Positions 1 through 64,000 of a stretch of DNA of 64,000 nucleotides are shown piece by piece. Under the pieces are notes generated by a model. The model had not been told where the DNA came from, did not search any database, and saw nothing but the letters and a program-made list of their open reading frames with translations. Positions within the stretch are counted from its first letter, which is position 1; every line of letters starts with the position of its first letter. Position numbers and translations under genes: made by a program. The stretch comes from an uncultured Ruminococcus sp. GTDB lineage: Bacteria > Bacillota > Clostridia > UBA1212. The stretch covers positions 19,952 through 83,951 of the forward strand of contig CADAZX010000016.1 in the NCBI GenBank assembly GCA_902792515.1. The letters are read 5' to 3'.

Positions 1-1586
1 TCGATGACGCTTTGTTCAAAATCATCATATTCTCTTGGCGTCTTCTCGGGCATATTATCTTCTATCTCCACCTGTTCGGGATTATCGTTTGGCATCACAT
101 CTGTCGGTTCAGCATTATCCAAAGAATACTCATCAGAAGACATTTCAGTTTCGTCATTTGCAAATTGATTGTTCGGGATAGTGGAATCTTGAATATCTTC
201 ATTTAAACTCTCTATGCCGTCTTGTTCATTTACAAGAATTGCTTCAAGTTCAGGGCTGTCTTCCGGAATCCCTGCTGCAATAAGTTCATCCCTAAAGTCG
301 ACACTGTCATCGCCATAATCTATAGGCTCTTCACCCATTTCTTGCAAATAGGCATTGTTAAGATTTTGCCATTCGGGATCCTTTGAGTATTCTGCAAAAT
401 CGGACTGATTATAGTCATGGTTTGTATAGTAATCATATAGGCGATCATATGCCGACGGTTCAGTGCTTTCCGGCATTGATTCTGAAGAGCCATCGTTTTC
501 GACATTCACGTCCCCAGATGTTACCCCTTCTGGCATTTGGTTATCCCATGTGTCTGCAGCTACAGCCTGAGGGGTCTCATCCAAATAATATCCATCATCG
601 ATGTCACCACCCGGAACGCTTTCTTCTCCCACGTCCGCGGACACATCCTGAGGCATCTCGTCCGAATACTCTCCACCGTCAATATCCCCATCCGGGATGC
701 TTTCTTCTCCTGCGTCCACAGATATATCCTGCGGCGTCTCGTCTAAATAGTCCACTCCGTCGGCGTCACTATCCGGAACGCTTTCTTCTCCTGCATCTGC
801 GGATATATCCTGCGGCATCTCGTCTAAACAGTCCACTCCATCGACATCGCTGTCCGAAATGCTTTCATCTCCCGTGTCTGCATCCACATCCTGAGGCGTC
901 TCGCCCGAATACTCTCCACCGTCGAAGTCGCTGTCAGGCGTACTTTCGTCCACTGTATCTGTGGATACATCTGGAGGAGTCGCATCCAAATAGTCTGCAC
1001 CATCAAGGTCATTATCTGCACCACCGGCATCTTCTATATCTTCCGGAATTTCCTGAGGGGCTTCATCTCCATAGTCGTCACTTCCAAAGTCATTATCCGA
1101 ATAACTGTCGTCTCCTACATCTTCTGTGATCTCCTGCGGCATTTCTTCTCCGGTGCCGTCACTGCCGAAATCACTATCCGAATAACTGTCATCTCCTATG
1201 TCTTCGGAAATATCTTGCGGCATTTCTTCTCCGTAGTCGCCACTTTCAAAGTCGCTATCCGAATAACTGTCGTCTCCTACATCTTCAGAGATATCTTGCG
1301 GCATTTCTTCTCCGTAGTCGTCACTGCCGAAATCGCTGTCCGAATAACTGTCATCCCCGATATCCTCTGATATATCATCTGGAACTTCCTCTGATAATCC
1401 GTCGTTAAAAGAATCATCCGCAGAGTATGTATCTCCTGTATCCTCTGGGATATCATCAGTATAATCCGCGTCCGAGAATGAGTCGCCTGAATAATCTTCG
1501 CTTGAATAATCCGTATCAGAAAACGAATCGTCGGCGGGGGCGCTATAATCCGAAGTATCTACACTTGCATCAAATTCATCGCTCAT
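1..1586 (-). CDS. Polyacidic tandem-repeat protein. The N-terminal 528 codons are present and the gene continues past the window edge.
   Basis: Absent from the ORF track because there is no stop inside the window. I translated the minus frame (plus-strand triplets starting at multiples of 3) and it stays open from the ATG at 1586 to position 3. An AGGA Shine-Dalgarno lies just upstream, only 12 nt after the stop of the 1599..4280 gene. The protein starts MSDEFDASVDTSDYS... and contains ten 27-aa D/E/S/Y-rich repeats. Confidence 0.75.
   Translation of the reverse strand, partial: MSDEFDASVDTSDYSAPADDSFSDTDYSSEDYSGDSFSDADYTDDIPEDTGDTYSADDSFNDGLSEEVPDDISEDIGDDSYSDSDFGSDDYGEEMPQDISEDVGDDSYSDSDFESGDYGEEMPQDISEDIGDDSYSDSDFGSDGTGEEMPQEITEDVGDDSYSDNDFGSDDYGDEAPQEIPEDIEDAGGADNDLDGADYLDATPPDVSTDTVDESTPDSDFDGGEYSGETPQDVDADTGDESISDSDVDGVDCLDEMPQDISADAGEESVPDSDADGVDYLDETPQDISVDAGEESIPDGDIDGGEYSDEMPQDVSADVGEESVPGGDIDDGYYLDETPQAVAADTWDNQMPEGVTSGDVNVENDGSSESMPESTEPSAYDRLYDYYTNHDYNQSDFAEYSKDPEWQNLNNAYLQEMGEEPIDYGDDSVDFRDELIAAGIPEDSPELEAILVNEQDGIESLNEDIQDSTIPNNQFANDETEMSSDEYSLDNAEPTDVMPNDNPEQVEIEDNMPEKTPREYDDFEQSVI
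546..1355 (-). repeat. Coding tandem repeat, 81-nt period, about 10 copies, inside the polyacidic gene.
   Basis: Repeat peptides include DDSYSDSDFGSDDYGEEMPQDISEDVG and EESVPDSDADGVDYLDETPQDISVDAG. The periodicity is visible directly in the DNA (recurring gatatatcctgcggc / gaataactgtc blocks). Confidence 0.8.
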
Positions 1587-1598
1587 TTTTAACGTCCT

Positions 1599-4280
1599 TT
1601 ACTTCCCGATAGAATTATTAATTAGCGTTTCAGTCACTCTAATTCTTGTGTTGTATTTTATTCTCCTCCAAAGATGAACTTTTACGCACGTTAAGAGTTC
1701 CTTTGTGAAGGGTTCATCGTTGAGTTCCTCGATTATCAGCTTTGATATATGAGAGAAAACTCCTTCAAGTAACCCAAAATCCGTTGCTCCCGTTTTTATA
1801 TACTTGTTGAAGATTCGACGAGATATTTCTCGCGCAAGAATTCGCCTAGAGTAGTCACACTCTTTTGTACAATACTTGCATAGATTGCACTGAGGATACG
1901 GTCTTAGCAGTTCCTTTTTATCTGCCCAGTATTTACTTAATTGTTTAATTCCTTCATCAGAAAGAGATATGCTAATGTTGTTCTCCAAACGATAATCCGG
2001 AGTTATAACCTCCTCGGGTTCATCTAACTTGTTAAAAAACAGATACGCCTCGCCTGGCTTTAGTTTTGCCATTCTTTGGATCTGAGCATCATTCATGTTC
2101 ATACTGTCTCCGATTATCTGCTTATCTGCCGCCTCTACAAGTCTGAAGACCATTTTCATATCAGTTAGCGCAACAACATCTGTTGTGACTTTTCTTGGAG
2201 ACTGATCCGCAATAATCAAACCAACGCCGTAAGAACGAATCTCTGCCAGCATCCGCTTTACCAATCCTTGTGCGATTGCACTTGGATTAGCCTCTCCTTG
2301 TCCCGAATTAGTGTCTGCATCAAGAAGGACATGTGCTTCTTCAAGCAATATTACGTTCTTTAGGCCGCCTTCGCCGACATAATTGGCATTAACATATGCC
2401 AAAATTGAAAGCAAAAGTAGCGAAATAATTAGCGCCTTTTGATCTGAATTCTCAATTGCTGCTAATTCTATTACAGTTGGCTTTCGCAGAATGTCCTCAA
2501 TTGGAATAGAATGATACGTGTCGAAAAGATTCACGAGGCTGTTAAGTCTTACAATTCCGGCCCTTCCGATATTTCGGGCATCACCAGTGTATCCAATCTC
2601 GTCAAAAGTCTGTTGAAAGCACTTAATAAAATCAGTTATGTTGAATACTTTCCCCTTATCATCAATCGTGTATGTGTCCAGCCACCTGAAATCAGAATAG
2701 CAGTTGTTAATTGTTTCCTCAAAAATCTTGTCGAGAGGAGTAGACATTGAAACTGCTGCCGAAAAAGCCGTCTTGAGCGTCGATTTGTATGTCTCTAATT
2801 TAACATTTTTTGGCGGGACAAACGGATTGAAGACAAACGGAGATATATAGTTTTTCCCAGGGGTAAACACTTGCAAGTCAGGTATGCTTTGAACCAATGC
2901 CCGGTACTCATTCTTTGCGGGTTCTATAACTAAGAATGGAATTTTGTGGATTTTCCAAAGTCTATCTAAGAGGCTGACTGAAAACGTTGTTTTTCCTGAT
3001 CCCGGAGTTCCAACAATAAGCATATGCTTTGCAAGGTCTTTAAGCGAAAAACCTATAGTATCGCCTTTAGACGACGCCCGAAGCTTTCCGACCTGAATAT
3101 CACCAGCGTTAATAATGTTGGAAGTATATGTTTTGGCACCTTTCCCCGATTCGTCGACATTAAGTCCGGCGCCAATTCGCTCACTACCTATAGGCAACCT
3201 AAAAAACTCAGCAGCTTCTTCGGAGGTTATAATGTATGGAAGCCTGTAATAGCTTTCAGAAAACAGCCCTGAATTCCAAATTTGATTGTTTCGATACTTA
3301 TTTAGTATTGTCTCGTTAACCGCCCATGGTAACGGGTAAAAATTCCTGTCCTTGTTGACTTCCTGTCGTGACAAATCAATCAATCTCAGATTTGCTGTGC
3401 CGTCCGGGCCTGTTCCAATCTGCCCGGAGAGAACGCCAGCAATATTAGACACTGCCGACTGATTGCCAAGAACAAGAATATTGAATGTAAACAGAGCTCC
3501 TGCCTTTTTTTGTGAGTAATACTTATAGTTTTGCGCATGCTTATCCGCAAGGGCAAAACTGATATTGCCCACGCCATGATCCATTATGCCTTTGTTTAGC
3601 GTTTCAAGAAGCTGTGTTACCTTGTCTATCTCTGTCGATTCAGCAGGATCCAAAACTGTTGGAATTAACTGCATAGAAATTGCGCAAGCCGGATAATCAA
3701 TTAACACATTAACTACCCTGCTAAAATCATTTTCCGTTATTGGAATTCGATCATAAGCATAGCAATATGGCAACAATTGATTCTGTAAACTCTCGACTTT
3801 TTCCTCTTTAATGACGGCCTTAATGCTCGAATCGTTTATGCCGGCAACTATCGTTGATAAGGCATCGTAGCCTACTTCAGAAAATCCGTATTTTTGAAGT
3901 GTAAGTGTGGATGCAATTAGATCCATTAAAACCTTTAGCGACTCGTTCGCTAAAGCGGCTTTCGCATCTATCACTCTCACAATAATGAAGAGTTTAATCT
4001 CTGCGTGAAACGGCTGATTTTTAACTTCACGAGTAGCCCAGAGAAGTTCAAAAGAGATATCCTTTGAATATCCTGCAGCAGAGCTGATAGTTTTATATGA
4101 CTGATAGACTTCATTCAACAGCGTTATTGTCCCGGTTTTGTACTTCCCGACAATCTCATCCAAAACGCCTTGTCTATCATCAATTATAGATATATGTGGA
4201 ATGGAGGTTATTTGAAAACATCCAAGTGATATAACTTCTCCGTTTGCCAAACTCTCCGTCGTCGTTTTTTTATAATCCAT
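1599..4280 (-). CDS. HerA/FtsK-superfamily (DUF87-like) P-loop ATPase with a ~400-aa unassigned N-terminal region and a C-terminal Cys cluster.
   Basis: Walker A is MLIVGTPGSGKTT, Walker B is NVILLEEAHVLL, and GLIIADQSPRKV follows downstream. The CNLCKYCTKEC motif lies near the C-terminus. ATG at 4280 has an AGAAGGA RBS. Confidence 0.75.
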   Translation of the reverse strand: MDYKKTTTESLANGEVISLGCFQITSIPHISIIDDRQGVLDEIVGKYKTGTITLLNEVYQSYKTISSAAGYSKDISFELLWATREVKNQPFHAEIKLFIIVRVIDAKAALANESLKVLMDLIASTLTLQKYGFSEVGYDALSTIVAGINDSSIKAVIKEEKVESLQNQLLPYCYAYDRIPITENDFSRVVNVLIDYPACAISMQLIPTVLDPAESTEIDKVTQLLETLNKGIMDHGVGNISFALADKHAQNYKYYSQKKAGALFTFNILVLGNQSAVSNIAGVLSGQIGTGPDGTANLRLIDLSRQEVNKDRNFYPLPWAVNETILNKYRNNQIWNSGLFSESYYRLPYIITSEEAAEFFRLPIGSERIGAGLNVDESGKGAKTYTSNIINAGDIQVGKLRASSKGDTIGFSLKDLAKHMLIVGTPGSGKTTFSVSLLDRLWKIHKIPFLVIEPAKNEYRALVQSIPDLQVFTPGKNYISPFVFNPFVPPKNVKLETYKSTLKTAFSAAVSMSTPLDKIFEETINNCYSDFRWLDTYTIDDKGKVFNITDFIKCFQQTFDEIGYTGDARNIGRAGIVRLNSLVNLFDTYHSIPIEDILRKPTVIELAAIENSDQKALIISLLLLSILAYVNANYVGEGGLKNVILLEEAHVLLDADTNSGQGEANPSAIAQGLVKRMLAEIRSYGVGLIIADQSPRKVTTDVVALTDMKMVFRLVEAADKQIIGDSMNMNDAQIQRMAKLKPGEAYLFFNKLDEPEEVITPDYRLENNISISLSDEGIKQLSKYWADKKELLRPYPQCNLCKYCTKECDYSRRILAREISRRIFNKYIKTGATDFGLLEGVFSHISKLIIEELNDEPFTKELLTCVKVHLWRRIKYNTRIRVTETLINNSIGK

Positions 4281-4324
4281 AAATATCCTTCTATTCCTAG
4301 AAAACTGATATTATTCAAAATAAC

Positions 4325-4352
4325 GGTGCAATCCCATAACAGGGACCACACC
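4325..4352 (-). terminator. Intercistronic hairpin that is strand-specific because of G-U pairs, followed by a U-rich tract. Possible attenuator or partial terminator.
   Basis: The minus-strand RNA reads GGUGUGGUCCC-UGUUAU-GGGAUUGCACC, then GUUAUUUUGAAUAAU. Three of the pairs are G-U on the minus transcript and would be C-A mismatches on the plus transcript. Confidence 0.35.
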
Positions 4353-4424
4353 GCTATTTCACTAAGCCCCTCCTAGTCGGGCAATCGCCAAAAAAACATT
4401 ATTGTCAGACAGCAAAACAGCGAA

Positions 4425-5636
4425 TTAATCATTCACATCGCCATAGCTCTTGATATCAAAAGCTGTAGCATCGCCTGTAACTGACTGGTAAATACCGTTT
4501 AAAGCAACTTGTTTTTCGATGAAAGCTCTTGTGGCCATCGTAAACGGTTTTAATATTTCCTCAAGTTTTTCTCTTTCTGCGCTTATCTTAGCATTGTAAT
4601 CCTTATTATTGTTCACCATTTTGATAATCGGGAAAACGATACCCGCAACCGGAAGCAGGGCTAGCAGTTTAAGGGCGCCGTTCAAGCAGAGGCAAATCAG
4701 TATGAGTATCACACTAACAATAATAAGAGCAATCCATAAACCTTTTCCCTTCGGTTTAATGCTGTTAATAACCGCATTTTGTGCGTCAATCTGACTCTTT
4801 CTCATTGGATCTACAAATGTCTGATCATATCTTGAGTATCTGCCTTTATAATCAAGCCAGACGGTCATCAATTTCTCGCCATACTGAACTGTGATGCGGT
4901 AGAGCGTGAGGTATACTCTTTGGACTGTGTCGATACGCACATTTGAACTGATGTGGCCATTCCTCGTATTCTGGTTCCGAATGCTGTTTTCAGCATTTGC
5001 TTTCAAAAGCGCCTCTGCGCGAGGTTTAACATCATTTTCAAACGCCGTTGCCTGAGGATAATTAAATTTGTTCATTTGAACATCGGCAGGAAGTTCAAGA
5101 TCTTCAATGTCTATCAAGTCAGAAACCGTCATAAGATCCGGGAATTGGTCGACCACACCCTTAAGATCTTTGTTGCCGCAAACAAAATATGTTTCACTGC
5201 ATGAAACAGCAGAACTGACCGGACTCCACTCCGTGTATCTCTCTGTGACTATACTGTCGCCTTGAATTTTTTGCCGCTCTCTCTGATAACCGATTTCATA
5301 ACTGTATGTTCCCGTTCCAGATGCCATAAACAAAAACATCGGAACACAAATATGCTCTTCCTTGACTATAGTTGCTCTTTGATAAACATCCAAAGGAGAC
5401 GCTTGCTCACTCGCAATTATGTCTAACACCTTTTTATGTCTTAGACTCATAGATGCATAAAGGTTAACGCCGGAGTTAATATTATCTTTCGCAAGAATCT
5501 CATTATTCTTGACCATATTCTCCAGTTGGTTAACTGTTCCACAGTAACTGCATTCTACTCTGTTTCCTGCAGCCTTATTTAAATTGAGGGCCGCCCCACA
5601 GTTAGAACAAACATACGCTTTGACTTGATTTGCCAT
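4425..5636 (-). CDS. Zinc-ribbon protein with two C-terminal transmembrane helices. First gene of the island operon.
   Basis: Start re-set to the ATG at 5636 (MANQVKAYVCSNCG...), which has an AAGGAAAGGAAG RBS. The ORF-track start at 5663 is a TTG. The zinc ribbon is CX2C-X15-CX2C. Hydrophobic spans are GLWIALIIVSVILILICLCLNG and LKLLALLPVAGIVFPIIKMV. Confidence 0.7.
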   Translation of the reverse strand: MANQVKAYVCSNCGAALNLNKAAGNRVECSYCGTVNQLENMVKNNEILAKDNINSGVNLYASMSLRHKKVLDIIASEQASPLDVYQRATIVKEEHICVPMFLFMASGTGTYSYEIGYQRERQKIQGDSIVTERYTEWSPVSSAVSCSETYFVCGNKDLKGVVDQFPDLMTVSDLIDIEDLELPADVQMNKFNYPQATAFENDVKPRAEALLKANAENSIRNQNTRNGHISSNVRIDTVQRVYLTLYRITVQYGEKLMTVWLDYKGRYSRYDQTFVDPMRKSQIDAQNAVINSIKPKGKGLWIALIIVSVILILICLCLNGALKLLALLPVAGIVFPIIKMVNNNKDYNAKISAEREKLEEILKPFTMATRAFIEKQVALNGIYQSVTGDATAFDIKSYGDVND

Positions 5637-5676
5637 AATAATGCTTCCTTTCCTTTCAAGCAATAATAATCCTCTA

Positions 5677-5700
5677 TGTCAAAAATGAAACTTTTTGACA
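5677..5700. repeat. hix-like recombination site A (TGTCAAAAA-TGAAAC-TTTTTGACA).
   Basis: Perfect 9-bp inverted arms with a 6-bp spacer and a central AA dinucleotide. Confidence 0.6.
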
Positions 5701-5861
5701 CTGAACAATATTTGCGAAGTATTAGAAAACAGTACTATTATTTGCATTACAGTAAGTCAAAAAGATAACACCCGAAAAGAAAAATCAATCCGTACCTTCA
5801 ATAGGGTTTAGTTTTTTTTAGTATTATGCAATTTATTAGGTGATTTTTGACAAGAAATCGC

Positions 5862-5890
5862 TTGACAGACGGCTGAATAACCGATATACT
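5862..5890 (+). promoter_or_regulatory. Consensus sigma-A-type promoter TTGACA-17 nt-TATACT. It faces away from the operon and is antisense to the recombinase gene.
   Basis: -35 at 5862-5867, 17-nt spacer, -10 at 5885-5890. No plus-strand ORF lies downstream. Confidence 0.65.
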
Positions 5891-5906
5891 TAAGCATAAG
5901 TAAAAG

Positions 5907-5930
5907 TGTCAAAAAGTTTGCCTTTTGATA
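5907..5930. repeat. hix-like recombination site D (TGTCAAAAA-GTTTGC-CTTTTGATA).
   Basis: The left arm is identical to site A and the right arm matches 7 of 9 positions. The 6-bp spacer has central TT, which is AA on the other strand. The site ends 3 bp before the recombinase stop codon. Confidence 0.55.
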
Positions 5931-5933
5931 ACT

Positions 5934-6557
<624 letters not shown>

Positions 6558-6586
6558 TCATTATATTAACACAGTCTCGGATCCGG

Positions 6587-6615
6587 TTGACACTCCCTCT
6601 TGATTTTGCTACACT
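6587..6615 (+). promoter_or_regulatory. Promoter TTGACA-17-TACACT for the 6700 gene.
   Basis: -35 at 6587-6592 and -10 at 6610-6615, about 85 nt upstream of the GTG start. Confidence 0.55.
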
Positions 6616-6699
6616 TTAGTCGGCAAAAAACATCACCCTGCCGCCGGCGCGCGGCGAGCGATTTTATAGAGTTTTATACGATTCAGGAGGAGATATACC

Positions 6700-8241
6700 G
6701 TGAAAAAAGTGATTGCAGTTTTGGCGGCGGTTGTTGTCGCGATGGCGGTTTTGGCAGTTTCGGCGCCGGTTTTTACGCCGGTTTTTGCGGACGAGACCGT
6801 GACCACAGGGGAGGCGCCCGTTGGAGACGGCGGGGAGACCGAGTATGTGAGGCTTACGGGCGACGGATTTGACCCGTATGCGACGTTTTCGTTCAGCGAA
6901 AATGGTGCGAACGCGTCGATCGATCCGGACACCGTGACGTGGGCGGCGATCCGCTACAGGATGGGCGCGAGGTTCAACGAGAACAACGTTGAGTATATTG
7001 CGCAGATGTACGTCAGCCCTGCCGCGGAGCCGTTCGTGCCCGTGCACTACAGGTTTACCGACGGGTGGGATACGCTCATCGTCGACATGACGTCCGTTGC
7101 GGCGCTCTACGGAAGGGAGTCGATCTGGGGTTCGGGCAGCTACACGAACACAGAGGAGATCAGGCTTGACCCGCTGGAGCCGGACAGGGATGCGGAGAAT
7201 TTTGACGACTCGACGGGGCGCGGAATCGTGACCGAAGGGGATTACGTCGACATCGCGTGGATCGCGTTTTTCGAAAAGGAGGAAGACGCGAAGGCCTACA
7301 CCGGCAAAGAGGACACGCCGTATTGCATTTTGGATGCGGGAAGCCTTTCGAGCCCCTACACGATCCACAATCTGAAGGCGGAATATATGGGCAGTGCGCC
7401 GGTAGATCCCGATGCGACTGAGGATCCCGCGGGCGAGTCTTCCGGACCGTCGGCGCTTTTCGCGTTCACGTATGAGGACTACGTGAACGACGCGCTTTTA
7501 GGCGGTAGCAAAAATCTCATTAACGACGTGTATTTCGGCGAAAAGTGCTACGTGATTGAGGTGGCACAGGGCGGAGACCCCTACCAGGAATTGAGTTTCG
7601 GCACGCTCGCGACGCTTGGAGACATCGATGAGATTTCCGCCGACGAAAACAAGGTCGTGCAGCTCGCGGTTCGCGTGAACACAACGGAGGGCGGCAAAAA
7701 CGGCTCGCTCTACTGGCAGACCGACGAAAACCCGGGCTACGGCGAGGCCCAGAACCAGACGTACAAGTACGAGGAAACGGACGGAATCCAGCTCGTGACA
7801 ATCGACTTTTCGCGCGTCAGGAAGTGGACCGGCACCGTCGGGAACCTCCGCTACGACATGTTTTTTGAGGCGGCAGAGGACACTTCGGTAGAGCTCTATT
7901 ACGCGGCTTTCTTTAAGGACGCGGCTTCCGCGAAGGCGTTCGGCGAAAAGTTCCTTGCGGAGGGACTGCCCGCGACGCCCGAACCGACAGAGGCGCCGAC
8001 CGCTACGCCTGCTCCGGAAGCGACCGAGCCGCCGGCTGAAGAGCCTACCCAGGCCCCTGTTGAGGAGCCCACAAACGAGCCCGCCGCGGAGCCTACCGAT
8101 GCGCCGGTTGCCACCGAAGCGCCTCAGAAAAAAGGCTGCGGAAGCGCGCTTGGCGGAATTTCCGCTGTTGTCGTTCTGGCGGCTGCCGGTTTTGGCGCAG
8201 CTTTTGCGATGCCGCGCAGGAACAAGGGCGAAAAGGAATAA
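6700..8241 (+). CDS. Secreted, C-terminally membrane-anchored protein of unknown function.
   Basis: GTG start with AGGAGG 9 nt upstream. Signal peptide is MKKVIAVLAAVVVAMAVLAVSAPVFTPVFA. A Pro/Thr/Glu linker leads to the C-terminal QKKGCGSALGGISAVVVLAAAGFGAAFAMPRRNKGEKE. Confidence 0.7.
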   Translation: MKKVIAVLAAVVVAMAVLAVSAPVFTPVFADETVTTGEAPVGDGGETEYVRLTGDGFDPYATFSFSENGANASIDPDTVTWAAIRYRMGARFNENNVEYIAQMYVSPAAEPFVPVHYRFTDGWDTLIVDMTSVAALYGRESIWGSGSYTNTEEIRLDPLEPDRDAENFDDSTGRGIVTEGDYVDIAWIAFFEKEEDAKAYTGKEDTPYCILDAGSLSSPYTIHNLKAEYMGSAPVDPDATEDPAGESSGPSALFAFTYEDYVNDALLGGSKNLINDVYFGEKCYVIEVAQGGDPYQELSFGTLATLGDIDEISADENKVVQLAVRVNTTEGGKNGSLYWQTDENPGYGEAQNQTYKYEETDGIQLVTIDFSRVRKWTGTVGNLRYDMFFEAAEDTSVELYYAAFFKDAASAKAFGEKFLAEGLPATPEPTEAPTATPAPEATEPPAEEPTQAPVEEPTNEPAAEPTDAPVATEAPQKKGCGSALGGISAVVVLAAAGFGAAFAMPRRNKGEKE

Positions 8242-8284
8242 GGTTTAAGGTTTAAGGAAAAATAAACTGTTGTTTAAAAAAAGG

Positions 8285-8330
8285 AGCCGCGGTCCCCTCG
8301 CCGTGTTTGAAGGGGGGCCGCGGCTTTTTC
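8285..8330. terminator. Bidirectional intrinsic terminator between convergent genes.
   Basis: GC-rich stem AGCCGCGGTCCCC...GGGGGGCCGCGGCT, preceded by an A-run and followed by TTTTT. Confidence 0.7.
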
Positions 8331-8352
8331 TATAAATCAGCGCCGCCGGATA

Positions 8353-9567
8353 TTATTGCCGGAACCGCTCCGCGATTCGCTCCGCCGCTTCGAAAAGCTG
8401 CTCCTCGCTTTCAACGGAAGCGGAGCCGCTGATTTCGCCGGCGGAGCCGCCGCCCCGCCCGCCAAGGATCTCGTTGATGGCGGGCGCGGCTTTTTTCAAA
8501 TCGATTTTTTCAGATTTCATCACGTATTTCCGCTTTCCCGCAGGGCCTGCCACGGCGAGGAAAAAGAGCGCGCCTTCCTTGTGTTTTTCGCCTACGCGGT
8601 TAAGGGTGCGCATGTCGGCCTGCTCGCAGAAGACGGCGCGATAGCCGTTTCCGGATTCGTTGCCGGTGGCAGTTGTCGAAGCGGTTGCAGCCGCGATTTT
8701 CAGCTCGAGGAGGTCGGTAAGAAGGGCCACGCGCTCCTGCTCGCGGGCGGCGTTTTCGGCTAAAACACGGTCGATTGCGGCGGGAACGTCGCAGGGCTTC
8801 ACGGAGAGCGTTTCTGAGGCCGTTTTAAGCGCGTTCAGCCTTGACCTGGTCTCTTTTACCGCCCCGCTGCCGGAAAGCGCGTAGAGCCTCGTACCGCCCT
8901 TGTAGGGCATGAAGGCCAGAACCGTAAAATAGCCGGCCATTCCGGTTGAAGGCAGGTGTGGCGCGCAGCAGGCGCACATATCGGTGTCGCCGATCCTGAC
9001 GATCCTGACTTGGCCTTCGAGCTCCTTTTTGCTGCGGTAAGTCATTTTTGCGAGCTCGTCCTTTTCCGGGAAAAGGATCTCGATTTTTTCGTTGCGGCGG
9101 ATGACCTCGTTGGTGAGCGCCTCGGCTTTTTCCACGTCCGCAAGGGTGAGCGGGCCGCTCGTGTCGATCGTCACGTACTCATCGCCCAGGTGGAAACCGA
9201 CGTTGTCAAAGCCGAAAAGCCGGTGGACAATGCCGGAAAAAATGTGCTCGCCGGTGTGATTTTCCATGCGCCAAAGGCGTTTTTCAGCGTCGACTTTTCC
9301 CGTGACTTTCGAGCCCTTCCCGAACGCGCGGTCCGCCACGTGAATGATCTCCCCGCCGTTCTGCCGCATACCCGAAACGCGCGCGCCGTCAATAAAGCCG
9401 GTGTCGGGGTCCTGCCCGCCGCCGCCAGGGAAAAACGCGGTCCTGTCAAGAACGACGTCGAAAAGTCCGTCCTTCCTCGCGTCGCACGAAAGCACCTCTG
9501 CGTCGAAAACGAACGTGAGGCCGTCGGTTTCGTATATTTTTTCGGTTTCGCGTCTGTTTTCGGTCAT
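8353..9567 (-). CDS. AlaX-L-type alanyl-tRNA editing protein (Thr/Ala-tRNA synthetase SAD domain plus DHHA1-like tail).
   Basis: Zinc motifs HTGEHIFSG and CCAPH are present. C-terminal GGRGGGSAG. 404 aa. Confidence 0.8.
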   Translation of the reverse strand: MTENRRETEKIYETDGLTFVFDAEVLSCDARKDGLFDVVLDRTAFFPGGGGQDPDTGFIDGARVSGMRQNGGEIIHVADRAFGKGSKVTGKVDAEKRLWRMENHTGEHIFSGIVHRLFGFDNVGFHLGDEYVTIDTSGPLTLADVEKAEALTNEVIRRNEKIEILFPEKDELAKMTYRSKKELEGQVRIVRIGDTDMCACCAPHLPSTGMAGYFTVLAFMPYKGGTRLYALSGSGAVKETRSRLNALKTASETLSVKPCDVPAAIDRVLAENAAREQERVALLTDLLELKIAAATASTTATGNESGNGYRAVFCEQADMRTLNRVGEKHKEGALFFLAVAGPAGKRKYVMKSEKIDLKKAAPAINEILGGRGGGSAGEISGSASVESEEQLFEAAERIAERFRQ

Positions 9568-9610
9568 TTTCCGCTCCTCCCTGTTGCGCGGCGGCGCTTA
9601 CGATCCGGAA

Positions 9611-9726
9611 TGCGCCGCCGCTCAGTTCATTTTGTCAGGCGCCGGCCTGTTATTCAGTCAGGCGCCGCGCCGTTCATTCAGTCACGCGCCGGCCTGTTGT
9701 TAAGTCACGTGCCGGCGCCGTTTTCC
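9611..9726. repeat. 23-24-nt tandem repeat, 4-5 units, each with a small GC hairpin.
   Basis: The units are GTCAGGCGCCGGCCTGTTATTCA, GTCAGGCGCCGCGCCGTTCATTCA, GTCACGCGCCGGCCTGTTGTTAA and GTCACGTGCCGGCGCCGTTTTCC. The last unit overlaps the stop of the 9705 gene. Confidence 0.6.
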
Positions 9727-10055
9727 TGCTGCTTCGCGGCAGAGTTTTCGCCGAGTCCGGCAACGCCGTCGACCGGCAGCGCAAAAGCGATCCCCTGCGC
9801 GGGAAGCGTGGGTCCGCAGGCCGTGTAAAGGGCTTTCATGATCCCGTTCCGGTGTTCCTTGTCGGTCAGGATCATCACGATCTCCTTGTGCGGCGACACG
9901 GTAATCCCGTAATACTTTTCCGCTTCAGGGCTGGCAGTTCCGTGCGCTCTCATGACTGTTCCGCCGCCTGCTCCCGCCGGTCTTGCCGCGTCCATGGCCA
10001 CCTCGCTGTAGCCCTCGTTTACGATGCATATAATTACTTCGTGCTGAAAATCCAT
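9705..10055 (-). CDS. P-II-like (GlnB-fold) small protein.
   Basis: Start re-set to the ATG at 10055 (MDFQHEVIICIVNEGY...) with a GGAGG RBS. Size and beta-alpha-beta pattern resemble P-II family proteins. Cotranscribed with the DUF1538-like gene. Confidence 0.55.
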   Translation of the reverse strand: MDFQHEVIICIVNEGYSEVAMDAARPAGAGGGTVMRAHGTASPEAEKYYGITVSPHKEIVMILTDKEHRNGIMKALYTACGPTLPAQGIAFALPVDGVAGLGENSAAKQQENGAGT

Positions 10056-10075
10056 TTTAACCTCCGGGCTCGAGC

Positions 10076-10495
10076 TCACTGCTCCGCGGTGCCTGCCGCC
10101 GGTCCGAAAAACGACGACGGCTCCTTTATGTCAGCCAGAAAACGGTAGGCCAGAACGCTTATTACGCTGGTCATAGGCACCGTGTAGGCGACGCCCTTCC
10201 CGTTCCTGACCGTTTTGAACTTTTCGCCTAAAATTTCGAGAATTCTATCGCTGTCGGACGCCTTTACGACGCTCACGATCACGCTTTTCCGCTCATCGCC
10301 GAGACCCATGATACCGAGCCTTGCGGTGGCGGCCGTCCCCTCTGCAGCGACAAAACACTGCATGTTCGCCCCGAGACTCTGGATGAGGTCTGCGTAGTAG
10401 TCGGATTTTTGCCGGTTTACCACGGTGACCAGAAGCTTCAGCGCTTCAGGAGAGCTGACCGTTTTCGAAATTTCCTTTGATTCTTCCCGGCTCAC
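10076..10495 (-). CDS. P-II-like (GlnB-fold) small protein.
   Basis: GTG start with a GGGAGG RBS. LKLLVTVVNRQKSDYYADLIQSLGA... is P-II-like. Lies immediately downstream of the DUF1538-like gene. Confidence 0.5.
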   Translation of the reverse strand: MSREESKEISKTVSSPEALKLLVTVVNRQKSDYYADLIQSLGANMQCFVAAEGTAATARLGIMGLGDERKSVIVSVVKASDSDRILEILGEKFKTVRNGKGVAYTVPMTSVISVLAYRFLADIKEPSSFFGPAAGTAEQ

Positions 10496-10510
10496 GGATG
10501 CCGCCTCCCT

Positions 10511-12037
10511 TCACATAAACTCGATAATCTGGCCGTCTTCCGCGTTGAGTATCTTCGCGATTGCCCGCTTCCTGCGGACGCTTTCGGCCACTGTCGCCTT
10601 GAATCCGAGCAGCTGGATCGCTATCAGCGGAGTCATTGCAACCATTGCCACAACGCCGAACGCGTCGACCGGAACCTTTTCGACACCCTGCAGCACCGAA
10701 CAGACGCCGATGGCGAACGGCAGAATGAAGCTGGAGGTGAGCGGACCGCTGGCCACGCCGCCCGAGTCAAACGCAATGGACGTGTAAATTCCAGGCACGA
10801 CGAGCGACAGTCCGAGAGAAACGATATATCCCGGAATCAGGTAGTAGAGCACCGAAAAGTCGAAAATGATCCTCACGACCGAAAGTGCGATCGAGATCCC
10901 GACGCCGGCGGACAGCGCGATCATCATGGACCTTTTTGAGATCATGCCGTTGGTGACCTCCTCGACCTTCGAGTTGAGCACGTGCACGGCAGGCTCCGCG
11001 GCGACCGTGGCCATTCCCGTAACGAAGCCGAAAATCACCGGCACGTCCGTGCGTCCCGCCGCCGCCAGCTCCGTTCCGAGTTTAAAGCCGATCGGCATGA
11101 AGCCGATTTTCACGGCCGTCATAAAAATGACAAGCCCCGTAAAGGTGTAAACTATACCGAGAGCGATGCCAAGCAGCTTTCTGAGAGGCAGCCTGAGCAC
11201 GGTTACCTGCAGCACAAAAAAGAACGCGGAAATGATTCCCAGCGCAATCGCCACCTCGGTCACGGTGTCTATAAATATCGCAAAAAGATTCCGCCCCAGG
11301 AACGACGCCATCGAGTAGTCCGGCATCTCGTACGTGACGCTGCCCTTTGAAAATATCCCGATAAGCATTACCGCCAGCACCGGGCCGACAGAGCAGAGCG
11401 CGATCGATCCGAAGCTGTTTTCGCCGTCGTTCTTCTCGGAAAAGGTGGATGCGATACCAATGCCGAGCGCCATAATGAACGGGACCGTGATCGGTCCTGT
11501 CGTAACGCCGCCCGAGTCGAACGCAAGCGCGGTGAAGTTGTTCCCGCCGCGCGAGATAAGGACCGAGACGAGCGCGAAAAGTGCAAGGTAGAAATACATC
11601 AGGATCTGCGCGAGCGGCTTGTTTCTGATGGTTTTTATCACAGAAAAGACCAGAAAAAGCCCTACGCCGGCGCCGACCACGCCTATGAGCACCCAGCTGT
11701 TGACCATTTGCGAAACCTGACCCGCAAGCACAGACAGATCGGGCTCCGCTACCGTGATGATCACACCCATCGCAAAGCTCACAGCCAGCAGGAGAAGCGG
11801 CTTCCCGGACCTTGAGAGACCCGAGCCCACCTGCTCCCCCATCGGTGACATTGCGACGTCCGCACCGAGCGTAAAAAGTCCGATCCCTATGACCAGCATT
11901 ACGGCCGAGAGCAGAAAAACGCCGATCTCCGTTCCCGTAAAGTTCACCCACGGCGTCAGGTACATGACCAGCACGATAACCACAACCGGAATTACCGAAA
12001 ACGACGCCTCTTTAATTTTGTCCACTAATGCTTTCAA
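10511..12037 (-). CDS. DUF1538-like multi-pass membrane protein with an internal duplication.
   Basis: Two copies of the AFDSGGV(T/A)(T/S)GP motif sit within hydrophobic repeats. 508 aa and highly hydrophobic. Confidence 0.6.
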   Translation of the reverse strand: MKALVDKIKEASFSVIPVVVIVLVMYLTPWVNFTGTEIGVFLLSAVMLVIGIGLFTLGADVAMSPMGEQVGSGLSRSGKPLLLLAVSFAMGVIITVAEPDLSVLAGQVSQMVNSWVLIGVVGAGVGLFLVFSVIKTIRNKPLAQILMYFYLALFALVSVLISRGGNNFTALAFDSGGVTTGPITVPFIMALGIGIASTFSEKNDGENSFGSIALCSVGPVLAVMLIGIFSKGSVTYEMPDYSMASFLGRNLFAIFIDTVTEVAIALGIISAFFFVLQVTVLRLPLRKLLGIALGIVYTFTGLVIFMTAVKIGFMPIGFKLGTELAAAGRTDVPVIFGFVTGMATVAAEPAVHVLNSKVEEVTNGMISKRSMMIALSAGVGISIALSVVRIIFDFSVLYYLIPGYIVSLGLSLVVPGIYTSIAFDSGGVASGPLTSSFILPFAIGVCSVLQGVEKVPVDAFGVVAMVAMTPLIAIQLLGFKATVAESVRRKRAIAKILNAEDGQIIEFM

Positions 12038-12159
12038 GACGATTCCCCGATTGAAGATTAAAACCGTCCGGTGTCTTTCCGGACAGCTGTCAGGGGCTCA
12101 GCGAGCCCCGCGAATTCCCGCGGCATTTAAGAAAGATTTCTTCAATTCCCGGGCGAAAA

Positions 12160-13434
12160 TCACTCCGCCTTTTCCGCCGCATCAAGCGCCTGTGCCAGGT
12201 CCTCAATGATGTCGTCCGTGTTTTCGAGGCCGACGGAAAGCCGGACCATTCCCGCGTTAATGCCCGCGGCAACGAGCTGTTCGTCCGTCAGCTGGCGGTG
12301 GGTCATTGAAGCCGGGTGCAGCACGCACGTGCGGATGTCGGCGACGTGTACCTCGCGGGAGCACATTTTGAGCGCGTCCATGAACTTCTCGGCGGGTTCG
12401 CGTCCGCCCTTCACGTCAAGCGAAATGACGCCCGAGCAGCCGTCCGGCATGTATTTCCGCGCAAGCGCATGGTATCTGTCACCGGGAAGTCCCGGGTAGC
12501 GGACAGTCTCGATCGCCTCGTGGTTTGAAAGATACTCAGCCACTTTGAGAGCGTTTTTGCAGTAGCGCTCCATTCTGACAGCCAGAGTCTCAAGCCCCAG
12601 GTTGAGCAGGAAGCCCGAATGGGCCGACGGATACGCCCCGAAGTCTCTCATAAGCTGCATGCGCGCCTTGCCTATATAGGCTGCCCTGCCGAATTTTTCC
12701 GTATATACAAAGCCGTGGTAGGACTCGTCCGGTTCTACGAGCTCCGGGAATTTGCCGTTGTCCCAGTTGAAGGTGCCGCCGTCAACGATAACGCCGCCTC
12801 CCTGCACCGCGTGTCCGTCCATATATTTTGTGGTGGAATGCACTACTATGTCCGCTCCGAAATCGATTGGCTTGCAGAGAATCGGGGTCGCAAACGTGTT
12901 GTCGACGATCAGAGGAACGCCGTGCGCATGTGCGATCCTCGCAAATTTTTCGATATCAAAAACGGACAGCGCCGGATTCGCGAGCGTCTCGCCGAAAACG
13001 AGCTTCGTGTTGGGCTTGAAGGCCCTGCCGATTGTCTCTTCATCCGCGTCCTGGTCGACGAAAATGCACTCGATCCCGAGTTTTTTCAGCGTTACCGCAA
13101 AAAGATTCAGCGTTCCGCCGTAGATCGTCGACGCGGAGATCAGGCTGTCGCCGGAATTGCATATATTGAGCACGCTCATCAGGCTCGCCATCTGTCCCGA
13201 AGACGTGCACATCGCGCCGACGCCGTGCTCGAGGTCGGCTATTTTTTTCTCTACGCAGTCAACGGTCGGGTTCGAAAACCTCGAATACATGTGCGCGTTC
13301 GGGAAATTGAAAAGCTCTCCGATCTCCTCCGCCGTGTCAAAAACATACGTGGTGCTCTGAACTATGGGCATCACTCCGGGTTCACCGTTTTTGGGCCTGT
13401 AGCCCGATCTGACGCATTTTGTCTCGTCTTTCAT
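12160..13434 (-). CDS. metY: O-acetylhomoserine sulfhydrylase / Cys-Met-metabolism PLP enzyme.
   Basis: PLP-lysine motif HSTTKYMDGH. N-terminal VRSGY...PIVQSTTY. 424 aa. Confidence 0.8.
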   Translation of the reverse strand: MKDETKCVRSGYRPKNGEPGVMPIVQSTTYVFDTAEEIGELFNFPNAHMYSRFSNPTVDCVEKKIADLEHGVGAMCTSSGQMASLMSVLNICNSGDSLISASTIYGGTLNLFAVTLKKLGIECIFVDQDADEETIGRAFKPNTKLVFGETLANPALSVFDIEKFARIAHAHGVPLIVDNTFATPILCKPIDFGADIVVHSTTKYMDGHAVQGGGVIVDGGTFNWDNGKFPELVEPDESYHGFVYTEKFGRAAYIGKARMQLMRDFGAYPSAHSGFLLNLGLETLAVRMERYCKNALKVAEYLSNHEAIETVRYPGLPGDRYHALARKYMPDGCSGVISLDVKGGREPAEKFMDALKMCSREVHVADIRTCVLHPASMTHRQLTDEQLVAAGINAGMVRLSVGLENTDDIIEDLAQALDAAEKAE

Positions 13435-13540
13435 ACCGCAATTTCCTCACTTTCGCACGTCGCGTGACGTTGATCCGCCTTCGCGGGCATTGTATTTTTG
13501 TTTGCCGGAAGGCCTGCCTTAATGCCGCCCTCCGTTGGTT

Positions 13541-13569
13541 ATTTTATTCTCCGCCCGCCGCTTTGTCAA
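13541..13569 (-). promoter_or_regulatory. Promoter TTGACA-17-TAAAAT for metY.
   Basis: On the minus strand the -35 is at 13569-13564 and the -10 at 13546-13541. This leaves a leader of about 100 nt. Confidence 0.55.
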
Positions 13570-13754
13570 GGCGTGTCCCGAGCCGTTTCTGCTCCCGAGC
13601 AGTTTCTGCTCCCGTTTCTCTCCCGCCTGTCCGCAAGCCGTTCTTCACACGTGTCTTCCCGTCACTCTCCGCGGCGGTTTTCACACCGGTTTAACACGGT
13701 TCTTCATACCTTTTATTCAGGCAGCGGCCGCTCTTCTCACCGCCGCTCCAAATC

Positions 13755-13804
13755 AAAAAGAGGCTGCCCGCCCCCCGCAAGATCGCGGGAACGCGAACAG
13801 CCGC
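13755..13804 (-). terminator. Intrinsic terminator of the 13836..15185 gene.
   Basis: The minus RNA pairs GGCUG...CAGCC with an inner CCCGC...GCGGG, followed by UUUUU. Homologous to the terminator at 15412-15463. Confidence 0.65.
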
Positions 13805-13835
13805 TTTTATTAATTATTCTTTATGAAGAAAGATA

Positions 13836-15185
13836 TCAGAAAGCTTTCTTTTTAAGAATGACGAGCGCAACCGCAGCTGCTGCAACGACGAAGAGGATCA
13901 TCGTGGCGTCGCCGGTCTGAGGCTCATCTCCGGGATCGGGCTCGGTAGCCGCCGGACCGGTGTATTCAACAACAGTATTCGGAAGGTTCAAACCGCCCTC
14001 TGTGAGAGCCGAACCGTCAAGATCAATAACCGTACCGCTCGCAAGCTTAACACAGGCTTTGATCGTATTTGTGCCTTTAAGGTCGGCTGTAGGAACAACA
14101 ATCAGGAATCTCTGACCGAATTCGCCGCCGTTTTCTGCTGCTTTTACAGCGTCTTCTGTGGTGAACGAGAACGCGCTGTCATAAACGGGCTCGTTGCCGT
14201 TGATCTTATATCCAAAGGAATCAACAGCTTCATCGAATCCGACCCATCCGTAAAACGCGACGTTAGAGATACTGCCGTTGCTTCCGTCAACCGGTCCGAG
14301 ATCTGCAACCGTATATTCTCCGGTAGCGATGTTGATGTAGTTGGTCACAAAAGCGTCAAAGCTGCGTCCGCGAAGCACGGGAGTGGTCGCAGGCTGAGGA
14401 TCGGCTGCCTTTTTGATTTCGGAAACCGAGATTTCGTTGATTACAACGTGGTTGTTTCTCTGATATATCTGAATCGTTCCTTCATCAAGAACGGTTACGT
14501 CACCGCTGAACACTTCGTTGCCGGCGGCATCATATGCCTTTGCGGCGGTATAAGCGCCGTCCGCAAGTCCGGACAGCTCAATTGTAACGAGTTCTTTTCC
14601 GTCGATTCTGATCGTGATTTTGTCACCGCTGTCAACAATCGTGAACTCTGCCGCTACACCGGGGTCAAAGCCTTCGGGACGTGCAAGCGTGAATGCAGGA
14701 GCGCTGGCGTTCTCGCCGCCGTCACAGAACGTGATGCCAATGTTGTTGCCAAGGGTTGAATTTCCCGCGCCGAAAATATCAACAGCGATGCCGACGGCTG
14801 TCTCGGAAGGTGCCGGAACGCCGAATCTTCCGCCGTTCATAAGCTGAAACTCATTGTTGGTACGGATACCGAATCCGTAATAGCAGTCACGTTTGTCGCC
14901 GTAAAACTTGAGGGTGGCGACATAGTCCGAATACATCTCTGCCGTGCGGACAATAGGTGAACTGGCGACCCAGTCTGCGCCGGAACCGAGATGAAGAGCG
15001 CCGTCCTGAAGAGCGTATCCCGACCAGGCTACGAGCTCATCTGCAGCAAGTTCATCTCCGGAGAAGTCCGCTTCAAGAAGCTTGTCGCCTGCTTCAACGG
15101 TGTCGGCATGGCTGTCGGCAAATGCAGGAATTAAGAGTGCGGCCATCATTGCTGCGATGACTGCAACAACTATAATCTTTTTCAT
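13836..15185 (-). CDS. Secreted protein with a sortase-type C-terminal sorting signal; function unknown (LamG/DUF1080-like N-terminal part suspected).
   Basis: Signal peptide is MKKIIVVAVIAAMMAALLIPAFA. The C-terminus is EPQTGDATMILFVVAAAAVALVILKKKAF. Confidence 0.7.
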   Translation of the reverse strand: MKKIIVVAVIAAMMAALLIPAFADSHADTVEAGDKLLEADFSGDELAADELVAWSGYALQDGALHLGSGADWVASSPIVRTAEMYSDYVATLKFYGDKRDCYYGFGIRTNNEFQLMNGGRFGVPAPSETAVGIAVDIFGAGNSTLGNNIGITFCDGGENASAPAFTLARPEGFDPGVAAEFTIVDSGDKITIRIDGKELVTIELSGLADGAYTAAKAYDAAGNEVFSGDVTVLDEGTIQIYQRNNHVVINEISVSEIKKAADPQPATTPVLRGRSFDAFVTNYINIATGEYTVADLGPVDGSNGSISNVAFYGWVGFDEAVDSFGYKINGNEPVYDSAFSFTTEDAVKAAENGGEFGQRFLIVVPTADLKGTNTIKACVKLASGTVIDLDGSALTEGGLNLPNTVVEYTGPAATEPDPGDEPQTGDATMILFVVAAAAVALVILKKKAF

Positions 15186-15289
15186 TTTTGAATCCTCCTA
15201 AATTATTTTAACGGAGCCCGCCTTAAAGAAAAAATGTCGATTCCGCAAGACAAGGCGCCTGCGCGCCGGCTCCTAAATACTTCGAATTC

Positions 15290-15318
15290 ATTCTACAATA
15301 TGTGGTGCGGTTTGTCAA
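15290..15318 (-). promoter_or_regulatory. Promoter TTGACA-17-TAGAAT for the 13836..15185 gene.
   Basis: On the minus strand the -35 is at 15318-15313 and the -10 at 15295-15290. Confidence 0.55.
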
Positions 15319-15411
15319 TAACGCTTTTTCATTTCATTTTCATTTCATTTTGGTTCTACTTTTGGTGCTTTTTGGTTCTACTCCGCTGCTTCCCTTGCGG
15401 TGCGAAAAGAT

Positions 15412-15463
15412 AAAAAAAGAGGCCGTCCGCCTCCCGCATGATCACGGGCACGCGAACAGCCTC
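15412..15463 (-). terminator. Intrinsic terminator of the 15493..16620 gene.
   Basis: Stem GAGGCUG...CAGCCUC followed by a U-run. Paralogous to 13755-13804. Confidence 0.65.
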
Positions 15464-15492
15464 TATTATTAGTGTTCTTTAAAAGAAAATTA

Positions 15493-16620
15493 TCAGAAAG
15501 CTCTCTTCTTAAGAACAACCAGTGCAACCGCAACAGCTGCGATCACGAAGATCACGAGGGAAGCGTCGCCGGTGGTCGGAGGAGTCACAGGAGTGTCTCC
15601 GCCGGAAGCAGAGCCCTCAGCCGGGTTCGCAGCGAAGAATTCGCCTTCAACAACGTCGCCGACAACGATGAACGCGAAGGTTCCGTTGCCCTTGTTGCCT
15701 GCGTTGACCTGATACTCAATGTTCGGAACTTCAGCTTCAGCCGCATGGTCGAGAACCATGTAGGAGCCGTCGTTGGTGCCGTTGAGGTAGTCGCCGCCAA
15801 CGGATACTTTGAAGACGTAGGTGCCTGCCTCAGCCGGAGCGGAGAGATTCAGAACTGCGGGAGGATTGCCGTTGGTAACAGCAACAACCGTGGCGGTCTC
15901 AACCGGAGCCTTGGACATGGAAGTCTCAATGTTGGTGTCGAACTTGAAGAGCTCAAGGGTGTAGGTTACGGGAACTTCCTTGCTCATTTCGCTTGCCCAG
16001 AAGGTGGTGAGCTTAACCGTGGTGAAAGCGCCGGTGGTGGTGAACTTCGCAGCGGCATATTCGCCGGGCTGGTTCATCCAGATAGCGTTTCCGTCAATCG
16101 GGTTGTCGGTTCCGGCAACCGCGGTGTGCTCCTCAGTCGTGGGAGCCGAGCTTCCGCCGTCACCGACAACGAGGGTGAAGGTGTGGCCGACTTCGGTCTC
16201 ATTGTTCTCGTATCTTGCGCAGATCTCGATCGTGTATGTTCCGTCGGGAAGAGCGTCGATGCCGGTCAGTTCCATGAGATCATCATCTTTGCCGAATCCG
16301 GTGTGCGGTCCGCCGGGAACAACAGGCTCCTTGCCGTCCTTGTTGAAAGCGCCGGCAACGTCCGCTCTGTCGCGGTAATTGTCGGGAAGTGCTTTCTCAA
16401 CGCCGTCAAGGGTGTAGAACATCTCTTTGAGAGCGCTCTGCTCAGATCCGCAGTATGCCCAGCCGATAATGTAGAGCTTGTCTCCCGGGTTGATGTTGAT
16501 AGTGCTCTGGCTCTTAACGATTGAGTCGCCGACGGCGTCAAGGTTGACAACCGCAAACGCAGGAACCGCAAGTGCGATAGTGAACGCTACTGCCAGTACT
16601 ATTGCAAGTAACTTTTTCAT
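15493..16620 (-). CDS. Secreted protein with a sortase-type C-terminal sorting signal; function unknown.
   Basis: Start re-set to the ATG at 16620 (MKKLLAIVLAVAFTIALAVPAFA) with a GGAGGA RBS. The C-terminus is PPTTGDASLVIFVIAAVAVALVVLKKRAF. Confidence 0.7.
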   Translation of the reverse strand: MKKLLAIVLAVAFTIALAVPAFAVVNLDAVGDSIVKSQSTININPGDKLYIIGWAYCGSEQSALKEMFYTLDGVEKALPDNYRDRADVAGAFNKDGKEPVVPGGPHTGFGKDDDLMELTGIDALPDGTYTIEICARYENNETEVGHTFTLVVGDGGSSAPTTEEHTAVAGTDNPIDGNAIWMNQPGEYAAAKFTTTGAFTTVKLTTFWASEMSKEVPVTYTLELFKFDTNIETSMSKAPVETATVVAVTNGNPPAVLNLSAPAEAGTYVFKVSVGGDYLNGTNDGSYMVLDHAAEAEVPNIEYQVNAGNKGNGTFAFIVVGDVVEGEFFAANPAEGSASGGDTPVTPPTTGDASLVIFVIAAVAVALVVLKKRAF

Positions 16621-16849
16621 AATAGAAGGTCCTCCATTAGTTTTTTGGCGGCAATCCGCCTTTGATTCATTGATTATTACACATTCATTCACGCTTTTCA
16701 ACATGAAAAAGCAAAAGGGAAGAGCGCAAAACTCCTCCCTTAAATTCTGTCAGGTCTTCATTTCAGCTTCAAACATCGCTTTTCCCCGGGTCCTTCAAGG
16801 CCGCCAAATGACCTTAAACAAGGCAAAAACTTCTTTCAGCCCCTGAACG

Positions 16850-17818
16850 TCAGTTCTCCGCCGCTTCCGGCGTCTTTTCCGTCCTCACGGTGATCGTTTT
16901 CCCGTCGCTGTGCATGACCACGTCGCCGTGAACGTCGTTCCTGTAGAACTCCGCGCCGGTCTGCTCGAGGCGCTTGACGGTGCTCTTGTCCGGGTAGCCG
17001 AGCTTGTTTTCGGTGCCGACCTGCATGCAGATGTACTTCGGATTGACTGTGGAGAGGAACTTTTTGACGTTGCCGGCGGAGCTTCCGTGGTGGTCGGCTT
17101 TGAAAACGTCGGCCGTGAGGTCCTCGCCGGATTTCAGCAGCTGCGACTCGACCGTCGCCGAGATGTCTGCGCAGAGCAGGAACGTATTTTCGCCGTACGT
17201 GAACTTGATGCAGATCGAGCAGTTGTTGAGGTTGTTCGGGTCGTCCTTTAAGGGTCCGATGACCTTGAACGAGCCGCCGCCGAGAGTGTAGACCGCGCCG
17301 ACCTCTGGGTTGACGGTGTTGATCTTGCGCTCCTCGATGATCGAGAGAAGATTCTTGAACGGCTTCTCGGTGCAGCGCTGCTCGAGATTGATGAACATGG
17401 TCTCGAACGGGAACGCCTCAATGATCTCCGGCATTCCGCCGACGTGGTCCGCGTGGCCGTGGGTCACCATAATGTACTTCAGCTCCGTGACGCCCTGCGC
17501 CTTGATGTAGCTGACCATTTTCTCGCCCCTGCCGACGTTGCCCGAGTCGATGACCATCGCCTCGCCGTCGCAAACCAGAAGCATTCCGTCGCCGGTGCCG
17601 ATGTCGATAAAGTGCAGGTCGAAGCCCTTTTTGACCTCGGGTGTCGGCTCCTCCGTAGGTGCCTCAGTCGGGTTTTCGGCGGGAACTTCCGTTGGTGTGT
17701 CAGCCGGCGCCGCCGTGGTTTTTGGGTCGTCCGTGCCGCCGCCGTTTACGCACGCGGCAGCGCCGAACGCAAATAACGCCGCCAGCAGAAGGGCTATGAC
17801 CGGTTTCAAATATTTCAT
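16850..17818 (-). CDS. MBL-fold metallo-hydrolase lipoprotein.
   Basis: Lipobox in FGAAACVNGG. HGHADHVGG metal-binding motif. Pro/Thr/Glu linker. Confidence 0.8.
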   Translation of the reverse strand: MKYLKPVIALLLAALFAFGAAACVNGGGTDDPKTTAAPADTPTEVPAENPTEAPTEEPTPEVKKGFDLHFIDIGTGDGMLLVCDGEAMVIDSGNVGRGEKMVSYIKAQGVTELKYIMVTHGHADHVGGMPEIIEAFPFETMFINLEQRCTEKPFKNLLSIIEERKINTVNPEVGAVYTLGGGSFKVIGPLKDDPNNLNNCSICIKFTYGENTFLLCADISATVESQLLKSGEDLTADVFKADHHGSSAGNVKKFLSTVNPKYICMQVGTENKLGYPDKSTVKRLEQTGAEFYRNDVHGDVVMHSDGKTITVRTEKTPEAAEN

Positions 17819-17844
17819 GTGAGCCTCCGTTTTTGATTGGAAAA

Positions 17845-17873
17845 GGCAGGCCGCCGGCGAGCGGCGGCCTGCC
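17845..17873. terminator. Bidirectional intrinsic terminator.
   Basis: 12-bp stem GGCAGGCCGCCG-GCGAG-CGGCGGCCTGCC, flanked by AAAA on one side and TTTTTTT on the other. Confidence 0.75.
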
Positions 17874-17892
17874 CCCTTTTTTTAATTATTAA

Positions 17893-20343
17893 TTATTTCC
17901 CGATCACTGACGACCAGAACGTCTGGCCGTAAATGTCGGTGAACATGTAGACCGCGCTGGTGGTGCCGGAAACTCTGACGTCGCTGAGTTTAAGCTCACC
18001 GTCCACAACGAGCTGGTCGCCGAACATGTAGGAGTCGAGGAACTCGCCGTCGTAGCTGTAGTAGTCGCACAGGAAGTCGATTTTCGCTCCGTTTTCGATC
18101 TCGTCGATCTGCTTCGCCGCAGTTTCGGTCACGTTTTCGGCGTAGTCGAAGCTCACGCAGGAGATGATTCCGTTCGGGTTGGCGTTGTCGTAGACCGCAA
18201 TCAGGTCGGCTCGCTGGCCGTTGTAGAGGCACGGGATTCTGTAGGTCATCGTGTAGTTCTTGCCGTCGTCGACAGTGTTGACGTGGTAGAACGCTACAGG
18301 TCTGCCGTTGATCGCCGGCCACGTGCCGTCGTACTCGCCCACAAGGCCGCCTTTTTGGTTGACTGTGTACGCGTTGTCGACGCCCAGGTCGATGTAGCCG
18401 GTGCCGTCGTCAAGGAACACGTTGAGGCCGATCTCCTGAACCAGCGCCCACTTCGCGTCGCTGAGGTAGATAACGTCCTTGCCGTCGTCCTTTTTGAACA
18501 TGAAGTCTTTCGCGTCAAGGTGGTTCGCGCTGATGAACGAAGACGTCTTGCCGATGTCCAGCCCTTCAAGGAACGTTCCCGCGATGCCGCCGATGTCGAT
18601 TCCGGACGAGCCGCCCAGGAAGCTTGTGAGCAGCGAGGAAATTCCGCTCGAGGTGCCGTTGCTCGGTGATGAAACGCTGCCGAGCGTTCCGAGGAGTGAA
18701 GTGAGCGGCGAAACTGAGGAACCGCCGGAAACGACCTGACCGGACGTCTCGACCTGCGCGAACTGCTTGATGCAGGAGGAGTAAGCCGAGTCAACACCGA
18801 TCGCGTTGTACGTCTTGATTGCCGCGTCGACCTTGCCCGCGCTTCTGTACGGGAAGTAGATCGACAGTCCGTAGGAGTTGACCATGTCGGACGACGTGCG
18901 GTTGTACTTGACCGCGCTCAGAACGGTTTTCGCGAGCGCCTCGCCTTCCTTGGTGTTCATTCTGCCCGCGAGGTCAACGAGGTCGACCTGGTCGATCTTG
19001 TTCTTGGAGAACTCGCGCGTCCCGCTGCGTGCGTCGGAAACCTGCGTGTAGTTGTCGGAATTGAGGAGCGCCGTCGTGCTCTTCGCGAAGTCGGTCAGAC
19101 CGCCGGGAATGGTTGACTCAAGTTCGGCGAGGTCGACAACGGAGAGCGTCGTTTTCGCGTTCTTTATATACGTCGCGCAGAAATCCGTGAAATCGTCAAC
19201 GATATTCTTGCCGATCTCGACGGTCGGCATCGACGTGTTCTTGGAAAGGTTCGTGAGCCAGTTCGTGTAGTACCAGCCCGCGCCGGGTTCGGTCTCCTCG
19301 GAGGCGATCATGTAGTCCGCGTACTGGGTGAGCATTATCGCGTTCTCGGCAGTCGCCATCAGGCACGCGTCGAAGCCGACGAAATCAAACTTGACGCCGC
19401 CGTTTTTGAGCGCCGTGTTGATTCCCGCGAGCGACATCGAACCGGAGCTCGAAAATCTCTCGTCGTGGCCGTAGCCGCTGACCGATCCGCCGCCGTGATC
19501 CCAGAAAATGAGCATGTTGCGGTTCGCGGGGTAATTCGTCTTGCACCAGGTGATGAACTTCGAGAGCGTCGAGGGATCCGTCATCGACACGTTGCCCATG
19601 TTCTTTTCAAGAAGCTTGAGCGTTCCGTCCTCGACCTTGTAGATCTGGTTCGTCGAGTTGCTGATCGACGACGTCTGCCACGACTTGCAGCCGCCCGTGT
19701 AGATGAGGATGTTCACGTTGTCGGAAAGTGTCGCCTTGCGCATCTCCGCGATGTCCTTGGTGGCCATTCCGTACTGCGACTCGAGGTCGGTGCCGCACAT
19801 GTAGATCATGATCGTGACGACGTCCTTGTTGCCGCCCTTGATGGTCGTGTACTTGTCGCGCGCGCCGCTCGCCACGTTTTTATTGAGCGTGCCGGTGTTG
19901 GCCGTCCTTGTCCATCCGGAAGTAGTGCTCGACTGCGTGAAGCTCGTCAGCGCCGTTCCGGTTGGCACGTCGTCACCGCCGCCTCCTCCGCCGCCGAACA
20001 GCGACGAAAACAGTCCGTTTCCGGTGCATCCGAACAGCCTGAGCACAAGGAATATCACAAGTGCGAGCACGATCACGATAATTATCGTCTTGAGGCTCTT
20101 GCCGCCTCCGCCACCGCCCGAAAACAGGCTGCCGAGCAGGCCTGAAAGAATGCTTCCTCCCGTGCCTCTCGTTCCGCCGTCTTCACCGCCTGCGCCTCTT
20201 CCGGATTTGCCCGTTCCCGGCCTTCCGGAGTAGCCGCCCTGGTTTCCGACAGGACCGGTTCCGCGGCCTTCACCGCGTCTTCCGACTTCCTGCCCGTCGC
20301 CGGTCACGTTTCTGTTTCTTCTTCTTGGCGTATTGTCTGCCAT
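17893..20343 (-). CDS. Clostripain-family (peptidase C11) cysteine protease with a Gly/Arg-rich N-terminal tail and a TM anchor.
   Basis: The His/Cys dyad context is LIFWDHGGG and FVGFDACLMAT. TM helix IIIVIVLALVIFLVLRLF. Confidence 0.8.
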   Translation of the reverse strand: MADNTPRRRNRNVTGDGQEVGRRGEGRGTGPVGNQGGYSGRPGTGKSGRGAGGEDGGTRGTGGSILSGLLGSLFSGGGGGGKSLKTIIIVIVLALVIFLVLRLFGCTGNGLFSSLFGGGGGGGDDVPTGTALTSFTQSSTTSGWTRTANTGTLNKNVASGARDKYTTIKGGNKDVVTIMIYMCGTDLESQYGMATKDIAEMRKATLSDNVNILIYTGGCKSWQTSSISNSTNQIYKVEDGTLKLLEKNMGNVSMTDPSTLSKFITWCKTNYPANRNMLIFWDHGGGSVSGYGHDERFSSSGSMSLAGINTALKNGGVKFDFVGFDACLMATAENAIMLTQYADYMIASEETEPGAGWYYTNWLTNLSKNTSMPTVEIGKNIVDDFTDFCATYIKNAKTTLSVVDLAELESTIPGGLTDFAKSTTALLNSDNYTQVSDARSGTREFSKNKIDQVDLVDLAGRMNTKEGEALAKTVLSAVKYNRTSSDMVNSYGLSIYFPYRSAGKVDAAIKTYNAIGVDSAYSSCIKQFAQVETSGQVVSGGSSVSPLTSLLGTLGSVSSPSNGTSSGISSLLTSFLGGSSGIDIGGIAGTFLEGLDIGKTSSFISANHLDAKDFMFKKDDGKDVIYLSDAKWALVQEIGLNVFLDDGTGYIDLGVDNAYTVNQKGGLVGEYDGTWPAINGRPVAFYHVNTVDDGKNYTMTYRIPCLYNGQRADLIAVYDNANPNGIISCVSFDYAENVTETAAKQIDEIENGAKIDFLCDYYSYDGEFLDSYMFGDQLVVDGELKLSDVRVSGTTSAVYMFTDIYGQTFWSSVIGK

Positions 20344-20463
20344 TTTGAATGCTCCTTAAACTGTAAAGTCTTTAGTTTCTCCGGTATTTGCCGGGATCTG
20401 CGTCCTTGCTGCCGGATTTGCGCCATTATTTGCGCCATTTTATGCGTCCGTTTGTCCGTGAAG

Positions 20464-21399
20464 TTACTCCGCCGGCGTCTTGGGCGTGATCGTTCCGAGC
20501 GCCTTCGCGTTGCTCGCAAGCTCCTTTTCACTCAGAACTCTGTCGTAAAAACGGATGCCCGTTATCGTCGCGTCGTAGGATTTTTCCTCGCTGGGATGGC
20601 CGATGAACATGTGTCCCGCTATGTCCGTGCTCGAAGCCGCGTCTCTTGAGTCGATGAACTCGCCGTTCAGGTAGAGCTCGATCTCGCCGTCCGCCTCAAA
20701 CGTTACCGCGATCGTGGACGTTGCGCAAAGCTCGGCGGCGTCGCCCACCATGTTCGGTCTGGAACCGATTCCGTTGTTGCACTTGAACTCAAGCGCGTCG
20801 TCGGAAACGCGGATGAAAAGCGCGAAGTTGTCGTTGCCCGAGCTGTTCAGGAACGTCGCGTAGTTGCTTCCGGTGATTACCAGGTCCTTCATCGCGAACT
20901 CAACCGTGTAGGCCTCGCCGTTGATGAGCTCGGCAATCCTGTCGGGAAGATTGATTCTGCGCATCGAGACGAAAAGGCCGTCGTCACGCCACTCGCAGTA
21001 ATCGGAAAGCTTGAGCTCAATGTCGAGGCCGTTGCCGCTCAGGTCGCCCCAAACCGCGGACGTCTTGTCCATGCCGTTGGCGGTGTTGTAGTTGCCCTCG
21101 TAAAGAGCAACCAGACCGTCGGTGACGTATGGAATGTTGAGGTTCATGTTCTCGATCGGGGAAGGCGTCTTGTCGGGGTCCTCTGTGGGCGCTTCCGTGG
21201 GCTCCTCGGTGGGAACTTCCGTCGGCTCTTCTGTCGGAACCTCTGTGGGCGCTTCGGTGGGCTGCTCGGTGGGAGCTTCCGTTACCGTTGCCGGCGCCTC
21301 CGTGGGCGCGGGTTTCTGATCGTCAGGCTTCGCGCACGCCGCGAAAACGGCCGTCACGCATATCGCCAGAATTATCGCAATTATATATTTGGTTTTCAT
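20464..21399 (-). CDS. LamG/concanavalin-like lipoprotein with an (EAPTE)n linker.
   Basis: Start at 21399 (MKTKYIIAIILAICVTAVFAAC lipobox), with GGAGG 9 nt upstream. The C-terminal ITGIRFYDRVLSEKEL is typical of LamG-type domains. Confidence 0.6.
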   Translation of the reverse strand: MKTKYIIAIILAICVTAVFAACAKPDDQKPAPTEAPATVTEAPTEQPTEAPTEVPTEEPTEVPTEEPTEAPTEDPDKTPSPIENMNLNIPYVTDGLVALYEGNYNTANGMDKTSAVWGDLSGNGLDIELKLSDYCEWRDDGLFVSMRRINLPDRIAELINGEAYTVEFAMKDLVITGSNYATFLNSSGNDNFALFIRVSDDALEFKCNNGIGSRPNMVGDAAELCATSTIAVTFEADGEIELYLNGEFIDSRDAASSTDIAGHMFIGHPSEEKSYDATITGIRFYDRVLSEKELASNAKALGTITPKTPAE

Positions 21400-21464
21400 T
21401 ACAAACATCCTCCTGTTTGCGTGTACTTTATTTTATTTTACACCCGCGCACGCGACGTGTCAAT

Positions 21465-22130
21465 GCCGCACTTTGCATCGCGCCCCTCACTTGACTGGGC
21501 AAAGCCCAGAATCGTTCGAACCGCAACATAAAGCTGCGGCGGCTCTAGATAAGGAAGGGTTGATGCACTTTGCATCGCGCCCCTCACTTGACGACGCACT
21601 TTATGTTGCGTCTCTCACTTGACTGGGCAAAGCCCAGAATCGTTCGAACCGCAACATAAAGCTGCGGCGGCTCGAAATAAGGAAGCATTGCTGCAATTTA
21701 TATTGCACCGCTCACTTGACCGCTTCGCGGTTGCGCCGCAGGCACCTTATTATTCCGTAAAAGCCTGTGTGTTTCGCACGAAGGCGACTTTTAGCAGCCG
21801 CACTTTAAGTTGCGTCCTTCACTTGACCGCTTCGCGGAATCGTTCATGCCGCCAACATAAAGCTGCGGCGTCGTTGAATTAGAGACACACAGGTTTTATC
21901 GTTCACGTCGCAATATCAAGCTGCGTCGGCTCTTCCACAAGGTTGATATTTCTCGCGGCAATCGCCTTCGGCACCGCAGCATTTCTCCAAATCCCGTATG
22001 TCGTACGAAGGAACGATTCTGTGCTTTGCACAGTCAAGTGACGCCGCACGACATACGGGATTTTTCGTTCGAACCGCAACATAAAGCTGCGGCGGCTCTT
22101 CCACAAGGTTGATATTGCTCGCGGAATCGT
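21465..22130. repeat. Nest of palindromic and dispersed repeats in a divergent intergenic region.
   Basis: Identical 59-nt copies lie at 21487-21545 and 21615-21673 (128-nt period). At least 9 copies of the hairpin motif CGCAACATAAAG(C)TGCG occur in both orientations. A 13-bp inverted repeat spans 21992-22004 and 22048-22060. Confidence 0.8.
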
Positions 22131-22194
22131 TAAATTTCCGCCCCCACGTTTTTGACTCAGGCCCCGTTTGTGCACTGTTCCCGCTTTATCTCCG

Positions 22195-22223
22195 TTGACA
22201 AAACCCTTCCAAATTGCGATAAT
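22195..22223 (+). promoter_or_regulatory. Promoter TTGACA-17-GATAAT.
   Basis: -35 at 22195-22200 and -10 at 22218-22223, just upstream of the AGGAGA RBS and TTG start at 22248. Confidence 0.55.
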
Positions 22224-22247
22224 ATCCGCGAAAGGAGAGCGGGACCT

Positions 22248-24101
22248 TTGAACAGTTTGAACAATTCGAAAAGTGCGCGAAATAAGCGGCTGCGGCGCGT
22301 TTCCGCCGTAAAACGTATTCTACCGGCGCTTCTGGCGGCGGTGCTTGTTATTGGTGTGTGCGCGTGCGCGCGAACGGGTCCCGACGGTGGTAATATGGGC
22401 GAAAAAGCTACGAAATTCAAGTCCGTAAAGGTCGCGGGGAATGACATTTCCGCGTTTACGGTCGTTTGCGACGCATCCTCCGGCTCGACCGCTGAACGAG
22501 CGGCGGCGGACCTTGTAAAATATATCAAGCAGACGGCAGGCGTCGAGCTGCCTCTTCAGGTCTGCGACGGAAGCGTTCCGGAAGCCCTTTCGGGAAAGGA
22601 TTCGCGTGTTATCTGCGTAGGAAAGACTCCCTTTGACACCGAAAAGTCACTGGCGGCCGTAAAAGACCTTAAAAACAACGGCTACGCGATCGTTGCCGAC
22701 GGCGGGAATCTGTTTCTGACGGGTGCGACGCCGACCGGCGCGATGTACGCGGTCTACTCTTTTTTGGAGGATTTCGTCGGCTGGCGCTTCTACTCTTCAA
22801 CGTTCGAGCTCCTGAAGGACAGGTCGCCGCTAGACGTCCCCGAGGGGTTCACGAAAACGTTTTCGCCCAAGCTGTTCAGCCGCGACACGTTCTGGTTCGA
22901 CACGTTCGACGAGACCTTCGCCGCGAAGCTCAAGCTGAACGGCTGCGTCAACCGCGATAACAACAACTACGGCGAAATGGTGCGCTACGCCGGCCGCTTC
23001 GTGCACTCACTTCCCGCGCTTGCAGGGACGAGTTACGAGCCCGACGTCCAGCCCTGCCTGACCGACCCCGCCGTCTACGAAAAGGTTCTCGAAGGCGTAC
23101 GTTCCTGGCTCCGCGACAACCCCGGTGCGAAAATCGTGTCCGTTTCCCAGAACGACTCCTACGCCGACGGACGCGGTTGCCAGTGCGAAAATTGCCGAAA
23201 ACTAGACGAAGAAGAGGGCACGCCGATGGGTTCGCTGCTCACCTTCGTCAACCGGATCGCCGGCGACATCAAGGACGAGTTCCCGGACGTCATGGTCGAC
23301 ACGCTCGCCTACCGCTACACGCGCAAGGCCCCGAAGCACCTGAAGCCGGCCGACAACGTCATCATCCGCCTCTGCTCGATCGAGTGCTGCTTCTCGCACC
23401 CCTTAAGCTACGGCTGCGAGCGCAACCGCGAATTTGCCGCGGACCTTGAGGCATGGTCGAAAATCTGCAAAAACCTTTTCATCTGGGACTACACGACCGA
23501 CTTTTTGTACTACGTGAACCCGTTCCCGAACCTCTCGGTGCTCTACGACGACATCCGCTTTTACGTCGCCCACAACGCGATCGGCCTTTTCGAGCAGGGC
23601 AACGGCCAGTCACTTTCCGGCGAGTTCGGCGAGCTCCGCGCCTACCTGATCGCGCATCTTGAATGGAATCCCGACATGACGCGCGAGGAGTACTTCGCGC
23701 TGATGGACGACTTCCTCGAGGGCTACTACGGTGCCGGCTGGAAGCACATCCGCCGCTACATCGACCTCACGACTTCGCTTGCCGAGCGCGGCCATATGGG
23801 CATCTACTACAGCGTCGACAAGATTCTGGGAATCGAAGGCGAAAAGGGGAAGGAGCTGCTCCTCCGCCTGCAGGAGCTCTGGACCGCGGCCTACAACGAG
23901 GCCGACGAGCTTCACCGCCCGAACGTCGAACGTTCCTCTCTCCAGGTCGAATACGCCCTCGTTGCCGCCTGCGAGTGGCAGTTCCCCGAGTCCCTTGACA
24001 GGCTCGAGGCTCTCCACAAACACATGCGCGACCTGGGAATTACGTTCTACCGCGAGGGCGCGCCGCTGCCTGAGAAGGCGGATTACTGGAGCGCGAAATA
24101 A
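22248..24101 (+). CDS. DUF4838-like putative glycoside hydrolase lipoprotein.
   Basis: Start re-set to the TTG at 22248, downstream of the promoter and RBS. Lipobox in VLVIGVCAC. AMYAVYSFLEDFVGWRFYS and the GCQCENCRKLDEEEGTPMGSLLTFVNRIA Cys motif resemble DUF4838 proteins as I remember them. Confidence 0.5.
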   Translation: MNSLNNSKSARNKRLRRVSAVKRILPALLAAVLVIGVCACARTGPDGGNMGEKATKFKSVKVAGNDISAFTVVCDASSGSTAERAAADLVKYIKQTAGVELPLQVCDGSVPEALSGKDSRVICVGKTPFDTEKSLAAVKDLKNNGYAIVADGGNLFLTGATPTGAMYAVYSFLEDFVGWRFYSSTFELLKDRSPLDVPEGFTKTFSPKLFSRDTFWFDTFDETFAAKLKLNGCVNRDNNNYGEMVRYAGRFVHSLPALAGTSYEPDVQPCLTDPAVYEKVLEGVRSWLRDNPGAKIVSVSQNDSYADGRGCQCENCRKLDEEEGTPMGSLLTFVNRIAGDIKDEFPDVMVDTLAYRYTRKAPKHLKPADNVIIRLCSIECCFSHPLSYGCERNREFAADLEAWSKICKNLFIWDYTTDFLYYVNPFPNLSVLYDDIRFYVAHNAIGLFEQGNGQSLSGEFGELRAYLIAHLEWNPDMTREEYFALMDDFLEGYYGAGWKHIRRYIDLTTSLAERGHMGIYYSVDKILGIEGEKGKELLLRLQELWTAAYNEADELHRPNVERSSLQVEYALVAACEWQFPESLDRLEALHKHMRDLGITFYREGAPLPEKADYWSAK

Positions 24102-24203
24102 GGTTTTTCGCCCTTAATTATGCGTTTCTCCTTATTTTTGCGTTTCCCGCTCAAAATTTGTCGCGCTTTTCGCTCACAAAAAACACTTTGAAAGGACTTT
24201 CCC

Positions 24204-25256
24204 ATGAACACGAACGGTTTAAAATCATTTGACGAAAACTACTGCATCGAAACATTCAAAAAGCTTCTCGCGGCCGACAGCACGACCGGCATGTACGAGG
24301 AAATTCAGGAGGTCCTGTGCGGGATTCTCGACGACCTCGGGTTCCCGTACTTTCTGACGCACAAAGGCGGCGTGATCGCGGATCTCGGCGGCGAAGGGAA
24401 CACGCTCTGCGTCACGGCTCACCTCGACGACATCGGCCTGATGGTGCGGCACGTCAACTCCGACGGCACCCTTAACGTATGCCCCGTCGGCGGCCTCTAC
24501 CCGTTTTATTGCGTCTCGGAAAACGTCCGGATCCACACCCGCGACGGCCGCATTTTCACCGGCGCAGTATGCAGAACGCCGAACTCGATTCACGTCACCG
24601 AGGAGGAGCTCCGCGACACTCCGCCCGATTTCCGGGAAAACGTCTGCGTTGTCCTTGACGAAAACGTCCGCTCCGACGAAGAGACGCGTGCGCTCGGAAT
24701 CGACACCGGCGACATGATCGCGCTCTACCCGCGTTTTGAGATGTCGGGCGGCTACCTGAAGTCGCGCTTTGTCGACGACAAGGCCTGCGCGGCGGTGCTT
24801 TTGACCGTCATGAAGGCCATGAAGGACGAAAAAACCGTTCCCGGCCGCAAAATTCTGGCGTATTTCGCGTTTTACGAGGAGATCGGCCACGGAACCGTCT
24901 GGCTTCCCGAAGGCGTGAAGGACATTCTGGCCGTGGACATCGCCCCTGTCGGCCCCGAACAGAATTCGGACGAACACAAGGTGTCTATCTTCGCGAAGGA
25001 CTCGCGCTACCCCTACCACTGGGCCTTCACGAACGAGCTGCGTTCCGCCGCCATTCAAGCAGGCGTCGATTTTGTCACCGATATTTTCACGCCGCACTAC
25101 GGAACAGACGGCGACGCCTCTGTGGCTGCCGGCTACGACATCCGCCACGCCGCAATCGGCCCCGGCACGCTCAGCAGCCACGGCTACGAACGGACGCACA
25201 TCGACGGGCTCAGGAACACCTACCTGCTGCTCAAGGCGTTTTTTGAGCGGCAATAA
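24204..25256 (+). CDS. M42-family metallo-aminopeptidase (glutamyl aminopeptidase / CelM-like).
   Basis: VTAHLDDIGLMV resembles the HMDEIG motif. 350 aa, typical family size. Confidence 0.7.
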   Translation: MNTNGLKSFDENYCIETFKKLLAADSTTGMYEEIQEVLCGILDDLGFPYFLTHKGGVIADLGGEGNTLCVTAHLDDIGLMVRHVNSDGTLNVCPVGGLYPFYCVSENVRIHTRDGRIFTGAVCRTPNSIHVTEEELRDTPPDFRENVCVVLDENVRSDEETRALGIDTGDMIALYPRFEMSGGYLKSRFVDDKACAAVLLTVMKAMKDEKTVPGRKILAYFAFYEEIGHGTVWLPEGVKDILAVDIAPVGPEQNSDEHKVSIFAKDSRYPYHWAFTNELRSAAIQAGVDFVTDIFTPHYGTDGDASVAAGYDIRHAAIGPGTLSSHGYERTHIDGLRNTYLLLKAFFERQ

Positions 25257-25366
25257 GGTTTATTCAATAAGGTTTTTAGCCTAATAATAGGTAAAAAAGT
25301 GGTCTGTTTCTCCCCCTAGGTTTTTGTGGGGGGAGAAGCAGGCCGCCATATTATTCCGCGACGCGG

Positions 25367-26779
25367 TTATACTTTCTCTAAGCGGATCGTATTGTTTTCG
25401 CCCGGTCTTCCGCTCACGGAGCCTCCAACCAGAATCACGTTGTCGCCCTTTTCGAGTCCGAGCACCTTGGTGGTCTTTTTGAGCGCCGCGTAGAAAATGA
25501 CCTCGGCCGACGGGTATTCCTCGGACAGCACCGGGATGACGCCCCAGGAGAGCGCCAGCTTGCGCCATTCGCGCTTGTCGGTAGTAAGGCCCACGATGTC
25601 GGCTATAGGCCTGAAACGGGAAACCATGCGGACGGTCATTCCCGAAATCGAGCAGACGGCGATTGCCTTGGCGTCTATCGCGAGCGCCATGTTGCAGGCC
25701 GAGTGGGAAATCGCATCGATGTTATTTTCGATGCGGAAGTACTCGTCGTGGAAATATTTCTTGTAGTCGACGTGCTTTTCGGTCTCCTCGCAGATTTCCG
25801 CCATCACCTCGACCGTGCGCACCGGATATTTTCCGGAAGCCGATTCTCCCGAGAGCATGACCGCCGACGTCCCGTCGTAAACCGCGTTCGCCACGTCGGA
25901 AATTTCCGCCCTCGTCGGCCGCGGGTTGTTGATCATCGACTCGAGCATCTCGGTGGCCGTAATAACGCGCTTCCCGAGCATTCTGCAAATCGTGATCAGC
26001 TCCTTCTGCCGCGCCGGAACCTGCTTGAACGGAATCTCGACGCCCAGATCGCCTCTCGCCACCATCACGCCCTCGCACTTTTCGCAGATCTCGTAAATGT
26101 GATCCACGCCGGACTGGTTTTCGATTTTCGCGATGATTCCGATGCCCTTGCCGCCGTTCACGTCGAGGAAATTCCTCATGTCCTCAACGTTTTCACGGTT
26201 GGAAACGAACGACGCCGCCACGTAGTCGACCTCGTTTTCGATGCCGAAAAGCAGATCGGCCTTGTCCTGCTCGCTGAGGAAAACCTGATGCAGCACTTTT
26301 CCCGGAAATGACATTCCCTTGCGGTTGGAAACGGTCCCGCCCGCAACAACGGTGCAGTTGATGTCGTGCCCCTTGATCTCGTCAACCGTGAACTGCACGA
26401 TGCCGTCGTTTACGTAAATCGTGTCGCCCGCCTCGAGCTCGTCGCAAAGCGTCTTGTATGAGACCGAAACCTTCGTCGCGTCGCCCTCAACGTCGTCCAC
26501 CGTAAACGTAAACTTGTCGCCGTCCTTGAGCTCGATCGGGCCGTCCGCGAACGTTCCGATTCTGTACTCGGGTCCCTTCGTGTCGAGCATTATCGCCACC
26601 GGCAGGTCGAGTTTCTCCCTGATCTTCTTGACCCGGTCCATAACGGTCTTGTGCCACTCGTGCGTTCCGTGCGAAAAATTGAACCTCGCGACGTTCATTC
26701 CCGCCTTCATAAGCTTTTCGATCGTCTCTTCGGTCTCGCTCGCCGGTCCGAGTGTGCAGATGATTTTTGTCTTGCGCAT
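25367..26779 (-). CDS. pyk: Pyruvate kinase.
   Basis: Start re-set to the ATG at 26779 (MRKTKIICTLGPASETEETIEKLMKAGMNVARFNFSHG) with a GGAAGGAAGG RBS. MVARGDLGVEIP motif present. Confidence 0.92.
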   Translation of the reverse strand: MRKTKIICTLGPASETEETIEKLMKAGMNVARFNFSHGTHEWHKTVMDRVKKIREKLDLPVAIMLDTKGPEYRIGTFADGPIELKDGDKFTFTVDDVEGDATKVSVSYKTLCDELEAGDTIYVNDGIVQFTVDEIKGHDINCTVVAGGTVSNRKGMSFPGKVLHQVFLSEQDKADLLFGIENEVDYVAASFVSNRENVEDMRNFLDVNGGKGIGIIAKIENQSGVDHIYEICEKCEGVMVARGDLGVEIPFKQVPARQKELITICRMLGKRVITATEMLESMINNPRPTRAEISDVANAVYDGTSAVMLSGESASGKYPVRTVEVMAEICEETEKHVDYKKYFHDEYFRIENNIDAISHSACNMALAIDAKAIAVCSISGMTVRMVSRFRPIADIVGLTTDKREWRKLALSWGVIPVLSEEYPSAEVIFYAALKKTTKVLGLEKGDNVILVGGSVSGRPGENNTIRLEKV

Positions 26780-26832
26780 AGTATATGCCTTCCTTCCTGT
26801 GTTTGCAGCGTCAGAATCACTTTGTATTTTTA

Positions 26833-27870
26833 TCACTTTTCTCTCCTTTTTGCAATCAAAATCGCGCACGCGGCCGCCAAAAATACCACGCACCACGCCG
26901 CTGTTCCGGCTGTTCCTGTTGTTCCTGTTGTTCCGGCCGTTCCCGCAATGAACCCGCCGCAGCCTTTTCCCGCTTTTCCGGTTTTTCCCTGCTCCGGCTG
27001 TTTTTCCGTCGGCTCAGCCACCTTCGCAGTCGGCTCCCCGGGCGCCTTTGTCGGCGTCGGCTCAGGCGTATTCGTCGGCTCCGGCGTCGGCTTCGGCACG
27101 TACTCGGGAAGCTCCTCCGCCGTGTACATGTCCAAAATCTTCACCTCGTAAATCGCCGCAATATCGCTGTAAATGTTGAACCCGACCGCCGTAAACTCCG
27201 GGTCCTTCCCCTCGTCGAAAACCGGCTTGCTCCACTGCTGATGCCTGCACAACAGCTCCTTCGGAATGAAAACGTACCCCTGAAACTCCTCGGGAATCGT
27301 ATACCCGTACCGCCCGTTGTTGGTGTCCGGAACGCCGTCCGCCTCCGTTTCAACGGTCATATTCCCCTCTTTGTCAACAAGAATGAACCTGCCGCCCTCG
27401 ATCTCTCCGCCAAGGAACACGTTCCCGCACCCCGGCACCTCGGGCTGAAAACTGAACCAAACGTCGCCGTCGCTGCTGTTTTCCAACGAAAACACAATGT
27501 ATTTCGCGCCCTCCAGCACCCCCGCTGCCTTCAGCTCGGGCGCCTTGATCCCGTACCTGTCCACGCACGACCCCATGCCCTCAAGAAGGATCTCGCCGTT
27601 TTCTATCGTGCATGTCCCGTAGGGTGACTCCGCGTCCTTCGAGTTGTCAAAGGACTCAACCAGCTTGAGCGTCACAGCCCCGCCGTCCCCGTAAGGTATC
27701 TCAACGGTTTCCGTCGCCGTTACACTGCCGTCAGTATTCTCGGGCGCGCCGGCCTCTCCGGTCTCTGTGGCCTCTGCGGCCTCTGAGGCGCCTGTGAAAA
27801 CCGCCAACGACAGGCAAATCGCGAAAATCGCACAAAGCACGCAAAACATTTTTCTTTTCATTTTTTTCAT
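26833..27870 (-). CDS. Secreted, C-terminally anchored protein of unknown function.
   Basis: The ORF-track N-terminus is translated tandem repeat. The real start is at 27870 or 27861 (MKKMKRKMFCVLCAIFAICLSLAVFTGASEA). A PT linker precedes the C-terminal GKAGKGCGGFIAG...AWCVVFLAAACAILIAKRREK. Confidence 0.65.
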   Translation of the reverse strand: MKKMKRKMFCVLCAIFAICLSLAVFTGASEAAEATETGEAGAPENTDGSVTATETVEIPYGDGGAVTLKLVESFDNSKDAESPYGTCTIENGEILLEGMGSCVDRYGIKAPELKAAGVLEGAKYIVFSLENSSDGDVWFSFQPEVPGCGNVFLGGEIEGGRFILVDKEGNMTVETEADGVPDTNNGRYGYTIPEEFQGYVFIPKELLCRHQQWSKPVFDEGKDPEFTAVGFNIYSDIAAIYEVKILDMYTAEELPEYVPKPTPEPTNTPEPTPTKAPGEPTAKVAEPTEKQPEQGKTGKAGKGCGGFIAGTAGTTGTTGTAGTAAWCVVFLAAACAILIAKRREK

Positions 27871-27884
27871 CCTCTTTTCCTCGT

Positions 27885-28128
27885 GTAGAATCCACATTTT
27901 CGTGGAAAATCCACATTTCCTGCGGAGAATCCACTTTTTCCAGGAGAACCCACATTTCCCGCGGAGAATCCACTTTCTCCCGGAGAACCCACATTTTCCG
28001 CGGAGAATCCACTTTCTCCCGGAGAACCCACATTTCCCGCGGAGAATCCACTTTCTCCCGGAGAACACACATTTTCCGCGGAGAATCCACTTTTTCCCGG
28101 AAAATCCACATTTTCCGCGGAGAAAGCG
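27885..28128. repeat. Tandem array of about 13 dyad-symmetric 19-20-nt units (39-nt super-period), core GGAGAATCCAC.
   Basis: Units GGAGAATCCACTTTCTCCC and GGAGAACCCACATTT(T/C)CCGC alternate. The array fills the gap between the stop at 28133 and the start at 27870. Confidence 0.85.
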
Positions 28129-28132
28129 CTTC

Positions 28133-29986
28133 TCAATAGTTGAACACGTACTCGTAGCTCAAACGGCCCATCGGCATCGACCGTCCGCTCACGTAGTAGT
28201 CCATAATATCCGACGGATTTTCAACGCTGTCAGCAACCTTGAAATAAATCTTGCCGTTGATCTCCCCGTGTTTCGCTCCGAGTCCAATCGTCGCCATAGG
28301 AACCGCAAAGTAGACGTATTTTCCGTTTACCTTGATCTCGGCCTCTCCCGATGGTTTTCCGGAAAAATCCGCCGAGAGCTTCTCAACAGCCGCCTTTCCG
28401 CCGGTTTTCGACCTGTTCACGACGTATTCGTACGACTCCCATCCCTTTTTCGCGCAGTTCCCGGTGCCGATAAAAACGTTCATGCTGTCGGCGCCTCCCT
28501 CAGGCGCAACCGGGTCGGCGCATTCGACCCTGAAATAAATATTCGCGGAGTCGCTTGTAACCTTCACGGAAAGGATGTTGTTTTTGGCGGCAGGAACCGT
28601 GTATTTCAGATTGTCCGCAGCGCCGGTGAAATTGCGTTCTTCGTTGGCCGTTCCGACGTGTCTGTAAATCGCCTTCACGTCGTCCCACTGCGAGTCGTCT
28701 CCGTTCAGGTCGATCGTTTTGTACACGTTGTCGGCAATCAACCCGTCGGTCGAGTTGTACTTGTACTTTCTGATGTTCGCGATCATTTGAATAAAGTACG
28801 CGTCCTCGTAGCCGCCCTTCATGGGTTCAATGTCGCGCGAATACTCCATGTCGACGTTGTCGCACAGCATGTACTCGCCGCCGTACTCCTGCTTGAACGC
28901 GATCCACTCGTTCCAGCCCGTAACCATCACGATTTCGGGGTCATTTTTGAAGACCGTTTCCCATTCAGACTGGAAAAAAGTGCCTTTCATGATGTCTTCG
29001 TGGATATTCTTCCCCGTTTTGACGTTGTAGCCGCGGCCCCAGTTGCACCAGTTTTCGTGAGTCAGCGAAAAACTGAAAGGAACCATCGGGTGCGTCGCGA
29101 CCGACACGTTCATCGTGTTGCCGTTGAGCGGCTGCGGGTACGTCCATTCGGTATACGGGAACGAGTTCTCATTGTGCTCGTCGTTCGGCCAGCACGCCTC
29201 TTTGACGTAGAAAAAGTCCTGAAGCTCCTTGCTCAGGTTCTCGGGCTTGTACGTAAACTCGCCGCGGCCCTCCGCCTCCGCGCGGTCCTTCCACGCGGCC
29301 GTGTATCCGATAATCATCGGTTTTCCGTCGATCCTGAACCAGGCGTCCGAAAACTCTCCTGACTTGTAGAAATTGTCGTAAATCCGGCCGATCGTCTCAA
29401 TGGAATGGCTGTGAGTGTAAAAAGTGACCTGCGGGGCGTTCCAACCCTCCTGCCGCAACTCCTTGATGATCGTCATGATCCGCTTGACCTGCCGCTCATA
29501 AAGAACCGTATTCGTCGTGTCGAAAATGATAAAATCGACGCCGGCGTCGGTCAGAAGTTCGAGATGCCTGCGCAGAACCCACTTGTCGAGGCTGTTGTAA
29601 TAGCCGAAAAGCGGCTCCGCCCACCAGTGCGGCTGACCGTCAGGACTGATTTTGTCGTCCTTTTGGTGGAACAGAACGTCTTTCCCGTATTCTTCCAGAA
29701 TTTTCGAGACGTCGTAAATCTCCGGCGAAGAAGGGGCCCCGAGCCACACAAAATAGAAAAGCCCGACCTGTCTCGAGTCACGCACGCCGCTCGCGGAAGG
29801 CACCGTGCGCCCAAAGTTGTCGAAGCCCACGATCATATTGTTGTTGTATCCGTCTCCGTAAATTTCAGTTTTCACGAGGTTCTCCTTTTTATAGCGGTCC
29901 CCTTCCGGAACGCATGCCGAAAGAAGCGACGCCGCCGTCGCCAAAACAACCACCATTGCGATAATTATGCGTATCATTTTTTTCAT
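28133..29986 (-). CDS. Lipoprotein, glycoside-hydrolase-like (family not assignable by eye).
   Basis: Start re-set to 29986 (MKKMIRIIIAMVVVLATAASLLSAC lipobox) with a GGAGG RBS. GLFYFVWLG...WWAEPLFGYYNS...GVDFIIFDTTN resembles TIM-barrel glycosidase-like families. Confidence 0.45.
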   Translation of the reverse strand: MKKMIRIIIAMVVVLATAASLLSACVPEGDRYKKENLVKTEIYGDGYNNNMIVGFDNFGRTVPSASGVRDSRQVGLFYFVWLGAPSSPEIYDVSKILEEYGKDVLFHQKDDKISPDGQPHWWAEPLFGYYNSLDKWVLRRHLELLTDAGVDFIIFDTTNTVLYERQVKRIMTIIKELRQEGWNAPQVTFYTHSHSIETIGRIYDNFYKSGEFSDAWFRIDGKPMIIGYTAAWKDRAEAEGRGEFTYKPENLSKELQDFFYVKEACWPNDEHNENSFPYTEWTYPQPLNGNTMNVSVATHPMVPFSFSLTHENWCNWGRGYNVKTGKNIHEDIMKGTFFQSEWETVFKNDPEIVMVTGWNEWIAFKQEYGGEYMLCDNVDMEYSRDIEPMKGGYEDAYFIQMIANIRKYKYNSTDGLIADNVYKTIDLNGDDSQWDDVKAIYRHVGTANEERNFTGAADNLKYTVPAAKNNILSVKVTSDSANIYFRVECADPVAPEGGADSMNVFIGTGNCAKKGWESYEYVVNRSKTGGKAAVEKLSADFSGKPSGEAEIKVNGKYVYFAVPMATIGLGAKHGEINGKIYFKVADSVENPSDIMDYYVSGRSMPMGRLSYEYVFNY

Positions 29987-30266
29987 CGGATCAATCCTCC
30001 GTAGATTCAGCGGCCGTAAAGGCGCTGCCTGCCCGCATCGTTGCGGTTTATTCTTCTTGTGTAAATTATACCACACAACCTCTCGCGAATAAAGGTCTTT
30101 CCCGCACTGCCGCCGGAAATGTGTTAGAACCGTTCTTCTCCTTACAAAGCCTTACAAGCCTTACAAATCCGGCACAATCCGGCCCGTTCAGGTGATTTCG
30201 TGTTGCGGTGTGATGATCGGTGTGGTACAATTAAAGTGATTTTGATATCTCTTAAAGGAGGTCAAT

Positions 30267-31181
30267 ATGAAAAGGATTCTTGCCGCCGTTTTGGCGCTTG
30301 CACTTGTTGCAGGACTTACTTTCACTTTCTCTTTTGCGGACGAGTCGGAGTACACGAACTATCTGACTCACAAATGGGAGGCAACGTTCTTTCCCGGCGA
30401 GCTCACAGAGCAGGAAGAGGACGGCGATATCGTCACCACCTACATTCCCAAGGCTGATGCGTCGTGGTATTCGCCCCAGCTCAGTGTTTTAAGCGATCTC
30501 CGGACGCTCGCGGGGGATAGCGAATACATCAACGCGGTTTTTCGCCTCGAGGTCCGCGGCGTTTTCGATAAACCGGATTCCGAAAACACTTTTAAATTTC
30601 TTCTGCGCGGAATCGATCCTCATTCGAACACCTACTTCTTCAAGGCCGAGGACATGGACGACTGGAACGGTACCGGATTCACCTGGAACGAACTCTACGA
30701 CGACCTGATCGGCGAAGGCACTCTGTATTTTATTCAGGATGCCGGCATAAACGTCATGTCTGACGTCAACCCGGGGACCATCGAGGTCAACGGCGAGGAC
30801 TGGACGGTTTTCGAATCCGACCCGATTCTCATCTCCTCGGCCCTGCTGAAATCCGACCTCTTTTCCGACATCATTCTCTGCATGGACTTCCTCCCGAACG
30901 GTTTCACCGGCGGTTTTAAAGGCGTCCAGATGAAAAATACCGCCATTTACGACGCGGATCAGTTCGCCGGTTCGGTCACTCCGACGGCCGAGCGCGAAAA
31001 TCCCGTTGAGACAGAAAAGCCGGCGGCTGAAACCGAAAAGCCCGCCGCAGCCACGGAAAAACCGGCAGAATCCACCGGAAAGCCCGCCAAAAACAAGGGC
31101 TGCGGAGGCGCGATTCTCTCCTGTGCGGCACCGGTTCTGCTCGCCGCCGCGGCATTCGTACTGAGAAAGAAATACAGGTGA
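30267..31181 (+). CDS. Secreted, C-terminally anchored protein of unknown function.
   Basis: AAAGGAGG RBS. Signal peptide MKRILAAVLALALVAGLTFTFSFA. C-terminus KNKGCGGAILSCAAPVLLAAAAFVLRKKYR. Confidence 0.7.
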   Translation: MKRILAAVLALALVAGLTFTFSFADESEYTNYLTHKWEATFFPGELTEQEEDGDIVTTYIPKADASWYSPQLSVLSDLRTLAGDSEYINAVFRLEVRGVFDKPDSENTFKFLLRGIDPHSNTYFFKAEDMDDWNGTGFTWNELYDDLIGEGTLYFIQDAGINVMSDVNPGTIEVNGEDWTVFESDPILISSALLKSDLFSDIILCMDFLPNGFTGGFKGVQMKNTAIYDADQFAGSVTPTAERENPVETEKPAAETEKPAAATEKPAESTGKPAKNKGCGGAILSCAAPVLLAAAAFVLRKKYR

Positions 31182-31202
31182 CGTCTTCACCGGTTCCGTC
31201 TC

Positions 31203-34028
31203 ATGAAAAAGAACCTGATAATCATTTTCTTGCTGCTCGGCATGGGCTTTATGTTACCCATGCCGGGTTTTAATGCGCCCATGAAAGCCACCGGCGCCGT
31301 AATCGAAAACGCTATGGTCTGGAAACGCACTGATATTGTTCTCACAAGCGAAAAAGAATACGAAAACCCATATACGGACGTCGATATCGACGCGGTTTTT
31401 ACACATGAGAGCGGCGAAACCGTTCACCTCTACGGCTTCTGGAACGGCGGCAGCGAGTGGCGCGTGCGCTTTTCGCCCACAAAAACAGGCGTCTGGTCCT
31501 ACGTTATTACGTGTTCCGACGTTTCGAACGCCTCGCTCAACGTCTCCGGCAGCCTTACGGCGGTCGAAAACACCGGTTCGTCCGATATCGACAGGCACGG
31601 CTTCGTTAAGATCTCCGCCAACGGAAGGTATTTCGTTCATGACGACGGAACGCCTTTTTACTGGCTCGGCGACACGAACTGGCAGGCGCCGAACTACGTC
31701 TCCGTGACGCGGTGCAACTATCCCGGCTGCGTGTGCGGCAACCAGTTTAAACACGAGGTAGACGACCGTCTGGCCAAAGGCTTCACGGTTTATCAGACGT
31801 ATTTCGACAGCGGCGAGTCCGACGGCGGCGGACAGCGTTCGACTACAGAAGAGCCCGGACTCTGGCTCATACAGTACGACCTTCCCGACGTTTCGACCTT
31901 CAATTCCAAAATCGACGGAATGTTCGACTACCTGGCCGAAAAGGGAATGGTTATCGCCCTCGGATTCGGAGTTCACGCAAGCACCGTTACCGCCATGGGA
32001 CGCGAAGCGCTCGACAGGTTTTCGCGCTACCTCACCGCCAGGTACGCCGCCTACCCTGTCGTCTGGATCACCGCGCAGGAAATCACCGGTCCGGAACATT
32101 TTGACGCATGGGTTTCGTCGGCGAGAATCGTTGATGCCGGCGATGGCTACAACCACCCGCACAGTGCGCACCAGTACCCGCTCCGGGTCGAAAACGAATT
32201 TGTCGAAAAGCTCGACCGCGAGCCCTGGCACTCTTTTTACGCGCTTCAGGGCGGGCACGGAGGGATTATTACTCAAAAATCTCTCTACGAGGGCTACTGG
32301 AACAGCACCCGCGCCGGCTTTGCGAAGCCCTTTGTGGAAACCGAAGCGAATTACGAGGACATCATCTGCGGCACGTTCAACGGCTACAGCGCCTCCAGGA
32401 TCTCTGCCTGGAAGGCAAACATGTGCGGCAGCTACGGCTTCACGTACGGCGTCACGGGAATATGGGCCAACAACTATTCCACTGCCGGGAACACCGGCTG
32501 GTTCGGTTCGTTCAGCTTCGAACCCTGGTACATGGGACTCGACAAGCCAGGCTCTTTTGAAATGAAATACATGGCCGCGTTCTTTAAATACGCGGATTTC
32601 AGCCGGCTCGTGCCGCGCTTTAACGACGCGTCGTACTCGGACCTCACCGATGAGACAAAGGTCGTTTCCTCTTCTGCCAACGCCGACACATATGTCGCGT
32701 ACTTCTATAACAAGGATTTGTCGACAGGCGAGCTGCGCGGGCTTGACCCTGAAGCGCACTACTCCGCGAAGTGGTACAACCCTCTGACCGGCTGTTTTGT
32801 CGAGATCTCCGCTCAAATTGACGCAAAGGACGGACGCTATACGATTCCCGAAAAACCTACTTCGGGAGACTGGGCGCTTCTTGTCACAAGCCGCACCGAC
32901 CTCGGCTCTTACATCACCGAAAAGGCTTATACCGACGAACGGCTCGTCCCTTCCCGCACCGCCGGAAGCCCTGTCCTCATCTCGAACGAAAAAGGCTCCA
33001 ATATTTTAACGGGCTCCGCGGCCTCCGCGTCGAGTTCCAGCGTGGACGAAAGCAATGCGTCAAAATCAGTCGACGGCCGCTTCGACACCTGGTGGTGCGC
33101 CTCTGACGGTTCGTTCCCGCAAAGTCTGTGCTATGAGCTTCCCGAAGAACGCTCATTCAACACGTTTTCGATGGAGCTTTACCGCGGCACCACGTCCGCC
33201 GGCTACATCCTGGAAATCTCGAACGACGGCAAAAACTGGACCGAAGTCTATTCATGCGACGAAGAAATCGCTCAGTCACTCGACACCACGTCGTCGTTCA
33301 CCTGCCTGCTGTCCCGCGAATACGCCTGCAGATACCTGCGCGTCACGTTCACCAAGGTCGTCGGAAACTGGGCGGCAGTCGTCGACGCGGCAGCGTATAC
33401 CACCCGTTTCAGCAGTCAGCTGCCCGAATACGCCGGAACAAGGCTCGTTCCCGAGGTGAACTGCCCCGGAAGTTTTATATACGACGCGGAAGGGAACGGA
33501 ACCGACACGGTCGAAAATCTGTTTGACGGCGACGAAAACACTTTGTGGGTCCCGTTCGCTCCGATCGCCACGCAGACCGTTTCGATGGACCTCGGAACTC
33601 CGTCCGTTCTTCAGGGAATCAATATACATGTCGGGAACGGCGCGATCATTCCTGAATACCGGATCGAGGGGTCGAACGACGGCCTTGTGTGGACCGTTCT
33701 GGCCGACGCTACCGTTCGTGACCGCAACGTTTTCGAGGTCGGTGGACGGCGCATCGTAAGCGAGCCTCTCGCGGGCGAATACCGCTACGTCAAGCTTCTC
33801 TGGCTGAACGTGGGAAGCAACAGCGCCGACAAATCCATTTCGGAAATCGAGCTTTTCGCCGGCGAAAACGCTCCTTCTGAAACCGGAAAGCCCGCTGGCA
33901 GCGGTAAAACTTCCGTAAATGCCCGAAAAAAGATCACCGCCGCCATTCTAGCAGGCGCCGGCTGCCTCGCAGCCGCAGGCGCCGCGATCGCGACCGCAGC
34001 CGTCATAAAGAAAAAACGCGGCGCCTGA
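31203..34028 (+). CDS. GH140-like (DUF5060/DUF4038-type) glycoside hydrolase with two F5/8-type-C (discoidin-like) domains and a C-terminal TM anchor.
   Basis: FYWLGDTNWQAP and the KTGVWSYVITCSD Ig-like N-terminus. Two blocks resemble discoidin domains: KSVDGRFDTWWCAS and LFDGDENTLWVPF. C-terminal hydrophobic span followed by KKKRGA. Confidence 0.55.
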   Translation: MKKNLIIIFLLLGMGFMLPMPGFNAPMKATGAVIENAMVWKRTDIVLTSEKEYENPYTDVDIDAVFTHESGETVHLYGFWNGGSEWRVRFSPTKTGVWSYVITCSDVSNASLNVSGSLTAVENTGSSDIDRHGFVKISANGRYFVHDDGTPFYWLGDTNWQAPNYVSVTRCNYPGCVCGNQFKHEVDDRLAKGFTVYQTYFDSGESDGGGQRSTTEEPGLWLIQYDLPDVSTFNSKIDGMFDYLAEKGMVIALGFGVHASTVTAMGREALDRFSRYLTARYAAYPVVWITAQEITGPEHFDAWVSSARIVDAGDGYNHPHSAHQYPLRVENEFVEKLDREPWHSFYALQGGHGGIITQKSLYEGYWNSTRAGFAKPFVETEANYEDIICGTFNGYSASRISAWKANMCGSYGFTYGVTGIWANNYSTAGNTGWFGSFSFEPWYMGLDKPGSFEMKYMAAFFKYADFSRLVPRFNDASYSDLTDETKVVSSSANADTYVAYFYNKDLSTGELRGLDPEAHYSAKWYNPLTGCFVEISAQIDAKDGRYTIPEKPTSGDWALLVTSRTDLGSYITEKAYTDERLVPSRTAGSPVLISNEKGSNILTGSAASASSSSVDESNASKSVDGRFDTWWCASDGSFPQSLCYELPEERSFNTFSMELYRGTTSAGYILEISNDGKNWTEVYSCDEEIAQSLDTTSSFTCLLSREYACRYLRVTFTKVVGNWAAVVDAAAYTTRFSSQLPEYAGTRLVPEVNCPGSFIYDAEGNGTDTVENLFDGDENTLWVPFAPIATQTVSMDLGTPSVLQGINIHVGNGAIIPEYRIEGSNDGLVWTVLADATVRDRNVFEVGGRRIVSEPLAGEYRYVKLLWLNVGSNSADKSISEIELFAGENAPSETGKPAGSGKTSVNARKKITAAILAGAGCLAAAGAAIATAAVIKKKRGA

Positions 34029-34058
34029 GCCACGCTTTTCCCTAATTATAGTAAAAAA

Positions 34059-34095
34059 CGCAGCCCTCTTTAATTCTGCGGGGGCTGCGTTTTTT
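34059..34095. terminator. Bidirectional intrinsic terminator.
   Basis: CGCAGCCC...GGGCTGCG stem with AAAAAA upstream and TTTTTT downstream. Confidence 0.7.
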
Positions 34096-34115
34096 GTATT
34101 CCGCCTCTGGCGGTT

Positions 34116-35561
34116 TTATTTCTTTTTCTTTCCGATTTCCGAAAACAGGAAGAACAGCAGTCCGCCTGCGTACCCCATAAACGGGCAGAGCCATCTGTAC
34201 GCCGCAAGCGAGAACAGTCCTTTGTGAGTCACAAGCATCGCGATAAGTCCGCCGATTCCGAAGATGATCATCAGACCGAACAGAACGAACTTGATCAGGT
34301 TGCCCGGGTTGGCCGTCTCGACCTCTTCCATCAGCATCTGCGCGATTTTCGAAATCAGGAACAGAACAAGTCCGCCGACCAGGAACGCGATTCCGTAGGA
34401 AATTCCCGTGTAGAGAGTCTCGTACGAGTCAAGCTTCAGCGAAGCCGCTCCGGACGCCGTCATAACGTTGCTGACGATCGGGTAAATCACCTTGTGCAGC
34501 ACGAAGTTCATCAATACCGCATCGAAAACGAACACGAGCAAAATGATCATCGACCACATCGCGTAGTTCATGCCCAGCAGCGTTTTGCCGCCGCCTTCCG
34601 TTCCCGAAAGTCCGAGAATACCGCGAAGTTTACTCGCCACGTTGTCGTTCCTGTTCATATCGGGGTCGCCCGCGAGGTTCTTGATCTTATCGGAGCGCAC
34701 CGTGTCATTGGCGTCGGTAACGTTCTCGCGCATCTCCGCGAACTCATCCGCAACCTCTTCCTCGCCGTTTTCCTCTTCGTCCTCGCTGATTACAAGCATT
34801 CCGCCCATCGCCAGCCCCTTGACCGTGCTCTTCCGCGGCCGGTCGTTCTCTTCCGACGAGATTTCTCTCATACGGCCGTTCAAAGAGGCAATCTGTTGGT
34901 CGGCTTCGTCGCGCACCTTGAACGCCTCGGCTCCTGCCTCACGGATCTCGTCCTCGGCTGCCTTTTCGATTTGTTCCGCTTTCTCTTCCGCGCTCTTCAC
35001 GCCTTCCTCAACGGTTTCTCCGGCATCGCTTACGATTTCCTCCGCCTTGTCAGCAGCCACATCCGCGGCACCCTCAACGACTTCCGCGCCGTCGTTCAGC
35101 GTCTCACTCAGTTCTTCGCCCGCATCGGAAAGAATTTCCTCGCCTTCGATGTCGTCCTCAAAGCCCTCGAGCTCCGTAAAATCGGTATCGTCCGTAATCT
35201 CCGCGGCAATTTCCGAAGCCACCGCCGCAGCGCCTGTCTCAACAGCCGCACCCGTTTCGGCAACGTCCGACGCTGCCTCCCCGGCCTCTTCGCGAACGGT
35301 TTCCTCAGCCTCGCTCAATTCTTCCGCGATTTCTCCGGTTTTATCAGCGACCTGCTCCCGCGTCTCTTCCGCCGCGTCAACAGCAGCGTTCTCTATGTTT
35401 TCCGCAAAAGCCGCTACGGGCATGTCCTCGTCTTCACGCGAAGTCGTCGTATACGTCCCGTCGTCAAGATTGAAAATAATATCAAAAACGGAATCGCTCT
35501 CGTCAACCGCGCGGTCGATTCTTTCGGGAATATCGTTTTTGTTCTTGTTTTTGTTGCTCAT
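34116..35561 (-). CDS. Membrane protein with a long acidic Ala/Glu-rich N-terminal region.
   Basis: Start re-set to 35561 (MSNKNKNKNDIPERIDR) with an AGGAG RBS. The C-terminal third has about 4 hydrophobic helices. Confidence 0.55.
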   Translation of the reverse strand: MSNKNKNKNDIPERIDRAVDESDSVFDIIFNLDDGTYTTTSREDEDMPVAAFAENIENAAVDAAEETREQVADKTGEIAEELSEAEETVREEAGEAASDVAETGAAVETGAAAVASEIAAEITDDTDFTELEGFEDDIEGEEILSDAGEELSETLNDGAEVVEGAADVAADKAEEIVSDAGETVEEGVKSAEEKAEQIEKAAEDEIREAGAEAFKVRDEADQQIASLNGRMREISSEENDRPRKSTVKGLAMGGMLVISEDEEENGEEEVADEFAEMRENVTDANDTVRSDKIKNLAGDPDMNRNDNVASKLRGILGLSGTEGGGKTLLGMNYAMWSMIILLVFVFDAVLMNFVLHKVIYPIVSNVMTASGAASLKLDSYETLYTGISYGIAFLVGGLVLFLISKIAQMLMEEVETANPGNLIKFVLFGLMIIFGIGGLIAMLVTHKGLFSLAAYRWLCPFMGYAGGLLFFLFSEIGKKKK

Positions 35562-35778
35562 CGCGAACTCCTCTTTGGCATACGGCCGGGATTCTAAGTC
35601 TCTGCCTGGGTTGCTGCCGCTTCCAAAACGGCACACTTATAAGTTTATCCGTATTTTACAGAAACACCGCCGAAAATTCAAGTGGTACAGTAAAAATCGT
35701 CCGCTTTATGGCGAAAAAACCGCCGCCCCGTCTCCGGGGCGGCGCCATTACAGACAGTTTTATACCTTAATTGTATGT

Positions 35779-36315
35779 CTATACGGGCACGACCATTCCG
35801 TAGCCGCCGTCTTTTCTCCGATAAACCGTGCAGATTTTATCGTCCTCTGCGTTCAAAAAAACGTAGAAATCGTGTCCGAGCGCTTCCATGTTGAGGATGG
35901 CTTCCTGCGTCGTCATGGGCTTGAACTCATACTTCTTGACCCTGACAATCTTGAACTCTTCCTCTTTGGGCTCTTCCTGCTCGGGAATGTCTTGATGGTC
36001 GTCAACGGTTGTCTTTGTCTTACGCGAAATGATTTTGTCCTTGTGCTTGTTCATTCTGCGCTCGAGCGAGTCAACCGCTGCGTCAAATGCCGCGTAAAGA
36101 CCGTCGTTCGACGACGCTTCGGCGCGCATCTGATAACCATAATACGGGAGTGTGATTTCTACCTTGAAGCCAAGCTTTGCTTCCGAAACTTTGACGAACG
36201 CTTCAACTTCGTCATTCGCAAAATATCTGGAAAGTCTCTGCGCGAGCTTCTTTTCCATCGCCTTGCGGTCTTTGTCGTAAACGGTTGCGTCCTTGGTGCT
36301 GAATTTTACTGTCAT
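35779..36315 (-). CDS. hpf: Ribosome hibernation-promoting factor, long form.
   Basis: Start at 36315 (MTVKFSTKDATVYDKDRKAMEKKL) with a GGGAGG RBS. C-terminal dimerisation domain KPMTTQEAILNMEALGHDFYVFLN. Confidence 0.9.
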   Translation of the reverse strand: MTVKFSTKDATVYDKDRKAMEKKLAQRLSRYFANDEVEAFVKVSEAKLGFKVEITLPYYGYQMRAEASSNDGLYAAFDAAVDSLERRMNKHKDKIISRKTKTTVDDHQDIPEQEEPKEEEFKIVRVKKYEFKPMTTQEAILNMEALGHDFYVFLNAEDDKICTVYRRKDGGYGMVVPV

Positions 36316-36380
36316 AACAAAACCTCCCAAAAATATATTAATTGGCGTCCCGTGACGCCCCGGGTTTCCTCGTTAGTTTT

Positions 36381-36409
36381 AATATACCATGTTTTTCTTC
36401 AAACTTCAA
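36381..36409 (-). promoter_or_regulatory. hpf promoter TTGAAG-17-TATATT with a TG extension.
   Basis: On the minus strand the -35 is at 36409-36404 and the -10 at 36386-36381, preceded by TGG. Confidence 0.55.
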
Positions 36410-36508
36410 GTGCCCGCTTGATTTTTGTTTTATTTTAAGGCTGCGGACGGCTTATCCGGCCGAAAAAGACATGAACATCGATTTTTGCCTATAAATAGCC
36501 GAAAACTC

Positions 36509-36530
36509 AATTGTTCCACGTGGAACAATT
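36509..36530. promoter_or_regulatory. Perfect 22-bp palindrome AATTGTTCCACGTGGAACAATT, a candidate operator.
   Basis: Exact dyad read from the sequence. Lies about 100 nt upstream of the hpf -35 element. Confidence 0.4.
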
Positions 36531-36547
36531 ATGCGGAAATTGAGGGC

Positions 36548-36576
36548 GAAAAAAGCCGGCCGAAAAAGGGCCGGTT
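36548..36576 (-). terminator. Intrinsic terminator of the dxs-tlyA operon.
   Basis: The minus RNA forms CCGGCC-CUUUUUC-GGCCGGC followed by UUUUUU, immediately after the tlyA stop at 36577. Confidence 0.7.
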
Positions 36577-37314
36577 TTATATCGGTTTATTCCGTTTTTT
36601 TACCGCTAAAATGTACTCGGTGTTTCCGTCCCCGCCTTTAACCGGTGACTCCAAAACCTGCCCGACCGGCTCAAACCCTGTCGCCTTCGCCGCCTCCGCA
36701 ACGCTCTCAACGCAGGCAAGCCGAGTCTTTTCGTCTTTGACGATACCATTCTTTTTGACCGCCCCGCGCCCTGCCTCGAACTGCGGCTTGATCAAAAAAA
36801 CTCCGGTCCCGCCGTCCTTCATCAGCGAATGGCAGACACCGAAAATCGCTTTCAACGAAATAAACGAGCAATCGCAGGTCAGAATATCGAACAGCCCTGT
36901 TTCTTCGGGGCTCAGCGTTCGGATGTCGGTCTGCTCCAGTGACAGAACTCTCGGGTCCTCCGCAATTTTTGGGTTCAGTTGATTCGTTCCGACGTCGACC
37001 GCCGTTACCGAAGCGGCACCGTTTTCGAGCAGAACTTGTGTGAATCCGCCTGTTGACGCGCCTACGTCGATTGCCCTAAGACCGGATACATCAATGCCGA
37101 ATGCCTTCAACGCGTATTCAAGCTTAAGCGCTCCCCGTGACACATATCGAAGCGGATCAGGAAGGCACTCAACTTTGTCGTCCGGAGTCACCTCAAACGA
37201 ACACTTCTTCACAACTTTCCCGTTGATCTTAACGCAGCCCTCTTTGACTGCTCGTTCCGCGCGTGTTCTGCTGGCATATAATTTCATTTCGGCGAGAAAG
37301 GCGTCAAGTCTCAT
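36577..37314 (-). CDS. tlyA: TlyA-family rRNA 2'-O-methyltransferase (S4 + FtsJ domains).
   Basis: MRLDAFLAEMKLYASRTRAERAVKEGCVKINGK is the S4 domain. DVGASTGGFTQVLL is the SAM motif. Confidence 0.85.
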   Translation of the reverse strand: MRLDAFLAEMKLYASRTRAERAVKEGCVKINGKVVKKCSFEVTPDDKVECLPDPLRYVSRGALKLEYALKAFGIDVSGLRAIDVGASTGGFTQVLLENGAASVTAVDVGTNQLNPKIAEDPRVLSLEQTDIRTLSPEETGLFDILTCDCSFISLKAIFGVCHSLMKDGGTGVFLIKPQFEAGRGAVKKNGIVKDEKTRLACVESVAEAAKATGFEPVGQVLESPVKGGDGNTEYILAVKKRNKPI

Positions 37315-37326
37315 TTTTGCTATGAT

Positions 37327-39276
37327 TTACTGATTCGTCGCGTTGAGCGCGTTAAGCGCATTGAGACAGCTCGAAACGATTCCGTCGCGGTCAAGACCGT
37401 CCGCTTTCATCTGGTTTGCGATGCTGTCGTTTGGAATTAAACCGTTATTATGCGCCAGCGAAACAACCGTGTTTTTGCGTCCGCCGTCCGCAAGCGCGAG
37501 CCTGACGTGCTCTCCGAAACCGTCGTCCGCGATTGCGTCCTCCGCGGTGACGACCAGTTTGGACCTGTCGGCAAGCTTTAAAATCGCCTCCGTGTCGAGC
37601 GGCTTGAAAAATCTCGCGTCAAAAACAACCACCGACAGACCGCGCTCAGCAAGCGCTTTTGCGGCGGCGAAAACCTCCTCGAGAACTTCACCTATCGAAA
37701 GCAGTGCTACGTCGTACGATCCGTTTTCATCGGGTCTGTTGAAGCAGACCGCGCCTTTTCCGTATTCCAACGGTACGTCGATATAATTCGCGTCCCCCGT
37801 GAACGTAGCGCGCTCCTTTGCAGGGTATCTAATTGCGAAAAGCTTTCCTGCGTCTCTAGGAACAGGCGAACTCTCATCGTCCTTATCGTAGACGTGAATC
37901 GCGAGTCTGACAGTCTCCCTGAGCTGTTTTGCAGACGAAGGCGCCGCAACCGTCGTGAACGGAATTCCTCCGAGATACGCGAAATCGTAAATCCCGTGGT
38001 GCGTTTCGCCGTCGTAGCCGCACACTCCTGCACGGTCGATGCCTACAATGAGCGGGAGCTTCTGGAGCGCCACGTCATGAAGCAGTTGATCGTAAGCTCT
38101 CTGCAGGAAGGTTGAATAAATGGCCGCAACGGGCTTCATCCCGGCGATCGACATTCCCGCCGCCATCGTGATTGCGTGCTGCTCTGCAATTCCTACGTCG
38201 ACCGTCCTGTCCGGGAACTGCTGCGCGAAGCTGTCGAGTCCCGTTCCGATCGACATCGCGGCTGTAACCGCGACGATTTTGTCGTCTTTTTCAGCAAGAC
38301 CGCAAAGTTCCTCGGAGAAAACCTTCGAAAGAGACTCGCGGTTTTTGCTCTTTATCTCACCTGTTTCGGCGACGAACGATCCCACGCCGTGGAAAATTTC
38401 CGGTTCCTTCTCGGCGGGCCCATAGCCTCTGCCTTTTTGCGTCTGAACGTGGACCAGCACAGGCCCGTCGATCTCGTTCGCCCGTTCGAAAATCATTTTC
38501 AGCGCGTAGATATCGTGACCGTCGACAGGTCCAAGGTAGTACAGTCCGAGATTCTCGAAGAATTTGCCTTCGACCACCCAGTGCTTGACGCGGTTTTTCG
38601 CGCGGCTTATTACACGTGTGATCGGCCGTCCGATCTTCGGAATCTTCAAAAGGAATCCCCGCACGTTTCTCTTGGCGCGCATATATGAGTGCCGCCGTCT
38701 GATCTTCGCGAGATATTTTGAAAGTCCGCCGACGTTGCGGTCGATCGACATACCGTTGTCGTTCAGCACCACAATAACGCGGCACTGCGACTGGGCAATG
38801 TCGTTAAGCGCCTCGTAAGCCATACCGCCCGTAAGAGCGCCGTCGCCGATAACCGCGATGACCGCCCTGTTTTCGCCGGTGAATTTATACGCGCGCGCGT
38901 ACCCGAGCGCTGCAGAAATCGACGTCGAACTGTGACCTGTGTTAAAGGCGTCCGCGTCGCTTTCGCTGATTTTCGGGAATCCCGCGACTCCGTCCGGTCT
39001 GCGAAGTCTGTCCATTCCCGCGTCGCGTCCTGTCAGAATTTTGTGAACGTAGCTCTGATGGCCGACGTCCCAGATGATTCTGTCGCGGTGCGGATTGTAA
39101 ATAGAGTAAAGCGCAACCGTCAGTTCAACAACACCGAGGTTTGACGCAAGATGACCGCCGTTAACAGAGACGGTCTCTACAAGCCTTTTCCGGATCTCTT
39201 CGCAAAGGGTATTCAATTGTTTCTCGTCCATTGCCGCCAGATCGTCCGGCAGCACGGGCATTTTTTCGAACAACAT
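37327..39276 (-). CDS. dxs: 1-deoxy-D-xylulose-5-phosphate synthase.
   Basis: GHSSTSISAALG and the GDGALTGGMAYEALN TPP motif. 649 aa. Confidence 0.95.
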   Translation of the reverse strand: MLFEKMPVLPDDLAAMDEKQLNTLCEEIRKRLVETVSVNGGHLASNLGVVELTVALYSIYNPHRDRIIWDVGHQSYVHKILTGRDAGMDRLRRPDGVAGFPKISESDADAFNTGHSSTSISAALGYARAYKFTGENRAVIAVIGDGALTGGMAYEALNDIAQSQCRVIVVLNDNGMSIDRNVGGLSKYLAKIRRRHSYMRAKRNVRGFLLKIPKIGRPITRVISRAKNRVKHWVVEGKFFENLGLYYLGPVDGHDIYALKMIFERANEIDGPVLVHVQTQKGRGYGPAEKEPEIFHGVGSFVAETGEIKSKNRESLSKVFSEELCGLAEKDDKIVAVTAAMSIGTGLDSFAQQFPDRTVDVGIAEQHAITMAAGMSIAGMKPVAAIYSTFLQRAYDQLLHDVALQKLPLIVGIDRAGVCGYDGETHHGIYDFAYLGGIPFTTVAAPSSAKQLRETVRLAIHVYDKDDESSPVPRDAGKLFAIRYPAKERATFTGDANYIDVPLEYGKGAVCFNRPDENGSYDVALLSIGEVLEEVFAAAKALAERGLSVVVFDARFFKPLDTEAILKLADRSKLVVTAEDAIADDGFGEHVRLALADGGRKNTVVSLAHNNGLIPNDSIANQMKADGLDRDGIVSSCLNALNALNATNQ

Positions 39277-39298
39277 CAGAATTATGCCTCTCGAATTA

Positions 39299-40234
39299 TC
39301 AGTGTTTTCTGTCTAAAAGCTCCGCCGCGAGCCAGCGGAGAATCCGCCCTCTTTCGCCGAAAACGGCGGCTGCCTCAACGGCTTTTTCGGTATATGACTC
39401 CATGTCCCGCGCGGCTTTTTCGGCGCCTACCGCGGCGACGTAAGTCCTTTTCGAATCTCTTTCGTCGCTTCCGACCGGTTTCCCGAGCGTTCCCGGGTCG
39501 CCTGTTATGTCGAGAAGGTCGTCTTTTATCTGGAACGCGAGCCCGAGGTTACGTGTAAACGAAACAGTCGCCGCGGCAGCGTTTTCAAATTCCTCTTCGG
39601 AACTGTTAAAATACCTTCCGTTTTCGCGCGCAAGCTCGACGGCGACAGCCGCCGCACACTCTAAAAGCGCGCTTGTTTTCAGCCTGTACGTCTCAAGTAG
39701 GACGTCCGGTCCCGCCTCGGTGTTTTCGTTCGCGATATCGAGCGCCTGCCCGCCGAGCATCCCTTCGGTTCCTGCAAGCCTGGCAAGCTCTCTTCCCGCA
39801 GCCGCTCCGCACCTTCCGTCCCGCACAGCCGCTTCGAAAACGATTTCAAACGCACGGTTGAGCAACGCGTCGCCGCAGAGAAGCGCATTCGCCTCGCCGA
39901 AAACCTTGTGACACGTCGGCCTTCCGCGCCGCAGATCGTCGTCGTCCATGCACGGCATGTCGTCGTGAACGAGCGAATAAGTGTGGATCATTTCCAGCGC
40001 GACCGCATAAGGCATCGCCAGCCCGCAATCAACGCCGAAAATGTCGCAAAACGCAAGCGTCAGAGCAGGCCTGATCCGTTTCCCCGGCGCGGTAAGGCAG
40101 TATTCAACCGCTTTGCCGAGCTCCGTGCCGGATCCGGTGTCCTCGATGTAAGAAGGAATCGCTTTTGTTACCGCTTCTGCGTATCCGTAGAATATGTTTT
40201 TCGAGACCTCGTCGGCCTTTGCTGTCTTGTCCAT
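39299..40234 (-). CDS. ispA: Polyprenyl (farnesyl/geranylgeranyl) diphosphate synthase.
   Basis: First DDxxD-type motif is LVHDDMPCMDDDDLRRG. The second is FQIKDDLLD. Confidence 0.85.
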   Translation of the reverse strand: MDKTAKADEVSKNIFYGYAEAVTKAIPSYIEDTGSGTELGKAVEYCLTAPGKRIRPALTLAFCDIFGVDCGLAMPYAVALEMIHTYSLVHDDMPCMDDDDLRRGRPTCHKVFGEANALLCGDALLNRAFEIVFEAAVRDGRCGAAAGRELARLAGTEGMLGGQALDIANENTEAGPDVLLETYRLKTSALLECAAAVAVELARENGRYFNSSEEEFENAAAATVSFTRNLGLAFQIKDDLLDITGDPGTLGKPVGSDERDSKRTYVAAVGAEKAARDMESYTEKAVEAAAVFGERGRILRWLAAELLDRKH

Positions 40235-40250
40235 AGTTAAACCCAGCGCG

Positions 40251-40628
40251 TCATTGCCCGGTCATTTTCTTGATAACCGCCTCGTAGCGCGCAAGCTCGC
40301 TCTCGCAGTATTTCACAAGCTTCGTGCCCTCTTCGTAAGCTTTGATCGACTCGTCAAGAGACAGTTTGCCGCTCTCCATTTTACTTACGAGCTGCTCAAG
40401 CTCCGCGAAAGCCTGTTCATATGACATCTTCTTTTCGTCTCCGGCAGTTTCCGCTTCGCCGGTGTTGGCGGTTTCCTCAGCGGGCTCTTCGGGAACGTCG
40501 TCCTTCTTTACGTCCTCGGTCTTTTTGTCGTCGCCTTTACGGTCGGTAATTCTCTCGAACAGTTTATTAACTTCATCATCAAGCGTGAAATCCTCAAAAT
40601 CCATCGTTTTTCCTTTCTGGCCGCTCAT
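40251..40628 (-). CDS. xseB: Exodeoxyribonuclease VII small subunit with a ~67-aa acidic N-terminal extension.
   Basis: The C-terminal MSYEQAFAELEQLVSKMESGKLSLDESIKAYEEGTKLVKYCE is typical XseB. The long form has a strong GGGAGG RBS before the ATG at 40628. Confidence 0.7.
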   Translation of the reverse strand: MSGQKGKTMDFEDFTLDDEVNKLFERITDRKGDDKKTEDVKKDDVPEEPAEETANTGEAETAGDEKKMSYEQAFAELEQLVSKMESGKLSLDESIKAYEEGTKLVKYCESELARYEAVIKKMTGQ

Positions 40629-40743
40629 TCGGACCTCCCGGACGCTGCACGCCCGCGTTTTCAGTTAAGAATCTTCCGGTTCGTGTTCATTTTAGCAGAA
40701 AATCTCGCGTCTTTCCACTTTTAATCCTTTTTTATATCTTTTT

Positions 40744-41904
40744 TCAGGAATCCGCCGGTTTTCCGTCGCGCGGAGCAGGCGGTTTGGGTCCGAAATACTG
40801 GTAAAAGTCGCATTTCAACCCGCCGTTGTAGATTTTTCTCTTCTTGTCGGCACGCTTCCCGTAGAGGCGTTCGAAATCCTCGCAGGAAGTTATAACGTAG
40901 ACCGACCACGTGGCGAACGACGCAAAATGCTTTCCCATGCCGCGGTAGATGTCCTCAGCAGCCTTTTTTTCCAGCAGCCGCTCGCCGTACGGCGGGTTCG
41001 TCACGATGCACCCGTAGTCAAAACGCGAGCCCGTCTCGGCATAGTCGATTTTTTGAAAATGAATAAAACCGTCCACGCCTGCCGCTTCCGCGTGTTTTTC
41101 CGCCAGTTTCAGCTGAAAATAGTCGATATCGGAACAGTAGATCCTGAGGCTCGCGTTCCTGTTTATCGCGCGAACGGCCTCTCTGCGCTCGTTCTCCCAG
41201 ACCTTAGGGTCGGAGATTTTCCAGTTTTCCGCGTCAAAAGTCGCCCTGAGACCCGGCGCCATGTTCATGCCGATCATTGCCGCCTCGATTCCGAACGTTC
41301 CGGTACCGCAGAACGGGTCCATGAAAGGAAGGTCCGGCCGCCAGCGGCTGATCATAATCAGTCCCGCCGCGAGAGTCTCCTTTATCGGCGACTTTCCGAC
41401 CTCCTGCCGGTATCCGCGCCTGTTGAGCCCGTGCCCGGACGTGTCGACGGTTACGGTCGCTTCGTCGTCGAGGAAAGCGATTTCCACCATGTGGCGAGCG
41501 CCCGTTTCGGGAAGAGTTTCAACGCCGTAAGCGCTCCTTAGGCGCTCCACGATCGCTTTTTTTGAAATGGACTGAATGTCGCGGAGGCTGTAAAGCTTCG
41601 ACTTTACGGACCTTGCGTTCACAATGAACGACGAGTCGCTGTCAAGGAGTTCTTCCCACGGGATCGCCTTGACGCCGCGGAAGAGATCCTCGAAGGTTAA
41701 CGCCTTAAATTTACCCATATTTAGCAAAATTCTGTCAGCCGTTCTAAGCCACAGATTCGCTTTGGCAACAGTCCTGATGTCGCCCCTGAAGTATGTTCTC
41801 CCGTTTGCGGTGGTATGCTCGGTGCAGCCCAGCCGGTCGAGTTCCCTGTTGAGAACCGCCTCAAGGCCGAACGTTGTCGTCGCAATCAGATCGTACTCTT
41901 TCAA
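40744..41904 (-). CDS. THUMP-domain class I SAM-dependent RNA methyltransferase (RlmL/K-like).
   Basis: Start re-set to the TTG at 41904 (LKEYDLIATTTFGLE) after an AAAGAGG RBS. DPFCGTGTFGIEAAM and NPPYGERL motifs present. Confidence 0.75.
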   Translation of the reverse strand: MKEYDLIATTTFGLEAVLNRELDRLGCTEHTTANGRTYFRGDIRTVAKANLWLRTADRILLNMGKFKALTFEDLFRGVKAIPWEELLDSDSSFIVNARSVKSKLYSLRDIQSISKKAIVERLRSAYGVETLPETGARHMVEIAFLDDEATVTVDTSGHGLNRRGYRQEVGKSPIKETLAAGLIMISRWRPDLPFMDPFCGTGTFGIEAAMIGMNMAPGLRATFDAENWKISDPKVWENERREAVRAINRNASLRIYCSDIDYFQLKLAEKHAEAAGVDGFIHFQKIDYAETGSRFDYGCIVTNPPYGERLLEKKAAEDIYRGMGKHFASFATWSVYVITSCEDFERLYGKRADKKRKIYNGGLKCDFYQYFGPKPPAPRDGKPADS

Positions 41905-41929
41905 AACAAACCTCTTTCCGGCCGGTCGG

Positions 41930-42700
41930 TCAGCCTTTAACCCTCTCGCAAATATCGAGCATCTCAGGCAAAAACGCCCTGTACTCCCGTTCACCGAAAA
42001 CGCGCCACGCACCGGCGGCGTCCGGCACGCTCTCGAAAACAAGCTCGACGTCCTTCACGGGATGCTTCACCGATGCCACCGCGGACCAGAGCCCCAGAAA
42101 AGGCTCTCCGTCACCGGTTTTGATCTCATGTCCGCCGTACTTTTTGTCCCCCGCAAGCGGCTTCCCGCGGAGCGCCAGCTGCGCGCGGATCTGATGCGTC
42201 CGTCCCGTGACCGGCACCGCCGCCACGAGAGAATAACCGTCCCTGACCGCGAGAGTCTGAGCATAAAGCACGCACTCTTTTCCGCCGGCATCTCTTTCGA
42301 CGATGTTGTTCTTTTCGTCTTTTTTCAGGAAATCTCTCAGAAAAACGCCTGCAGGCGCATCAAAAGTACCCTCGGCAAGCGCAAAATAGCACTTTTTGAA
42401 ACGTTTTTCGCGCATTTCCGCCGAGAGCCTCATGGCCCCCTTCGACGTTTTCGCGAAAATCATAGTACCGCCCGTATTCCTGTCGAGTCTGTGAACGAGG
42501 CCCAGATACGCCGCGCCGGGTTTGTTTTTCCTGACGGCAATATCGTTTTTCAGCAGAGTCAGAAGATCCGCGTCTCCGCCCGCGTCGCTCTGCGACAGAA
42601 CGCCCGCAGGCTTCACAACGGCAAGAACGTGGTTGTCCTCGTAAATAACCTTCACGGGGCCGTTTGAGTATGTAATTTCCCGGTATATTTCTCTTTCCAT
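41930..42700 (-). CDS. RluA-family pseudouridine synthase.
   Basis: HRLDRNTGGTMIFAKT is the catalytic Asp motif. Confidence 0.85.
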   Translation of the reverse strand: MEREIYREITYSNGPVKVIYEDNHVLAVVKPAGVLSQSDAGGDADLLTLLKNDIAVRKNKPGAAYLGLVHRLDRNTGGTMIFAKTSKGAMRLSAEMREKRFKKCYFALAEGTFDAPAGVFLRDFLKKDEKNNIVERDAGGKECVLYAQTLAVRDGYSLVAAVPVTGRTHQIRAQLALRGKPLAGDKKYGGHEIKTGDGEPFLGLWSAVASVKHPVKDVELVFESVPDAAGAWRVFGEREYRAFLPEMLDICERVKG

Positions 42701-42740
42701 TTCTGCCCCGTTCGCGGTCCGGACCGTTCCGCGTTCGTTT

Positions 42741-43619
42741 TCACTTTTCCGCCTGCCACCTCGCGGTCGATCCGCACGGAAGCAGCAGTTCGCTTTTCGA
42801 GCATGTCAGGCACAGGTCGCCGGCCGTGACAGTTCCGCCGCGGCGCGATTTTATCAGAACGTTGAGCATGTTTTCCGTCACAACAGGCGAAAATCCCGTC
42901 GTGTATGAGTTCAAAATGAAAAACAGCGCCCTTTCGGAAAGCAGTCCCGCGCACTCTTCAATGAACCCGTAAATGTTGTCCTCGAGCTTCCAGACCTCTC
43001 CGTTCGGTCCGCGGCCGTAAGAAGGCGGATCCATAATGATCCCCTCGTATGTGTTGCCGCGCCGTCTCTCGCGCGCCACAAACTTGAAAGCGTCGTCGAC
43101 AAGGTACCGCACCTCGGCCTTCGTCAGCCCGCTCAGCTCAACGTTTTCCCTCGCGCGCGTTACCATCCCCTTGGAGGCGTCGACGTGGCACACCTTGGCT
43201 CCCGCCGCTGTGCACGCGACCGTTGCCGCGCCTGTATACCCGAAAAGGTTGAGCACCCTGACGGTTTCTCCGCCACGGACTCTCTCTTCGATCAGCTTCG
43301 CCGTGTAATCCCAGTTCGCCGCCTGCTCCGGGAACAGTCCCGTGTGCTTGAACCCTGTCGGTTCAACGTAAAAACGCAGATTTCCCCTCGAAATCGTCCA
43401 CTTCTGCGGCAGATTCCTCAGATACTCCCACGAGCCGCCGCCGCTGCTTGAACGGTGATAGACCGCGGCGGCGCGTTTCCACTCCCCCGGGCACTGTTTT
43501 TTCCAGACCGCCTGCGGATCCGGCCGCGCCAGCACAACGTCGCCCCAGCGCTCCAGCTTCATTCCGTCGCCGCAGTCGATCAATTCAAAATCATTCCAGT
43601 TTTCGGATATAATCTTCAT
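42741..43619 (-). CDS. Class I SAM-dependent rRNA methyltransferase (RlmI-like catalytic domain).
   Basis: Start re-set to 43619 (MKIISENWNDFELIDCGDG). LNLFGYTGAATVA and IIMDPPSYGRG motifs present. Confidence 0.7.
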   Translation of the reverse strand: MKIISENWNDFELIDCGDGMKLERWGDVVLARPDPQAVWKKQCPGEWKRAAAVYHRSSSGGGSWEYLRNLPQKWTISRGNLRFYVEPTGFKHTGLFPEQAANWDYTAKLIEERVRGGETVRVLNLFGYTGAATVACTAAGAKVCHVDASKGMVTRARENVELSGLTKAEVRYLVDDAFKFVARERRRGNTYEGIIMDPPSYGRGPNGEVWKLEDNIYGFIEECAGLLSERALFFILNSYTTGFSPVVTENMLNVLIKSRRGGTVTAGDLCLTCSKSELLLPCGSTARWQAEK

Positions 43620-43829
43620 AAACGAAACTCCGATTCCGTCCCGTGCTTCGTCCGCAACCGGCCAAAACACGCTTGTAAAATCTCAAAAAGCGGCGGAAAC
43701 CGTTCTCTCTGGTGCGTTTTTGCCAAACCAGAACCGATTTTCGCCGCCTCATCTATGCCTCACCGTCCGCAAATTACGCGGCGCAGGGCATTTTCAGTAT
43801 AACACTTACCGTTTCCGCAAGACGACCGA

Positions 43830-44108
43830 TCAATCGGTAATGACGGAAACCTGCTTTTTGTCCTTGCCCAAACGTGTGAAAGAAACCTTGCCGTCCTTAA
43901 GCGCATAAAGGGTGTAGTCGCTTCCGCAACCGACATTCGCGCCGGGATGGATCTTTGTGCCTCTCTGTCTCACGAGGATGTTGCCTGCGAGAACAAACTG
44001 ACCGTCTGCTCTCTTCGCACCGAGACGCTTCGATTCGGAATCTCTGCCGTTCTTTGTGCTTCCGAGACCTTTCTTATGAGCGAACAATTGCAAATTAAAC
44101 TTAATCAT
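43830..44108 (-). CDS. rpmA: 50S ribosomal protein L27 with a cleavable N-terminal extension.
   Basis: [33 protein letters not shown]. Confidence 0.95.
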
Positions 44109-44460
44109 TTAACCGCACCTCCAATTCGTTAACAACCAAATACCGTTTTCCGGCATTTTCACGTATCTGTCGAAGTCCCAAAATCATTGCGTCGAAAACA
44201 GGAATCAGTTTTTGTCTGTCCGCTTCGCTCAGTTCCGGGCATTCCCACACGAGGAAGCCGTCTGCGTCTTTATAACGGACCTTTTCCGGTAAGCCTTCGG
44301 GATTGTAAACCGACTCGGCGTAGCCCACCGCAGTGAACAGAACCGCCGTAACGGCCGAGCAGACTATATCGCGTCCCGCTCTCGCATATCCCGCATGACC
44401 CCTGGCTTCGAAGCGCTCCACAAGTCCATCAGGAGCCCTTTGAAATCTGACCTCAACCAT
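44101..44460 (-). CDS. prp: Ribosomal-processing cysteine protease Prp.
   Basis: Located between rplU and rpmA. GHAGYA...DIVCSAVTA catalytic His/Cys context. Confidence 0.85.
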
Positions 44461-44469
44461 AAGTCACAA

Positions 44470-44787
44470 TCAAGCGTTAATAGCTTCGATAACAACCTTT
44501 GTGTAAGGCTGTCTGTGGCCCTGCCTTTTGCGGTAGCCCTTCTTCGCTTTATGCTTAATGATTCTGATCTTTTTGCCTTTGCCCTGCTTCACGATTTTGC
44601 CGGTAACCGTAGCACCCTCGATGTAAGGAGCGCCGAAAGCCTTCGCCTCGTCGTCAGCAACCGCAAGCACCTGATCAAAAGTAACGACATCGTCAGCTTC
44701 GCCCTCGAGTTTCTCGATGAAAATCTCGTCGCCTGCCTGAACTCTGTACTGCTTGCCGCCCGTAAGAATAACAGCATATTTTTCCAT
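44470..44787 (-). CDS. rplU: 50S ribosomal protein L21.
   Basis: Start at 44787 ([20 protein letters not shown]) with a GGGAGG RBS. Confidence 0.95.
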
Positions 44788-44925
44788 TGAATACACCTCC
44801 CGTAATAGTTGTCTGAAATATCAGCCTTCAGGTCACGCCTTCACGCACCGCCAATGGAGAGCGGCGCTCGCATAAGGCACGGAATTACCGGAATTCCGAT
44901 TTAGGAGCCTCGCCAGAGCGGATCG
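44788..44925 (-). promoter_or_regulatory. Structured 5' leader of rplU, a possible L21-type ribosomal leader.
   Basis: A ~135-nt GC-rich leader lies between the predicted TSS and the start codon. Firmicutes rplU operons commonly carry an autoregulatory leader. I did not verify a match to a covariance model. Confidence 0.3.
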
Positions 44926-44931
44926 CAGTAG

Positions 44932-44961
44932 AGTATAGCACTTTTCGAGAGGCCTTGTCAA
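44932..44961 (-). promoter_or_regulatory. rplU operon promoter TTGACA-18-TATACT.
   Basis: On the minus strand the -35 is at 44961-44956 and the -10 at 44937-44932. Confidence 0.6.
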
Positions 44962-45095
44962 CAATTATTTAAAGAAAAAACGGAAAAATCGCGGCGAAAA
45001 CTCATCTTTTTCTGCCAAAAATAGAGAAATAAATGGCGCCGGGCGGTAACCGTCTCCGATCCGCCCGGCGCAGCCCTCCAAAACCGTGGAGTCTG

Positions 45096-46091
45096 TTATT
45101 TTGTTTCGTCCGAAGCAAGCGGCTCCTCGACTTTGAGTTTTTCGAGAATGATTCTCTCGCCTTCCATCGAAATTGCGACCTTGCTCTTCGCGGAGATTCC
45201 CGCCCGTTCGAGGTACGCCTCGGGGATGAAAACTCTGTGGCGGCCGTCGATGAACGCGAACTCGGTGTGCGATCCGGAGTCGTGGCCCGCGGTCGCGTTG
45301 AGCATCTCCTCGCTGCTGTGGGACATCTCTTTTGTCCGGATAAACTCGGTTCCGATTCGGCCGTCGCTTATCGTCACAACGCGCGGCACCATGTGAGACA
45401 GCTGCCTGTCGTGCGTGACGACGATGACGGTTACGCCGAGTTCCTTGTTGAGACGCGTGAACAGGTCCATGATCTGGGCGGTCGTTTTCGTGTCGACCGC
45501 GCCGGTAGGCTCGTCCGCGAGCAGGATCGGAGGCTGGTTTGCGAGCGCAATCGCGATGGCGACACGCTGCTGTTCACCGCCTGAAAGCTCGAACATCTTG
45601 CTGTTCTTTCTGTCCGCGAGTCCGACCTCGTCAAGAAGCATCAGCGCGCGGTCCTCGTCGACCTTTCCCGCCAGCTGCATGACAAGTTTGATGTTGTCGA
45701 TTGCAGAGAGGTAAGGAACCATGTTCCTGGCCGTGTTCTGCCACACGAAGCCGACAGTCTCGCGCATGTAACGGCTCATCTGTTTTGTGTCGAGCTTGAG
45801 CAGGTTGATGCCGTTGACGTAGATTCTGCCTGCCGTAGGTCTGTCGAGACCGCCGATCGCGTTGAGCAGCGTCGATTTTCCGGAGCCGGAGTTACCGATT
45901 ATCGCGATGAACTCGCCTTTTTCGATCATAAGGTCGAGTCCCTGCAGCGCCATGACCTCGATCTCGCCGATCTTGTAGAGTTTGATCAGGTTCTCGCAGT
46001 AGACAATCGCGTTTTCGGGGGGCGTAAAGCCCTGCTGGTAGTCATCCTTGCCGTACGTCAGTTCAGCCAGACTTTTTATTTTCGCGCACAT
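45096..46091 (-). CDS. ABC transporter ATP-binding protein (MacB/LolD-type) with a C-terminal SpoVT/AbrB-like extension.
   Basis: Start re-set to 46091 (MCAKIKSL...) with a GGGAGG RBS. GNSGSGKSTLLNAIGGL, LSGGEQQRVAIA and ILLADEPTG motifs. The tail is RVFIPEAYLERAGISAKSKVAISMEGERIILEKL. Confidence 0.8.
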   Translation of the reverse strand: MCAKIKSLAELTYGKDDYQQGFTPPENAIVYCENLIKLYKIGEIEVMALQGLDLMIEKGEFIAIIGNSGSGKSTLLNAIGGLDRPTAGRIYVNGINLLKLDTKQMSRYMRETVGFVWQNTARNMVPYLSAIDNIKLVMQLAGKVDEDRALMLLDEVGLADRKNSKMFELSGGEQQRVAIAIALANQPPILLADEPTGAVDTKTTAQIMDLFTRLNKELGVTVIVVTHDRQLSHMVPRVVTISDGRIGTEFIRTKEMSHSSEEMLNATAGHDSGSHTEFAFIDGRHRVFIPEAYLERAGISAKSKVAISMEGERIILEKLKVEEPLASDETK

Positions 46092-46959
46092 CGACAACCC
46101 TCCCGTCCTCAAGTGTATAAATGATATCGGCAACGCCCATGATATTTACGTCGTGCGTCGTCATTATTATCGTCAAGCCTTCTTCGTCAACGAGATTCCT
46201 GAACATTTTCACAACCTCGAACGACGTTCTGGTATCAAGCTCCGCCGTCGGCTCGTCCGCGAGCAGCAGCTTCGGGGAATGCGCCAGCGCTCTTCCGATA
46301 GCTGTTCTGGCCTGTTCGCCGCCGGACATTTCCGCAGGCATGTGGTTGCGGCGGTCTCTGATGCCCATTTTTTCGAGCCAGATGATCGAGCTTTTTCTCC
46401 TCTTTTCGGAGTGGATGCCCGCGATAGACAGCGCAAACTCGACGTTTTCGATCGCGCTCATGTTGGACATCAGCGCGGTGTTCTGGAAAACGATTCCCAT
46501 GTTGGTGCGTCTCAGATTGTCGCGCCCGTTTTCGCTCATCTTGTCGTACGCCTTGCCCTCGAACGAAACCGTTCCGCTCGTAGGCATGTCGATCGCCGCA
46601 ATCAGGTTGAGGAGCGTCGTTTTTCCGGAACCGGATTTACCGCAGAGAATCACGAAGCTGCCGCGTTTGATGTCCATGGAAACGTCGTTCACCGCGACGA
46701 TCTGCTGCTCTTTGCGCCGGAACTCTCTCGTGACGTGGTCGACGTATACAAGCGTTTCGCCGATTCCCTCCGGAAGTTTCTTCTCCTCGCCGGAAGCTTC
46801 GTCCGCGTTGTCTTCTGCCGCTTCGCCGGCGGCGCCTTCCACTGCACCTTCCAAAGCCTCTTTCGGCGCCGCGCTTGCAACGTCGTTCACGGTTTCTTCC
46901 GCTGTCTGCAGCGCCTCATTCAGTTCGTTTTCGTTAAATTTTTCCGCCACAGCCATCAC
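46063..46959 (-). CDS. ABC transporter ATP-binding protein (second ATPase) with an acidic N-terminal extension.
   Basis: GKSGSGKTTLLNLIA, MSGGEQARTAIGRA and LLLADEPTA motifs. Confidence 0.85.
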   Translation of the reverse strand: MMAVAEKFNENELNEALQTAEETVNDVASAAPKEALEGAVEGAAGEAAEDNADEASGEEKKLPEGIGETLVYVDHVTREFRRKEQQIVAVNDVSMDIKRGSFVILCGKSGSGKTTLLNLIAAIDMPTSGTVSFEGKAYDKMSENGRDNLRRTNMGIVFQNTALMSNMSAIENVEFALSIAGIHSEKRRKSSIIWLEKMGIRDRRNHMPAEMSGGEQARTAIGRALAHSPKLLLADEPTAELDTRTSFEVVKMFRNLVDEEGLTIIMTTHDVNIMGVADIIYTLEDGRVVDVRENKKSG

Positions 46960-49826
46960 TCCTCTCCGATCTTGACCGCCTCGTTGATCTTCAGCTTGTT
47001 AATGAACATCGAGAGAACCACGATACCCGTAATAAGCATTGCGATAACGACCGCGTAAATCTTTAAGTTGTCGCCTCTGTTGAAGACGATCTCGAGCGGC
47101 AGAGCGCTTCCCGAGTATGCGATCTTCAGCAACGGTGTGTAGACCTTAACGGTGAGCGCGCCGATAAGAATTCCCATGAGCACCGAGACGCCTGTAGTCA
47201 GAATGTGCTCGATGATGAGCATTACCGTCAGCTTGCCCTTCGTGAGACCCATCGCCCTCAGGATACCGAACTGCAGCTTTCTGTTGCGGACGTTCATGAT
47301 CCAGTAGATCAGGAAACCGACGAACGAAACCGTCAGCGTCGACACGAAGCCGATCGAGTAGGAACCGTTGAGGCCGCGCAGCATCGAGTCGCTCTTCGCG
47401 TTCTCCATGATGTCGGGTCTGTAGAGCAGAATCTCCGAGCTGTCCTCGACAAGGCCGGATTCAAGCGCCTGGTCGACGAACTTTTCGTAACCCTTGTGCG
47501 CGCTGTCCTTGAGCGCGAGGTAGAGGTCGAATTCGGTGGTGCTGCGGACCGAGTAGAGATACTCGAAGTTCATAATGATGTATCTCTTTCCGGTGTAGTA
47601 AGAGCCGACGACCTCGCCCTTGTCGTTTTTTTGCTCGACTTCATGCGCTGAGCCGTCGCCCATTGTCGGCCAGTAGTCGATGATCGCGGCCACGAAGCAC
47701 GCCATCGGACGCCAGTATTCGTCGGGATACTGGTTGCTCGAGTTGATTTCAAGCGTTATCGTATCGCCGACCTTGACGCCGACCTCCTGCGCAGCCGCGG
47801 AGGAAATAATTACCGACATCGGGGAAAGCTCCATTGCGTTGAGCAATTCGTTGAAGCTGATTCCGTTCAGCGACTTGCCGCACCAGCCGATTTTGCCGTA
47901 CTCGTACGGATCGATCGCCATGAGAGAAAAGTCGAAGTGCGGTCTTCCGTCCTCGTCGAACGCGTAAACGTCGTCGCAGTGGAGAACTCTCGAAACGGAT
48001 TCAACGTATTCGTTCTGAGCGTATTTTTCGACCGGGAACGGGCGGTACGATTCGGGAACCGCGACTCTCGTTCCGTCATCCTTGTAGATATAGGGGGAAT
48101 ACTCCGAAAAATCGGGGTGGATTATCGCGTCCGCGCCGTACGAGAACTTGACCGTATTTTCGACGTTGCTGTTGATGATTCGCGCCGAAGCGGAGCTGTA
48201 AATGCCGACGCTGATGGTCATAACGAGGAAGAGCATCAGGAAGCGGTAGTCGTTTCCGCCTCTCGAAACCTGAACGAACGCCGAATAACCGGACGGCGGC
48301 AGGACCCTCTTCGTGAGCTTGAAGATCAGCGCGACAATGAACGGGTAGATTCTGAGGAAGAACAGGCCGCAGCCGAGAATGAACAGCGACGAGATCACGT
48401 AAACGATCGGGTCGACCGTGCCGTCCACGTTGAAGCCGTTCGTGCGCTTGTAGATGAAGAACAGGCCGATCGACACGGCAAGAAGAATAAGGTCTATGCA
48501 GCTCTTTTCCCACCATGTGAGCTTGCTCTTTCTCGCCCGCGACTGCTTCAGATTGACGATCGTTCCGCGTGTCGCGTGGAGCGCGGGAATGAGGATCAGC
48601 GCCGAGAAGAACAGGCAGGCGATTATCGCGTAGAGGTAGGCACCTCCGCTGAGTTTGATAGGCATGACCTCGCGCGCCTTGAATTCGAGGAAGCCGCTCG
48701 CGTTTCCGACCGTTTTGGCGAGAACGAAGCCGAGCAGCGGGCCGAACACGATCGCGAAGGCCGAAATAAAGAGGCTCTCGATTACGTAGCGCAGGAAAAT
48801 CTGGGACGTTTTCGCGCCGCGGCTCTTGAACGTCGAAATCTCGTTGCGGTCCTCTTCGATGATCATCCTGGTGACCATTATCATGTAGAACGCGAGCATC
48901 GCGATGACGGGCACGTTGAGTACCCAGAGCGACATCTGCATCTGCGTGGTCTTTTTGAGGTAGGCGTTGATCAGGCGGACCGAATTGAGGTTGAGCGTTC
49001 CGCGGCCGGTGCCGAGGTCCTTCATGTACCCGTAGAGTTTCTGGTAGTAAACGATAAACGTCGACAGGTTGTCGATGCCCGCCTTCGAAAAGTCGAGGTT
49101 GGCGTAAATGTTCGCGCCTGTGAGCATTTCTCCGCGGGAACCCGTGAAAAACGCCTCCTTGAACGAGAGCAGCGAGCAGAAAAGGTTCTCGTCAAACAGC
49201 TTTTCGTTGTTGTACCAGAACGGCGACGTCTCGTCGATGATCTCGAACGTACCGACCGGTCTCACGCTGACGTCCATTCCGTCGTGCGAGAGCGTGTACA
49301 CCTCCCCGAGCTTCAAGCCCGGATTCCTGTCAAACTCGGAACGCTCCAGAATCACCTCGACAACGCCCTCGGACGTGGCGTCGGCAAACATGCGTCCCTC
49401 GATAATCATTATGTTGTCTTCCAGCCCCGAAAGCGTGCTGACCGTCCAGTTCGTTGAGAAGTTGAACGTTTTGTCGTTTCTTTCAGGCTGCAGGTTTCCG
49501 ACGTAAAACTGCGAATACGAGTTCTTTACACCTACGGACGTGCCCTTGAGTCCGTCGAAAACGCGGCTCTCCATTTCAAGAAGTTTGTTTCCTCTCGAGG
49601 AACCGAACATCTGAATCGGCACCTTTCCCGTAAAATACATCTGGCCTGCCGGTTTCTTGTTGTCGCGTTCGTACGCTTTCATCTCAGTCGAAAGCATCTG
49701 CCGCAGCGTTCCCATCGTGTACATAGGAATGCACGCCAGAACGCTCGTGATGAGCAGCGAACCGATGATCAGGCAGACAAACATCCAGATGTTGTTCTTT
49801 ATTTTGCTTAAAACCGACTTAATCAT
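46956..49826 (-). CDS. ABC transporter permease with two FtsX-like modules.
   Basis: 956 aa. Two 4-TM FtsX-type blocks are separated by large extracytoplasmic domains. The stop overlaps the start of the ATPase gene. Confidence 0.8.
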   Translation of the reverse strand: MIKSVLSKIKNNIWMFVCLIIGSLLITSVLACIPMYTMGTLRQMLSTEMKAYERDNKKPAGQMYFTGKVPIQMFGSSRGNKLLEMESRVFDGLKGTSVGVKNSYSQFYVGNLQPERNDKTFNFSTNWTVSTLSGLEDNIMIIEGRMFADATSEGVVEVILERSEFDRNPGLKLGEVYTLSHDGMDVSVRPVGTFEIIDETSPFWYNNEKLFDENLFCSLLSFKEAFFTGSRGEMLTGANIYANLDFSKAGIDNLSTFIVYYQKLYGYMKDLGTGRGTLNLNSVRLINAYLKKTTQMQMSLWVLNVPVIAMLAFYMIMVTRMIIEEDRNEISTFKSRGAKTSQIFLRYVIESLFISAFAIVFGPLLGFVLAKTVGNASGFLEFKAREVMPIKLSGGAYLYAIIACLFFSALILIPALHATRGTIVNLKQSRARKSKLTWWEKSCIDLILLAVSIGLFFIYKRTNGFNVDGTVDPIVYVISSLFILGCGLFFLRIYPFIVALIFKLTKRVLPPSGYSAFVQVSRGGNDYRFLMLFLVMTISVGIYSSASARIINSNVENTVKFSYGADAIIHPDFSEYSPYIYKDDGTRVAVPESYRPFPVEKYAQNEYVESVSRVLHCDDVYAFDEDGRPHFDFSLMAIDPYEYGKIGWCGKSLNGISFNELLNAMELSPMSVIISSAAAQEVGVKVGDTITLEINSSNQYPDEYWRPMACFVAAIIDYWPTMGDGSAHEVEQKNDKGEVVGSYYTGKRYIIMNFEYLYSVRSTTEFDLYLALKDSAHKGYEKFVDQALESGLVEDSSEILLYRPDIMENAKSDSMLRGLNGSYSIGFVSTLTVSFVGFLIYWIMNVRNRKLQFGILRAMGLTKGKLTVMLIIEHILTTGVSVLMGILIGALTVKVYTPLLKIAYSGSALPLEIVFNRGDNLKIYAVVIAMLITGIVVLSMFINKLKINEAVKIGEE

Positions 49827-49977
49827 AAGCTCTTTCCGTCTTTACTGATTACCGCAGGCCCTTCCCGCCTATTTTCCGGAAATTTTCCGGGAAATATCCC
49901 GAAGGTCCGAAACCGCCGCAAGGAGGGAATTATCCGCAAGCGGCCGCCCCGCGGTCAATAGTCACATTTTCGCCCTT

Positions 49978-50985
49978 TTAATACTGGACTATCTGCTGGC
50001 CGAGTTCGAGTCCCGACTTGATTTCTACGAACGAATCGTCCGAGATGCCGACTTCGACGTAGCACTCTCGTCTCAGTCCCTGAGAGTCGAGCACGTAAAC
50101 GAAGTTCCTGCCCTCAAACGAATAAAGCGCCGAAACAGGAATTTTAAGGCAGTTGAGCGCCTTTTCCTCTTCGACAAAGGTAACCGTCAGCCTGTCGCCC
50201 ACCTTAATGTCCTCCGGAACGCCCGAAAGATCGATAAAGTACGAAATCGACTGTCCGTCCGTTCCCGCCGCCTGCGACGAGCCTATAATCTTCGCCTCAA
50301 AAGGAGTTTTGTCCACGGAAGCGCCGGATCTCGTCAGCGAAACTGTCGAGTGGATGCCCATAGTGTACTTGGCGGCAGTGCTTGCTTCAACGGTCATAAT
50401 GCCCTGCGCGTCGTCCATCGACTCAGGATCGACGACAACCATGCACTCGCCCGGCGTTACCTGTGCGTTGGGGTCCCTTCCGATCGTAAATCTCGTGTTG
50501 ATATACCGGACAGTCCCGTCGATCTCAGTTTTGAGCTCCGCCGAGTCCACGACCTGCTGCAGTGAATCGCGTTCGTACTGAAGCGCCTTTCTCGTCAACG
50601 AGTTCAGTCCGCCCGCTTCAAGCCTTGCGTCGATCTCGGCGATCCGCGCCGTTTCCTGAGCCGTGTTGAGTCTGCAAAGCACGTCGCCTTTCGTCACCTT
50701 CTGGCCGCTTCTGACAATCATCTGGTCAAGACTCGCGCCGCTCACATTGTAAGAGTACTTGACGGCGCCGAAGGACGTGACCGTGCACATACCGGAAAAC
50801 TCCTTCGTAATATCGCCCTCAATGACGCGGTACATCTTGTACTCGACTTTAATCGGCGTGCTCAGCGCGACTTCGTCGTCTTTGTCCCCGTAGTTGAACA
50901 GGGAGCAGCCGCCGACCAGCAGGCAAATCGCCGTGATCACGCTGCACGCAACAAGAAATTTCGATACCTTTTCGCGAATTCTCAT
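49978..50985 (-). CDS. HlyD/MacA-type periplasmic adaptor-like lipoprotein.
   Basis: Start re-set to 50985 (MRIREKVSKFLVACSVITAICLLVGGC lipobox). Barrel-sandwich/coiled-coil-like layout. First gene of the ABC operon. Confidence 0.65.
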   Translation of the reverse strand: MRIREKVSKFLVACSVITAICLLVGGCSLFNYGDKDDEVALSTPIKVEYKMYRVIEGDITKEFSGMCTVTSFGAVKYSYNVSGASLDQMIVRSGQKVTKGDVLCRLNTAQETARIAEIDARLEAGGLNSLTRKALQYERDSLQQVVDSAELKTEIDGTVRYINTRFTIGRDPNAQVTPGECMVVVDPESMDDAQGIMTVEASTAAKYTMGIHSTVSLTRSGASVDKTPFEAKIIGSSQAAGTDGQSISYFIDLSGVPEDIKVGDRLTVTFVEEEKALNCLKIPVSALYSFEGRNFVYVLDSQGLRRECYVEVGISDDSFVEIKSGLELGQQIVQY

Positions 50986-51065
50986 ACCTGTCTCCGTTTC
51001 AAATTTACCAAAAATGTATTTTCGAGATCCGTAGCGCCTTCCGGAAATCCGGCCCGGCACTGCCG

Positions 51066-54000
51066 TCAGTTCATTTCGACCCTGTACTCGCCGCCGCTCC
51101 GCAGAAAATACAGAACGCACTCATCCGCGTCGTGTCCGGAAATGTCGCGAACGGCATCTCTGTAACACCTCAGCTGCAGCTTGTAAGAATTTATCAGCGG
51201 GATGCCTTCAGGCACTTTTCCGCTGTCCGTTTTAAAGTCAACGATGACCAGACGATCTCCGATTCTATAGTATAAATCAATAACGCCTTGAATTGCAATC
51301 TTCTTCTGCTCTTTTAAATTATTTTTTAAAGAAACTTCAACATTTCCGGCCCCGTTTTCCGTGTTGTCCGCCTTCTCCGGCTCGCCTGCTTCCGCAAGAA
51401 CCGCCTCAGCCTGCCTGCGGTATTTCCCGACGTCAGCGAAATACGTGAACGGCACCTCGCACCTGACGTTTGCGGCCCGGTACACCTCAGCGCCCCTGCC
51501 GGAAAGAATGAAGCCCGAAAGCATCCCGGCATCAGCGGAAAAGTACTCGCGGTCGTCGAGGACTCCTTCGTTGTAAAGCTTGTCAAGCGTGCTTTTCACG
51601 TATTCCGGAACCGCCGCCGGGTCCGGCGCCATGCGTGTTGAAGCGCCGTTTAAGGGTTCTTCGCCGGCGGCGTCCTTCACGGGCCAGTTTCTTCTGTCCT
51701 CGATAAGGATCCTCGCGCATTTGTGCATCAGCGTTCCGAACTCGGCGCCTCTCAGCTTTTCGGGAGGCGCCGGTTTTCCGGCCTTCCCGTTTGCCTTTGC
51801 TGCTCCTGCTGCTTCCGGTCCGATTGCGGCGGACGCCTCTTCAGCGGCCTCTTTTGCTGCCTCTTCCCCGTTTAATACCGGCTCCGTTTCGCCGTCGCCG
51901 TCAACGTCCGGGTCTGATATTTCCGGGAGCTTTCTGGCCTTGACCACGGCCGGACTTCTGCCGAAAACTACCGTTCCGTCGTCGTTTTCCGCGAATCTTT
52001 TTAGTTCGGAAACGGAAATCTTCTTGGGAAGCGACCCGTTGTCGGCAATTTCAAGCGCTCTCACGACGGTTTCAACCGCTGTATCGTGCTGAAGGTCCGG
52101 CTGTTCGCTGTCGGACCCGCCTTGAGGAAATTCCGGCAAGCCGCCGGTCTCTCCGCATATTTCCCGCGATGTTTCGACGCTCTTCCCGCCGTCGTGGACG
52201 CTTGCCTGTCCGGAACCGGAGCCTGAACCGGGGACAGTCCCGTTCTCCGCCTCTCTCAGCGCCGCGACAGCTTCTTTTAACGCCGGAATATCCTTTTCTT
52301 CAGGGCATTCTACGGTCGTATTCCAGTATTTTCTACCCTCTGCGTTTGCGACTGCCGGCCAAATCAGGTCAAACGGACAGCCTGCGGTCTTAACTTTCAG
52401 CGTTGAAACGAGGGGTTCAGCCCCGATGTTGTCCATTTCGGTCCACGGCGCCGGCTTTCCCTCCCCGCCTTGGGTCGGACAACCGGTCACGTAAAGCCGC
52501 TCTTTCGCGCGCGTCAGCGCGACGTAAATCTTCCGCTGAAGTTCTTTTCGCTCGTATGCCGCATTTTTCTTTCCGATGATATTCTTCGGCGCGGGGTTAA
52601 GAATATACCTGAAGCCGCTTTTCACGTCACCGTTGCCGTTCGAGCCGTTTTCGCCGGGTTCCGTGTCAACACCGATCGCAAACGGCAGAGCGATTCCGTC
52701 CTCTTCGTCGCATTTCGGGGATTTGTCATTTTTGTCGCTTTTCGAGGACTTCGTGCCGACGAAAAAAACCACCGGGAACTGAAGGCCCTTGCTTTTGTGA
52801 ACCGTCATGAACTTGATCCGGTCAGGCTCGATCGACGGCACCGCGTAGCTCCTCATCTTCTGGTTTTCGTTTTTAGATTTCTCCCTTTCGTAGGTGTTTT
52901 CGAGGAACGTCACAAATCCGTGCAGTCCGCTGTTCGTTCCGCTGTCGTAGGGCCTTGACATCTCAAGAAGCATCCTGAGATTTCCCTTTGCCTCCTCGTC
53001 GCATCGCGCATAGTAACCGCTAAAATTGACGGCCTCCCAGACAAACTGGGAAACGTTCACTTTTTCCGAAAAATCGCGGAGTTTGTTGATTTTTTCAACC
53101 GCCTCGACTGCGCGTGAAAGCACCTTTTCAGTTTTTGAATCAACCGGCGTCATGTTGCCCGCGCCAGCAGTCGCCTTCCCTGCAGCGAGAACCGTGTCCC
53201 AGAAGTCGCTCTTTTCGCTCTTTTTGTTCACTCCGCGCTTTCCCGCCTCGTTTTTCAAAATCGCGAGGTCTTCTTCGTCAAACCCGAACATTTTCGAGAG
53301 CAGAAGCGTCGCAAGCGGTATGTCGTTGCGCGGGTTGTCCGCGACCCTCAAAAGATTTATCACGTCGACGACCTCTTCGCACTCAAAAAAGAGTCTCGAT
53401 CCGTCGCTTTCGGTCGGGAAACCGAGCATTCTGAGCATTCTGCGCGTTTTTTTCAATTCGTCGTTCTTGCCCGCGAGGATGCAGATGTCACCGTAGCGCA
53501 GTCTGGTTTCAACCGGTTTGTCTTTTCCGTAATCATAGTCGTGCAGCGTCAGCCCGGACTTCATCAGCTCCAGAATCTTTCCGGCAACCGCAAGCGCCTC
53601 CAACTCAATATATTTAAGTTCTTTCTTTTCTCCCGGCTCGCCGCCCGTGCCTTCGCTTTCGGTTTTTCCTTCGCCTCCTGCGCCGTCTTCGCTTACGGAA
53701 CTCCCGGAACCTCCCGCATCTCCGGCTGCTCCTTTTTCCGCCGCTTTATTCTTCGCCGGCTTCGTCACGTAGCAGAGCTCGCACTTCACGTCGTCCTCTG
53801 TTTTGTATTTTTTGTCGTCTTCGGGGAAAATGAGCTTGTGCCTGTCTTTTTCGTAGTCAATGTCCGCGGTCGCGCGCGTCATCGTCCTGCAGAAAACCGC
53901 GTTCACCGCGTCGAGAATGGTCTTTCTGCTGCGGTAGTTTTTGCTGAGAATTTTGAGAACGCCGTCATTCACCGGGTTCCCGTCAGCGTCAACCTTCCCA

Positions 54001-55532
54001 AACTCGTCGAATTTCTTCAAAAACAGCGTCGGTTTCGCGTTGCGGAAGCCGTAAATGCTCTGCTTAACGTCTCCCACCATGACCTGGTTGTACTCGCCGG
54101 CCGGGTTGCCGGAGATCAGGTAGAGCGCCGTCTCCTGAATCATATTCGTGTCCTGGTATTCGTCAATAAGAATCTCGGTGTATTTTTTTCTGTATGCCTT
54201 CGCAATGTCCGACGGCTCGGCACCCTGCGTCACACCGTTTAAGATTTCCCCTTTATTTAGGAGTTTTAGCGCTATGTGCGCGATCTGCGAAAATGAGAAA
54301 ACGCCTCTTCGCCGGCACGTCTCGTCGGCCTTTTCCAGAATCTCCTTTGTAATCTTGGCGATAGTCTCGATGTATTCCCGCATCGCGCCGATTCCGTCCA
54401 GAAAAATCTTCTGCCTCCACTCGGGAGACCGTTCCGCCGGTTTTAGTTTTTCGTTGCTGCAGATTGCATTGGTGACAAACTTTAAGGCATCTTCGGCCGC
54501 TTCCTTTGCATTTTCTCTGTATCCCTTGATTATTTCGTAAACCGGTACGCAGACTTCGCCCCCTTTCATTTTTTTGGGGCTTACAATGCTGTGAAATTTT
54601 ACAAAGTCTCCGCCGATCTCAAAAAGCACCGGTATCTCCCCGTCGTCCTGCGTTACCTTATCCAGGCATTTTTGAATCCGTTCGCAGTCCTCTTCCAGCT
54701 GATTCAGACATTTTTCGCGGTATACCGGCAGTTCGTTAGTTACATATCTATCGGCAAACTCATAAAGCGCATCAAGATGCTCTTTAATATCGCGCAAATT
54801 TCCCGAAAGGTCCTCTTTCAAAATCCGGTACCAGTAATTATCGCGAACGTCCGTTCCGGTGTCGAACTTTTCCTTGAGAGAGTCGAGCCACGCCTCCGGA
54901 TTAGGAAGGTTTTCGCAAAAATCAACAATCTTTCCGAAAAGGCTTTTTTTCAGGTCGTCATCCCCCTGGAGGGTTGCGTAAACGTCCGCGAGCCTGTTCA
55001 TGATTTCCGCCTCGGAGGGGTCACCGTAGTATTCTTCAAGAACCGCGTCGGTCGCCTCGGAAATGATCCGCGACACTTCGTCGTTGTCGATTTTGAACGT
55101 CGGGTTCACGTCCGCGTCCGCAAAATGCTCCCTGACGACCTTCAGCATAAACGAGTCGATCGTTCCGATCGTCGCGTGCGGAACAAGCATCTTTTCCTTA
55201 AAAAGCTTGCCCGCTCTCGCGCTGTCTCCGGCTCTGAGAGCCTCCTCCGCCTTCTCGCCCAGCGCTTTCGAGATTTTTTCGCGAAGCTCGCTCGCGGCCG
55301 CCTCCGTAAATGTGACGACCATGAACGAATCGATATGCCTGTCGTCCGGCAGAGCTTCCGTTCGCGCGACAATTCTCTCGACAAGCGTCCTGGTTTTGCC
55401 TGACCCGGCAGACGCCGAAAGAAGCAAGTTCCTTGCGGGACCGTTAAATCCGTGCGCGGTAAACTCCCTCGCCTCTGCGTCCTCTTCCGCTATTATCATG
55501 TCTTTGGTAAAGTCAACAGCTGTGTCGCCCAT
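51066..55532 (-). CDS. UvrD/PcrA-type helicase fused to a RecB-family nuclease (AddA-like) with long low-complexity insertions.
   Basis: Start re-set to the ATG at 55532 with a GGAGG RBS. LLLSASAGSGKTRTLVERIV is the Walker A. ILIDEYQDTN present. The C-terminal IQGVIDLYYR...VIVDFKTD is the PD-(D/E)XK motif. Confidence 0.8.
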   Translation of the reverse strand: MGDTAVDFTKDMIIAEEDAEAREFTAHGFNGPARNLLLSASAGSGKTRTLVERIVARTEALPDDRHIDSFMVVTFTEAAASELREKISKALGEKAEEALRAGDSARAGKLFKEKMLVPHATIGTIDSFMLKVVREHFADADVNPTFKIDNDEVSRIISEATDAVLEEYYGDPSEAEIMNRLADVYATLQGDDDLKKSLFGKIVDFCENLPNPEAWLDSLKEKFDTGTDVRDNYWYRILKEDLSGNLRDIKEHLDALYEFADRYVTNELPVYREKCLNQLEEDCERIQKCLDKVTQDDGEIPVLFEIGGDFVKFHSIVSPKKMKGGEVCVPVYEIIKGYRENAKEAAEDALKFVTNAICSNEKLKPAERSPEWRQKIFLDGIGAMREYIETIAKITKEILEKADETCRRRGVFSFSQIAHIALKLLNKGEILNGVTQGAEPSDIAKAYRKKYTEILIDEYQDTNMIQETALYLISGNPAGEYNQVMVGDVKQSIYGFRNAKPTLFLKKFDEFGKVDADGNPVNDGVLKILSKNYRSRKTILDAVNAVFCRTMTRATADIDYEKDRHKLIFPEDDKKYKTEDDVKCELCYVTKPAKNKAAEKGAAGDAGGSGSSVSEDGAGGEGKTESEGTGGEPGEKKELKYIELEALAVAGKILELMKSGLTLHDYDYGKDKPVETRLRYGDICILAGKNDELKKTRRMLRMLGFPTESDGSRLFFECEEVVDVINLLRVADNPRNDIPLATLLLSKMFGFDEEDLAILKNEAGKRGVNKKSEKSDFWDTVLAAGKATAGAGNMTPVDSKTEKVLSRAVEAVEKINKLRDFSEKVNVSQFVWEAVNFSGYYARCDEEAKGNLRMLLEMSRPYDSGTNSGLHGFVTFLENTYEREKSKNENQKMRSYAVPSIEPDRIKFMTVHKSKGLQFPVVFFVGTKSSKSDKNDKSPKCDEEDGIALPFAIGVDTEPGENGSNGNGDVKSGFRYILNPAPKNIIGKKNAAYERKELQRKIYVALTRAKERLYVTGCPTQGGEGKPAPWTEMDNIGAEPLVSTLKVKTAGCPFDLIWPAVANAEGRKYWNTTVECPEEKDIPALKEAVAALREAENGTVPGSGSGSGQASVHDGGKSVETSREICGETGGLPEFPQGGSDSEQPDLQHDTAVETVVRALEIADNGSLPKKISVSELKRFAENDDGTVVFGRSPAVVKARKLPEISDPDVDGDGETEPVLNGEEAAKEAAEEASAAIGPEAAGAAKANGKAGKPAPPEKLRGAEFGTLMHKCARILIEDRRNWPVKDAAGEEPLNGASTRMAPDPAAVPEYVKSTLDKLYNEGVLDDREYFSADAGMLSGFILSGRGAEVYRAANVRCEVPFTYFADVGKYRRQAEAVLAEAGEPEKADNTENGAGNVEVSLKNNLKEQKKIAIQGVIDLYYRIGDRLVIVDFKTDSGKVPEGIPLINSYKLQLRCYRDAVRDISGHDADECVLYFLRSGGEYRVEMN

Positions 55533-55752
55533 AAGCCCTCCGGTGCACTCCCCCGAACTCTTCGCGCAGGCTGATTTTCCCTTAATCAAGGTAAAAACGT
55601 CAAGTCTTCCTCACGCCCCTGATCAAGTCCGCGTGTGCATTTCCGTCATGTTTACCTACAAACCTCTGCCCGGGTATAATACCCGTTCGCAGAGGTCCGT
55701 TTTTACTGTGAATAAACTGCTTGTTCGTCCCTCCCGGAACAATTTGCGGCCC

Positions 55753-55828
55753 GTTTGCCGCAAGATAGAGCGTTTGCCGCAAGATAGAGCGTATGCCGCA
55801 AGTCAGCGCGGTTGCCGTATGTTTGCGC
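55753..55828. repeat. 19-bp tandem repeat, 4 units, two of them identical.
   Basis: GTTTGCCGCAAGATAGAGC occurs twice, followed by GTATGCCGCAAGTCAGCGC and GGTTGCCGTATGTTTGCGC. Each unit contains the small palindrome TTGCCGCAA. Confidence 0.75.
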
Positions 55829-55851
55829 AAGTTTGCAGCCGTCTTTTTAAG

Positions 55852-56925
55852 TTACTCTTCGCGTGATCCCACAAACTTGAGCTCCTCGAAAAAGCCGTTC
55901 GCCTCGAGCTTCTTTTCCGCCTGAATTCTGATCTGCGAAATTCTCTGTCTCGCCAGCCCGAATTCTCTCGCGAGCTCACCGAGCGTCTGCTTCGGCTCAC
56001 CCATCAGGCCGTAGTAACCCGTGATGATCTTTCTCTCCCGCGCGTCAAGTTCGCGAAAATGACGCTCAATGATTTCCTCCGCGTCTTCCGCCGCCTTGCT
56101 GTCCCGCTCGCCCGCGATCCTGTCTACAAGAAGCGTCTCGCCGTCGTCGCCGACCGTCGTGTCAAGAGGAACGTACTGCACCGCCTGGTGGATCAAAAGC
56201 GTAGTCACGAGCGCTTCCTTAATGCCGACTTCCTCGGCGATTTGCTTTCTGGTCGGCCGCCTCCCCGTCTCGCGGTAAATTTTCTCGGCGGCCTCGTTGA
56301 TCCTCGCCAGCGTAAGGTGCATGCTCTCCGGCAGCTTGATCGGGTCGGCCGCCTCGTAAATCGCGCGCCTCATCGACTTTTTGATATCATACGCCGCGAA
56401 CGTCGCAAACCTGATCCCGCGCTCCGGGTCGAACTTCAGAATCGCGTTCCTGAGGCCCTCGTTTCCGGCAGCGACAAGATCCTCGACCGCAAGTCCTCTT
56501 TTCCTGAACTTTTTATACGCAATCGAAATCACGAGCCGCTGGTTGGAGTTTATCATGAGCTCCATTGCCTCGCGGTCGCCGTTCCGGATCCTTCTCGCCA
56601 GCTCGACTTCCTCTTCTCGCGTAAGCACGCTGAACCTCAGAACGTCGCGCAGGTATATAGCCATAACGTCCTCGGAGCTGTCGACGACCACCGCGGTCCC
56701 GATCGAGGGGGCGTTTTTGCCCTCATGCTCCTCGAGCATCCCCATGATTTCTTCATTCGTCGCGTAATCGTCGTCACCGAAAAGGTCGCTGTCCGTGTCG
56801 CCGTCGCGGACGTCGCCTCCCCTCAATCCGAGGTCGTCTCCGTCCGCTCCGGCCGTTTCCCCAATGCCAATGTCATCCGTTACGTAATATTCATTTTTCT
56901 TTCCGACGGTTTTTCCGGCCTTCAT
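55852..56925 (-). CDS. Sigma-70-family RNA polymerase sigma factor, divergent and probably not the primary sigma.
   Basis: Regions 2-4 are recognisable (REEEVELARRIRNGDREAMELMINSNQRLVISIAYKKF; TLGELAREFGLARQRISQIRIQAEKKL). Regions 2.3/2.4 differ from the SigA consensus. Confidence 0.75.
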   Translation of the reverse strand: MKAGKTVGKKNEYYVTDDIGIGETAGADGDDLGLRGGDVRDGDTDSDLFGDDDYATNEEIMGMLEEHEGKNAPSIGTAVVVDSSEDVMAIYLRDVLRFSVLTREEEVELARRIRNGDREAMELMINSNQRLVISIAYKKFRKRGLAVEDLVAAGNEGLRNAILKFDPERGIRFATFAAYDIKKSMRRAIYEAADPIKLPESMHLTLARINEAAEKIYRETGRRPTRKQIAEEVGIKEALVTTLLIHQAVQYVPLDTTVGDDGETLLVDRIAGERDSKAAEDAEEIIERHFRELDARERKIITGYYGLMGEPKQTLGELAREFGLARQRISQIRIQAEKKLEANGFFEELKFVGSREE

Positions 56926-56973
56926 CAGCCTCTCCCTTCGTCAGTAAATCAAAATCATTCGTGCGCAAAAGCG

Positions 56974-58668
56974 TCAATTAGCGGGATTGTTGAGCAGGAA
57001 CGCGCCTGCGGGAATACCCGCGGAGTTGCAGAGGTTGATCTCTTCTCCAAAGAAATAAGTCGTCTTCACGTTGTACGCGATTCCCGCGAGCTTCGTCTTG
57101 GAAGTTACCTCAACGGTATCCTTGCCTTTAATTGTTCCCGTGAGGTCCGCTCCGAGCGTATTCTCCGCGGTAAGTCCCGTGAAGCCCTTGACCGTCTTGG
57201 ATCCGTCAATCGTCTTAAGACCGTCGCCGACGTTTTTGTACTTCAGCGTGACCGTTTTTCCGTCCTTTGAATACGTAGCCGACTCGATGATCGGGCCAGA
57301 TGCGTTATCCATCGTAATACCGCCTTCTCCGTTGACCGCGCACGCGATTTTCGCCGCGCGCAGTGCCTGCTCAAACTTGCAATTAGGATGCAGCGTGTTC
57401 CAGAATTCTCTGTCCGCCCACGCATCGCTGGACTGCACCTGGTAGAACTTGTCCGCCATCGTGACCATTCCGCCCATAATACCGCGGATCTTGCCGACGT
57501 CCATAAACGCCCACGTTCCGGAGAAGCCGGCCGGTCTTGTGTACTGGGTCGGGAATTCGATAAAGTACACCGCAAAGTCCCTGTTCGTGAGGTTGTGCGT
57601 TCCCCTCATGTACTCCATGTAGTCAACGTAGACCTGCGCGTAACGGTTGGCCTCTCTGTCGGAAAGGTCGCTCTCGCCCTGGTACCAAAGAATGCCCGCC
57701 ATAGCCATTTTCTCGAACGCGAACATATACTCATTGTACAGGAAACGTCCCCAGTTGGCGTTGACGCCCGTCGTAACGTAGTATCCTTTAGCCGTGTTGA
57801 ACGCGTCCGTGTGGTATTTTTCGGCAATCGCGTTGGGAACGAACGCTCCGAGCGGCTGGCCGTTTCCGTCGATCTCGATCATGCCTATAGGAACTTTGTT
57901 CTCGGTAAGTTTGGCGTAGTTCCACGCGAAAAGATATCCGATGGCGGAAAAACTGCTCACGACAGATCTCTTCGCGATCTTCCAGACGTTCTTTCCCTTG
58001 ACCTCTTTTGCCACCTCTTCGGTTCCGCGCTTGATGCCGTTTGTTATATTCTGCGTGTTGTAGCACACGCGGATAGGCATATCCGGATCGACGTCGTCCT
58101 TGGTACACTTCAGCTGGTCCTCTTCGGACTTAGTGAGGTAATCCCAGTGTGTCTGCATGCCGTAAGCGCAGTTTGACTGTCCTATAACCATATACACGTC
58201 GCCGACAAGTACGTCTTTAAACACAACTTCTGTCTTATCCGTATAAATGCGCATCGAATTGCCCATGTCCGCACAGGCGTCGAGTTTCGCACCGAAAGTC
58301 ATTACCCACTCGCCGTTCTCGACAACCGCCTCGGCGTAAAGGTCCATAAACTCGCCGGAAATCTTCTTCCCGTTCTCGCTCTCCGCGGCCCAGCCCCATA
58401 CGCGGAAACGTTCGTTTCTCTGTATGACCATGTTGTTCGAAAAAACTCTGGAAACCGTAAACTCTTCGGCATAGGGAAGGTCAAGCGGCTCGGCTCTCTT
58501 TATATCCGGGTCGGGGTCTTCCGTAGGCGTCGCCGGCGCGTCTGTCGCGACCTCAGGCGGATTCGTCGGATCAACGACGTTGTCCGGTTTGTTCACGCAT
58601 CCCGACGCGTAAACAAGCATCAGTACCGCAAGAATGAACGCTACCGAAATCTTTAATAACTTTTTCAT
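56974..58668 (-). CDS. Sialate O-acetylesterase-like (SGNH/DUF303-type) lipoprotein.
   Basis: Start re-set to 58668 (MKKLLKISVAFILAVLMLVYASGC lipobox). GDVYMVIGQSNCAYG and GILWYQGESD motifs present. Confidence 0.6.
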   Translation of the reverse strand: MKKLLKISVAFILAVLMLVYASGCVNKPDNVVDPTNPPEVATDAPATPTEDPDPDIKRAEPLDLPYAEEFTVSRVFSNNMVIQRNERFRVWGWAAESENGKKISGEFMDLYAEAVVENGEWVMTFGAKLDACADMGNSMRIYTDKTEVVFKDVLVGDVYMVIGQSNCAYGMQTHWDYLTKSEEDQLKCTKDDVDPDMPIRVCYNTQNITNGIKRGTEEVAKEVKGKNVWKIAKRSVVSSFSAIGYLFAWNYAKLTENKVPIGMIEIDGNGQPLGAFVPNAIAEKYHTDAFNTAKGYYVTTGVNANWGRFLYNEYMFAFEKMAMAGILWYQGESDLSDREANRYAQVYVDYMEYMRGTHNLTNRDFAVYFIEFPTQYTRPAGFSGTWAFMDVGKIRGIMGGMVTMADKFYQVQSSDAWADREFWNTLHPNCKFEQALRAAKIACAVNGEGGITMDNASGPIIESATYSKDGKTVTLKYKNVGDGLKTIDGSKTVKGFTGLTAENTLGADLTGTIKGKDTVEVTSKTKLAGIAYNVKTTYFFGEEINLCNSAGIPAGAFLLNNPAN

Positions 58669-59141
58669 AGCAAAACCTCCTCTTTCAAAAGGCATTTTCA
58701 AATAAGCAGCGAATTGACGCAATATGCAGTCTGTTTTGGATCAGGAACAAGTCAACTTATGAAATTCCGCGCGCCGGTAGATTTTCGCGCGATTTTGCCG
58801 CGTTTTTATTAATATGCCTATTTTTAGGCGAAAATCTTGGCAGTTCAAATCTGCGTCCGTCTTCCGTTTCGCGAAAATTTCACAAGCCTGCGCCTTCGTC
58901 AATTGTACCGCCTCGGCGCCGATTTTTCAAGCGCTATTTTATTTTCCGCGAAATTCTTTTTTCCCGGAAATACCCGTCCGCCGGGAAATATTTTTCTCCC
59001 GGATTTTGTGCGATTGGGGCCCTTCCGGCACTTGACGGCGGGGGCGGTTCGTGGTATGCTACCGGTAGAAAACACCGGCAGGCCGGCTGTGAAAACCGGC
59101 GCGGCTCGCCTAATATTTTAACTATAAGAGAGGAAAAATCC

Positions 59142-61847
59142 ATGGAACGTTCTTTAACCTTCCGAAATCCGGCAGGCGCCAAATCGCCGGCTAAACTCAA
59201 AAACCGTACAACTCTGCTCCGCGCGGCTGTTTTCGCAGTCGTTTTATGCGTTCTGGGGTCGTTTGTTTCGCTCCCGGGTCGTGACGCGCGCGCGGCTAAC
59301 GAGGCTGCCGGCCCAACTCCGACACGCGTGATTTTTGAAGAGAATTTCGACAGCGTTCCCGACGGGAAGCTTCCGGAAGGCTGGTCGACCAACGTTACAA
59401 ATTCCACTTTCAGCGCGGGCGTTCAGGAAGGCCGTCTGGTCATTTCCTCAACCAACATCGAACTCGGCAAGGTTCTCCTTCCCGACTCCGTTAGCACTTA
59501 CGGAAACTACATTGTCGAAGCCGACGTCACGTTCGAATCCACCAGAAACGGCGACAAGGCGCGCTGGATGTCGATCGTCGTCCGCCAGCAGTCCGAAGAC
59601 GAAAAGTTCTATCATATGTGCGTCCGCTGCAACACGACCGCGTCGAACGGTGTCGAATTCGCCGCCCGCAACCCGGGAAGTTGGAACGTTTTCACCACCG
59701 CCTCCGCGAAAAGCGCGATCGGTTTGTCGAATACCGCCCACATTAAAATGGCCGTTTACGGCGACAATGTTTTTGAATATGTCAACGACGATTTAGTGCT
59801 GTTCTCCGATGCCTTAAGTTCAAACCGCGCGACCCATAAAGCCGGAGGAATCGGATTTATCGCGAATCACTCCGTTATTACGGTCGACAACGTCAAGGTT
59901 TCCGAGTGCGAGTACACACCTGACAAAACCGCGGGCGACAAGTATTACATGAATTACAATCTTCTCGACACGCCCGTTATTTCCTCCGCCGCCACGATCG
60001 CAGAGCCCTCATCGCTTTCCGAGATCGACGCGTTTCTCGCGATGAAAAAGGGGCCCGACAATATAATTCTTCACGTCAACGGCTCCGGTAAAATCGTCTC
60101 CCCCGACGGCGCGACCGTGCTTGGCACCCTCGAGGAAATCTACTCGAAAATCGAGCGCGAAATGGTGCCCGTTTTCTACGTAAAGGACTCCGCCGCCTGC
60201 GAAGCTCTCAATTCATTCTTGAAATCCAATAAGATTTTCGACTGCCTGCTGCTCTCCGACAGCCCGGACCTTGTGGCGACACTCCGTGAAACGAGAAAAC
60301 GCTCCGGCGGCGTTCTGGATTTCTCCTCTCTGAACGAAAAAAACGCCTCTTCCGAGACGCTCGACCGTATCATTTCCGAGGCAAATTCCAACTCCGCGAA
60401 AACCGTTATTATTTCCGAGAATCTGACAGATAAAGCGGGCGTCGAATACATGCAGCACCGCCTCATCACCGTCTGGGTCCGCGAAACTGCCTCCGCCAAC
60501 GACGACGCCATGCTCCACAACGCCATCCAGAGCGGCGCAAACGGCATCATCACCGATACCCCCGAAAAGCTTATTTCCGCTTACGGCTTCTATGGTTCGG
60601 AAACCGCCGTTCTTGTCAGAAACCCGCTTGTCATCGGCCACCGCGGTCTACCCTCCCTCGCCCCCGAAAACAGTCTTGAAAGCGCGCGCGAAGCCGTTGC
60701 TGCCGGAATCGACTGCATCGAGCTCGACGTCTACCTCTCATCGGACGGCGAAGTTTTCATCTACCACGACGGCGACCTCGGTACCATGACCACCGGAAGC
60801 GGCTCCATCAACAGCCACACCGCCGCCGAAATCAAATCCTACGACCTGCTCCGCTCGAGCGGCTACGGCACCTTCAAAAAATACCCCAAAGTCAAGATCC
60901 CGATGCTCCGCGAGTTTTTCGAAGCCTTCAAAAAAGATGACGTCATGTTCTTCATCGAGATCAAAGAAGACTCGGAAATCTACGCCAAAGTCGCCGACCT
61001 TGTCAACAAGTACAACATGAACAACCGCTGCTGCATGATCACTTTTAATTCTAATCAGATCAGCAAGTTCAAAACCGCTATGCCCGGCATGTCCGAAGGC
61101 CAGCTTATGGGCTCCCCGAACGACTCCGTCATCGCGACCCGCATCAACAAAACCATTCAGCAGGTCTCCCCGCTCAACGCGACCTTCAACGCGAGCGGCG
61201 TCTACGGCGACCGCTTCATTCGCGGCCTCATGTACCGCGGCGTCACCGCCTGGCCCTGGACCTACGGCTTCTCGACCACGGCCGATGCCTACCTGCTCGG
61301 CGTCGGCGGCATCACCACCGATACCGGTCATCTTCTCTCCAACGTCCCGACCCGCATCGAAATCGGCGGCAAGTACGAATACACCCTCAACCCGACCGGC
61401 TCCGGAACGTCCTCAGTCGAATTCTTCCCGACCGTCTACGACCGCCTCGGCGTCCACAAAACCGACGGCCGCTTCGACGACGACTCTGAAATTCCCGACC
61501 CCGAATTCGTCATCATCGACGGCGCCGACCACGTCTCCGTCTCCGGAAACAAAATCACCGCGGTCAGCGACGGCACCGCCCACCTGATGTACCGCCTTCT
61601 CACCTCGGTCACCCCCGGCACCGCCCCGACCCCGGAAACGGAATTTGCCCTCTACTCGCAGGTCATCACCATCAACGTCAATTCCACCGCGGAAGAGGAA
61701 TCCGACCTGCCCAAACCGCCGGTTGAAAAGAACTCGTTTTTCTCCAACCCCGGCTCGGTCATCGCAGCCTGCGTAGCGCTCGCCTTAATCCTCACTGCCG
61801 CCGGTGTGTTGATCGGCATAGCTGTGAAAAAACGTAAAAACAAGTAA
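59142..61847 (+). CDS. Glycerophosphodiester phosphodiesterase-family protein with an N-terminal LamG/DUF1080-like domain and a C-terminal TM anchor.
   Basis: VIGHRGLPSLAPENSLESAREAVAAGIDCIELDVYLSSDGEVFIYHD is the GDPD signature. Signal peptide present. C-terminus VIAACVALALILTAAGVLIGIAVKKRKNK. Confidence 0.75.
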   Translation: MERSLTFRNPAGAKSPAKLKNRTTLLRAAVFAVVLCVLGSFVSLPGRDARAANEAAGPTPTRVIFEENFDSVPDGKLPEGWSTNVTNSTFSAGVQEGRLVISSTNIELGKVLLPDSVSTYGNYIVEADVTFESTRNGDKARWMSIVVRQQSEDEKFYHMCVRCNTTASNGVEFAARNPGSWNVFTTASAKSAIGLSNTAHIKMAVYGDNVFEYVNDDLVLFSDALSSNRATHKAGGIGFIANHSVITVDNVKVSECEYTPDKTAGDKYYMNYNLLDTPVISSAATIAEPSSLSEIDAFLAMKKGPDNIILHVNGSGKIVSPDGATVLGTLEEIYSKIEREMVPVFYVKDSAACEALNSFLKSNKIFDCLLLSDSPDLVATLRETRKRSGGVLDFSSLNEKNASSETLDRIISEANSNSAKTVIISENLTDKAGVEYMQHRLITVWVRETASANDDAMLHNAIQSGANGIITDTPEKLISAYGFYGSETAVLVRNPLVIGHRGLPSLAPENSLESAREAVAAGIDCIELDVYLSSDGEVFIYHDGDLGTMTTGSGSINSHTAAEIKSYDLLRSSGYGTFKKYPKVKIPMLREFFEAFKKDDVMFFIEIKEDSEIYAKVADLVNKYNMNNRCCMITFNSNQISKFKTAMPGMSEGQLMGSPNDSVIATRINKTIQQVSPLNATFNASGVYGDRFIRGLMYRGVTAWPWTYGFSTTADAYLLGVGGITTDTGHLLSNVPTRIEIGGKYEYTLNPTGSGTSSVEFFPTVYDRLGVHKTDGRFDDDSEIPDPEFVIIDGADHVSVSGNKITAVSDGTAHLMYRLLTSVTPGTAPTPETEFALYSQVITINVNSTAEEESDLPKPPVEKNSFFSNPGSVIAACVALALILTAAGVLIGIAVKKRKNK

Positions 61848-61876
61848 ATTTTAGAGAAATGTCTGATTATTAAGCA

Positions 61877-61914
61877 AAACGGTGGGTTTCTGTTGGAAAA
61901 TCCACCGTTTTTTT
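61877..61914 (+). terminator. Intrinsic terminator of the GDPD gene.
   Basis: AAACGGTGG-16 nt loop-CCACCGTTT followed by TTTT. The loop and right arm resemble a unit of the adjacent array. Confidence 0.7.
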
Positions 61915-61950
61915 CGGAAATTTGATGTTTTTCTGCTGTAGCGCAGAAGC

Positions 61951-62285
61951 CCGGAGAATCCACTCTTTTTCCGGAGAATTGCCGTTTCTCCGCCGGAAAA
62001 TACACAATCCGGAGAATCCACCGTTTTTCCGGAGAATTGCCGTTTCTCCGCCGGAAAATCCACAACCCGGAGAATCCACTCTTTTTCCGGAGAATTGTCG
62101 TTTCTCCGCCGGAAAATCCACAATCCGGAGAATCCACTCTTTTTCCGGAGAATTGTTGTTTCTCCGCCGGAAAATCCACAACCCGGAAAATCCACTCTTT
62201 TTCCGGAGAATTGCCGTTTCTCCGCCGGAAAACCCACAGCCCGGAGAATCCACTCTTTTTCCGGAGAATTGCCGTTTCTCCGCTC
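61951..62285. repeat. Tandem array, 58-nt period, about 5.8 copies, built from three hairpin-forming sub-units; core GGAGAATCCAC.
   Basis: The unit is CCGGAGAATCCACTCTTTTTCCGGAGAATTGCCGTTTCTCCGCCGGAAAATCCACAA. Copies begin at 61951, 62009, 62067, 62125, 62183 and 62241. The array ends at the Nudix stop codon. Confidence 0.85.
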
Positions 62286-62819
62286 CTAAATCTTCCCTTC
62301 CAGAATTTCCTTCCCGCGTTTAAGTATCGGGACCTCTCTTTGGGCAACTAGCCTGCCGAGCCGCGACCATGAACATTTTTCATACTCGTCGACAGCTTCC
62401 CCGTACGAAAGCTTCAGCGTCGAGAGATGATAGCATTCAACTTCATCCTGAGTCAGATTCTTTTCGCCGAAACCGGTCACCTTGCAAAGGTAATAATTAT
62501 TAATGTTGTGCCGGCGGATCAGGTTGTAAAAATCGCTCACGACCCCGATCCTGCACATAATTTCAACCTCTGCGCCAAGTTCCTCCCTGAGCTCACGCTT
62601 GATAGCCTCGTCGAGATTTTCGCCCGGTTCGACTCCGCCCCCGGACGTTTCGATCAGCGTCGCTTCGTCAAAGTCGTCGTTTCTGACTGCCCTGACAAAA
62701 TAGAAGAAGCCCTCATCGTCAACAACAATCGCGCGAACGATCGTTCTGTCATGGTCGGTTCCCATAAAAGGCCATTCATTGTCATTCAATTCGATATATA
62801 ATTCTGCAGGCTGTTTCAT
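62286..62819 (-). CDS. NUDIX hydrolase.
   Basis: Start re-set to 62819 (MKQPAELYIELN). The Nudix box is GGGVEPGENLDEAIKRELREELG. Confidence 0.85.
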   Translation of the reverse strand: MKQPAELYIELNDNEWPFMGTDHDRTIVRAIVVDDEGFFYFVRAVRNDDFDEATLIETSGGGVEPGENLDEAIKRELREELGAEVEIMCRIGVVSDFYNLIRRHNINNYYLCKVTGFGEKNLTQDEVECYHLSTLKLSYGEAVDEYEKCSWSRLGRLVAQREVPILKRGKEILEGKI

Positions 62820-62919
62820 TTTCCGCTCCTGATAAATAATTCTACCTCTGCGACTTGCACGCCCGCAGCTCCCCGCAGGCACTGAACAAAGCCCTCTGAC
62901 AAAAAGCATCTCAATAGCA

Positions 62920-63109
62920 AAAATCGGCTGATGTTGCGTTTTACTGCTCTGTTGAGATATCCGGTCTCAACTTTATACAAATAAGCCAAGTCACTGTCAA
63001 GCATGACCTGTTTATCACGAAAAACGTATATTAAGCTTTGAATATTGAGGGCATCTGTGCCCTGCTCATTGGTATTCGCGAGAATGAGTTTCGTTTTATC
63101 ATTGCTCAT
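62920..63109 (-). pseudogene. 5' fragment of an ORF6N-domain (phage/mobile-element antirepressor-like) gene.
   Basis: MSNDKTKL...LIYVFRDKQVMLDSDLAYLYKVETGYLNRAVKRNISRF matches the ORF6N N-terminal domain as I recall it. After that the frame runs into unrelated GC-rich sequence. The surrounding DNA is AT-rich. Confidence 0.55.
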
Positions 63110-63520
63110 AGCAAGGCTCCAATCTTAACTTGCTCTGCCAGTTTGGCATTTCAAATTTAGTAATGACAGTATAGCATAGATTGCGTGATTTTTAAATAGC
63201 AGAAAGTCAACCGTTACAAAACAAAGAAACATTGATTGGATGTTTGTCGGATCTAAAAAGCCGGCTGAACTTTCATCACTCAGTCGTCAACAAACCGTTA
63301 TTTCTTGTTTTAATATAGCTCTCTTTTTTTCCTTAAAGACTCTTGTTGTAAGGCTTTAATAGCGTACGAATGCGTCGCCGCAAGAGACGCCGACTGCGTG
63401 TTTCAAGCATTATAAGATTGTATTCGCTTGGACCACTTCGTTTGCGTCGCTGCGCCTCCTTTTCCCCAAAAGTGCAAGCACTTTCGGGGACCCCGGGTTC
63501 GAATCCCATGCTTTATATCA

Positions 63521-63559
63521 CCACGAAAAAAGACCCCTCGAAGGAGTCTTTTTTCGTGG
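63521..63559. terminator. 14-bp-stem hairpin downstream of tRNA-Ala (bidirectional terminator-like).
   Basis: CCACGAAAAAAGAC-11 nt-GTCTTTTTTCGTGG. Overlaps the CCA end of the tRNA. Confidence 0.6.
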
Positions 63560-63632
63560 TGGACCTGGTGGGATTCGAACCCATGACCTCTGCGTTGCGA
63601 ACGCAGCGCTCTCCCAACTGAGCTACAAGCCC
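63557..63632 (-). tRNA. tRNA-Ala (anticodon CGC), CCA encoded.
   Basis: The minus strand reads GGGCTTGTAGCTCAGTTGGGAGAGCGCTGCGTTCGCAACGCAGAGGTCATGGGTTCGAATCCCACCAGGTCCACCA. The G3:U70 identity pair is present and the anticodon loop is TTCGCAA. 76 nt. Confidence 0.9.
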
Positions 63633-63642
63633 GTGCCGAATG

Positions 63643-63671
63643 ATAATACTATATTCGCGAGGTTTTGTCAA
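63643..63671 (-). promoter_or_regulatory. tRNA-Ala promoter TTGACA-17-TATTAT.
   Basis: On the minus strand the -35 is at 63671-63666 and the -10 at 63648-63643, about 10 nt upstream of the tRNA 5' end. Confidence 0.6.
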
Positions 63672-63915
63672 CCGTTTTTTAACCGTTTTGGCAACTTTTC
63701 GAGTCACTTTTCGAGTCATTTTCACGCGACGGTCGCCCGCGGCCTCAGCGATCGCATCCGTTTTCGCCTCAAGAGAAGACCATGGTTCGCATCAAGACAA
63801 GACCATGACACACAAAAATTAACCCGGTGGAAATCCCGCGACGAAGATGGTATACTGTTCCTGTTGCCGAAAACGGCTTTACGCCGCGGATAAAAACCCG
63901 GGAAGGAGTACAAAA

Positions 63916-64000
63916 ATGGTAGTCGCTGTTGTTTCCGAACTGAATCCGTTCCACAACGGTCATGCCGCGATTTTTCGTTTCGCCAAAAACCTTGCGTTCT
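63916..64000 (+). CDS. tmcAL: 5' end of a tRNA(Met) cytidine acetate ligase (TmcAL/UPF0348)-like gene, truncated by the window edge.
   Basis: GGAAGGAG RBS. MVVAVVSELNPFHNGHAAIF matches the N-terminal NPFHNGH nucleotidyltransferase motif. Confidence 0.55.
   Translation, partial: MVVAVVSELNPFHNGHAAIFRFAKNLAF

Follow-up and report, generated by a model that had tools for sequence, protein, structure and literature searches.

What is made by the low-GC genes at the start of the window, the 64,000-nt stretch of DNA analysed here? Three co-directional minus-strand genes lie there in DNA of ~40% GC, within a genome that is otherwise 55–60% GC. The composition profile gives a GC fraction of 0.38–0.47 across positions 1–6000 and 0.55–0.60 past ~6600; the right edge of the acquired segment, where GC climbs from ~0.38–0.47 to 0.59, falls at 6550–6700. 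Gene 1 (4425–5636, minus strand) encodes 403 aa counted from an ATG, the ORF lister having placed the start at a TTG at 5663. Gene 2 (1599–4280, minus strand) encodes 893 aa, and gene 3 (1–1586, minus strand) is open at the window edge after 528 codons. The intergenic gaps are 144 nt and 12 nt, and purine-rich Shine-Dalgarno-like sequences are present. A sequence-only reading of this DNA had described the same genes, gaps and ribosome binding sites, and had proposed horizontal acquisition; these points stand. It had also taken the three genes to be the operon, which is wrong: the operon runs on beyond the window start. We give an even chance to the first 6.6 kb being the promoter-proximal portion of a cassette for the production and export of a polymorphic antibacterial toxin.

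The extent of the operon can be read from a near-identical contig, found by exact-protein contig look-up. This contig carries the invertase gene, gene 1, the ATPase gene (gene 2), a 768-aa gene 3 and then, in the part that corresponds to DNA beyond position 1 and outside the window, a small immunity-like gene of 163 aa, a Band_7_1/SHOCT (SPFH) gene and a 4-TM gene for a 225-aa TM protein. The unit is an invertase and inverton plus at least six genes: gene 1 and those for the ATPase, the toxin, the immunity-like protein, the Band_7_1/SHOCT protein and the 4-TM protein. In ~80 species-level loci from at least five phyla, an 890-aa ATPase (59–79% identical) is encoded within the same operon, and the same gene order recurs in the loci of two further ATPase relatives, across 80 species-level loci and within a clade at 59% identity. 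The operon core conserved across phyla consists of gene 2, the acidic protein, the soluble SPFH protein (Band_7_1 plus SHOCT) and the 4-TM protein, and it is accompanied by either a gene-1-type Zn-ribbon/TM protein or a trio of Zn-ribbon-TPR, 2TM and 2TM-YidD proteins. The sequence-only reading had asked whether its genes co-occur in other genomes; the ATPase and the acidic protein do so almost everywhere in our neighbourhood survey. The whole gene set moves as one low-GC cassette, which is horizontally mobile and present in gut bacteria of several phyla. As had been stated from the sequence, the cassette matches no named system: none was recognised in full by PADLOC, Pfam, NCBIfam or PHROGs, and we found no named system or publication that corresponds to it. 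In none of the loci, even those of the diderm Bacteroidota, Treponema and Planctomycetota, did we see a cell-wall hydrolase or a component of the outer membrane.

Gene 1 is a candidate membrane adaptor. At its N-terminus the product carries a Zn ribbon (CxxC...CxxC); it further comprises a ~250-aa domain built of very long beta-hairpins, a TM hairpin at the C-terminal end and a long helix. The ribbon and the TM helices had been noticed in the sequence; weak Pfam Zn-ribbon matches and an AF2 model that displays the ribbon and the C-terminal TM hairpin agree, and the membrane-tethered partner proposed earlier is a membrane-tethered Zn-ribbon protein. The model has no significant structural neighbour. 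Gene 1 itself is rare (four close relatives among 5.8 billion proteins); its family adjoins the ATPase gene or comes after the 4-TM gene in 34 loci. The gene-1 family alone is found in 14 loci, the ZnR-TPR/2TM/YidD trio alone in 16, and both in 2. The two are nearly mutually exclusive and substitute for each other, and within the system, the wider gene-1 family is a true alternative component. The Zn ribbons of gene 1 and of the ZnR-TPR protein are homologous (hhalign 96%, E 4e-9), and the trio includes a YidD membrane-insertion-factor domain (2.5e-18; TIGR00278 at 8.7e-15, above cut-off).

Judged by its sequence, gene 2 encodes an active-looking ATPase of the FtsK/HerA/VirB4 clade with a family-specific N-terminal half. 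The family-specific domain (aa 1 to ~390) is followed by a HerA/FtsK-clade P-loop core (aa ~395–760) with Walker A GTPGSGKTT and Walker B LLEEAH, and by a helical C-terminal domain with a conserved Cys cluster. Both the clade and the motifs had been recognised earlier, and they hold: gene 2 matches Pfam DUF87/HerA (5.7e-10), and GTPGSGKTT, LLEEAH, ADQSP and the C-terminal Cys cluster are invariant throughout the family. The N-terminal domain is present in only 221 50%-identity clusters, and the full-length members that carry it among the 150 best matches listed are all ~830–920 aa long. In the AF2 model this domain has a pLDDT of 80–94, and the ATPase core is poor (mean pLDDT 62). At E ≤ 0.001, a Foldseek search of the PDB with this model returned exclusively TrwK/VirB4 of the R388 T4SS (13 chains, E 3e-11 to 6e-7; PDB 7o42, 7o43, 8rtd, 8rtb), aligned over ~800 columns that include the N-terminal half. 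HerA and FtsK structures are absent from the top 50 matches. The TM-scores to TrwK/VirB4 are low (~0.3), owing to the unreliable ATPase core of the model. The N-terminal half had been called unknown; it is indeed family-specific, but its predicted fold is VirB4/TrwK-like.

What is the acidic protein encoded by gene 3? Its N-terminal motif is MSDEFDASVDTSD, and it has a Lys/Arg-free polyacidic leader and a linker; in translation, the first ~380 residues include no Lys, Arg or His. Tandem Repeats Finder detects two arrays of an 81-nt (27-aa) acidic repeat on the minus strand, at 552–929 (4.7 copies) and at 1062–1376 (3.9 copies). The D+E fraction is ~0.30–0.38, an N-terminal M-x-[DE]-E-[FY] motif is common to ~80 proteins, and several loci encode two or three tandem substrates that each have this same motif. 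The window holds the first 528 of 768 codons. The full-length copy on the near-identical contig (L001, 12695–15001) reads GTCGPTS...DHWITVTG, with a weak Peptidase_C39_2 match (0.005, below cut-off) and no PDB sequence match for the C-terminal domain, and the C-terminal domain of the window toxin, beyond position 1, is weakly assigned to the papain-like Cys-peptidase type. The C-termini of relatives match ADPrib_exo_Tox (1.2e-27), Gln_amidase, or “papain fold toxin 1” (2.4e-15, 3.7e-12 and 3.3e-11), and WHH (8e-13 and 3.5e-13, with Colicin-DNase at 2.6e-11); zincin-like and C39-like matches are weak.

The cluster to which a C-terminus belongs co-varies with that of the next small ORF. A zincin-type C-terminus is followed by a 98-aa family in six of six loci, deamidase type 2 by a ~75-aa family in five of five, and three further pairs hold in 2/2 loci each. 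One locus (L002) encodes an ATPase that is 100% identical and a toxin that is near-identical over its first ~186 aa only, with another C-terminus and another downstream gene. These features make gene 3 the leader (trafficking) half of a polymorphic toxin, with the toxin domain past the window edge, in a family characterized by a conserved N-terminal motif, a disordered polyacidic repeat leader and interchangeable toxin domains at the C-terminus. Each toxin type and the small immunity-like gene that follows and co-varies with it form a toxin–immunity pair. The “extreme polyanion” of the earlier description is correct for the polyacidic, Lys/Arg-free leader, but the C-termini of relatives and the full-length copy indicate that gene 3 is more than this.

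Polymorphic toxin systems, as defined by Zhang, de Souza, Anantharaman, Iyer and Aravind in 2012 (PMC3482391) and exemplified by the T7SS LXG toxins of Bacillota, have the same organization: a conserved N-terminal trafficking region, a long linker, recombining C-termini (ART, Tox-PL1 deamidase, WHH/colicin DNase, peptidases), a cognate immunity gene directly downstream, and a toxin–immunity end that is swapped between strains. In T7SS neighbourhoods, too, an FtsK/HerA-superfamily ATPase gene adjoins the toxin gene. However, the N-terminus of gene 3 is not WXG, LXG, LDXD, Rhs, MuF, a signal peptide or any Pfam family, and its leader is a Lys/Arg-free polyacidic repeat. In gene 2, a VirB4-like N-terminal domain is joined to a single P-loop domain, whereas EssC/YueA have two to three ATPase domains, and none of the partners encoded by the cassette (SPFH/SHOCT, 4-TM, ZnR-TM or ZnR-TPR/2TM/YidD) is a T7SS component. 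No trafficking mode of this kind appears in the 2012 catalogue (PMC3482391).

Upstream of the operon, and still within low-GC DNA, a 198-aa small serine recombinase of the DNA invertase type (5934–6530, minus strand) is encoded directly upstream of a candidate inverton. The recombinase matches Pfam Resolvase (1.8e-28), with a C-terminal HTH, and PHROG 125 DNA invertase (1.6e-52); its match to the NCBIfam Mpi-family master invertase (2e-10) is below cut-off. A repeat search found a 24-nt inverted repeat, 88% complementary with a 15-nt perfect core, whose operon-proximal left arm (TCAAAAATGAAACTTTTTGACACT, 5679–5702) and right arm (AGTGTCAAAAAGTTTGCCTTTTGA, 5905–5928) enclose a putative invertible segment of 202 nt (5703–5904). 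This segment holds the best sigma70-like site of the region, TTGACA-17-TATACT at 5862–5890 on the plus strand, with 11/12 matches in a consensus scan. As assembled, the site faces away from the operon, and its orientation looks OFF. The orientation is the same in all five assemblies (the window and L001–L004), and no flipped junction was found in the searched collection, which has one contig with the locus. In L032 and L072, the operon is preceded by an independent invertase gene with inverted repeats of 21–24 nt; a Resolvase gene is upstream in L093 and L094, and L095 has an end-truncated ORF at that position. An invertase with flanking inverted repeats is found here and in at least two other lineages, and the cassette is probably phase-variable, or switchable. 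A small serine recombinase with a C-terminal HTH beside a short segment with 21–24-nt inverted repeats, directly upstream of an operon, is also the arrangement of Hin/Gin/Mpi-type invertons; unlike these, the segment described here is known in one orientation, with a promoter from a consensus scan only. The phase-variable promoter suggested earlier is upheld as a sequence feature.

We propose, with confidence that is about evenly divided, that the cassette is a mobile export module for polymorphic toxins, phase-variable and driven by its ATPase; secretion itself is what we infer. Swappable antibacterial toxins and their antidotes are combined in it with a motor ATPase of the VirB4/HerA type and with membrane partners, and it looks like an undescribed toxin-delivery system. 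Counting against export, the substrates have no signal peptide, and the loci show neither a cell-wall hydrolase nor an outer-membrane component. The hexameric ATPase would dock at the membrane via the Zn-ribbon/TM adaptor (gene 1) and recognise the N-terminal motif of the gene 3 protein. ATP use would thread the unfolded polyanionic leader, and the toxin domain along with it, through a channel of small TM proteins. The SPFH protein may organise this channel, like flotillin for the T7SS and YdjI with YdjG/YdjH; membrane recruitment of YdjI, a soluble Band_7_1 protein, requires the membrane proteins YdjG and YdjH (PMC8581546). The immunity protein would shield the producer and its kin, and inversion of the 202-nt segment would switch the operon ON in a subpopulation. 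The sequence-only reading had envisaged an anti-phage or anti-plasmid conflict module or, alternatively, a novel surface or secretion module. Conflict in the broad sense is retained, but the evidence favours inter-bacterial toxin delivery, the secretion alternative of that reading, over anti-phage or anti-plasmid defence.

Abortive-infection or anti-mobile-element defence is an unlikely explanation. A HerA-type ATPase would sense, or be triggered by, invading DNA and free the toxic C-terminal effector of gene 3, with the small downstream protein as antitoxin. Gene 2 matches the PADLOC models for mad8 (6.6e-18), several defence HerAs (1e-14 to 1e-8) and DndH, as well as the NCBIfam anti-phage HerA model (1.5e-11), and its PDB sequence matches are to HerA only, the nearest being Sulfolobus HerA followed by solved defence HerAs. 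Low-GC islands, phase variation and swappable effector domains are all common in defence systems. However, the PADLOC and NCBIfam matches cover only the generic ATPase core and are far below family cut-offs where these exist, the PDB matches are likewise confined to the core, and the fold search favours VirB4 over HerA. Gene 2 shares a HerA-clade core by sequence with SIR2-HerA, DUF4297-HerA, MADS mad8 and DndH-DptH, but has a 390-aa N-terminal domain where HerA has the HAS barrel, and the cassette has no SIR2, DUF4297, NurA, methyltransferase, MADS or Dnd/Dpt partner. Gene 1, gene 3, the SPFH gene, the TM protein gene and the small genes match no PADLOC model. Furthermore, the effectors show the full grammar of polymorphic toxins (conserved N-terminus, long disordered leader, secreted-type toxin domains, co-varying immunity genes), and the tandem substrates in several loci argue against defence.

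We regard as quite unlikely a system that exports or anchors a polyanionic protein of the surface or matrix (for cation binding, adhesion or biofilm matrix) and to which toxin domains are secondary in some Bacillota. Such a role would suit the Bacteroidota versions, which keep the ATPase, SPFH, 4-TM and gene-1-like genes and whose acidic proteins are short acidic or coiled-coil proteins with no recognisable toxin domain and no immunity-like gene; toxin delivery is therefore not a universal role of the core. Phase variation is also typical of surface structures. However, cell-wall anchors, lipoboxes and signal peptides are all absent from the acidic proteins, and the Bacillota C-termini are enzymatic toxins with immunity genes. 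The mechanism, export, overlaps with that of the toxin-export module, and only the purpose of the cargo differs.

An accessory module of conjugative elements is improbable. In that case, the VirB4-like ATPase would move a polyacidic DNA mimic, whether or not it has an effector domain, into recipients, either through a conjugative T4SS or beside one, for anti-restriction, establishment or killing. Consistent with this, the predicted fold of gene 2 resembles VirB4/TrwK. The two ATPases are also similar in size (~800–900 aa), and both belong to the FtsK/HerA superfamily; VirB4 binds VirB3, a 2-TM protein, and the cassette also encodes small 2-TM proteins. Lys/Arg-free polyanionic stretches resemble DNA-mimic anti-restriction proteins. 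In L007 and L008, the operon lies inside an ICE-like region beside a VirB4/TraG-type ATPase, a sortase, a CHAP hydrolase and an integrase, and the gene of a distant relative on a mobilizable Priestia megaterium plasmid is followed by that of a 1135-aa acidic repeat protein. Nonetheless, gene 2 has no VirB4 match at the sequence level, NCBIfam VirB4_plasma and TrbC being weak and far below cut-off, and genes for VirD4, VirB6, VirB8, VirB1, a relaxase or a pilin are missing from the locus. Consistent embedding in conjugative loci had been raised earlier as a possibility; homologues are within a conjugative element only occasionally (L007), and most loci examined have no T4SS genes within ±10 kb (L001, L010 and L093; gene strings). 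The operon has conserved membrane components of its own, and a cognate immunity gene in the donor suits kin-protected antagonism better than anti-restriction.

It is highly improbable that the cassette is a PspA/YdjGHI-type envelope-stress or membrane-repair module merely adjoining an unrelated toxin–immunity pair. Two membrane proteins (gene 1 or ZnR-TPR, and the 4-TM protein) accompany a soluble SPFH protein of the Band_7_1 type, an arrangement that mirrors, by description, YdjG and YdjH with YdjI in B. subtilis pspA-ydjGHI (PMC8581546), but there is no PspA/Snf7 gene in any Pfam-annotated locus gene list, the cassette has an ATPase and acidic substrates that are linked as tightly as the SPFH pair across at least five phyla, and the entire set travels together. 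The ydjG forward primer in PMC8581546 translates to MIISYKCPNC, which we read as a Zn-ribbon-type start.

The sequence-only reading described three minus-strand genes in AT-rich DNA, and ORF listing and translation confirm each of them: gene 1, the Zn-ribbon/TM protein (4425–5636; 403 aa counted from the ATG), gene 2, the ATPase (1599–4280; 893 aa), and gene 3, the acidic protein (1–1586), which is open to the window edge. The intergenic gaps are indeed 144 and 12 nt, each start is preceded by a purine-rich, Shine-Dalgarno-like sequence, and the composition profile gives a GC content of ~0.38–0.47 up to ~6600 versus 0.55–0.60 beyond. No tRNA gene and no Rfam element was found at the island edge within the window. 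The unit is not limited to three genes, however. A look-up of the exact gene 2 protein led to near-identical contigs, and one of these, L001, continues past window position 1. There, invertase, gene 1 and ATPase are followed by gene 3, which is 768 aa long, and by a 163-aa ORF overlapping its stop codon. Next come a 382-aa protein with Band_7_1 (2.9e-33) and SHOCT (8e-6) domains and a 225-aa protein with four TM segments (4-TM). The Band_7_1 protein has no predicted TM segment itself and adjoins the 4-TM protein. Hence, the window cuts the operon inside gene 3. In L001 the low-GC DNA runs at least 5 kb further, with genes that appear unrelated. The earlier interpretation of the three genes as a conflict module, or alternatively a surface or secretion module, stands in part: the unit exceeds three genes, and the portion of gene 3 in the window is probably the leader of a toxin.

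Gene 3 is, as far as its sequence and neighbors can tell, a polymorphic toxin. The defining grammar of polymorphic toxin systems is a constant head, an exchangeable toxin tail and a linked, cognate immunity gene (PMC3482391). The acidic proteins related to gene 3, ~80 in number, share an N-terminal motif, M-x-[DE]-E-[FYW], ahead of their acidic repeats; the motif reads MSDEFDASVDTS in the window and MDEEFDTSVDTS, MGDEYDSSVD, MSEEFNDD or MREYSDSED elsewhere. In gene 3, the repeats are 81 nt long and form two arrays, and the translation has no Lys, Arg or His in the first ~380 residues. To this constant N-terminal region are joined varying C-terminal toxin domains. The C-termini form more than 20 clusters unrelated to one another, and Pfam matches identify an ADP-ribosyltransferase exoenzyme (L020, 1.2e-27), “Papain fold toxin 1” glutamine deamidases (Gln_amidase; L024, 2.4e-15; L033, 3.7e-12; L093, 3.3e-11) and WHH nucleases (L082, 8e-13, with Colicin-DNase at 2.6e-11; L028, 3.5e-13, with Colicin-DNase at 1.4e-10). 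Zincin-like HExxH domains (L002 and L010) are weak assignments, as is Peptidase_C39_2 (“GTCGPTS...DHW”; L001, 0.005) for the window-type toxin domain, which is located outside the window; a PDB sequence search with this C-terminus gave no match.

The downstream gene co-varies with the toxin domain. We compared BLAST clusters of the last 220 residues with clusters of the next ORF: the zincin-type C-terminus is followed by a 98-aa family in 6/6 loci, the deamidase type 2 C-terminus by a ~75-aa family in 5/5 loci, and three further pairs are maintained in 2/2 loci each. For nearly all pairs, the gap between toxin and next ORF falls between −36 and +19 nt; in L042 it is 138 nt. The toxins of L001 and L002, the latter of which encodes an ATPase 100% identical to that of the window, are ~99% identical over the first 186 aa, have unrelated C-termini, and are followed by different small genes. 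An immunity role for the downstream gene is putative. In several loci, two to three substrates that share this N-terminal motif stand in tandem. The acidic toxins have neither a signal peptide nor a known trafficking domain. The acidic proteins of Bacteroidota are short, with coiled-coil ends, and have no toxin domain and no immunity-like gene.

Relatives of gene 2 number more than 2000. The best 120, from Lachnospiraceae, Oscillospiraceae, Ruminococcaceae and others, are all ~893 aa long and 72–79% identical to it. A scan with one genome per species yielded 80 loci, with ATPase identity of 58–79% in all but L092 (51%). The carriers include Bacillota (Ruminococcus albus, Faecalibacterium prausnitzii, Blautia hansenii, Paenibacillus, Erysipelotrichaceae and Acholeplasmataceae, among others), Bacteroidota (Prevotella, Alistipes, Bacteroides and Paludibacter), Treponema, Planctomycetaceae and a Fibrobacteria MAG. 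Four of the carriers are cultured strains: Ruminococcus albus AR67 (L023), Blautia hansenii MSK.15.26 (L040), Bengtsoniella intestinalis BP47G (L022) and Faecalicatena contorta ET55 (L085). ORF calling, with phmmer and HMM labelling of all loci, revealed a recurrent gene string: a trio of genes (ZnR-TPR, 2TM and 2TM-YidD), the ATPase, zero to five small 4–6-TM proteins, the acidic protein (125–1298 aa across loci, with a D+E fraction of 0.25–0.6), a small ORF of 60–170 aa, the Band_7_1/SHOCT protein and the 4-TM protein. In most Bacteroidota the string ends with a ~360-aa gene-1-like protein. The small 4–6-TM proteins (~175–210 aa) occur in tandem, match no family, and were seen in L007 (12692–13779), L045 (five copies), L020, L021, L026 and L043; the variation in copy number suggests that they are channel subunits or immunity proteins for membrane toxins. 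A distant ATPase relative, 35% identical over 72% of the query and annotated as hypothetical, is encoded on the mobilizable Priestia megaterium plasmid pN447-3.1 (L096; NZ_CP064271.1, 8305–14778), where it precedes an acidic repeat protein of 1135 aa and no SPFH gene is present. Hence, the pairing of ATPase and acidic protein extends beyond the main family, onto a mobilizable plasmid.

The ATPase motifs that had been read in gene 2 are present and are invariant across the family. The single P-loop domain has a core that is HerA-clade by sequence (DUF87, 5.7e-10 in Pfam), and the family profile matches Sulfolobus HerA (4d2i) at 6e-17, with weaker matches to defence HerAs. The N-terminal 395 residues are found in 221 clusters at 50% identity among 1.84 billion representatives, and the full-length members among the 150 best matches listed are all ~830–920 aa; judged from these sequences, the region belongs to one architecture and is not a promiscuous domain. 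An AF2 model has pLDDT values of 80–94 over residues 1–365. The ATPase core of this model stayed poor because the alignment remained dominated by the main clade, even in searches with distant representatives. A Foldseek comparison of the model with the PDB gave 13 significant matches, all to TrwK/VirB4 chains of the R388 type IV secretion system (E-values of 3e-11 to 6e-7 over ~800 aligned columns, with TM-scores of ~0.3 and a low-confidence ATPase core); no HerA or FtsK structure was among the best 50, and no sequence-level VirB4 match was above the cut-off. With TM-scores of this order, the model is suggestive of a VirB4-like two-domain architecture that includes the N-terminal half, without settling it. 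The C-terminal end (residues ~795–893; window 1599–1900) contains a conserved Cys cluster (PYPxC...C...C) and, after it, a helical domain modelled with confidence. The cysteines C798, C804 and C808 do not vary within the main clade, and the cluster may bind metal or dock the Zn-ribbon partners.

Gene 1 has only four close relatives among 5.8 billion proteins by direct homologue search, and an iterated HMM placed its family in 34 of the fetched loci. The family lies just upstream of the ATPase in the window, in Treponema and in termite-gut Clostridia, and after the 4-TM gene in Bacteroidota. In the non-redundant set of loci with sufficient flanking sequence, the gene 1 family occurs without any member of the trio in 14 loci, two to three trio members occur without gene 1 in 16, and both occur in two. 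The trio consists of ZnR-TPR (~197 aa), a 2TM protein with a soluble domain (~210–250 aa) and 2TM-YidD (~150–180 aa), which contains the YidD membrane-insertion-factor domain. The gene 1 Zn ribbon (residues 1–51) is homologous to that of ZnR-TPR (hhalign probability 96%, E-value 4e-9). This was the only hhalign match, comparisons with the 2TM, YidD, 4-TM and Band7 families being negative, and BLASTP detected no similarity between gene 1 and the 2TM proteins of other loci. The pattern of substitution and the homologous ribbon mark gene 1 as a true part of the system, alternative to the trio. In its AF2 model (pLDDT 77), the ribbon is joined by a domain whose beta-hairpins are unusually long, a TM hairpin and a long helix; the model has no significant Foldseek neighbor. 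Weak Foldseek matches to beta-pore-forming toxins and secretins were rejected as driven by the long hairpins.

What is the function of this cassette? Its genes are linked across phyla, and it has an intact ATPase, alternative Zn-ribbon adaptors and the polymorphic toxin/immunity pattern, with the SPFH gene (Band_7_1/SHOCT) beside the 4-TM gene and YidD in the trio. The best-supported function is the export of toxins between bacteria, which we think has an even chance of being correct. Here we infer export from gene linkage only; the reading is weakest there, at the toxin-free Bacteroidota versions, and at the weak assignment of the window-type toxin domain. The ATPase would be held at the membrane by gene 1 and would recognize the N-terminal motif of its substrate. 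It would then thread the unfolded polyanionic leader, and the toxin with it, through a channel of small TM proteins organized by the SPFH scaffold; the immunity protein would shield the producer and its kin, and the invertase would confine expression to a subpopulation. No outer-membrane component was found in the loci of diderm hosts. More tentatively, and with somewhat greater expectation of being wrong than right, we propose a previously unrecognized secretion or delivery system in which one VirB4/HerA-like ATPase would work with an SPFH scaffold and small TM proteins. Its substrates would be known by the N-terminal motif and the polyanionic, DNA-like leader. It would have spread horizontally among Bacillota, Bacteroidota, Spirochaetota, Planctomycetota and Fibrobacterota of the gut and rumen, carrying, in Bacillota, exchangeable antibacterial toxins under invertase ON/OFF control.

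The claim that the operon matches no named system was borne out: scans of all operon proteins against PADLOC, Pfam, NCBIfam and PHROGs found no complete system, and the matches are limited to generic ATPase-core, Resolvase, Band_7_1/SHOCT, YidD and TPR models. PADLOC matches stop at the ATPase core, and this bears on the idea of an abortive-infection defence system of the HerA type. As to SIR2-HerA and DUF4297-HerA, the PADLOC HerA models match only the core of gene 2, and no SIR2 or DUF4297 model matches any operon protein. The mad8 model of MADS matches gene 2 (6.6e-18), but a methyltransferase is absent from the operon, and the sole other mad match, at 17 bits, is between the HTH of the invertase and mad1. 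With no defence partner found, a polymorphic-toxin grammar and a predicted VirB4-like fold, we consider defence unlikely. Export of a polyanionic surface or matrix protein would fit the Bacteroidota versions of the cassette, and we rate it as improbable.

Both T4SSs and T7SSs are driven by FtsK/HerA-superfamily ATPases (PMC3482391). An accessory role in conjugation would be consistent with the ICE context of L007 and with the Priestia plasmid relative, followed by its acidic protein. Nonetheless, most loci have no T4SS genes: VirD4, VirB6/VirB8-like proteins, relaxase and pilin are absent from the window and from L001, L010 and L093 within 10 kb, and partner genes were seen only in the ICE flanking L007, which makes such a role quite improbable. 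The FtsK-like ATPase of T7SSs has two to three P-loop domains, whereas gene 2 has one, and T7SS substrates are WXG100 or LXG proteins, whereas no WXG or LXG Pfam match was found in the genes neighboring gene 2. Since the defining partners were tested for and are absent, membership in T4SS, T7SS, SIR2-HerA, DUF4297-HerA and MADS is ruled out. A match in architecture only is offered by YdjGHI, in which a soluble Band_7_1 protein is combined with two membrane proteins, one of them with a Zn ribbon. Recruitment of the soluble protein, YdjI, depends on its membrane partners YdjG and YdjH (PMC8581546); translation of the ydjG primer from that study gives a Zn-ribbon-type start, and the counterpart in the cassette is gene 1, with its Zn ribbon and TM hairpin. 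No PspA gene appears in the Pfam-annotated gene lists of the cassette loci. A pure envelope-stress module would leave the tight linkage to the ATPase and acidic protein unexplained, and we regard it as very improbable.

Judged by gene content, the cassette would work like a polymorphic toxin system with a dedicated motor of the FtsK/HerA/VirB4 superfamily. What we rate as new is the putative coupling of a polymorphic toxin system to a trafficking apparatus not described before. A 2012 catalogue of trafficking modes contains no such apparatus (PMC3482391), and a full-text literature search found no paper on an operon of ATPase, acidic protein and SPFH protein, which is no proof that the system is unpublished. 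The “S8-PTS” of 2022 (PMC9424270) is a different system.

The phase-variable promoter suggested from the sequence is present as a sequence feature. A 198-aa serine invertase (5934–6530; Resolvase 1.8e-28, PHROG DNA invertase 1.6e-52) lies directly upstream of the gene 1 region and, as in an inverton, adjoins a short segment flanked by inverted repeats. The 24-nt arms, with a 15-nt perfect core, are at 5679–5702 and 5905–5928 and enclose 202 nt. Inside the segment is the sole near-consensus σ70-like site of the intergenic region (TTGACA-17-TATACT; 5862–5890, plus strand; 11/12 consensus matches), and it points away from the operon. From the coordinates, inversion would place this site ~70 nt upstream of gene 1, facing it. 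The window and four other assemblies have one orientation only, apparently OFF. The flipped junction was not found in JGI contigs, a collection with one copy of the locus only, in which the test has no power. Two other loci have their own invertase and 21–24-nt inverted repeats directly upstream of the operon, independent of those in the window (L032, 7407–7577; L072, 7775–7941), enclosing ~125 nt in each case. Their repeats share a core (ATCAAAAGGT.TACC) unlike that of the window's repeat, and promoter scans of both invertons were ambiguous. A Resolvase gene is also upstream of the operon in L093 and L094, with no inverted repeat detected beside it, and L095 has an end-truncated ORF in the same position. 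This recurrence of invertase linkage across lineages supports phase variation of the operon.

If toxin export by the cassette is correct, 6–8 kb of DNA would encode a toxin-delivery route outside all described secretion pathways, in many abundant anaerobes of the gut and rumen; carriers include Lachnospiraceae, Oscillospiraceae, Faecalibacterium, Ruminococcus albus, Blautia, Prevotella, Alistipes and Treponema. The ATPase is 59–79% identical across phyla, which marks the cassette as an unusually successful mobile trait. Such a route would explain the exit from these cells of toxins that lack a signal peptide and an LXG or Rhs module, and would add new toxin-immunity pairs behind strain-level antagonism and kin discrimination in the microbiome. 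It would also offer a tractable model for the handling of a polyanionic polypeptide by a DNA-pump-type ATPase, and would add to the cases in which an invertase controls bet-hedging in costly warfare genes.

The DNA around the operon contains other genes of interest. In L001, past window position 1 and in the same low-GC DNA, a second co-directional gene set (18150–22682) is separated from the 4-TM gene upstream of it by ~0.7 kb. It encodes a 301-aa protein that has a Zn ribbon at its N-terminus (MINYKCKNC...), a 294-aa protein in which a vWA-like “DVTGSMG” motif was recognized by eye and which has no Pfam match, a 397-aa adenylosuccinate-synthetase-like protein (PF00709, 8e-38), and a protein of more than 1100 aa with a faint SseB match. 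Since this set is confined to L001 and L002 and absent from the other loci, it is probably separate cargo, and possibly another conflict system. Just beyond the island, at 6700–8241 on the plus strand, a 513-aa protein of host GC content has no Pfam match on record. Its N-terminus has a hydrophobic, signal-like segment, its C-terminal part a linker rich in Pro, Glu, Thr and Ala, and its end a hydrophobic anchor; it is probably a surface protein. At the other end of the window, GC content falls a second time (62000–64000; 0.46–0.49) next to a tRNA-Ala (CGC) gene at 63557–63632, the sole tRNA gene of the window, and this stretch may be another insertion.

Follow-up and report, generated by a model that had tools for sequence, protein, structure and literature searches.

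The window analysed here, a 64-kb stretch of DNA from an uncultured Ruminococcus sp., starts inside a low-GC island (about 40%) in a genome of 58% GC, with a small serine recombinase gene at the island edge. Between this gene and a cargo operon on the same strand lies an intergenic region that carries two inverted dyad sites and a putative promoter between them. There is no transposase beside this module in the window, and the operon is regarded as horizontally acquired. The features discussed below are, in order of position:

3–1586, minus strand: third cargo gene, first 528 codons (768 aa on the full contig), product very acidic with 27-aa tandem repeats
1599–4280, minus strand: second cargo gene, 893 aa, HerA/FtsK-type P-loop ATPase (Pfam DUF87, 5.7e-10)
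4425–5636, minus strand: first cargo gene, 403 aa, with an N-terminal zinc ribbon and a C-terminal membrane segment, without family match
5637–5675, minus strand: fixed part of the operon leader, with a Shine-Dalgarno sequence (AAAGGAAAGGAAG) ahead of the ATG at 5636
5676–5701: site A, operon-proximal crossover site, 26 bp, ATGTCAAAAATG-AA-ACTTTTTGACAC
5688–5919: invertible segment between the central dinucleotides, centre-to-centre spacing 230 bp
5756–5764: internal half-site-like motif GTCAAAAAG, 71.5 bp from the site A centre
5844–5852: internal half-site-like motif TTTTTGACA, 70.5 bp from the site D centre and 10 bp upstream of the -35 box
5862–5890, plus strand: putative sigma-70-type promoter TTGACA-17-TATACT, 11/12 positions in a consensus scan
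5906–5931: site D, recombinase-proximal crossover site, 26 bp, GTGTCAAAAAGT-TT-GCCTTTTGATAA
5934–6530, minus strand: small serine recombinase, 198 aa (Pfam Resolvase PF00239, 1.8e-28)
6560–6571, minus strand: putative extended -10 promoter of the recombinase gene, TGTTAATATAAT, weak, noted by eye and missed by the consensus scan

Only part of the operon falls inside the window. It had been described in the first-pass annotation as a three-gene operon, but the source contig adds at least seven further co-directional genes after these three, giving an operon of at least ten genes that keeps to one strand beyond the switch over at least 15 kb of the full contig. The later genes encode, in order, a 163-aa protein, a 382-aa SPFH/Band-7 protein with a SHOCT tail, proteins of 225, 301 and 294 aa, a 397-aa adenylosuccinate-synthetase-like (PurA-like) protein and a protein of more than 500 aa. 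The second cargo gene matches the PADLOC model mad8 (6.6e-18) and several HerA models, with the NCBIfam models CedD and HerA below cut-off. This HerA-type ATPase is the only cargo match and no complete known defence system was recognised in the window operon, for which a defence or envelope function is plausible.

Sites A and D are real, non-random features of the sequence. In their 24-bp forms they read TGTCAAAAATGAAACTTTTTGACA (5677–5700) and TGTCAAAAAGTTTGCCTTTTGATA (5907–5930), and they are the only two exact matches to TCAAAA-N8-TTTTGA in the 64-kb window. Allowing one mismatch adds a single match at 4048; shuffled sequence is expected to hold 0.31 such matches, and three were reached in none of 100 shuffles. 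The pattern search found no other site pair in the window, and four of the five copies of TGTCAAAAA lie within 5677–5915. The central dinucleotide is AA (5688–5689) in site A and TT (5918–5919) in site D, which sets the sites in inverted orientation, and the repeat finder aligned them as an inverted pair over 24 nt at 88% (5679–5702 with 5905–5928), compared with 73% for the direct alignment. The inner half-sites of the two are identical (GTGTCAAAAAGT) and the outer half-sites are unlike each other. Site D ends 2–3 bp short of the recombinase stop codon (3 bp for the 24-bp form). The recombinase reading frame opens with an ATG preceded by a GGAGG Shine-Dalgarno sequence, and its product contains the active-site Ser11 in YVRVST, a DRLGRN motif, an FGRPRL arm and a C-terminal helix-turn-helix; close homologues also match PF02796 (HTH_7). 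Site sequences, opposed AA and TT cores, inverted arrangement and the 198-aa serine recombinase with its catalytic serine, GRPR motif and abutting stop codon had all been described in the first-pass annotation, with which the sequence, the repeat alignment and the Pfam match agree.

The two half-site-like motifs within the segment are placed symmetrically, about 71 bp from each crossover site. Counterparts of both are found at similar positions in an otherwise different segment that precedes an Hsp70/MreB-like cargo, where CGCAAAAGG, resembling GTCAAAAAG, lies at about 73 bp (read by eye from the segment sequences). Motif TTTTTGACA is also kept in the L004-type and L007-type segments.

The promoter at 5862–5890 is the best promoter-like site of the consensus scan of 5400–6800, which detected no minus-strand promoter in that interval, as the annotation had claimed. 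It points at the 3′ end of the recombinase gene, an orientation that is OFF for the operon. Both hexamers are conserved in a 10%-diverged allele, and in the Hsp70-type allele, which is unalignable, a promoter occupies the same position as in the window allele. Consensus quality and positional conservation suggest an active promoter, which would be the operon's main driver and in the OFF state would transcribe antisense through the recombinase gene. After inversion in silico it sits at 5745–5717 on the minus strand. The scan of 5400–6800 predicted no terminator near the switch, and given this the recombinase promoter may also read through into the operon. An Rfam search of 5300–6900 found no RNA family.

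Both orientations of the window allele occur in nature. Exact-protein look-ups of the recombinase and its 97–99% variants returned contigs from many rumen and gut metagenomes, and the window was inverted in silico at 5688–5919 for comparison with one of these, the gap-free 8.8-kb contig L104 (sample ERZ27257202). Over a stretch that runs from the recombinase gene end into the first gene of the operon, L104 agrees with the inverted window at 379 of 380 nt and with the uninverted window at 237 of 380. Its sole mismatch to the inverted form, an A/G polymorphism, falls within the outer half-site of D, and its -10 box lies 80 nt from the operon ATG, the distance that had been predicted for the flipped state. 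A contig from another sample (L105) matches the flipped form at 192 of 193 nt, and the 10%-diverged allele is flipped in L011. The allele with Hsp70/MreB-like cargo, which shares the recombinase and the chromosomal locus, occurs OFF in five samples and flipped, as contigs L107 and L108, in two others. Counted by sample there are 15 OFF and 6 ON, and the flipped contigs represent three different alleles from six different samples. The first-pass annotation had proposed that the segment is invertible and currently OFF, and had suggested comparing related loci for flipped copies; independent assemblies do hold the predicted flipped allele.

In every flipped contig the outer half-sites stay put and the inner flanks swap, so that the exchange point must lie inside the 14 nt (AA plus ACTTTTTGACAC) common to both sites. 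These include the central dinucleotide, where the crossover had been placed, and the result is consistent with cleavage there. Mixed orientation within a single population is suggested by contig breaks at the sites and by a chimeric contig. Two contigs, L100 and L101, have their starts precisely where site A meets the inner segment, as expected where the assembly graph branches at this site. The chimera, L005, is hairpin-like, with an ON junction beside the recombinase followed by an OFF junction reversed and an odd AT core, as expected from a graph holding both states; it was left out of the primary evidence. Of the 27 close-relative loci at which the junction could be read, all retain the segment. 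A scan of JGI metagenomes with the first cargo protein returned only one already-known locus and added no orientation data.

By sequence the recombinase is closest to the resolvases. It scores 98.8 bits (2.7e-27) against Sin/Tn552 Bin3, for which a structure is solved, 79.4 bits (2.5e-21) against gamma-delta resolvase, 72.7 bits against Tn3 resolvase and 55 bits (5.5e-14) against Gin, and it is about 50% identical to plasmid resolvases of Staphylococcus, Enterococcus and Bacillus. The alignments to Sin and gamma-delta span the active-site serine and the GRP motif. Membership of the Hin/Gin family was rejected given that Sin, gamma-delta and Tn3 all score above Gin, as was Mpi-family identity, with 40.7 bits against a cut-off of 272 for the NCBIfam model NF009949. 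A Hin-type mode of action is nonetheless indicated, since 26-bp dyad sites, a T-TCAAAA half-site, a 2-bp asymmetric core and a GRPR arm are shared with that system. The recombinase therefore appears Hin-like in mechanism and site geometry and, judged by sequence, outside the Hin/Gin group, such that the label "Hin/Gin-style" of the first-pass annotation holds for the former and fails for family membership.

The same module recurs in other Clostridia. A scan of one genome per species gave 80 loci with recombinases 61–73% identical to that of the window, nearly all of them in Clostridia (Lachnospiraceae, Oscillospiraceae, Acutalibacteraceae, Ruminococcus and others). Cultured strains are among the carriers, namely Faecalicatena faecalis AGMB00832, the Lachnospiraceae isolate MGBC000119 and the Oscillospiraceae isolates MGBC000104 and 42-9. 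The two-site arrangement is present in 47 independent loci; in most of these no more than about 30 bp separate the first site from the recombinase stop codon (in four the two overlap), and the second site lies 127–230 bp downstream of the first. The family consensus, nT(G/A)TCAAAA(G/A)GT-NN-AC(C/T)TTTTGA(C/T)An, is palindromic save for the central dinucleotide. The cores are asymmetric and complementary between partners in 45 of the 47 pairs (GT/AC in 39, AA/TT in 5 and CT/AG in 1), palindromic in the other two and direct in none. Were core orientation irrelevant, about half of the pairs would be direct, and their absence tells against this. The adjacency of recombinase gene and sites across these 47 loci points to the neighbouring recombinase as the inversion catalyst, an assignment of enzyme to site made from adjacency only.

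The inner segments of the 80 genomes are mutually unalignable, and no related pairs in opposite orientation were found among them; with segments too diverged to align, orientation across the family was judged from promoter position. The promoter of the family segments has the form TTGAAA or TTGCAA, 17 nt, (TG)nTATAAT and lies about 25–35 nt from one site. Scoring assigns 19 loci to a recombinase-facing and 5 to a cargo-facing promoter and leaves 20 ambiguous, in which a positionally conserved promoter, identified by eye, mostly faces the recombinase. The promoter faces the cargo in L020, L040, L044, L055 and L078. Nearly every locus has the gene beyond the second site on the same strand as the recombinase, and upstream of the recombinase neither strand is favoured (26 genes co-directional, 15 divergent), which together place the regulated target downstream. 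Cargo includes surface proteins (BspA-type LRR, SLH, VWA and InlB-repeat proteins), glycan genes (glycosyl- and glycerophosphotransferases, LicD, GtrII) and defence genes (BREX BrxA/BrxB, type IV restriction enzymes, PD-T4-6, mad6/mad8, PbeA), kinds of gene that are usually under phase variation. OFF is in excess both among the contigs by sample (15:6) and among species representatives (roughly 39:5). Such an excess fits antisense damping of the recombinase or a cost of cargo expression, between which the data do not separate.

The spacing of the sites is helically phased. Centre-to-centre distances fall into classes of 127–128, 135–139, 145–148, 155–160, 166, 176–177, 188, 200, 223 and 229–230 bp, for which a Rayleigh scan gives a period of 10.3–10.4 bp (about 10.35; R=0.71, n=47). 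This R was reached by none of 3000 data sets jittered by ±5 bp (p<1/3000); it is 0.68 without the dominant 135–139 class, and with one entry per distinct length p=0.0007. The window spacing of 230 bp, or 22.2 turns, fits the family series. AA/TT periodicity of 10.3–10.5 bp has a mean power of 0.9 in the family segments and 0.23 in intergenic DNA taken from these loci as a control (Mann-Whitney p=8e-11), and the A/T tracts keep phase with the centres of the sites (R=0.44, n=251). This periodicity may derive in part from promoter and UP-element architecture, and it is missing from the 204-bp inner segment of the window itself (power 0.13). The phasing and the A/T tracts are read here as evidence that in the family both sites need to lie on one side of a loop that is small and partly pre-bent.

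Taken together, these observations very probably describe a promoter inversion switch, or inverton, run by the adjacent small serine recombinase. Recombinase dimers would bind both 26-bp dyad sites and synapse them across the 230-bp loop, aided by DNA geometry and a nucleoid protein and without a Fis-bound enhancer. Both sites would be cut at the central AA/TT and rejoined after subunit rotation, which would flip the 230-bp segment. In the window orientation the promoter would fire toward the 3′ end of the recombinase gene with the operon OFF, and transcription antisense to the recombinase may bias the switch toward this state. Once flipped, the promoter would stand 80 nt upstream of the ATG at 5636 and read through site A into the operon. 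Against an inverton stands the fact that the nearest characterised relatives of the recombinase, Sin and gamma-delta, are resolvases and not invertases.

This relationship is the starting point for an alternative in which the two sites belong to a mobile element or plasmid as its res-like resolution site, on which the enzyme would act as a resolvase, by deletion or resolution and not by inversion. The better matches to Sin/Tn552 Bin3 and gamma-delta than to Gin, the plasmid resolvases at about 50% identity and the extra half-site-like motifs inside the segment would all suit such a site. A resolvase does not, however, account for cores that are inverted here and in 45 of 47 related pairs and never direct, for alleles that are flipped and never found to have lost the segment at the 27 readable loci, or for a promoter inside the segment, co-directional cargo and the lack of a transposase with the module in the window, and we consider this alternative extremely unlikely. 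A second alternative is that the flipped contigs are assembly artefacts of the inverted repeats, for which the hairpin-like form of the chimera L005 and the 10-N scaffold gap within one site of L011 speak. The repeats share only 14–24 nt, however, too little to mislead assemblers at k=87–141 (k=141 and k=87 being the values used), and the flipped junctions are therefore real; L104 crosses both junctions without a gap, and three alleles are flipped in six samples. An artefactual origin is left with next to no probability.

The identity of the enzyme and the target of the promoter can also be read differently. The segment might be inverted by another recombinase acting in trans, with the adjacent gene a bystander or serving, for example, in island mobility. 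Master invertases that act at a distance exist, as for Mpi, and the view here is limited to 64 kb of the genome. Small serine recombinases of this kind have also been proposed to act in mobilisation as one role (RADS study, PMC13552941). Set against this are the position of the first site within about 30 bp of the stop codon in most of the 47 loci, where cargo and inner sequence are unrelated, and the lack of a second site pair in the window. By analogy with Hin, the T-TCAAAA half-site also fits a recombinase with a GRPR arm and helix-turn-helix. Action in trans is quite unlikely on this evidence, if the least unlikely of the alternatives. A further possibility is that the switch is a toggle with its main present output in the upstream gene for a 513-aa PT-rich surface protein (6700–8241, plus strand), reached by read-through; the promoter at 5862–5890 and this gene share a strand and no terminator is predicted between them. 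Upstream neighbours across the family have no preferred strand, however, on which ground OFF-state drive of the upstream gene was rejected. The 513-aa gene moreover lies in host-GC DNA outside the island with its own predicted promoter (6587–6615), and in L005 an IS element separates it from the switch promoter, which makes a toggle very unlikely.

An inverton operated in cis by the adjacent recombinase thus remains the preferred reading, and the first-pass observation is confirmed and its interpretation largely right. As a single locus this is a new inverton of a familiar kind. The family to which it belongs has four unusual features, namely Sin-like enzymes, a site that abuts the recombinase stop codon, very short segments with helical phasing and use as a portable unit before defence and surface cargo, and it is apparently undescribed. 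More tentatively, and with slightly less than an even chance in our estimate, the locus belongs to a very large undescribed Clostridia family of self-contained phase-variation cassettes, each pairing a Sin-like recombinase with a stop-abutting, pre-bent and helically phased promoter mini-loop of 127–230 bp that can be set before almost any cargo. If so, inversion would be gated by loop geometry (integral turns, phased A/T tracts and perhaps HU) rather than by a Fis enhancer, and an OFF promoter convergent with the recombinase gene would give state-dependent switching rates. Such cassettes would also provide a mechanistic reason for small serine recombinases to mark defence islands.

For the window genome, the switch would give a population in which only some cells express the large foreign operon, and a single assembly shows just one of the two states. 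The recombinase-plus-mini-inverton module fronts surface, glycan and anti-phage genes in dozens of gut and rumen Clostridia species, a group in which phase variation is little studied compared with Bacteroides. It offers a testable answer to the question left unanswered in 2026 on the role of defence-adjacent small serine recombinases, and the family is a natural data set on serine recombinase synapsis of sites 127–230 bp apart. A switch this compact and self-contained could also serve as a genetic tool in Firmicutes.

Among known systems, the module is like Hin/hix, Gin/gix, Cin and Pin in its small serine recombinase with GRPR arm and helix-turn-helix and in an inversion that moves a promoter. 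The likeness to hix and gix extends to 26-bp imperfect dyads with a T-TCAAAA half-site and an asymmetric 2-bp core in inverted arrangement, and the hix sequence has both an AA/TT-type core and this half-site. To our knowledge Fis is confined to proteobacteria, and Clostridia hosts should be without it. Hin flips about 1 kb that includes hin itself and requires a 65-bp Fis-bound enhancer (PMC3798978). Unlike in the Hin system, the recombinase gene here lies outside the segment, and the segments span 127–230 bp.

Mpi of Bacteroides fragilis is a serine invertase that flips promoter segments of ~200 bp before surface-structure operons, and the combination of a serine recombinase with a promoter segment of this length is common to both. 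Mpi, however, works in trans on many dispersed sites, whereas the module, with a single site pair in the 64-kb window, appears to be one-to-one in cis and has a different repeat motif. The fimS element of E. coli with FimB/FimE and the RecV switches of C. difficile are likewise short promoter-bearing invertible elements that give ON/OFF phase variation. These are operated by tyrosine recombinases, and both chemistry and sites differ from the serine recombinase system here. Expression of fimE depends on switch orientation, which parallels the antisense arrangement proposed for the window. Sin, Bin, the beta recombinases and the gamma-delta and Tn3 resolvases are the closest relatives by sequence, and beta recombinase can invert as well as resolve, helped by an HU-like protein. 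Resolvases normally act in resolution at a multi-subsite res or six site in direct repeat, unlike the module, which has two single inverted dyads with a promoter between them and is observed in both orientations.

Serine recombinases are unmentioned in the hCom2 catalogue (PMC11892184) and in DeepInverton (PMC11602134). The hCom2 Clostridia group 139 is tied to tyrosine recombinases, and the family site motif is absent from the text-form hCom2 supplements (PMC11892184). No description of the family was found in the literature searched, a limited body that offers no proof of absence. The nearest point of contact is the report that small serine recombinases mark anti-phage defence (RADS), in which the function of the recombinase is given as unknown and inversion is raised as no more than a possible role (Andersen et al. 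2026, PMC13552941). The RADS bait EF_B0058 (pTEF2) was considered as an instance of the same module and rejected, being 33% identical to the window recombinase, with 54 bp between it and the following gene and no pair of sites. The module is like RADS in having a small serine recombinase immediately upstream of, and co-directional with, cargo that is of a defence type in other family members (BREX, type IV restriction, PD-T4-6) and may be so in the window; it differs from the bait locus in being an explicit inverton, and in fronting surface and glycan genes as well.

Across the invertible segments of the related loci L017-L096, the distance between paired crossover sites is periodic, at 10.3-10.4 bp. 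AA/TT tracts lie in phase with the site centres, a signal more pronounced in the promoter-upstream half of the segment. Two family members (L029 and L069) carry palindromic central dinucleotides at both sites (GC, AT), which alone cannot distinguish inversion from deletion, and directionality there must therefore come from something else. The recombinase-proximal site of four others (L019, L044, L081 and L087) extends into the end of the recombinase gene, covering its final codons or its stop codon, such that inversion would rewrite the extreme C-terminus of the recombinase. A further copy of the site pattern with one mismatch (TCAAAAGAGATATCCTTTGA), at 4048-4067 within the HerA-type gene of the window, is probably a chance match.

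Many contigs (L018, L021, L031, L016, L003, L100, L101, L105 and L107) start or end at, or slightly inside, a crossover site, which is the pattern expected where a sampled population contains both orientations. Contig L005 (90-1736 and 2412-2771) is a hairpin-like chimera in which an ON junction is combined with an OFF junction. At the second of its sites the core is a palindromic AT (GTATGC) in place of TT, and a UPF0236-family transposase (IS element) is inserted directly upstream of its recombinase gene.

The recombinase marks the start of a low-GC island of at least 15 kb (window 1-6550; 7600-22682 in L097), with a GC content of approximately 40% compared with 58% in the host. Island genes lie on a single strand throughout and include those for a HerA-type ATPase, an SPFH/SHOCT protein and a PurA-like enzyme; no known system was recognised among them. 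The product of the third cargo gene is very acidic and without a family match, and 81-nt (27-aa) tandem repeats occupy window positions 550-1376. Divergent from the recombinase gene, a predicted promoter precedes a gene in host-GC DNA, whose product has a signal peptide, a PT-rich linker and a C-terminal anchor. The features concerned are:

3-1586, minus strand: third cargo gene
6587-6615, plus strand: predicted TG-extended promoter, TTGACA-17-TACACT
6700-8241, plus strand: gene for the 513-aa protein

In five relatives (L007, L008, L012, L013 and L106) the chromosomal locus is as in window 5812-7359, comprising the 513-aa gene and the recombinase, while the cargo is different and encodes an Hsp70/MreB-like protein. 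Homology with the window ends within the invertible segment, at approximately 5812-5845. The position of this break suggests that in the Hsp70/MreB-like relatives cargo has been swapped downstream of the promoter half of the segment.
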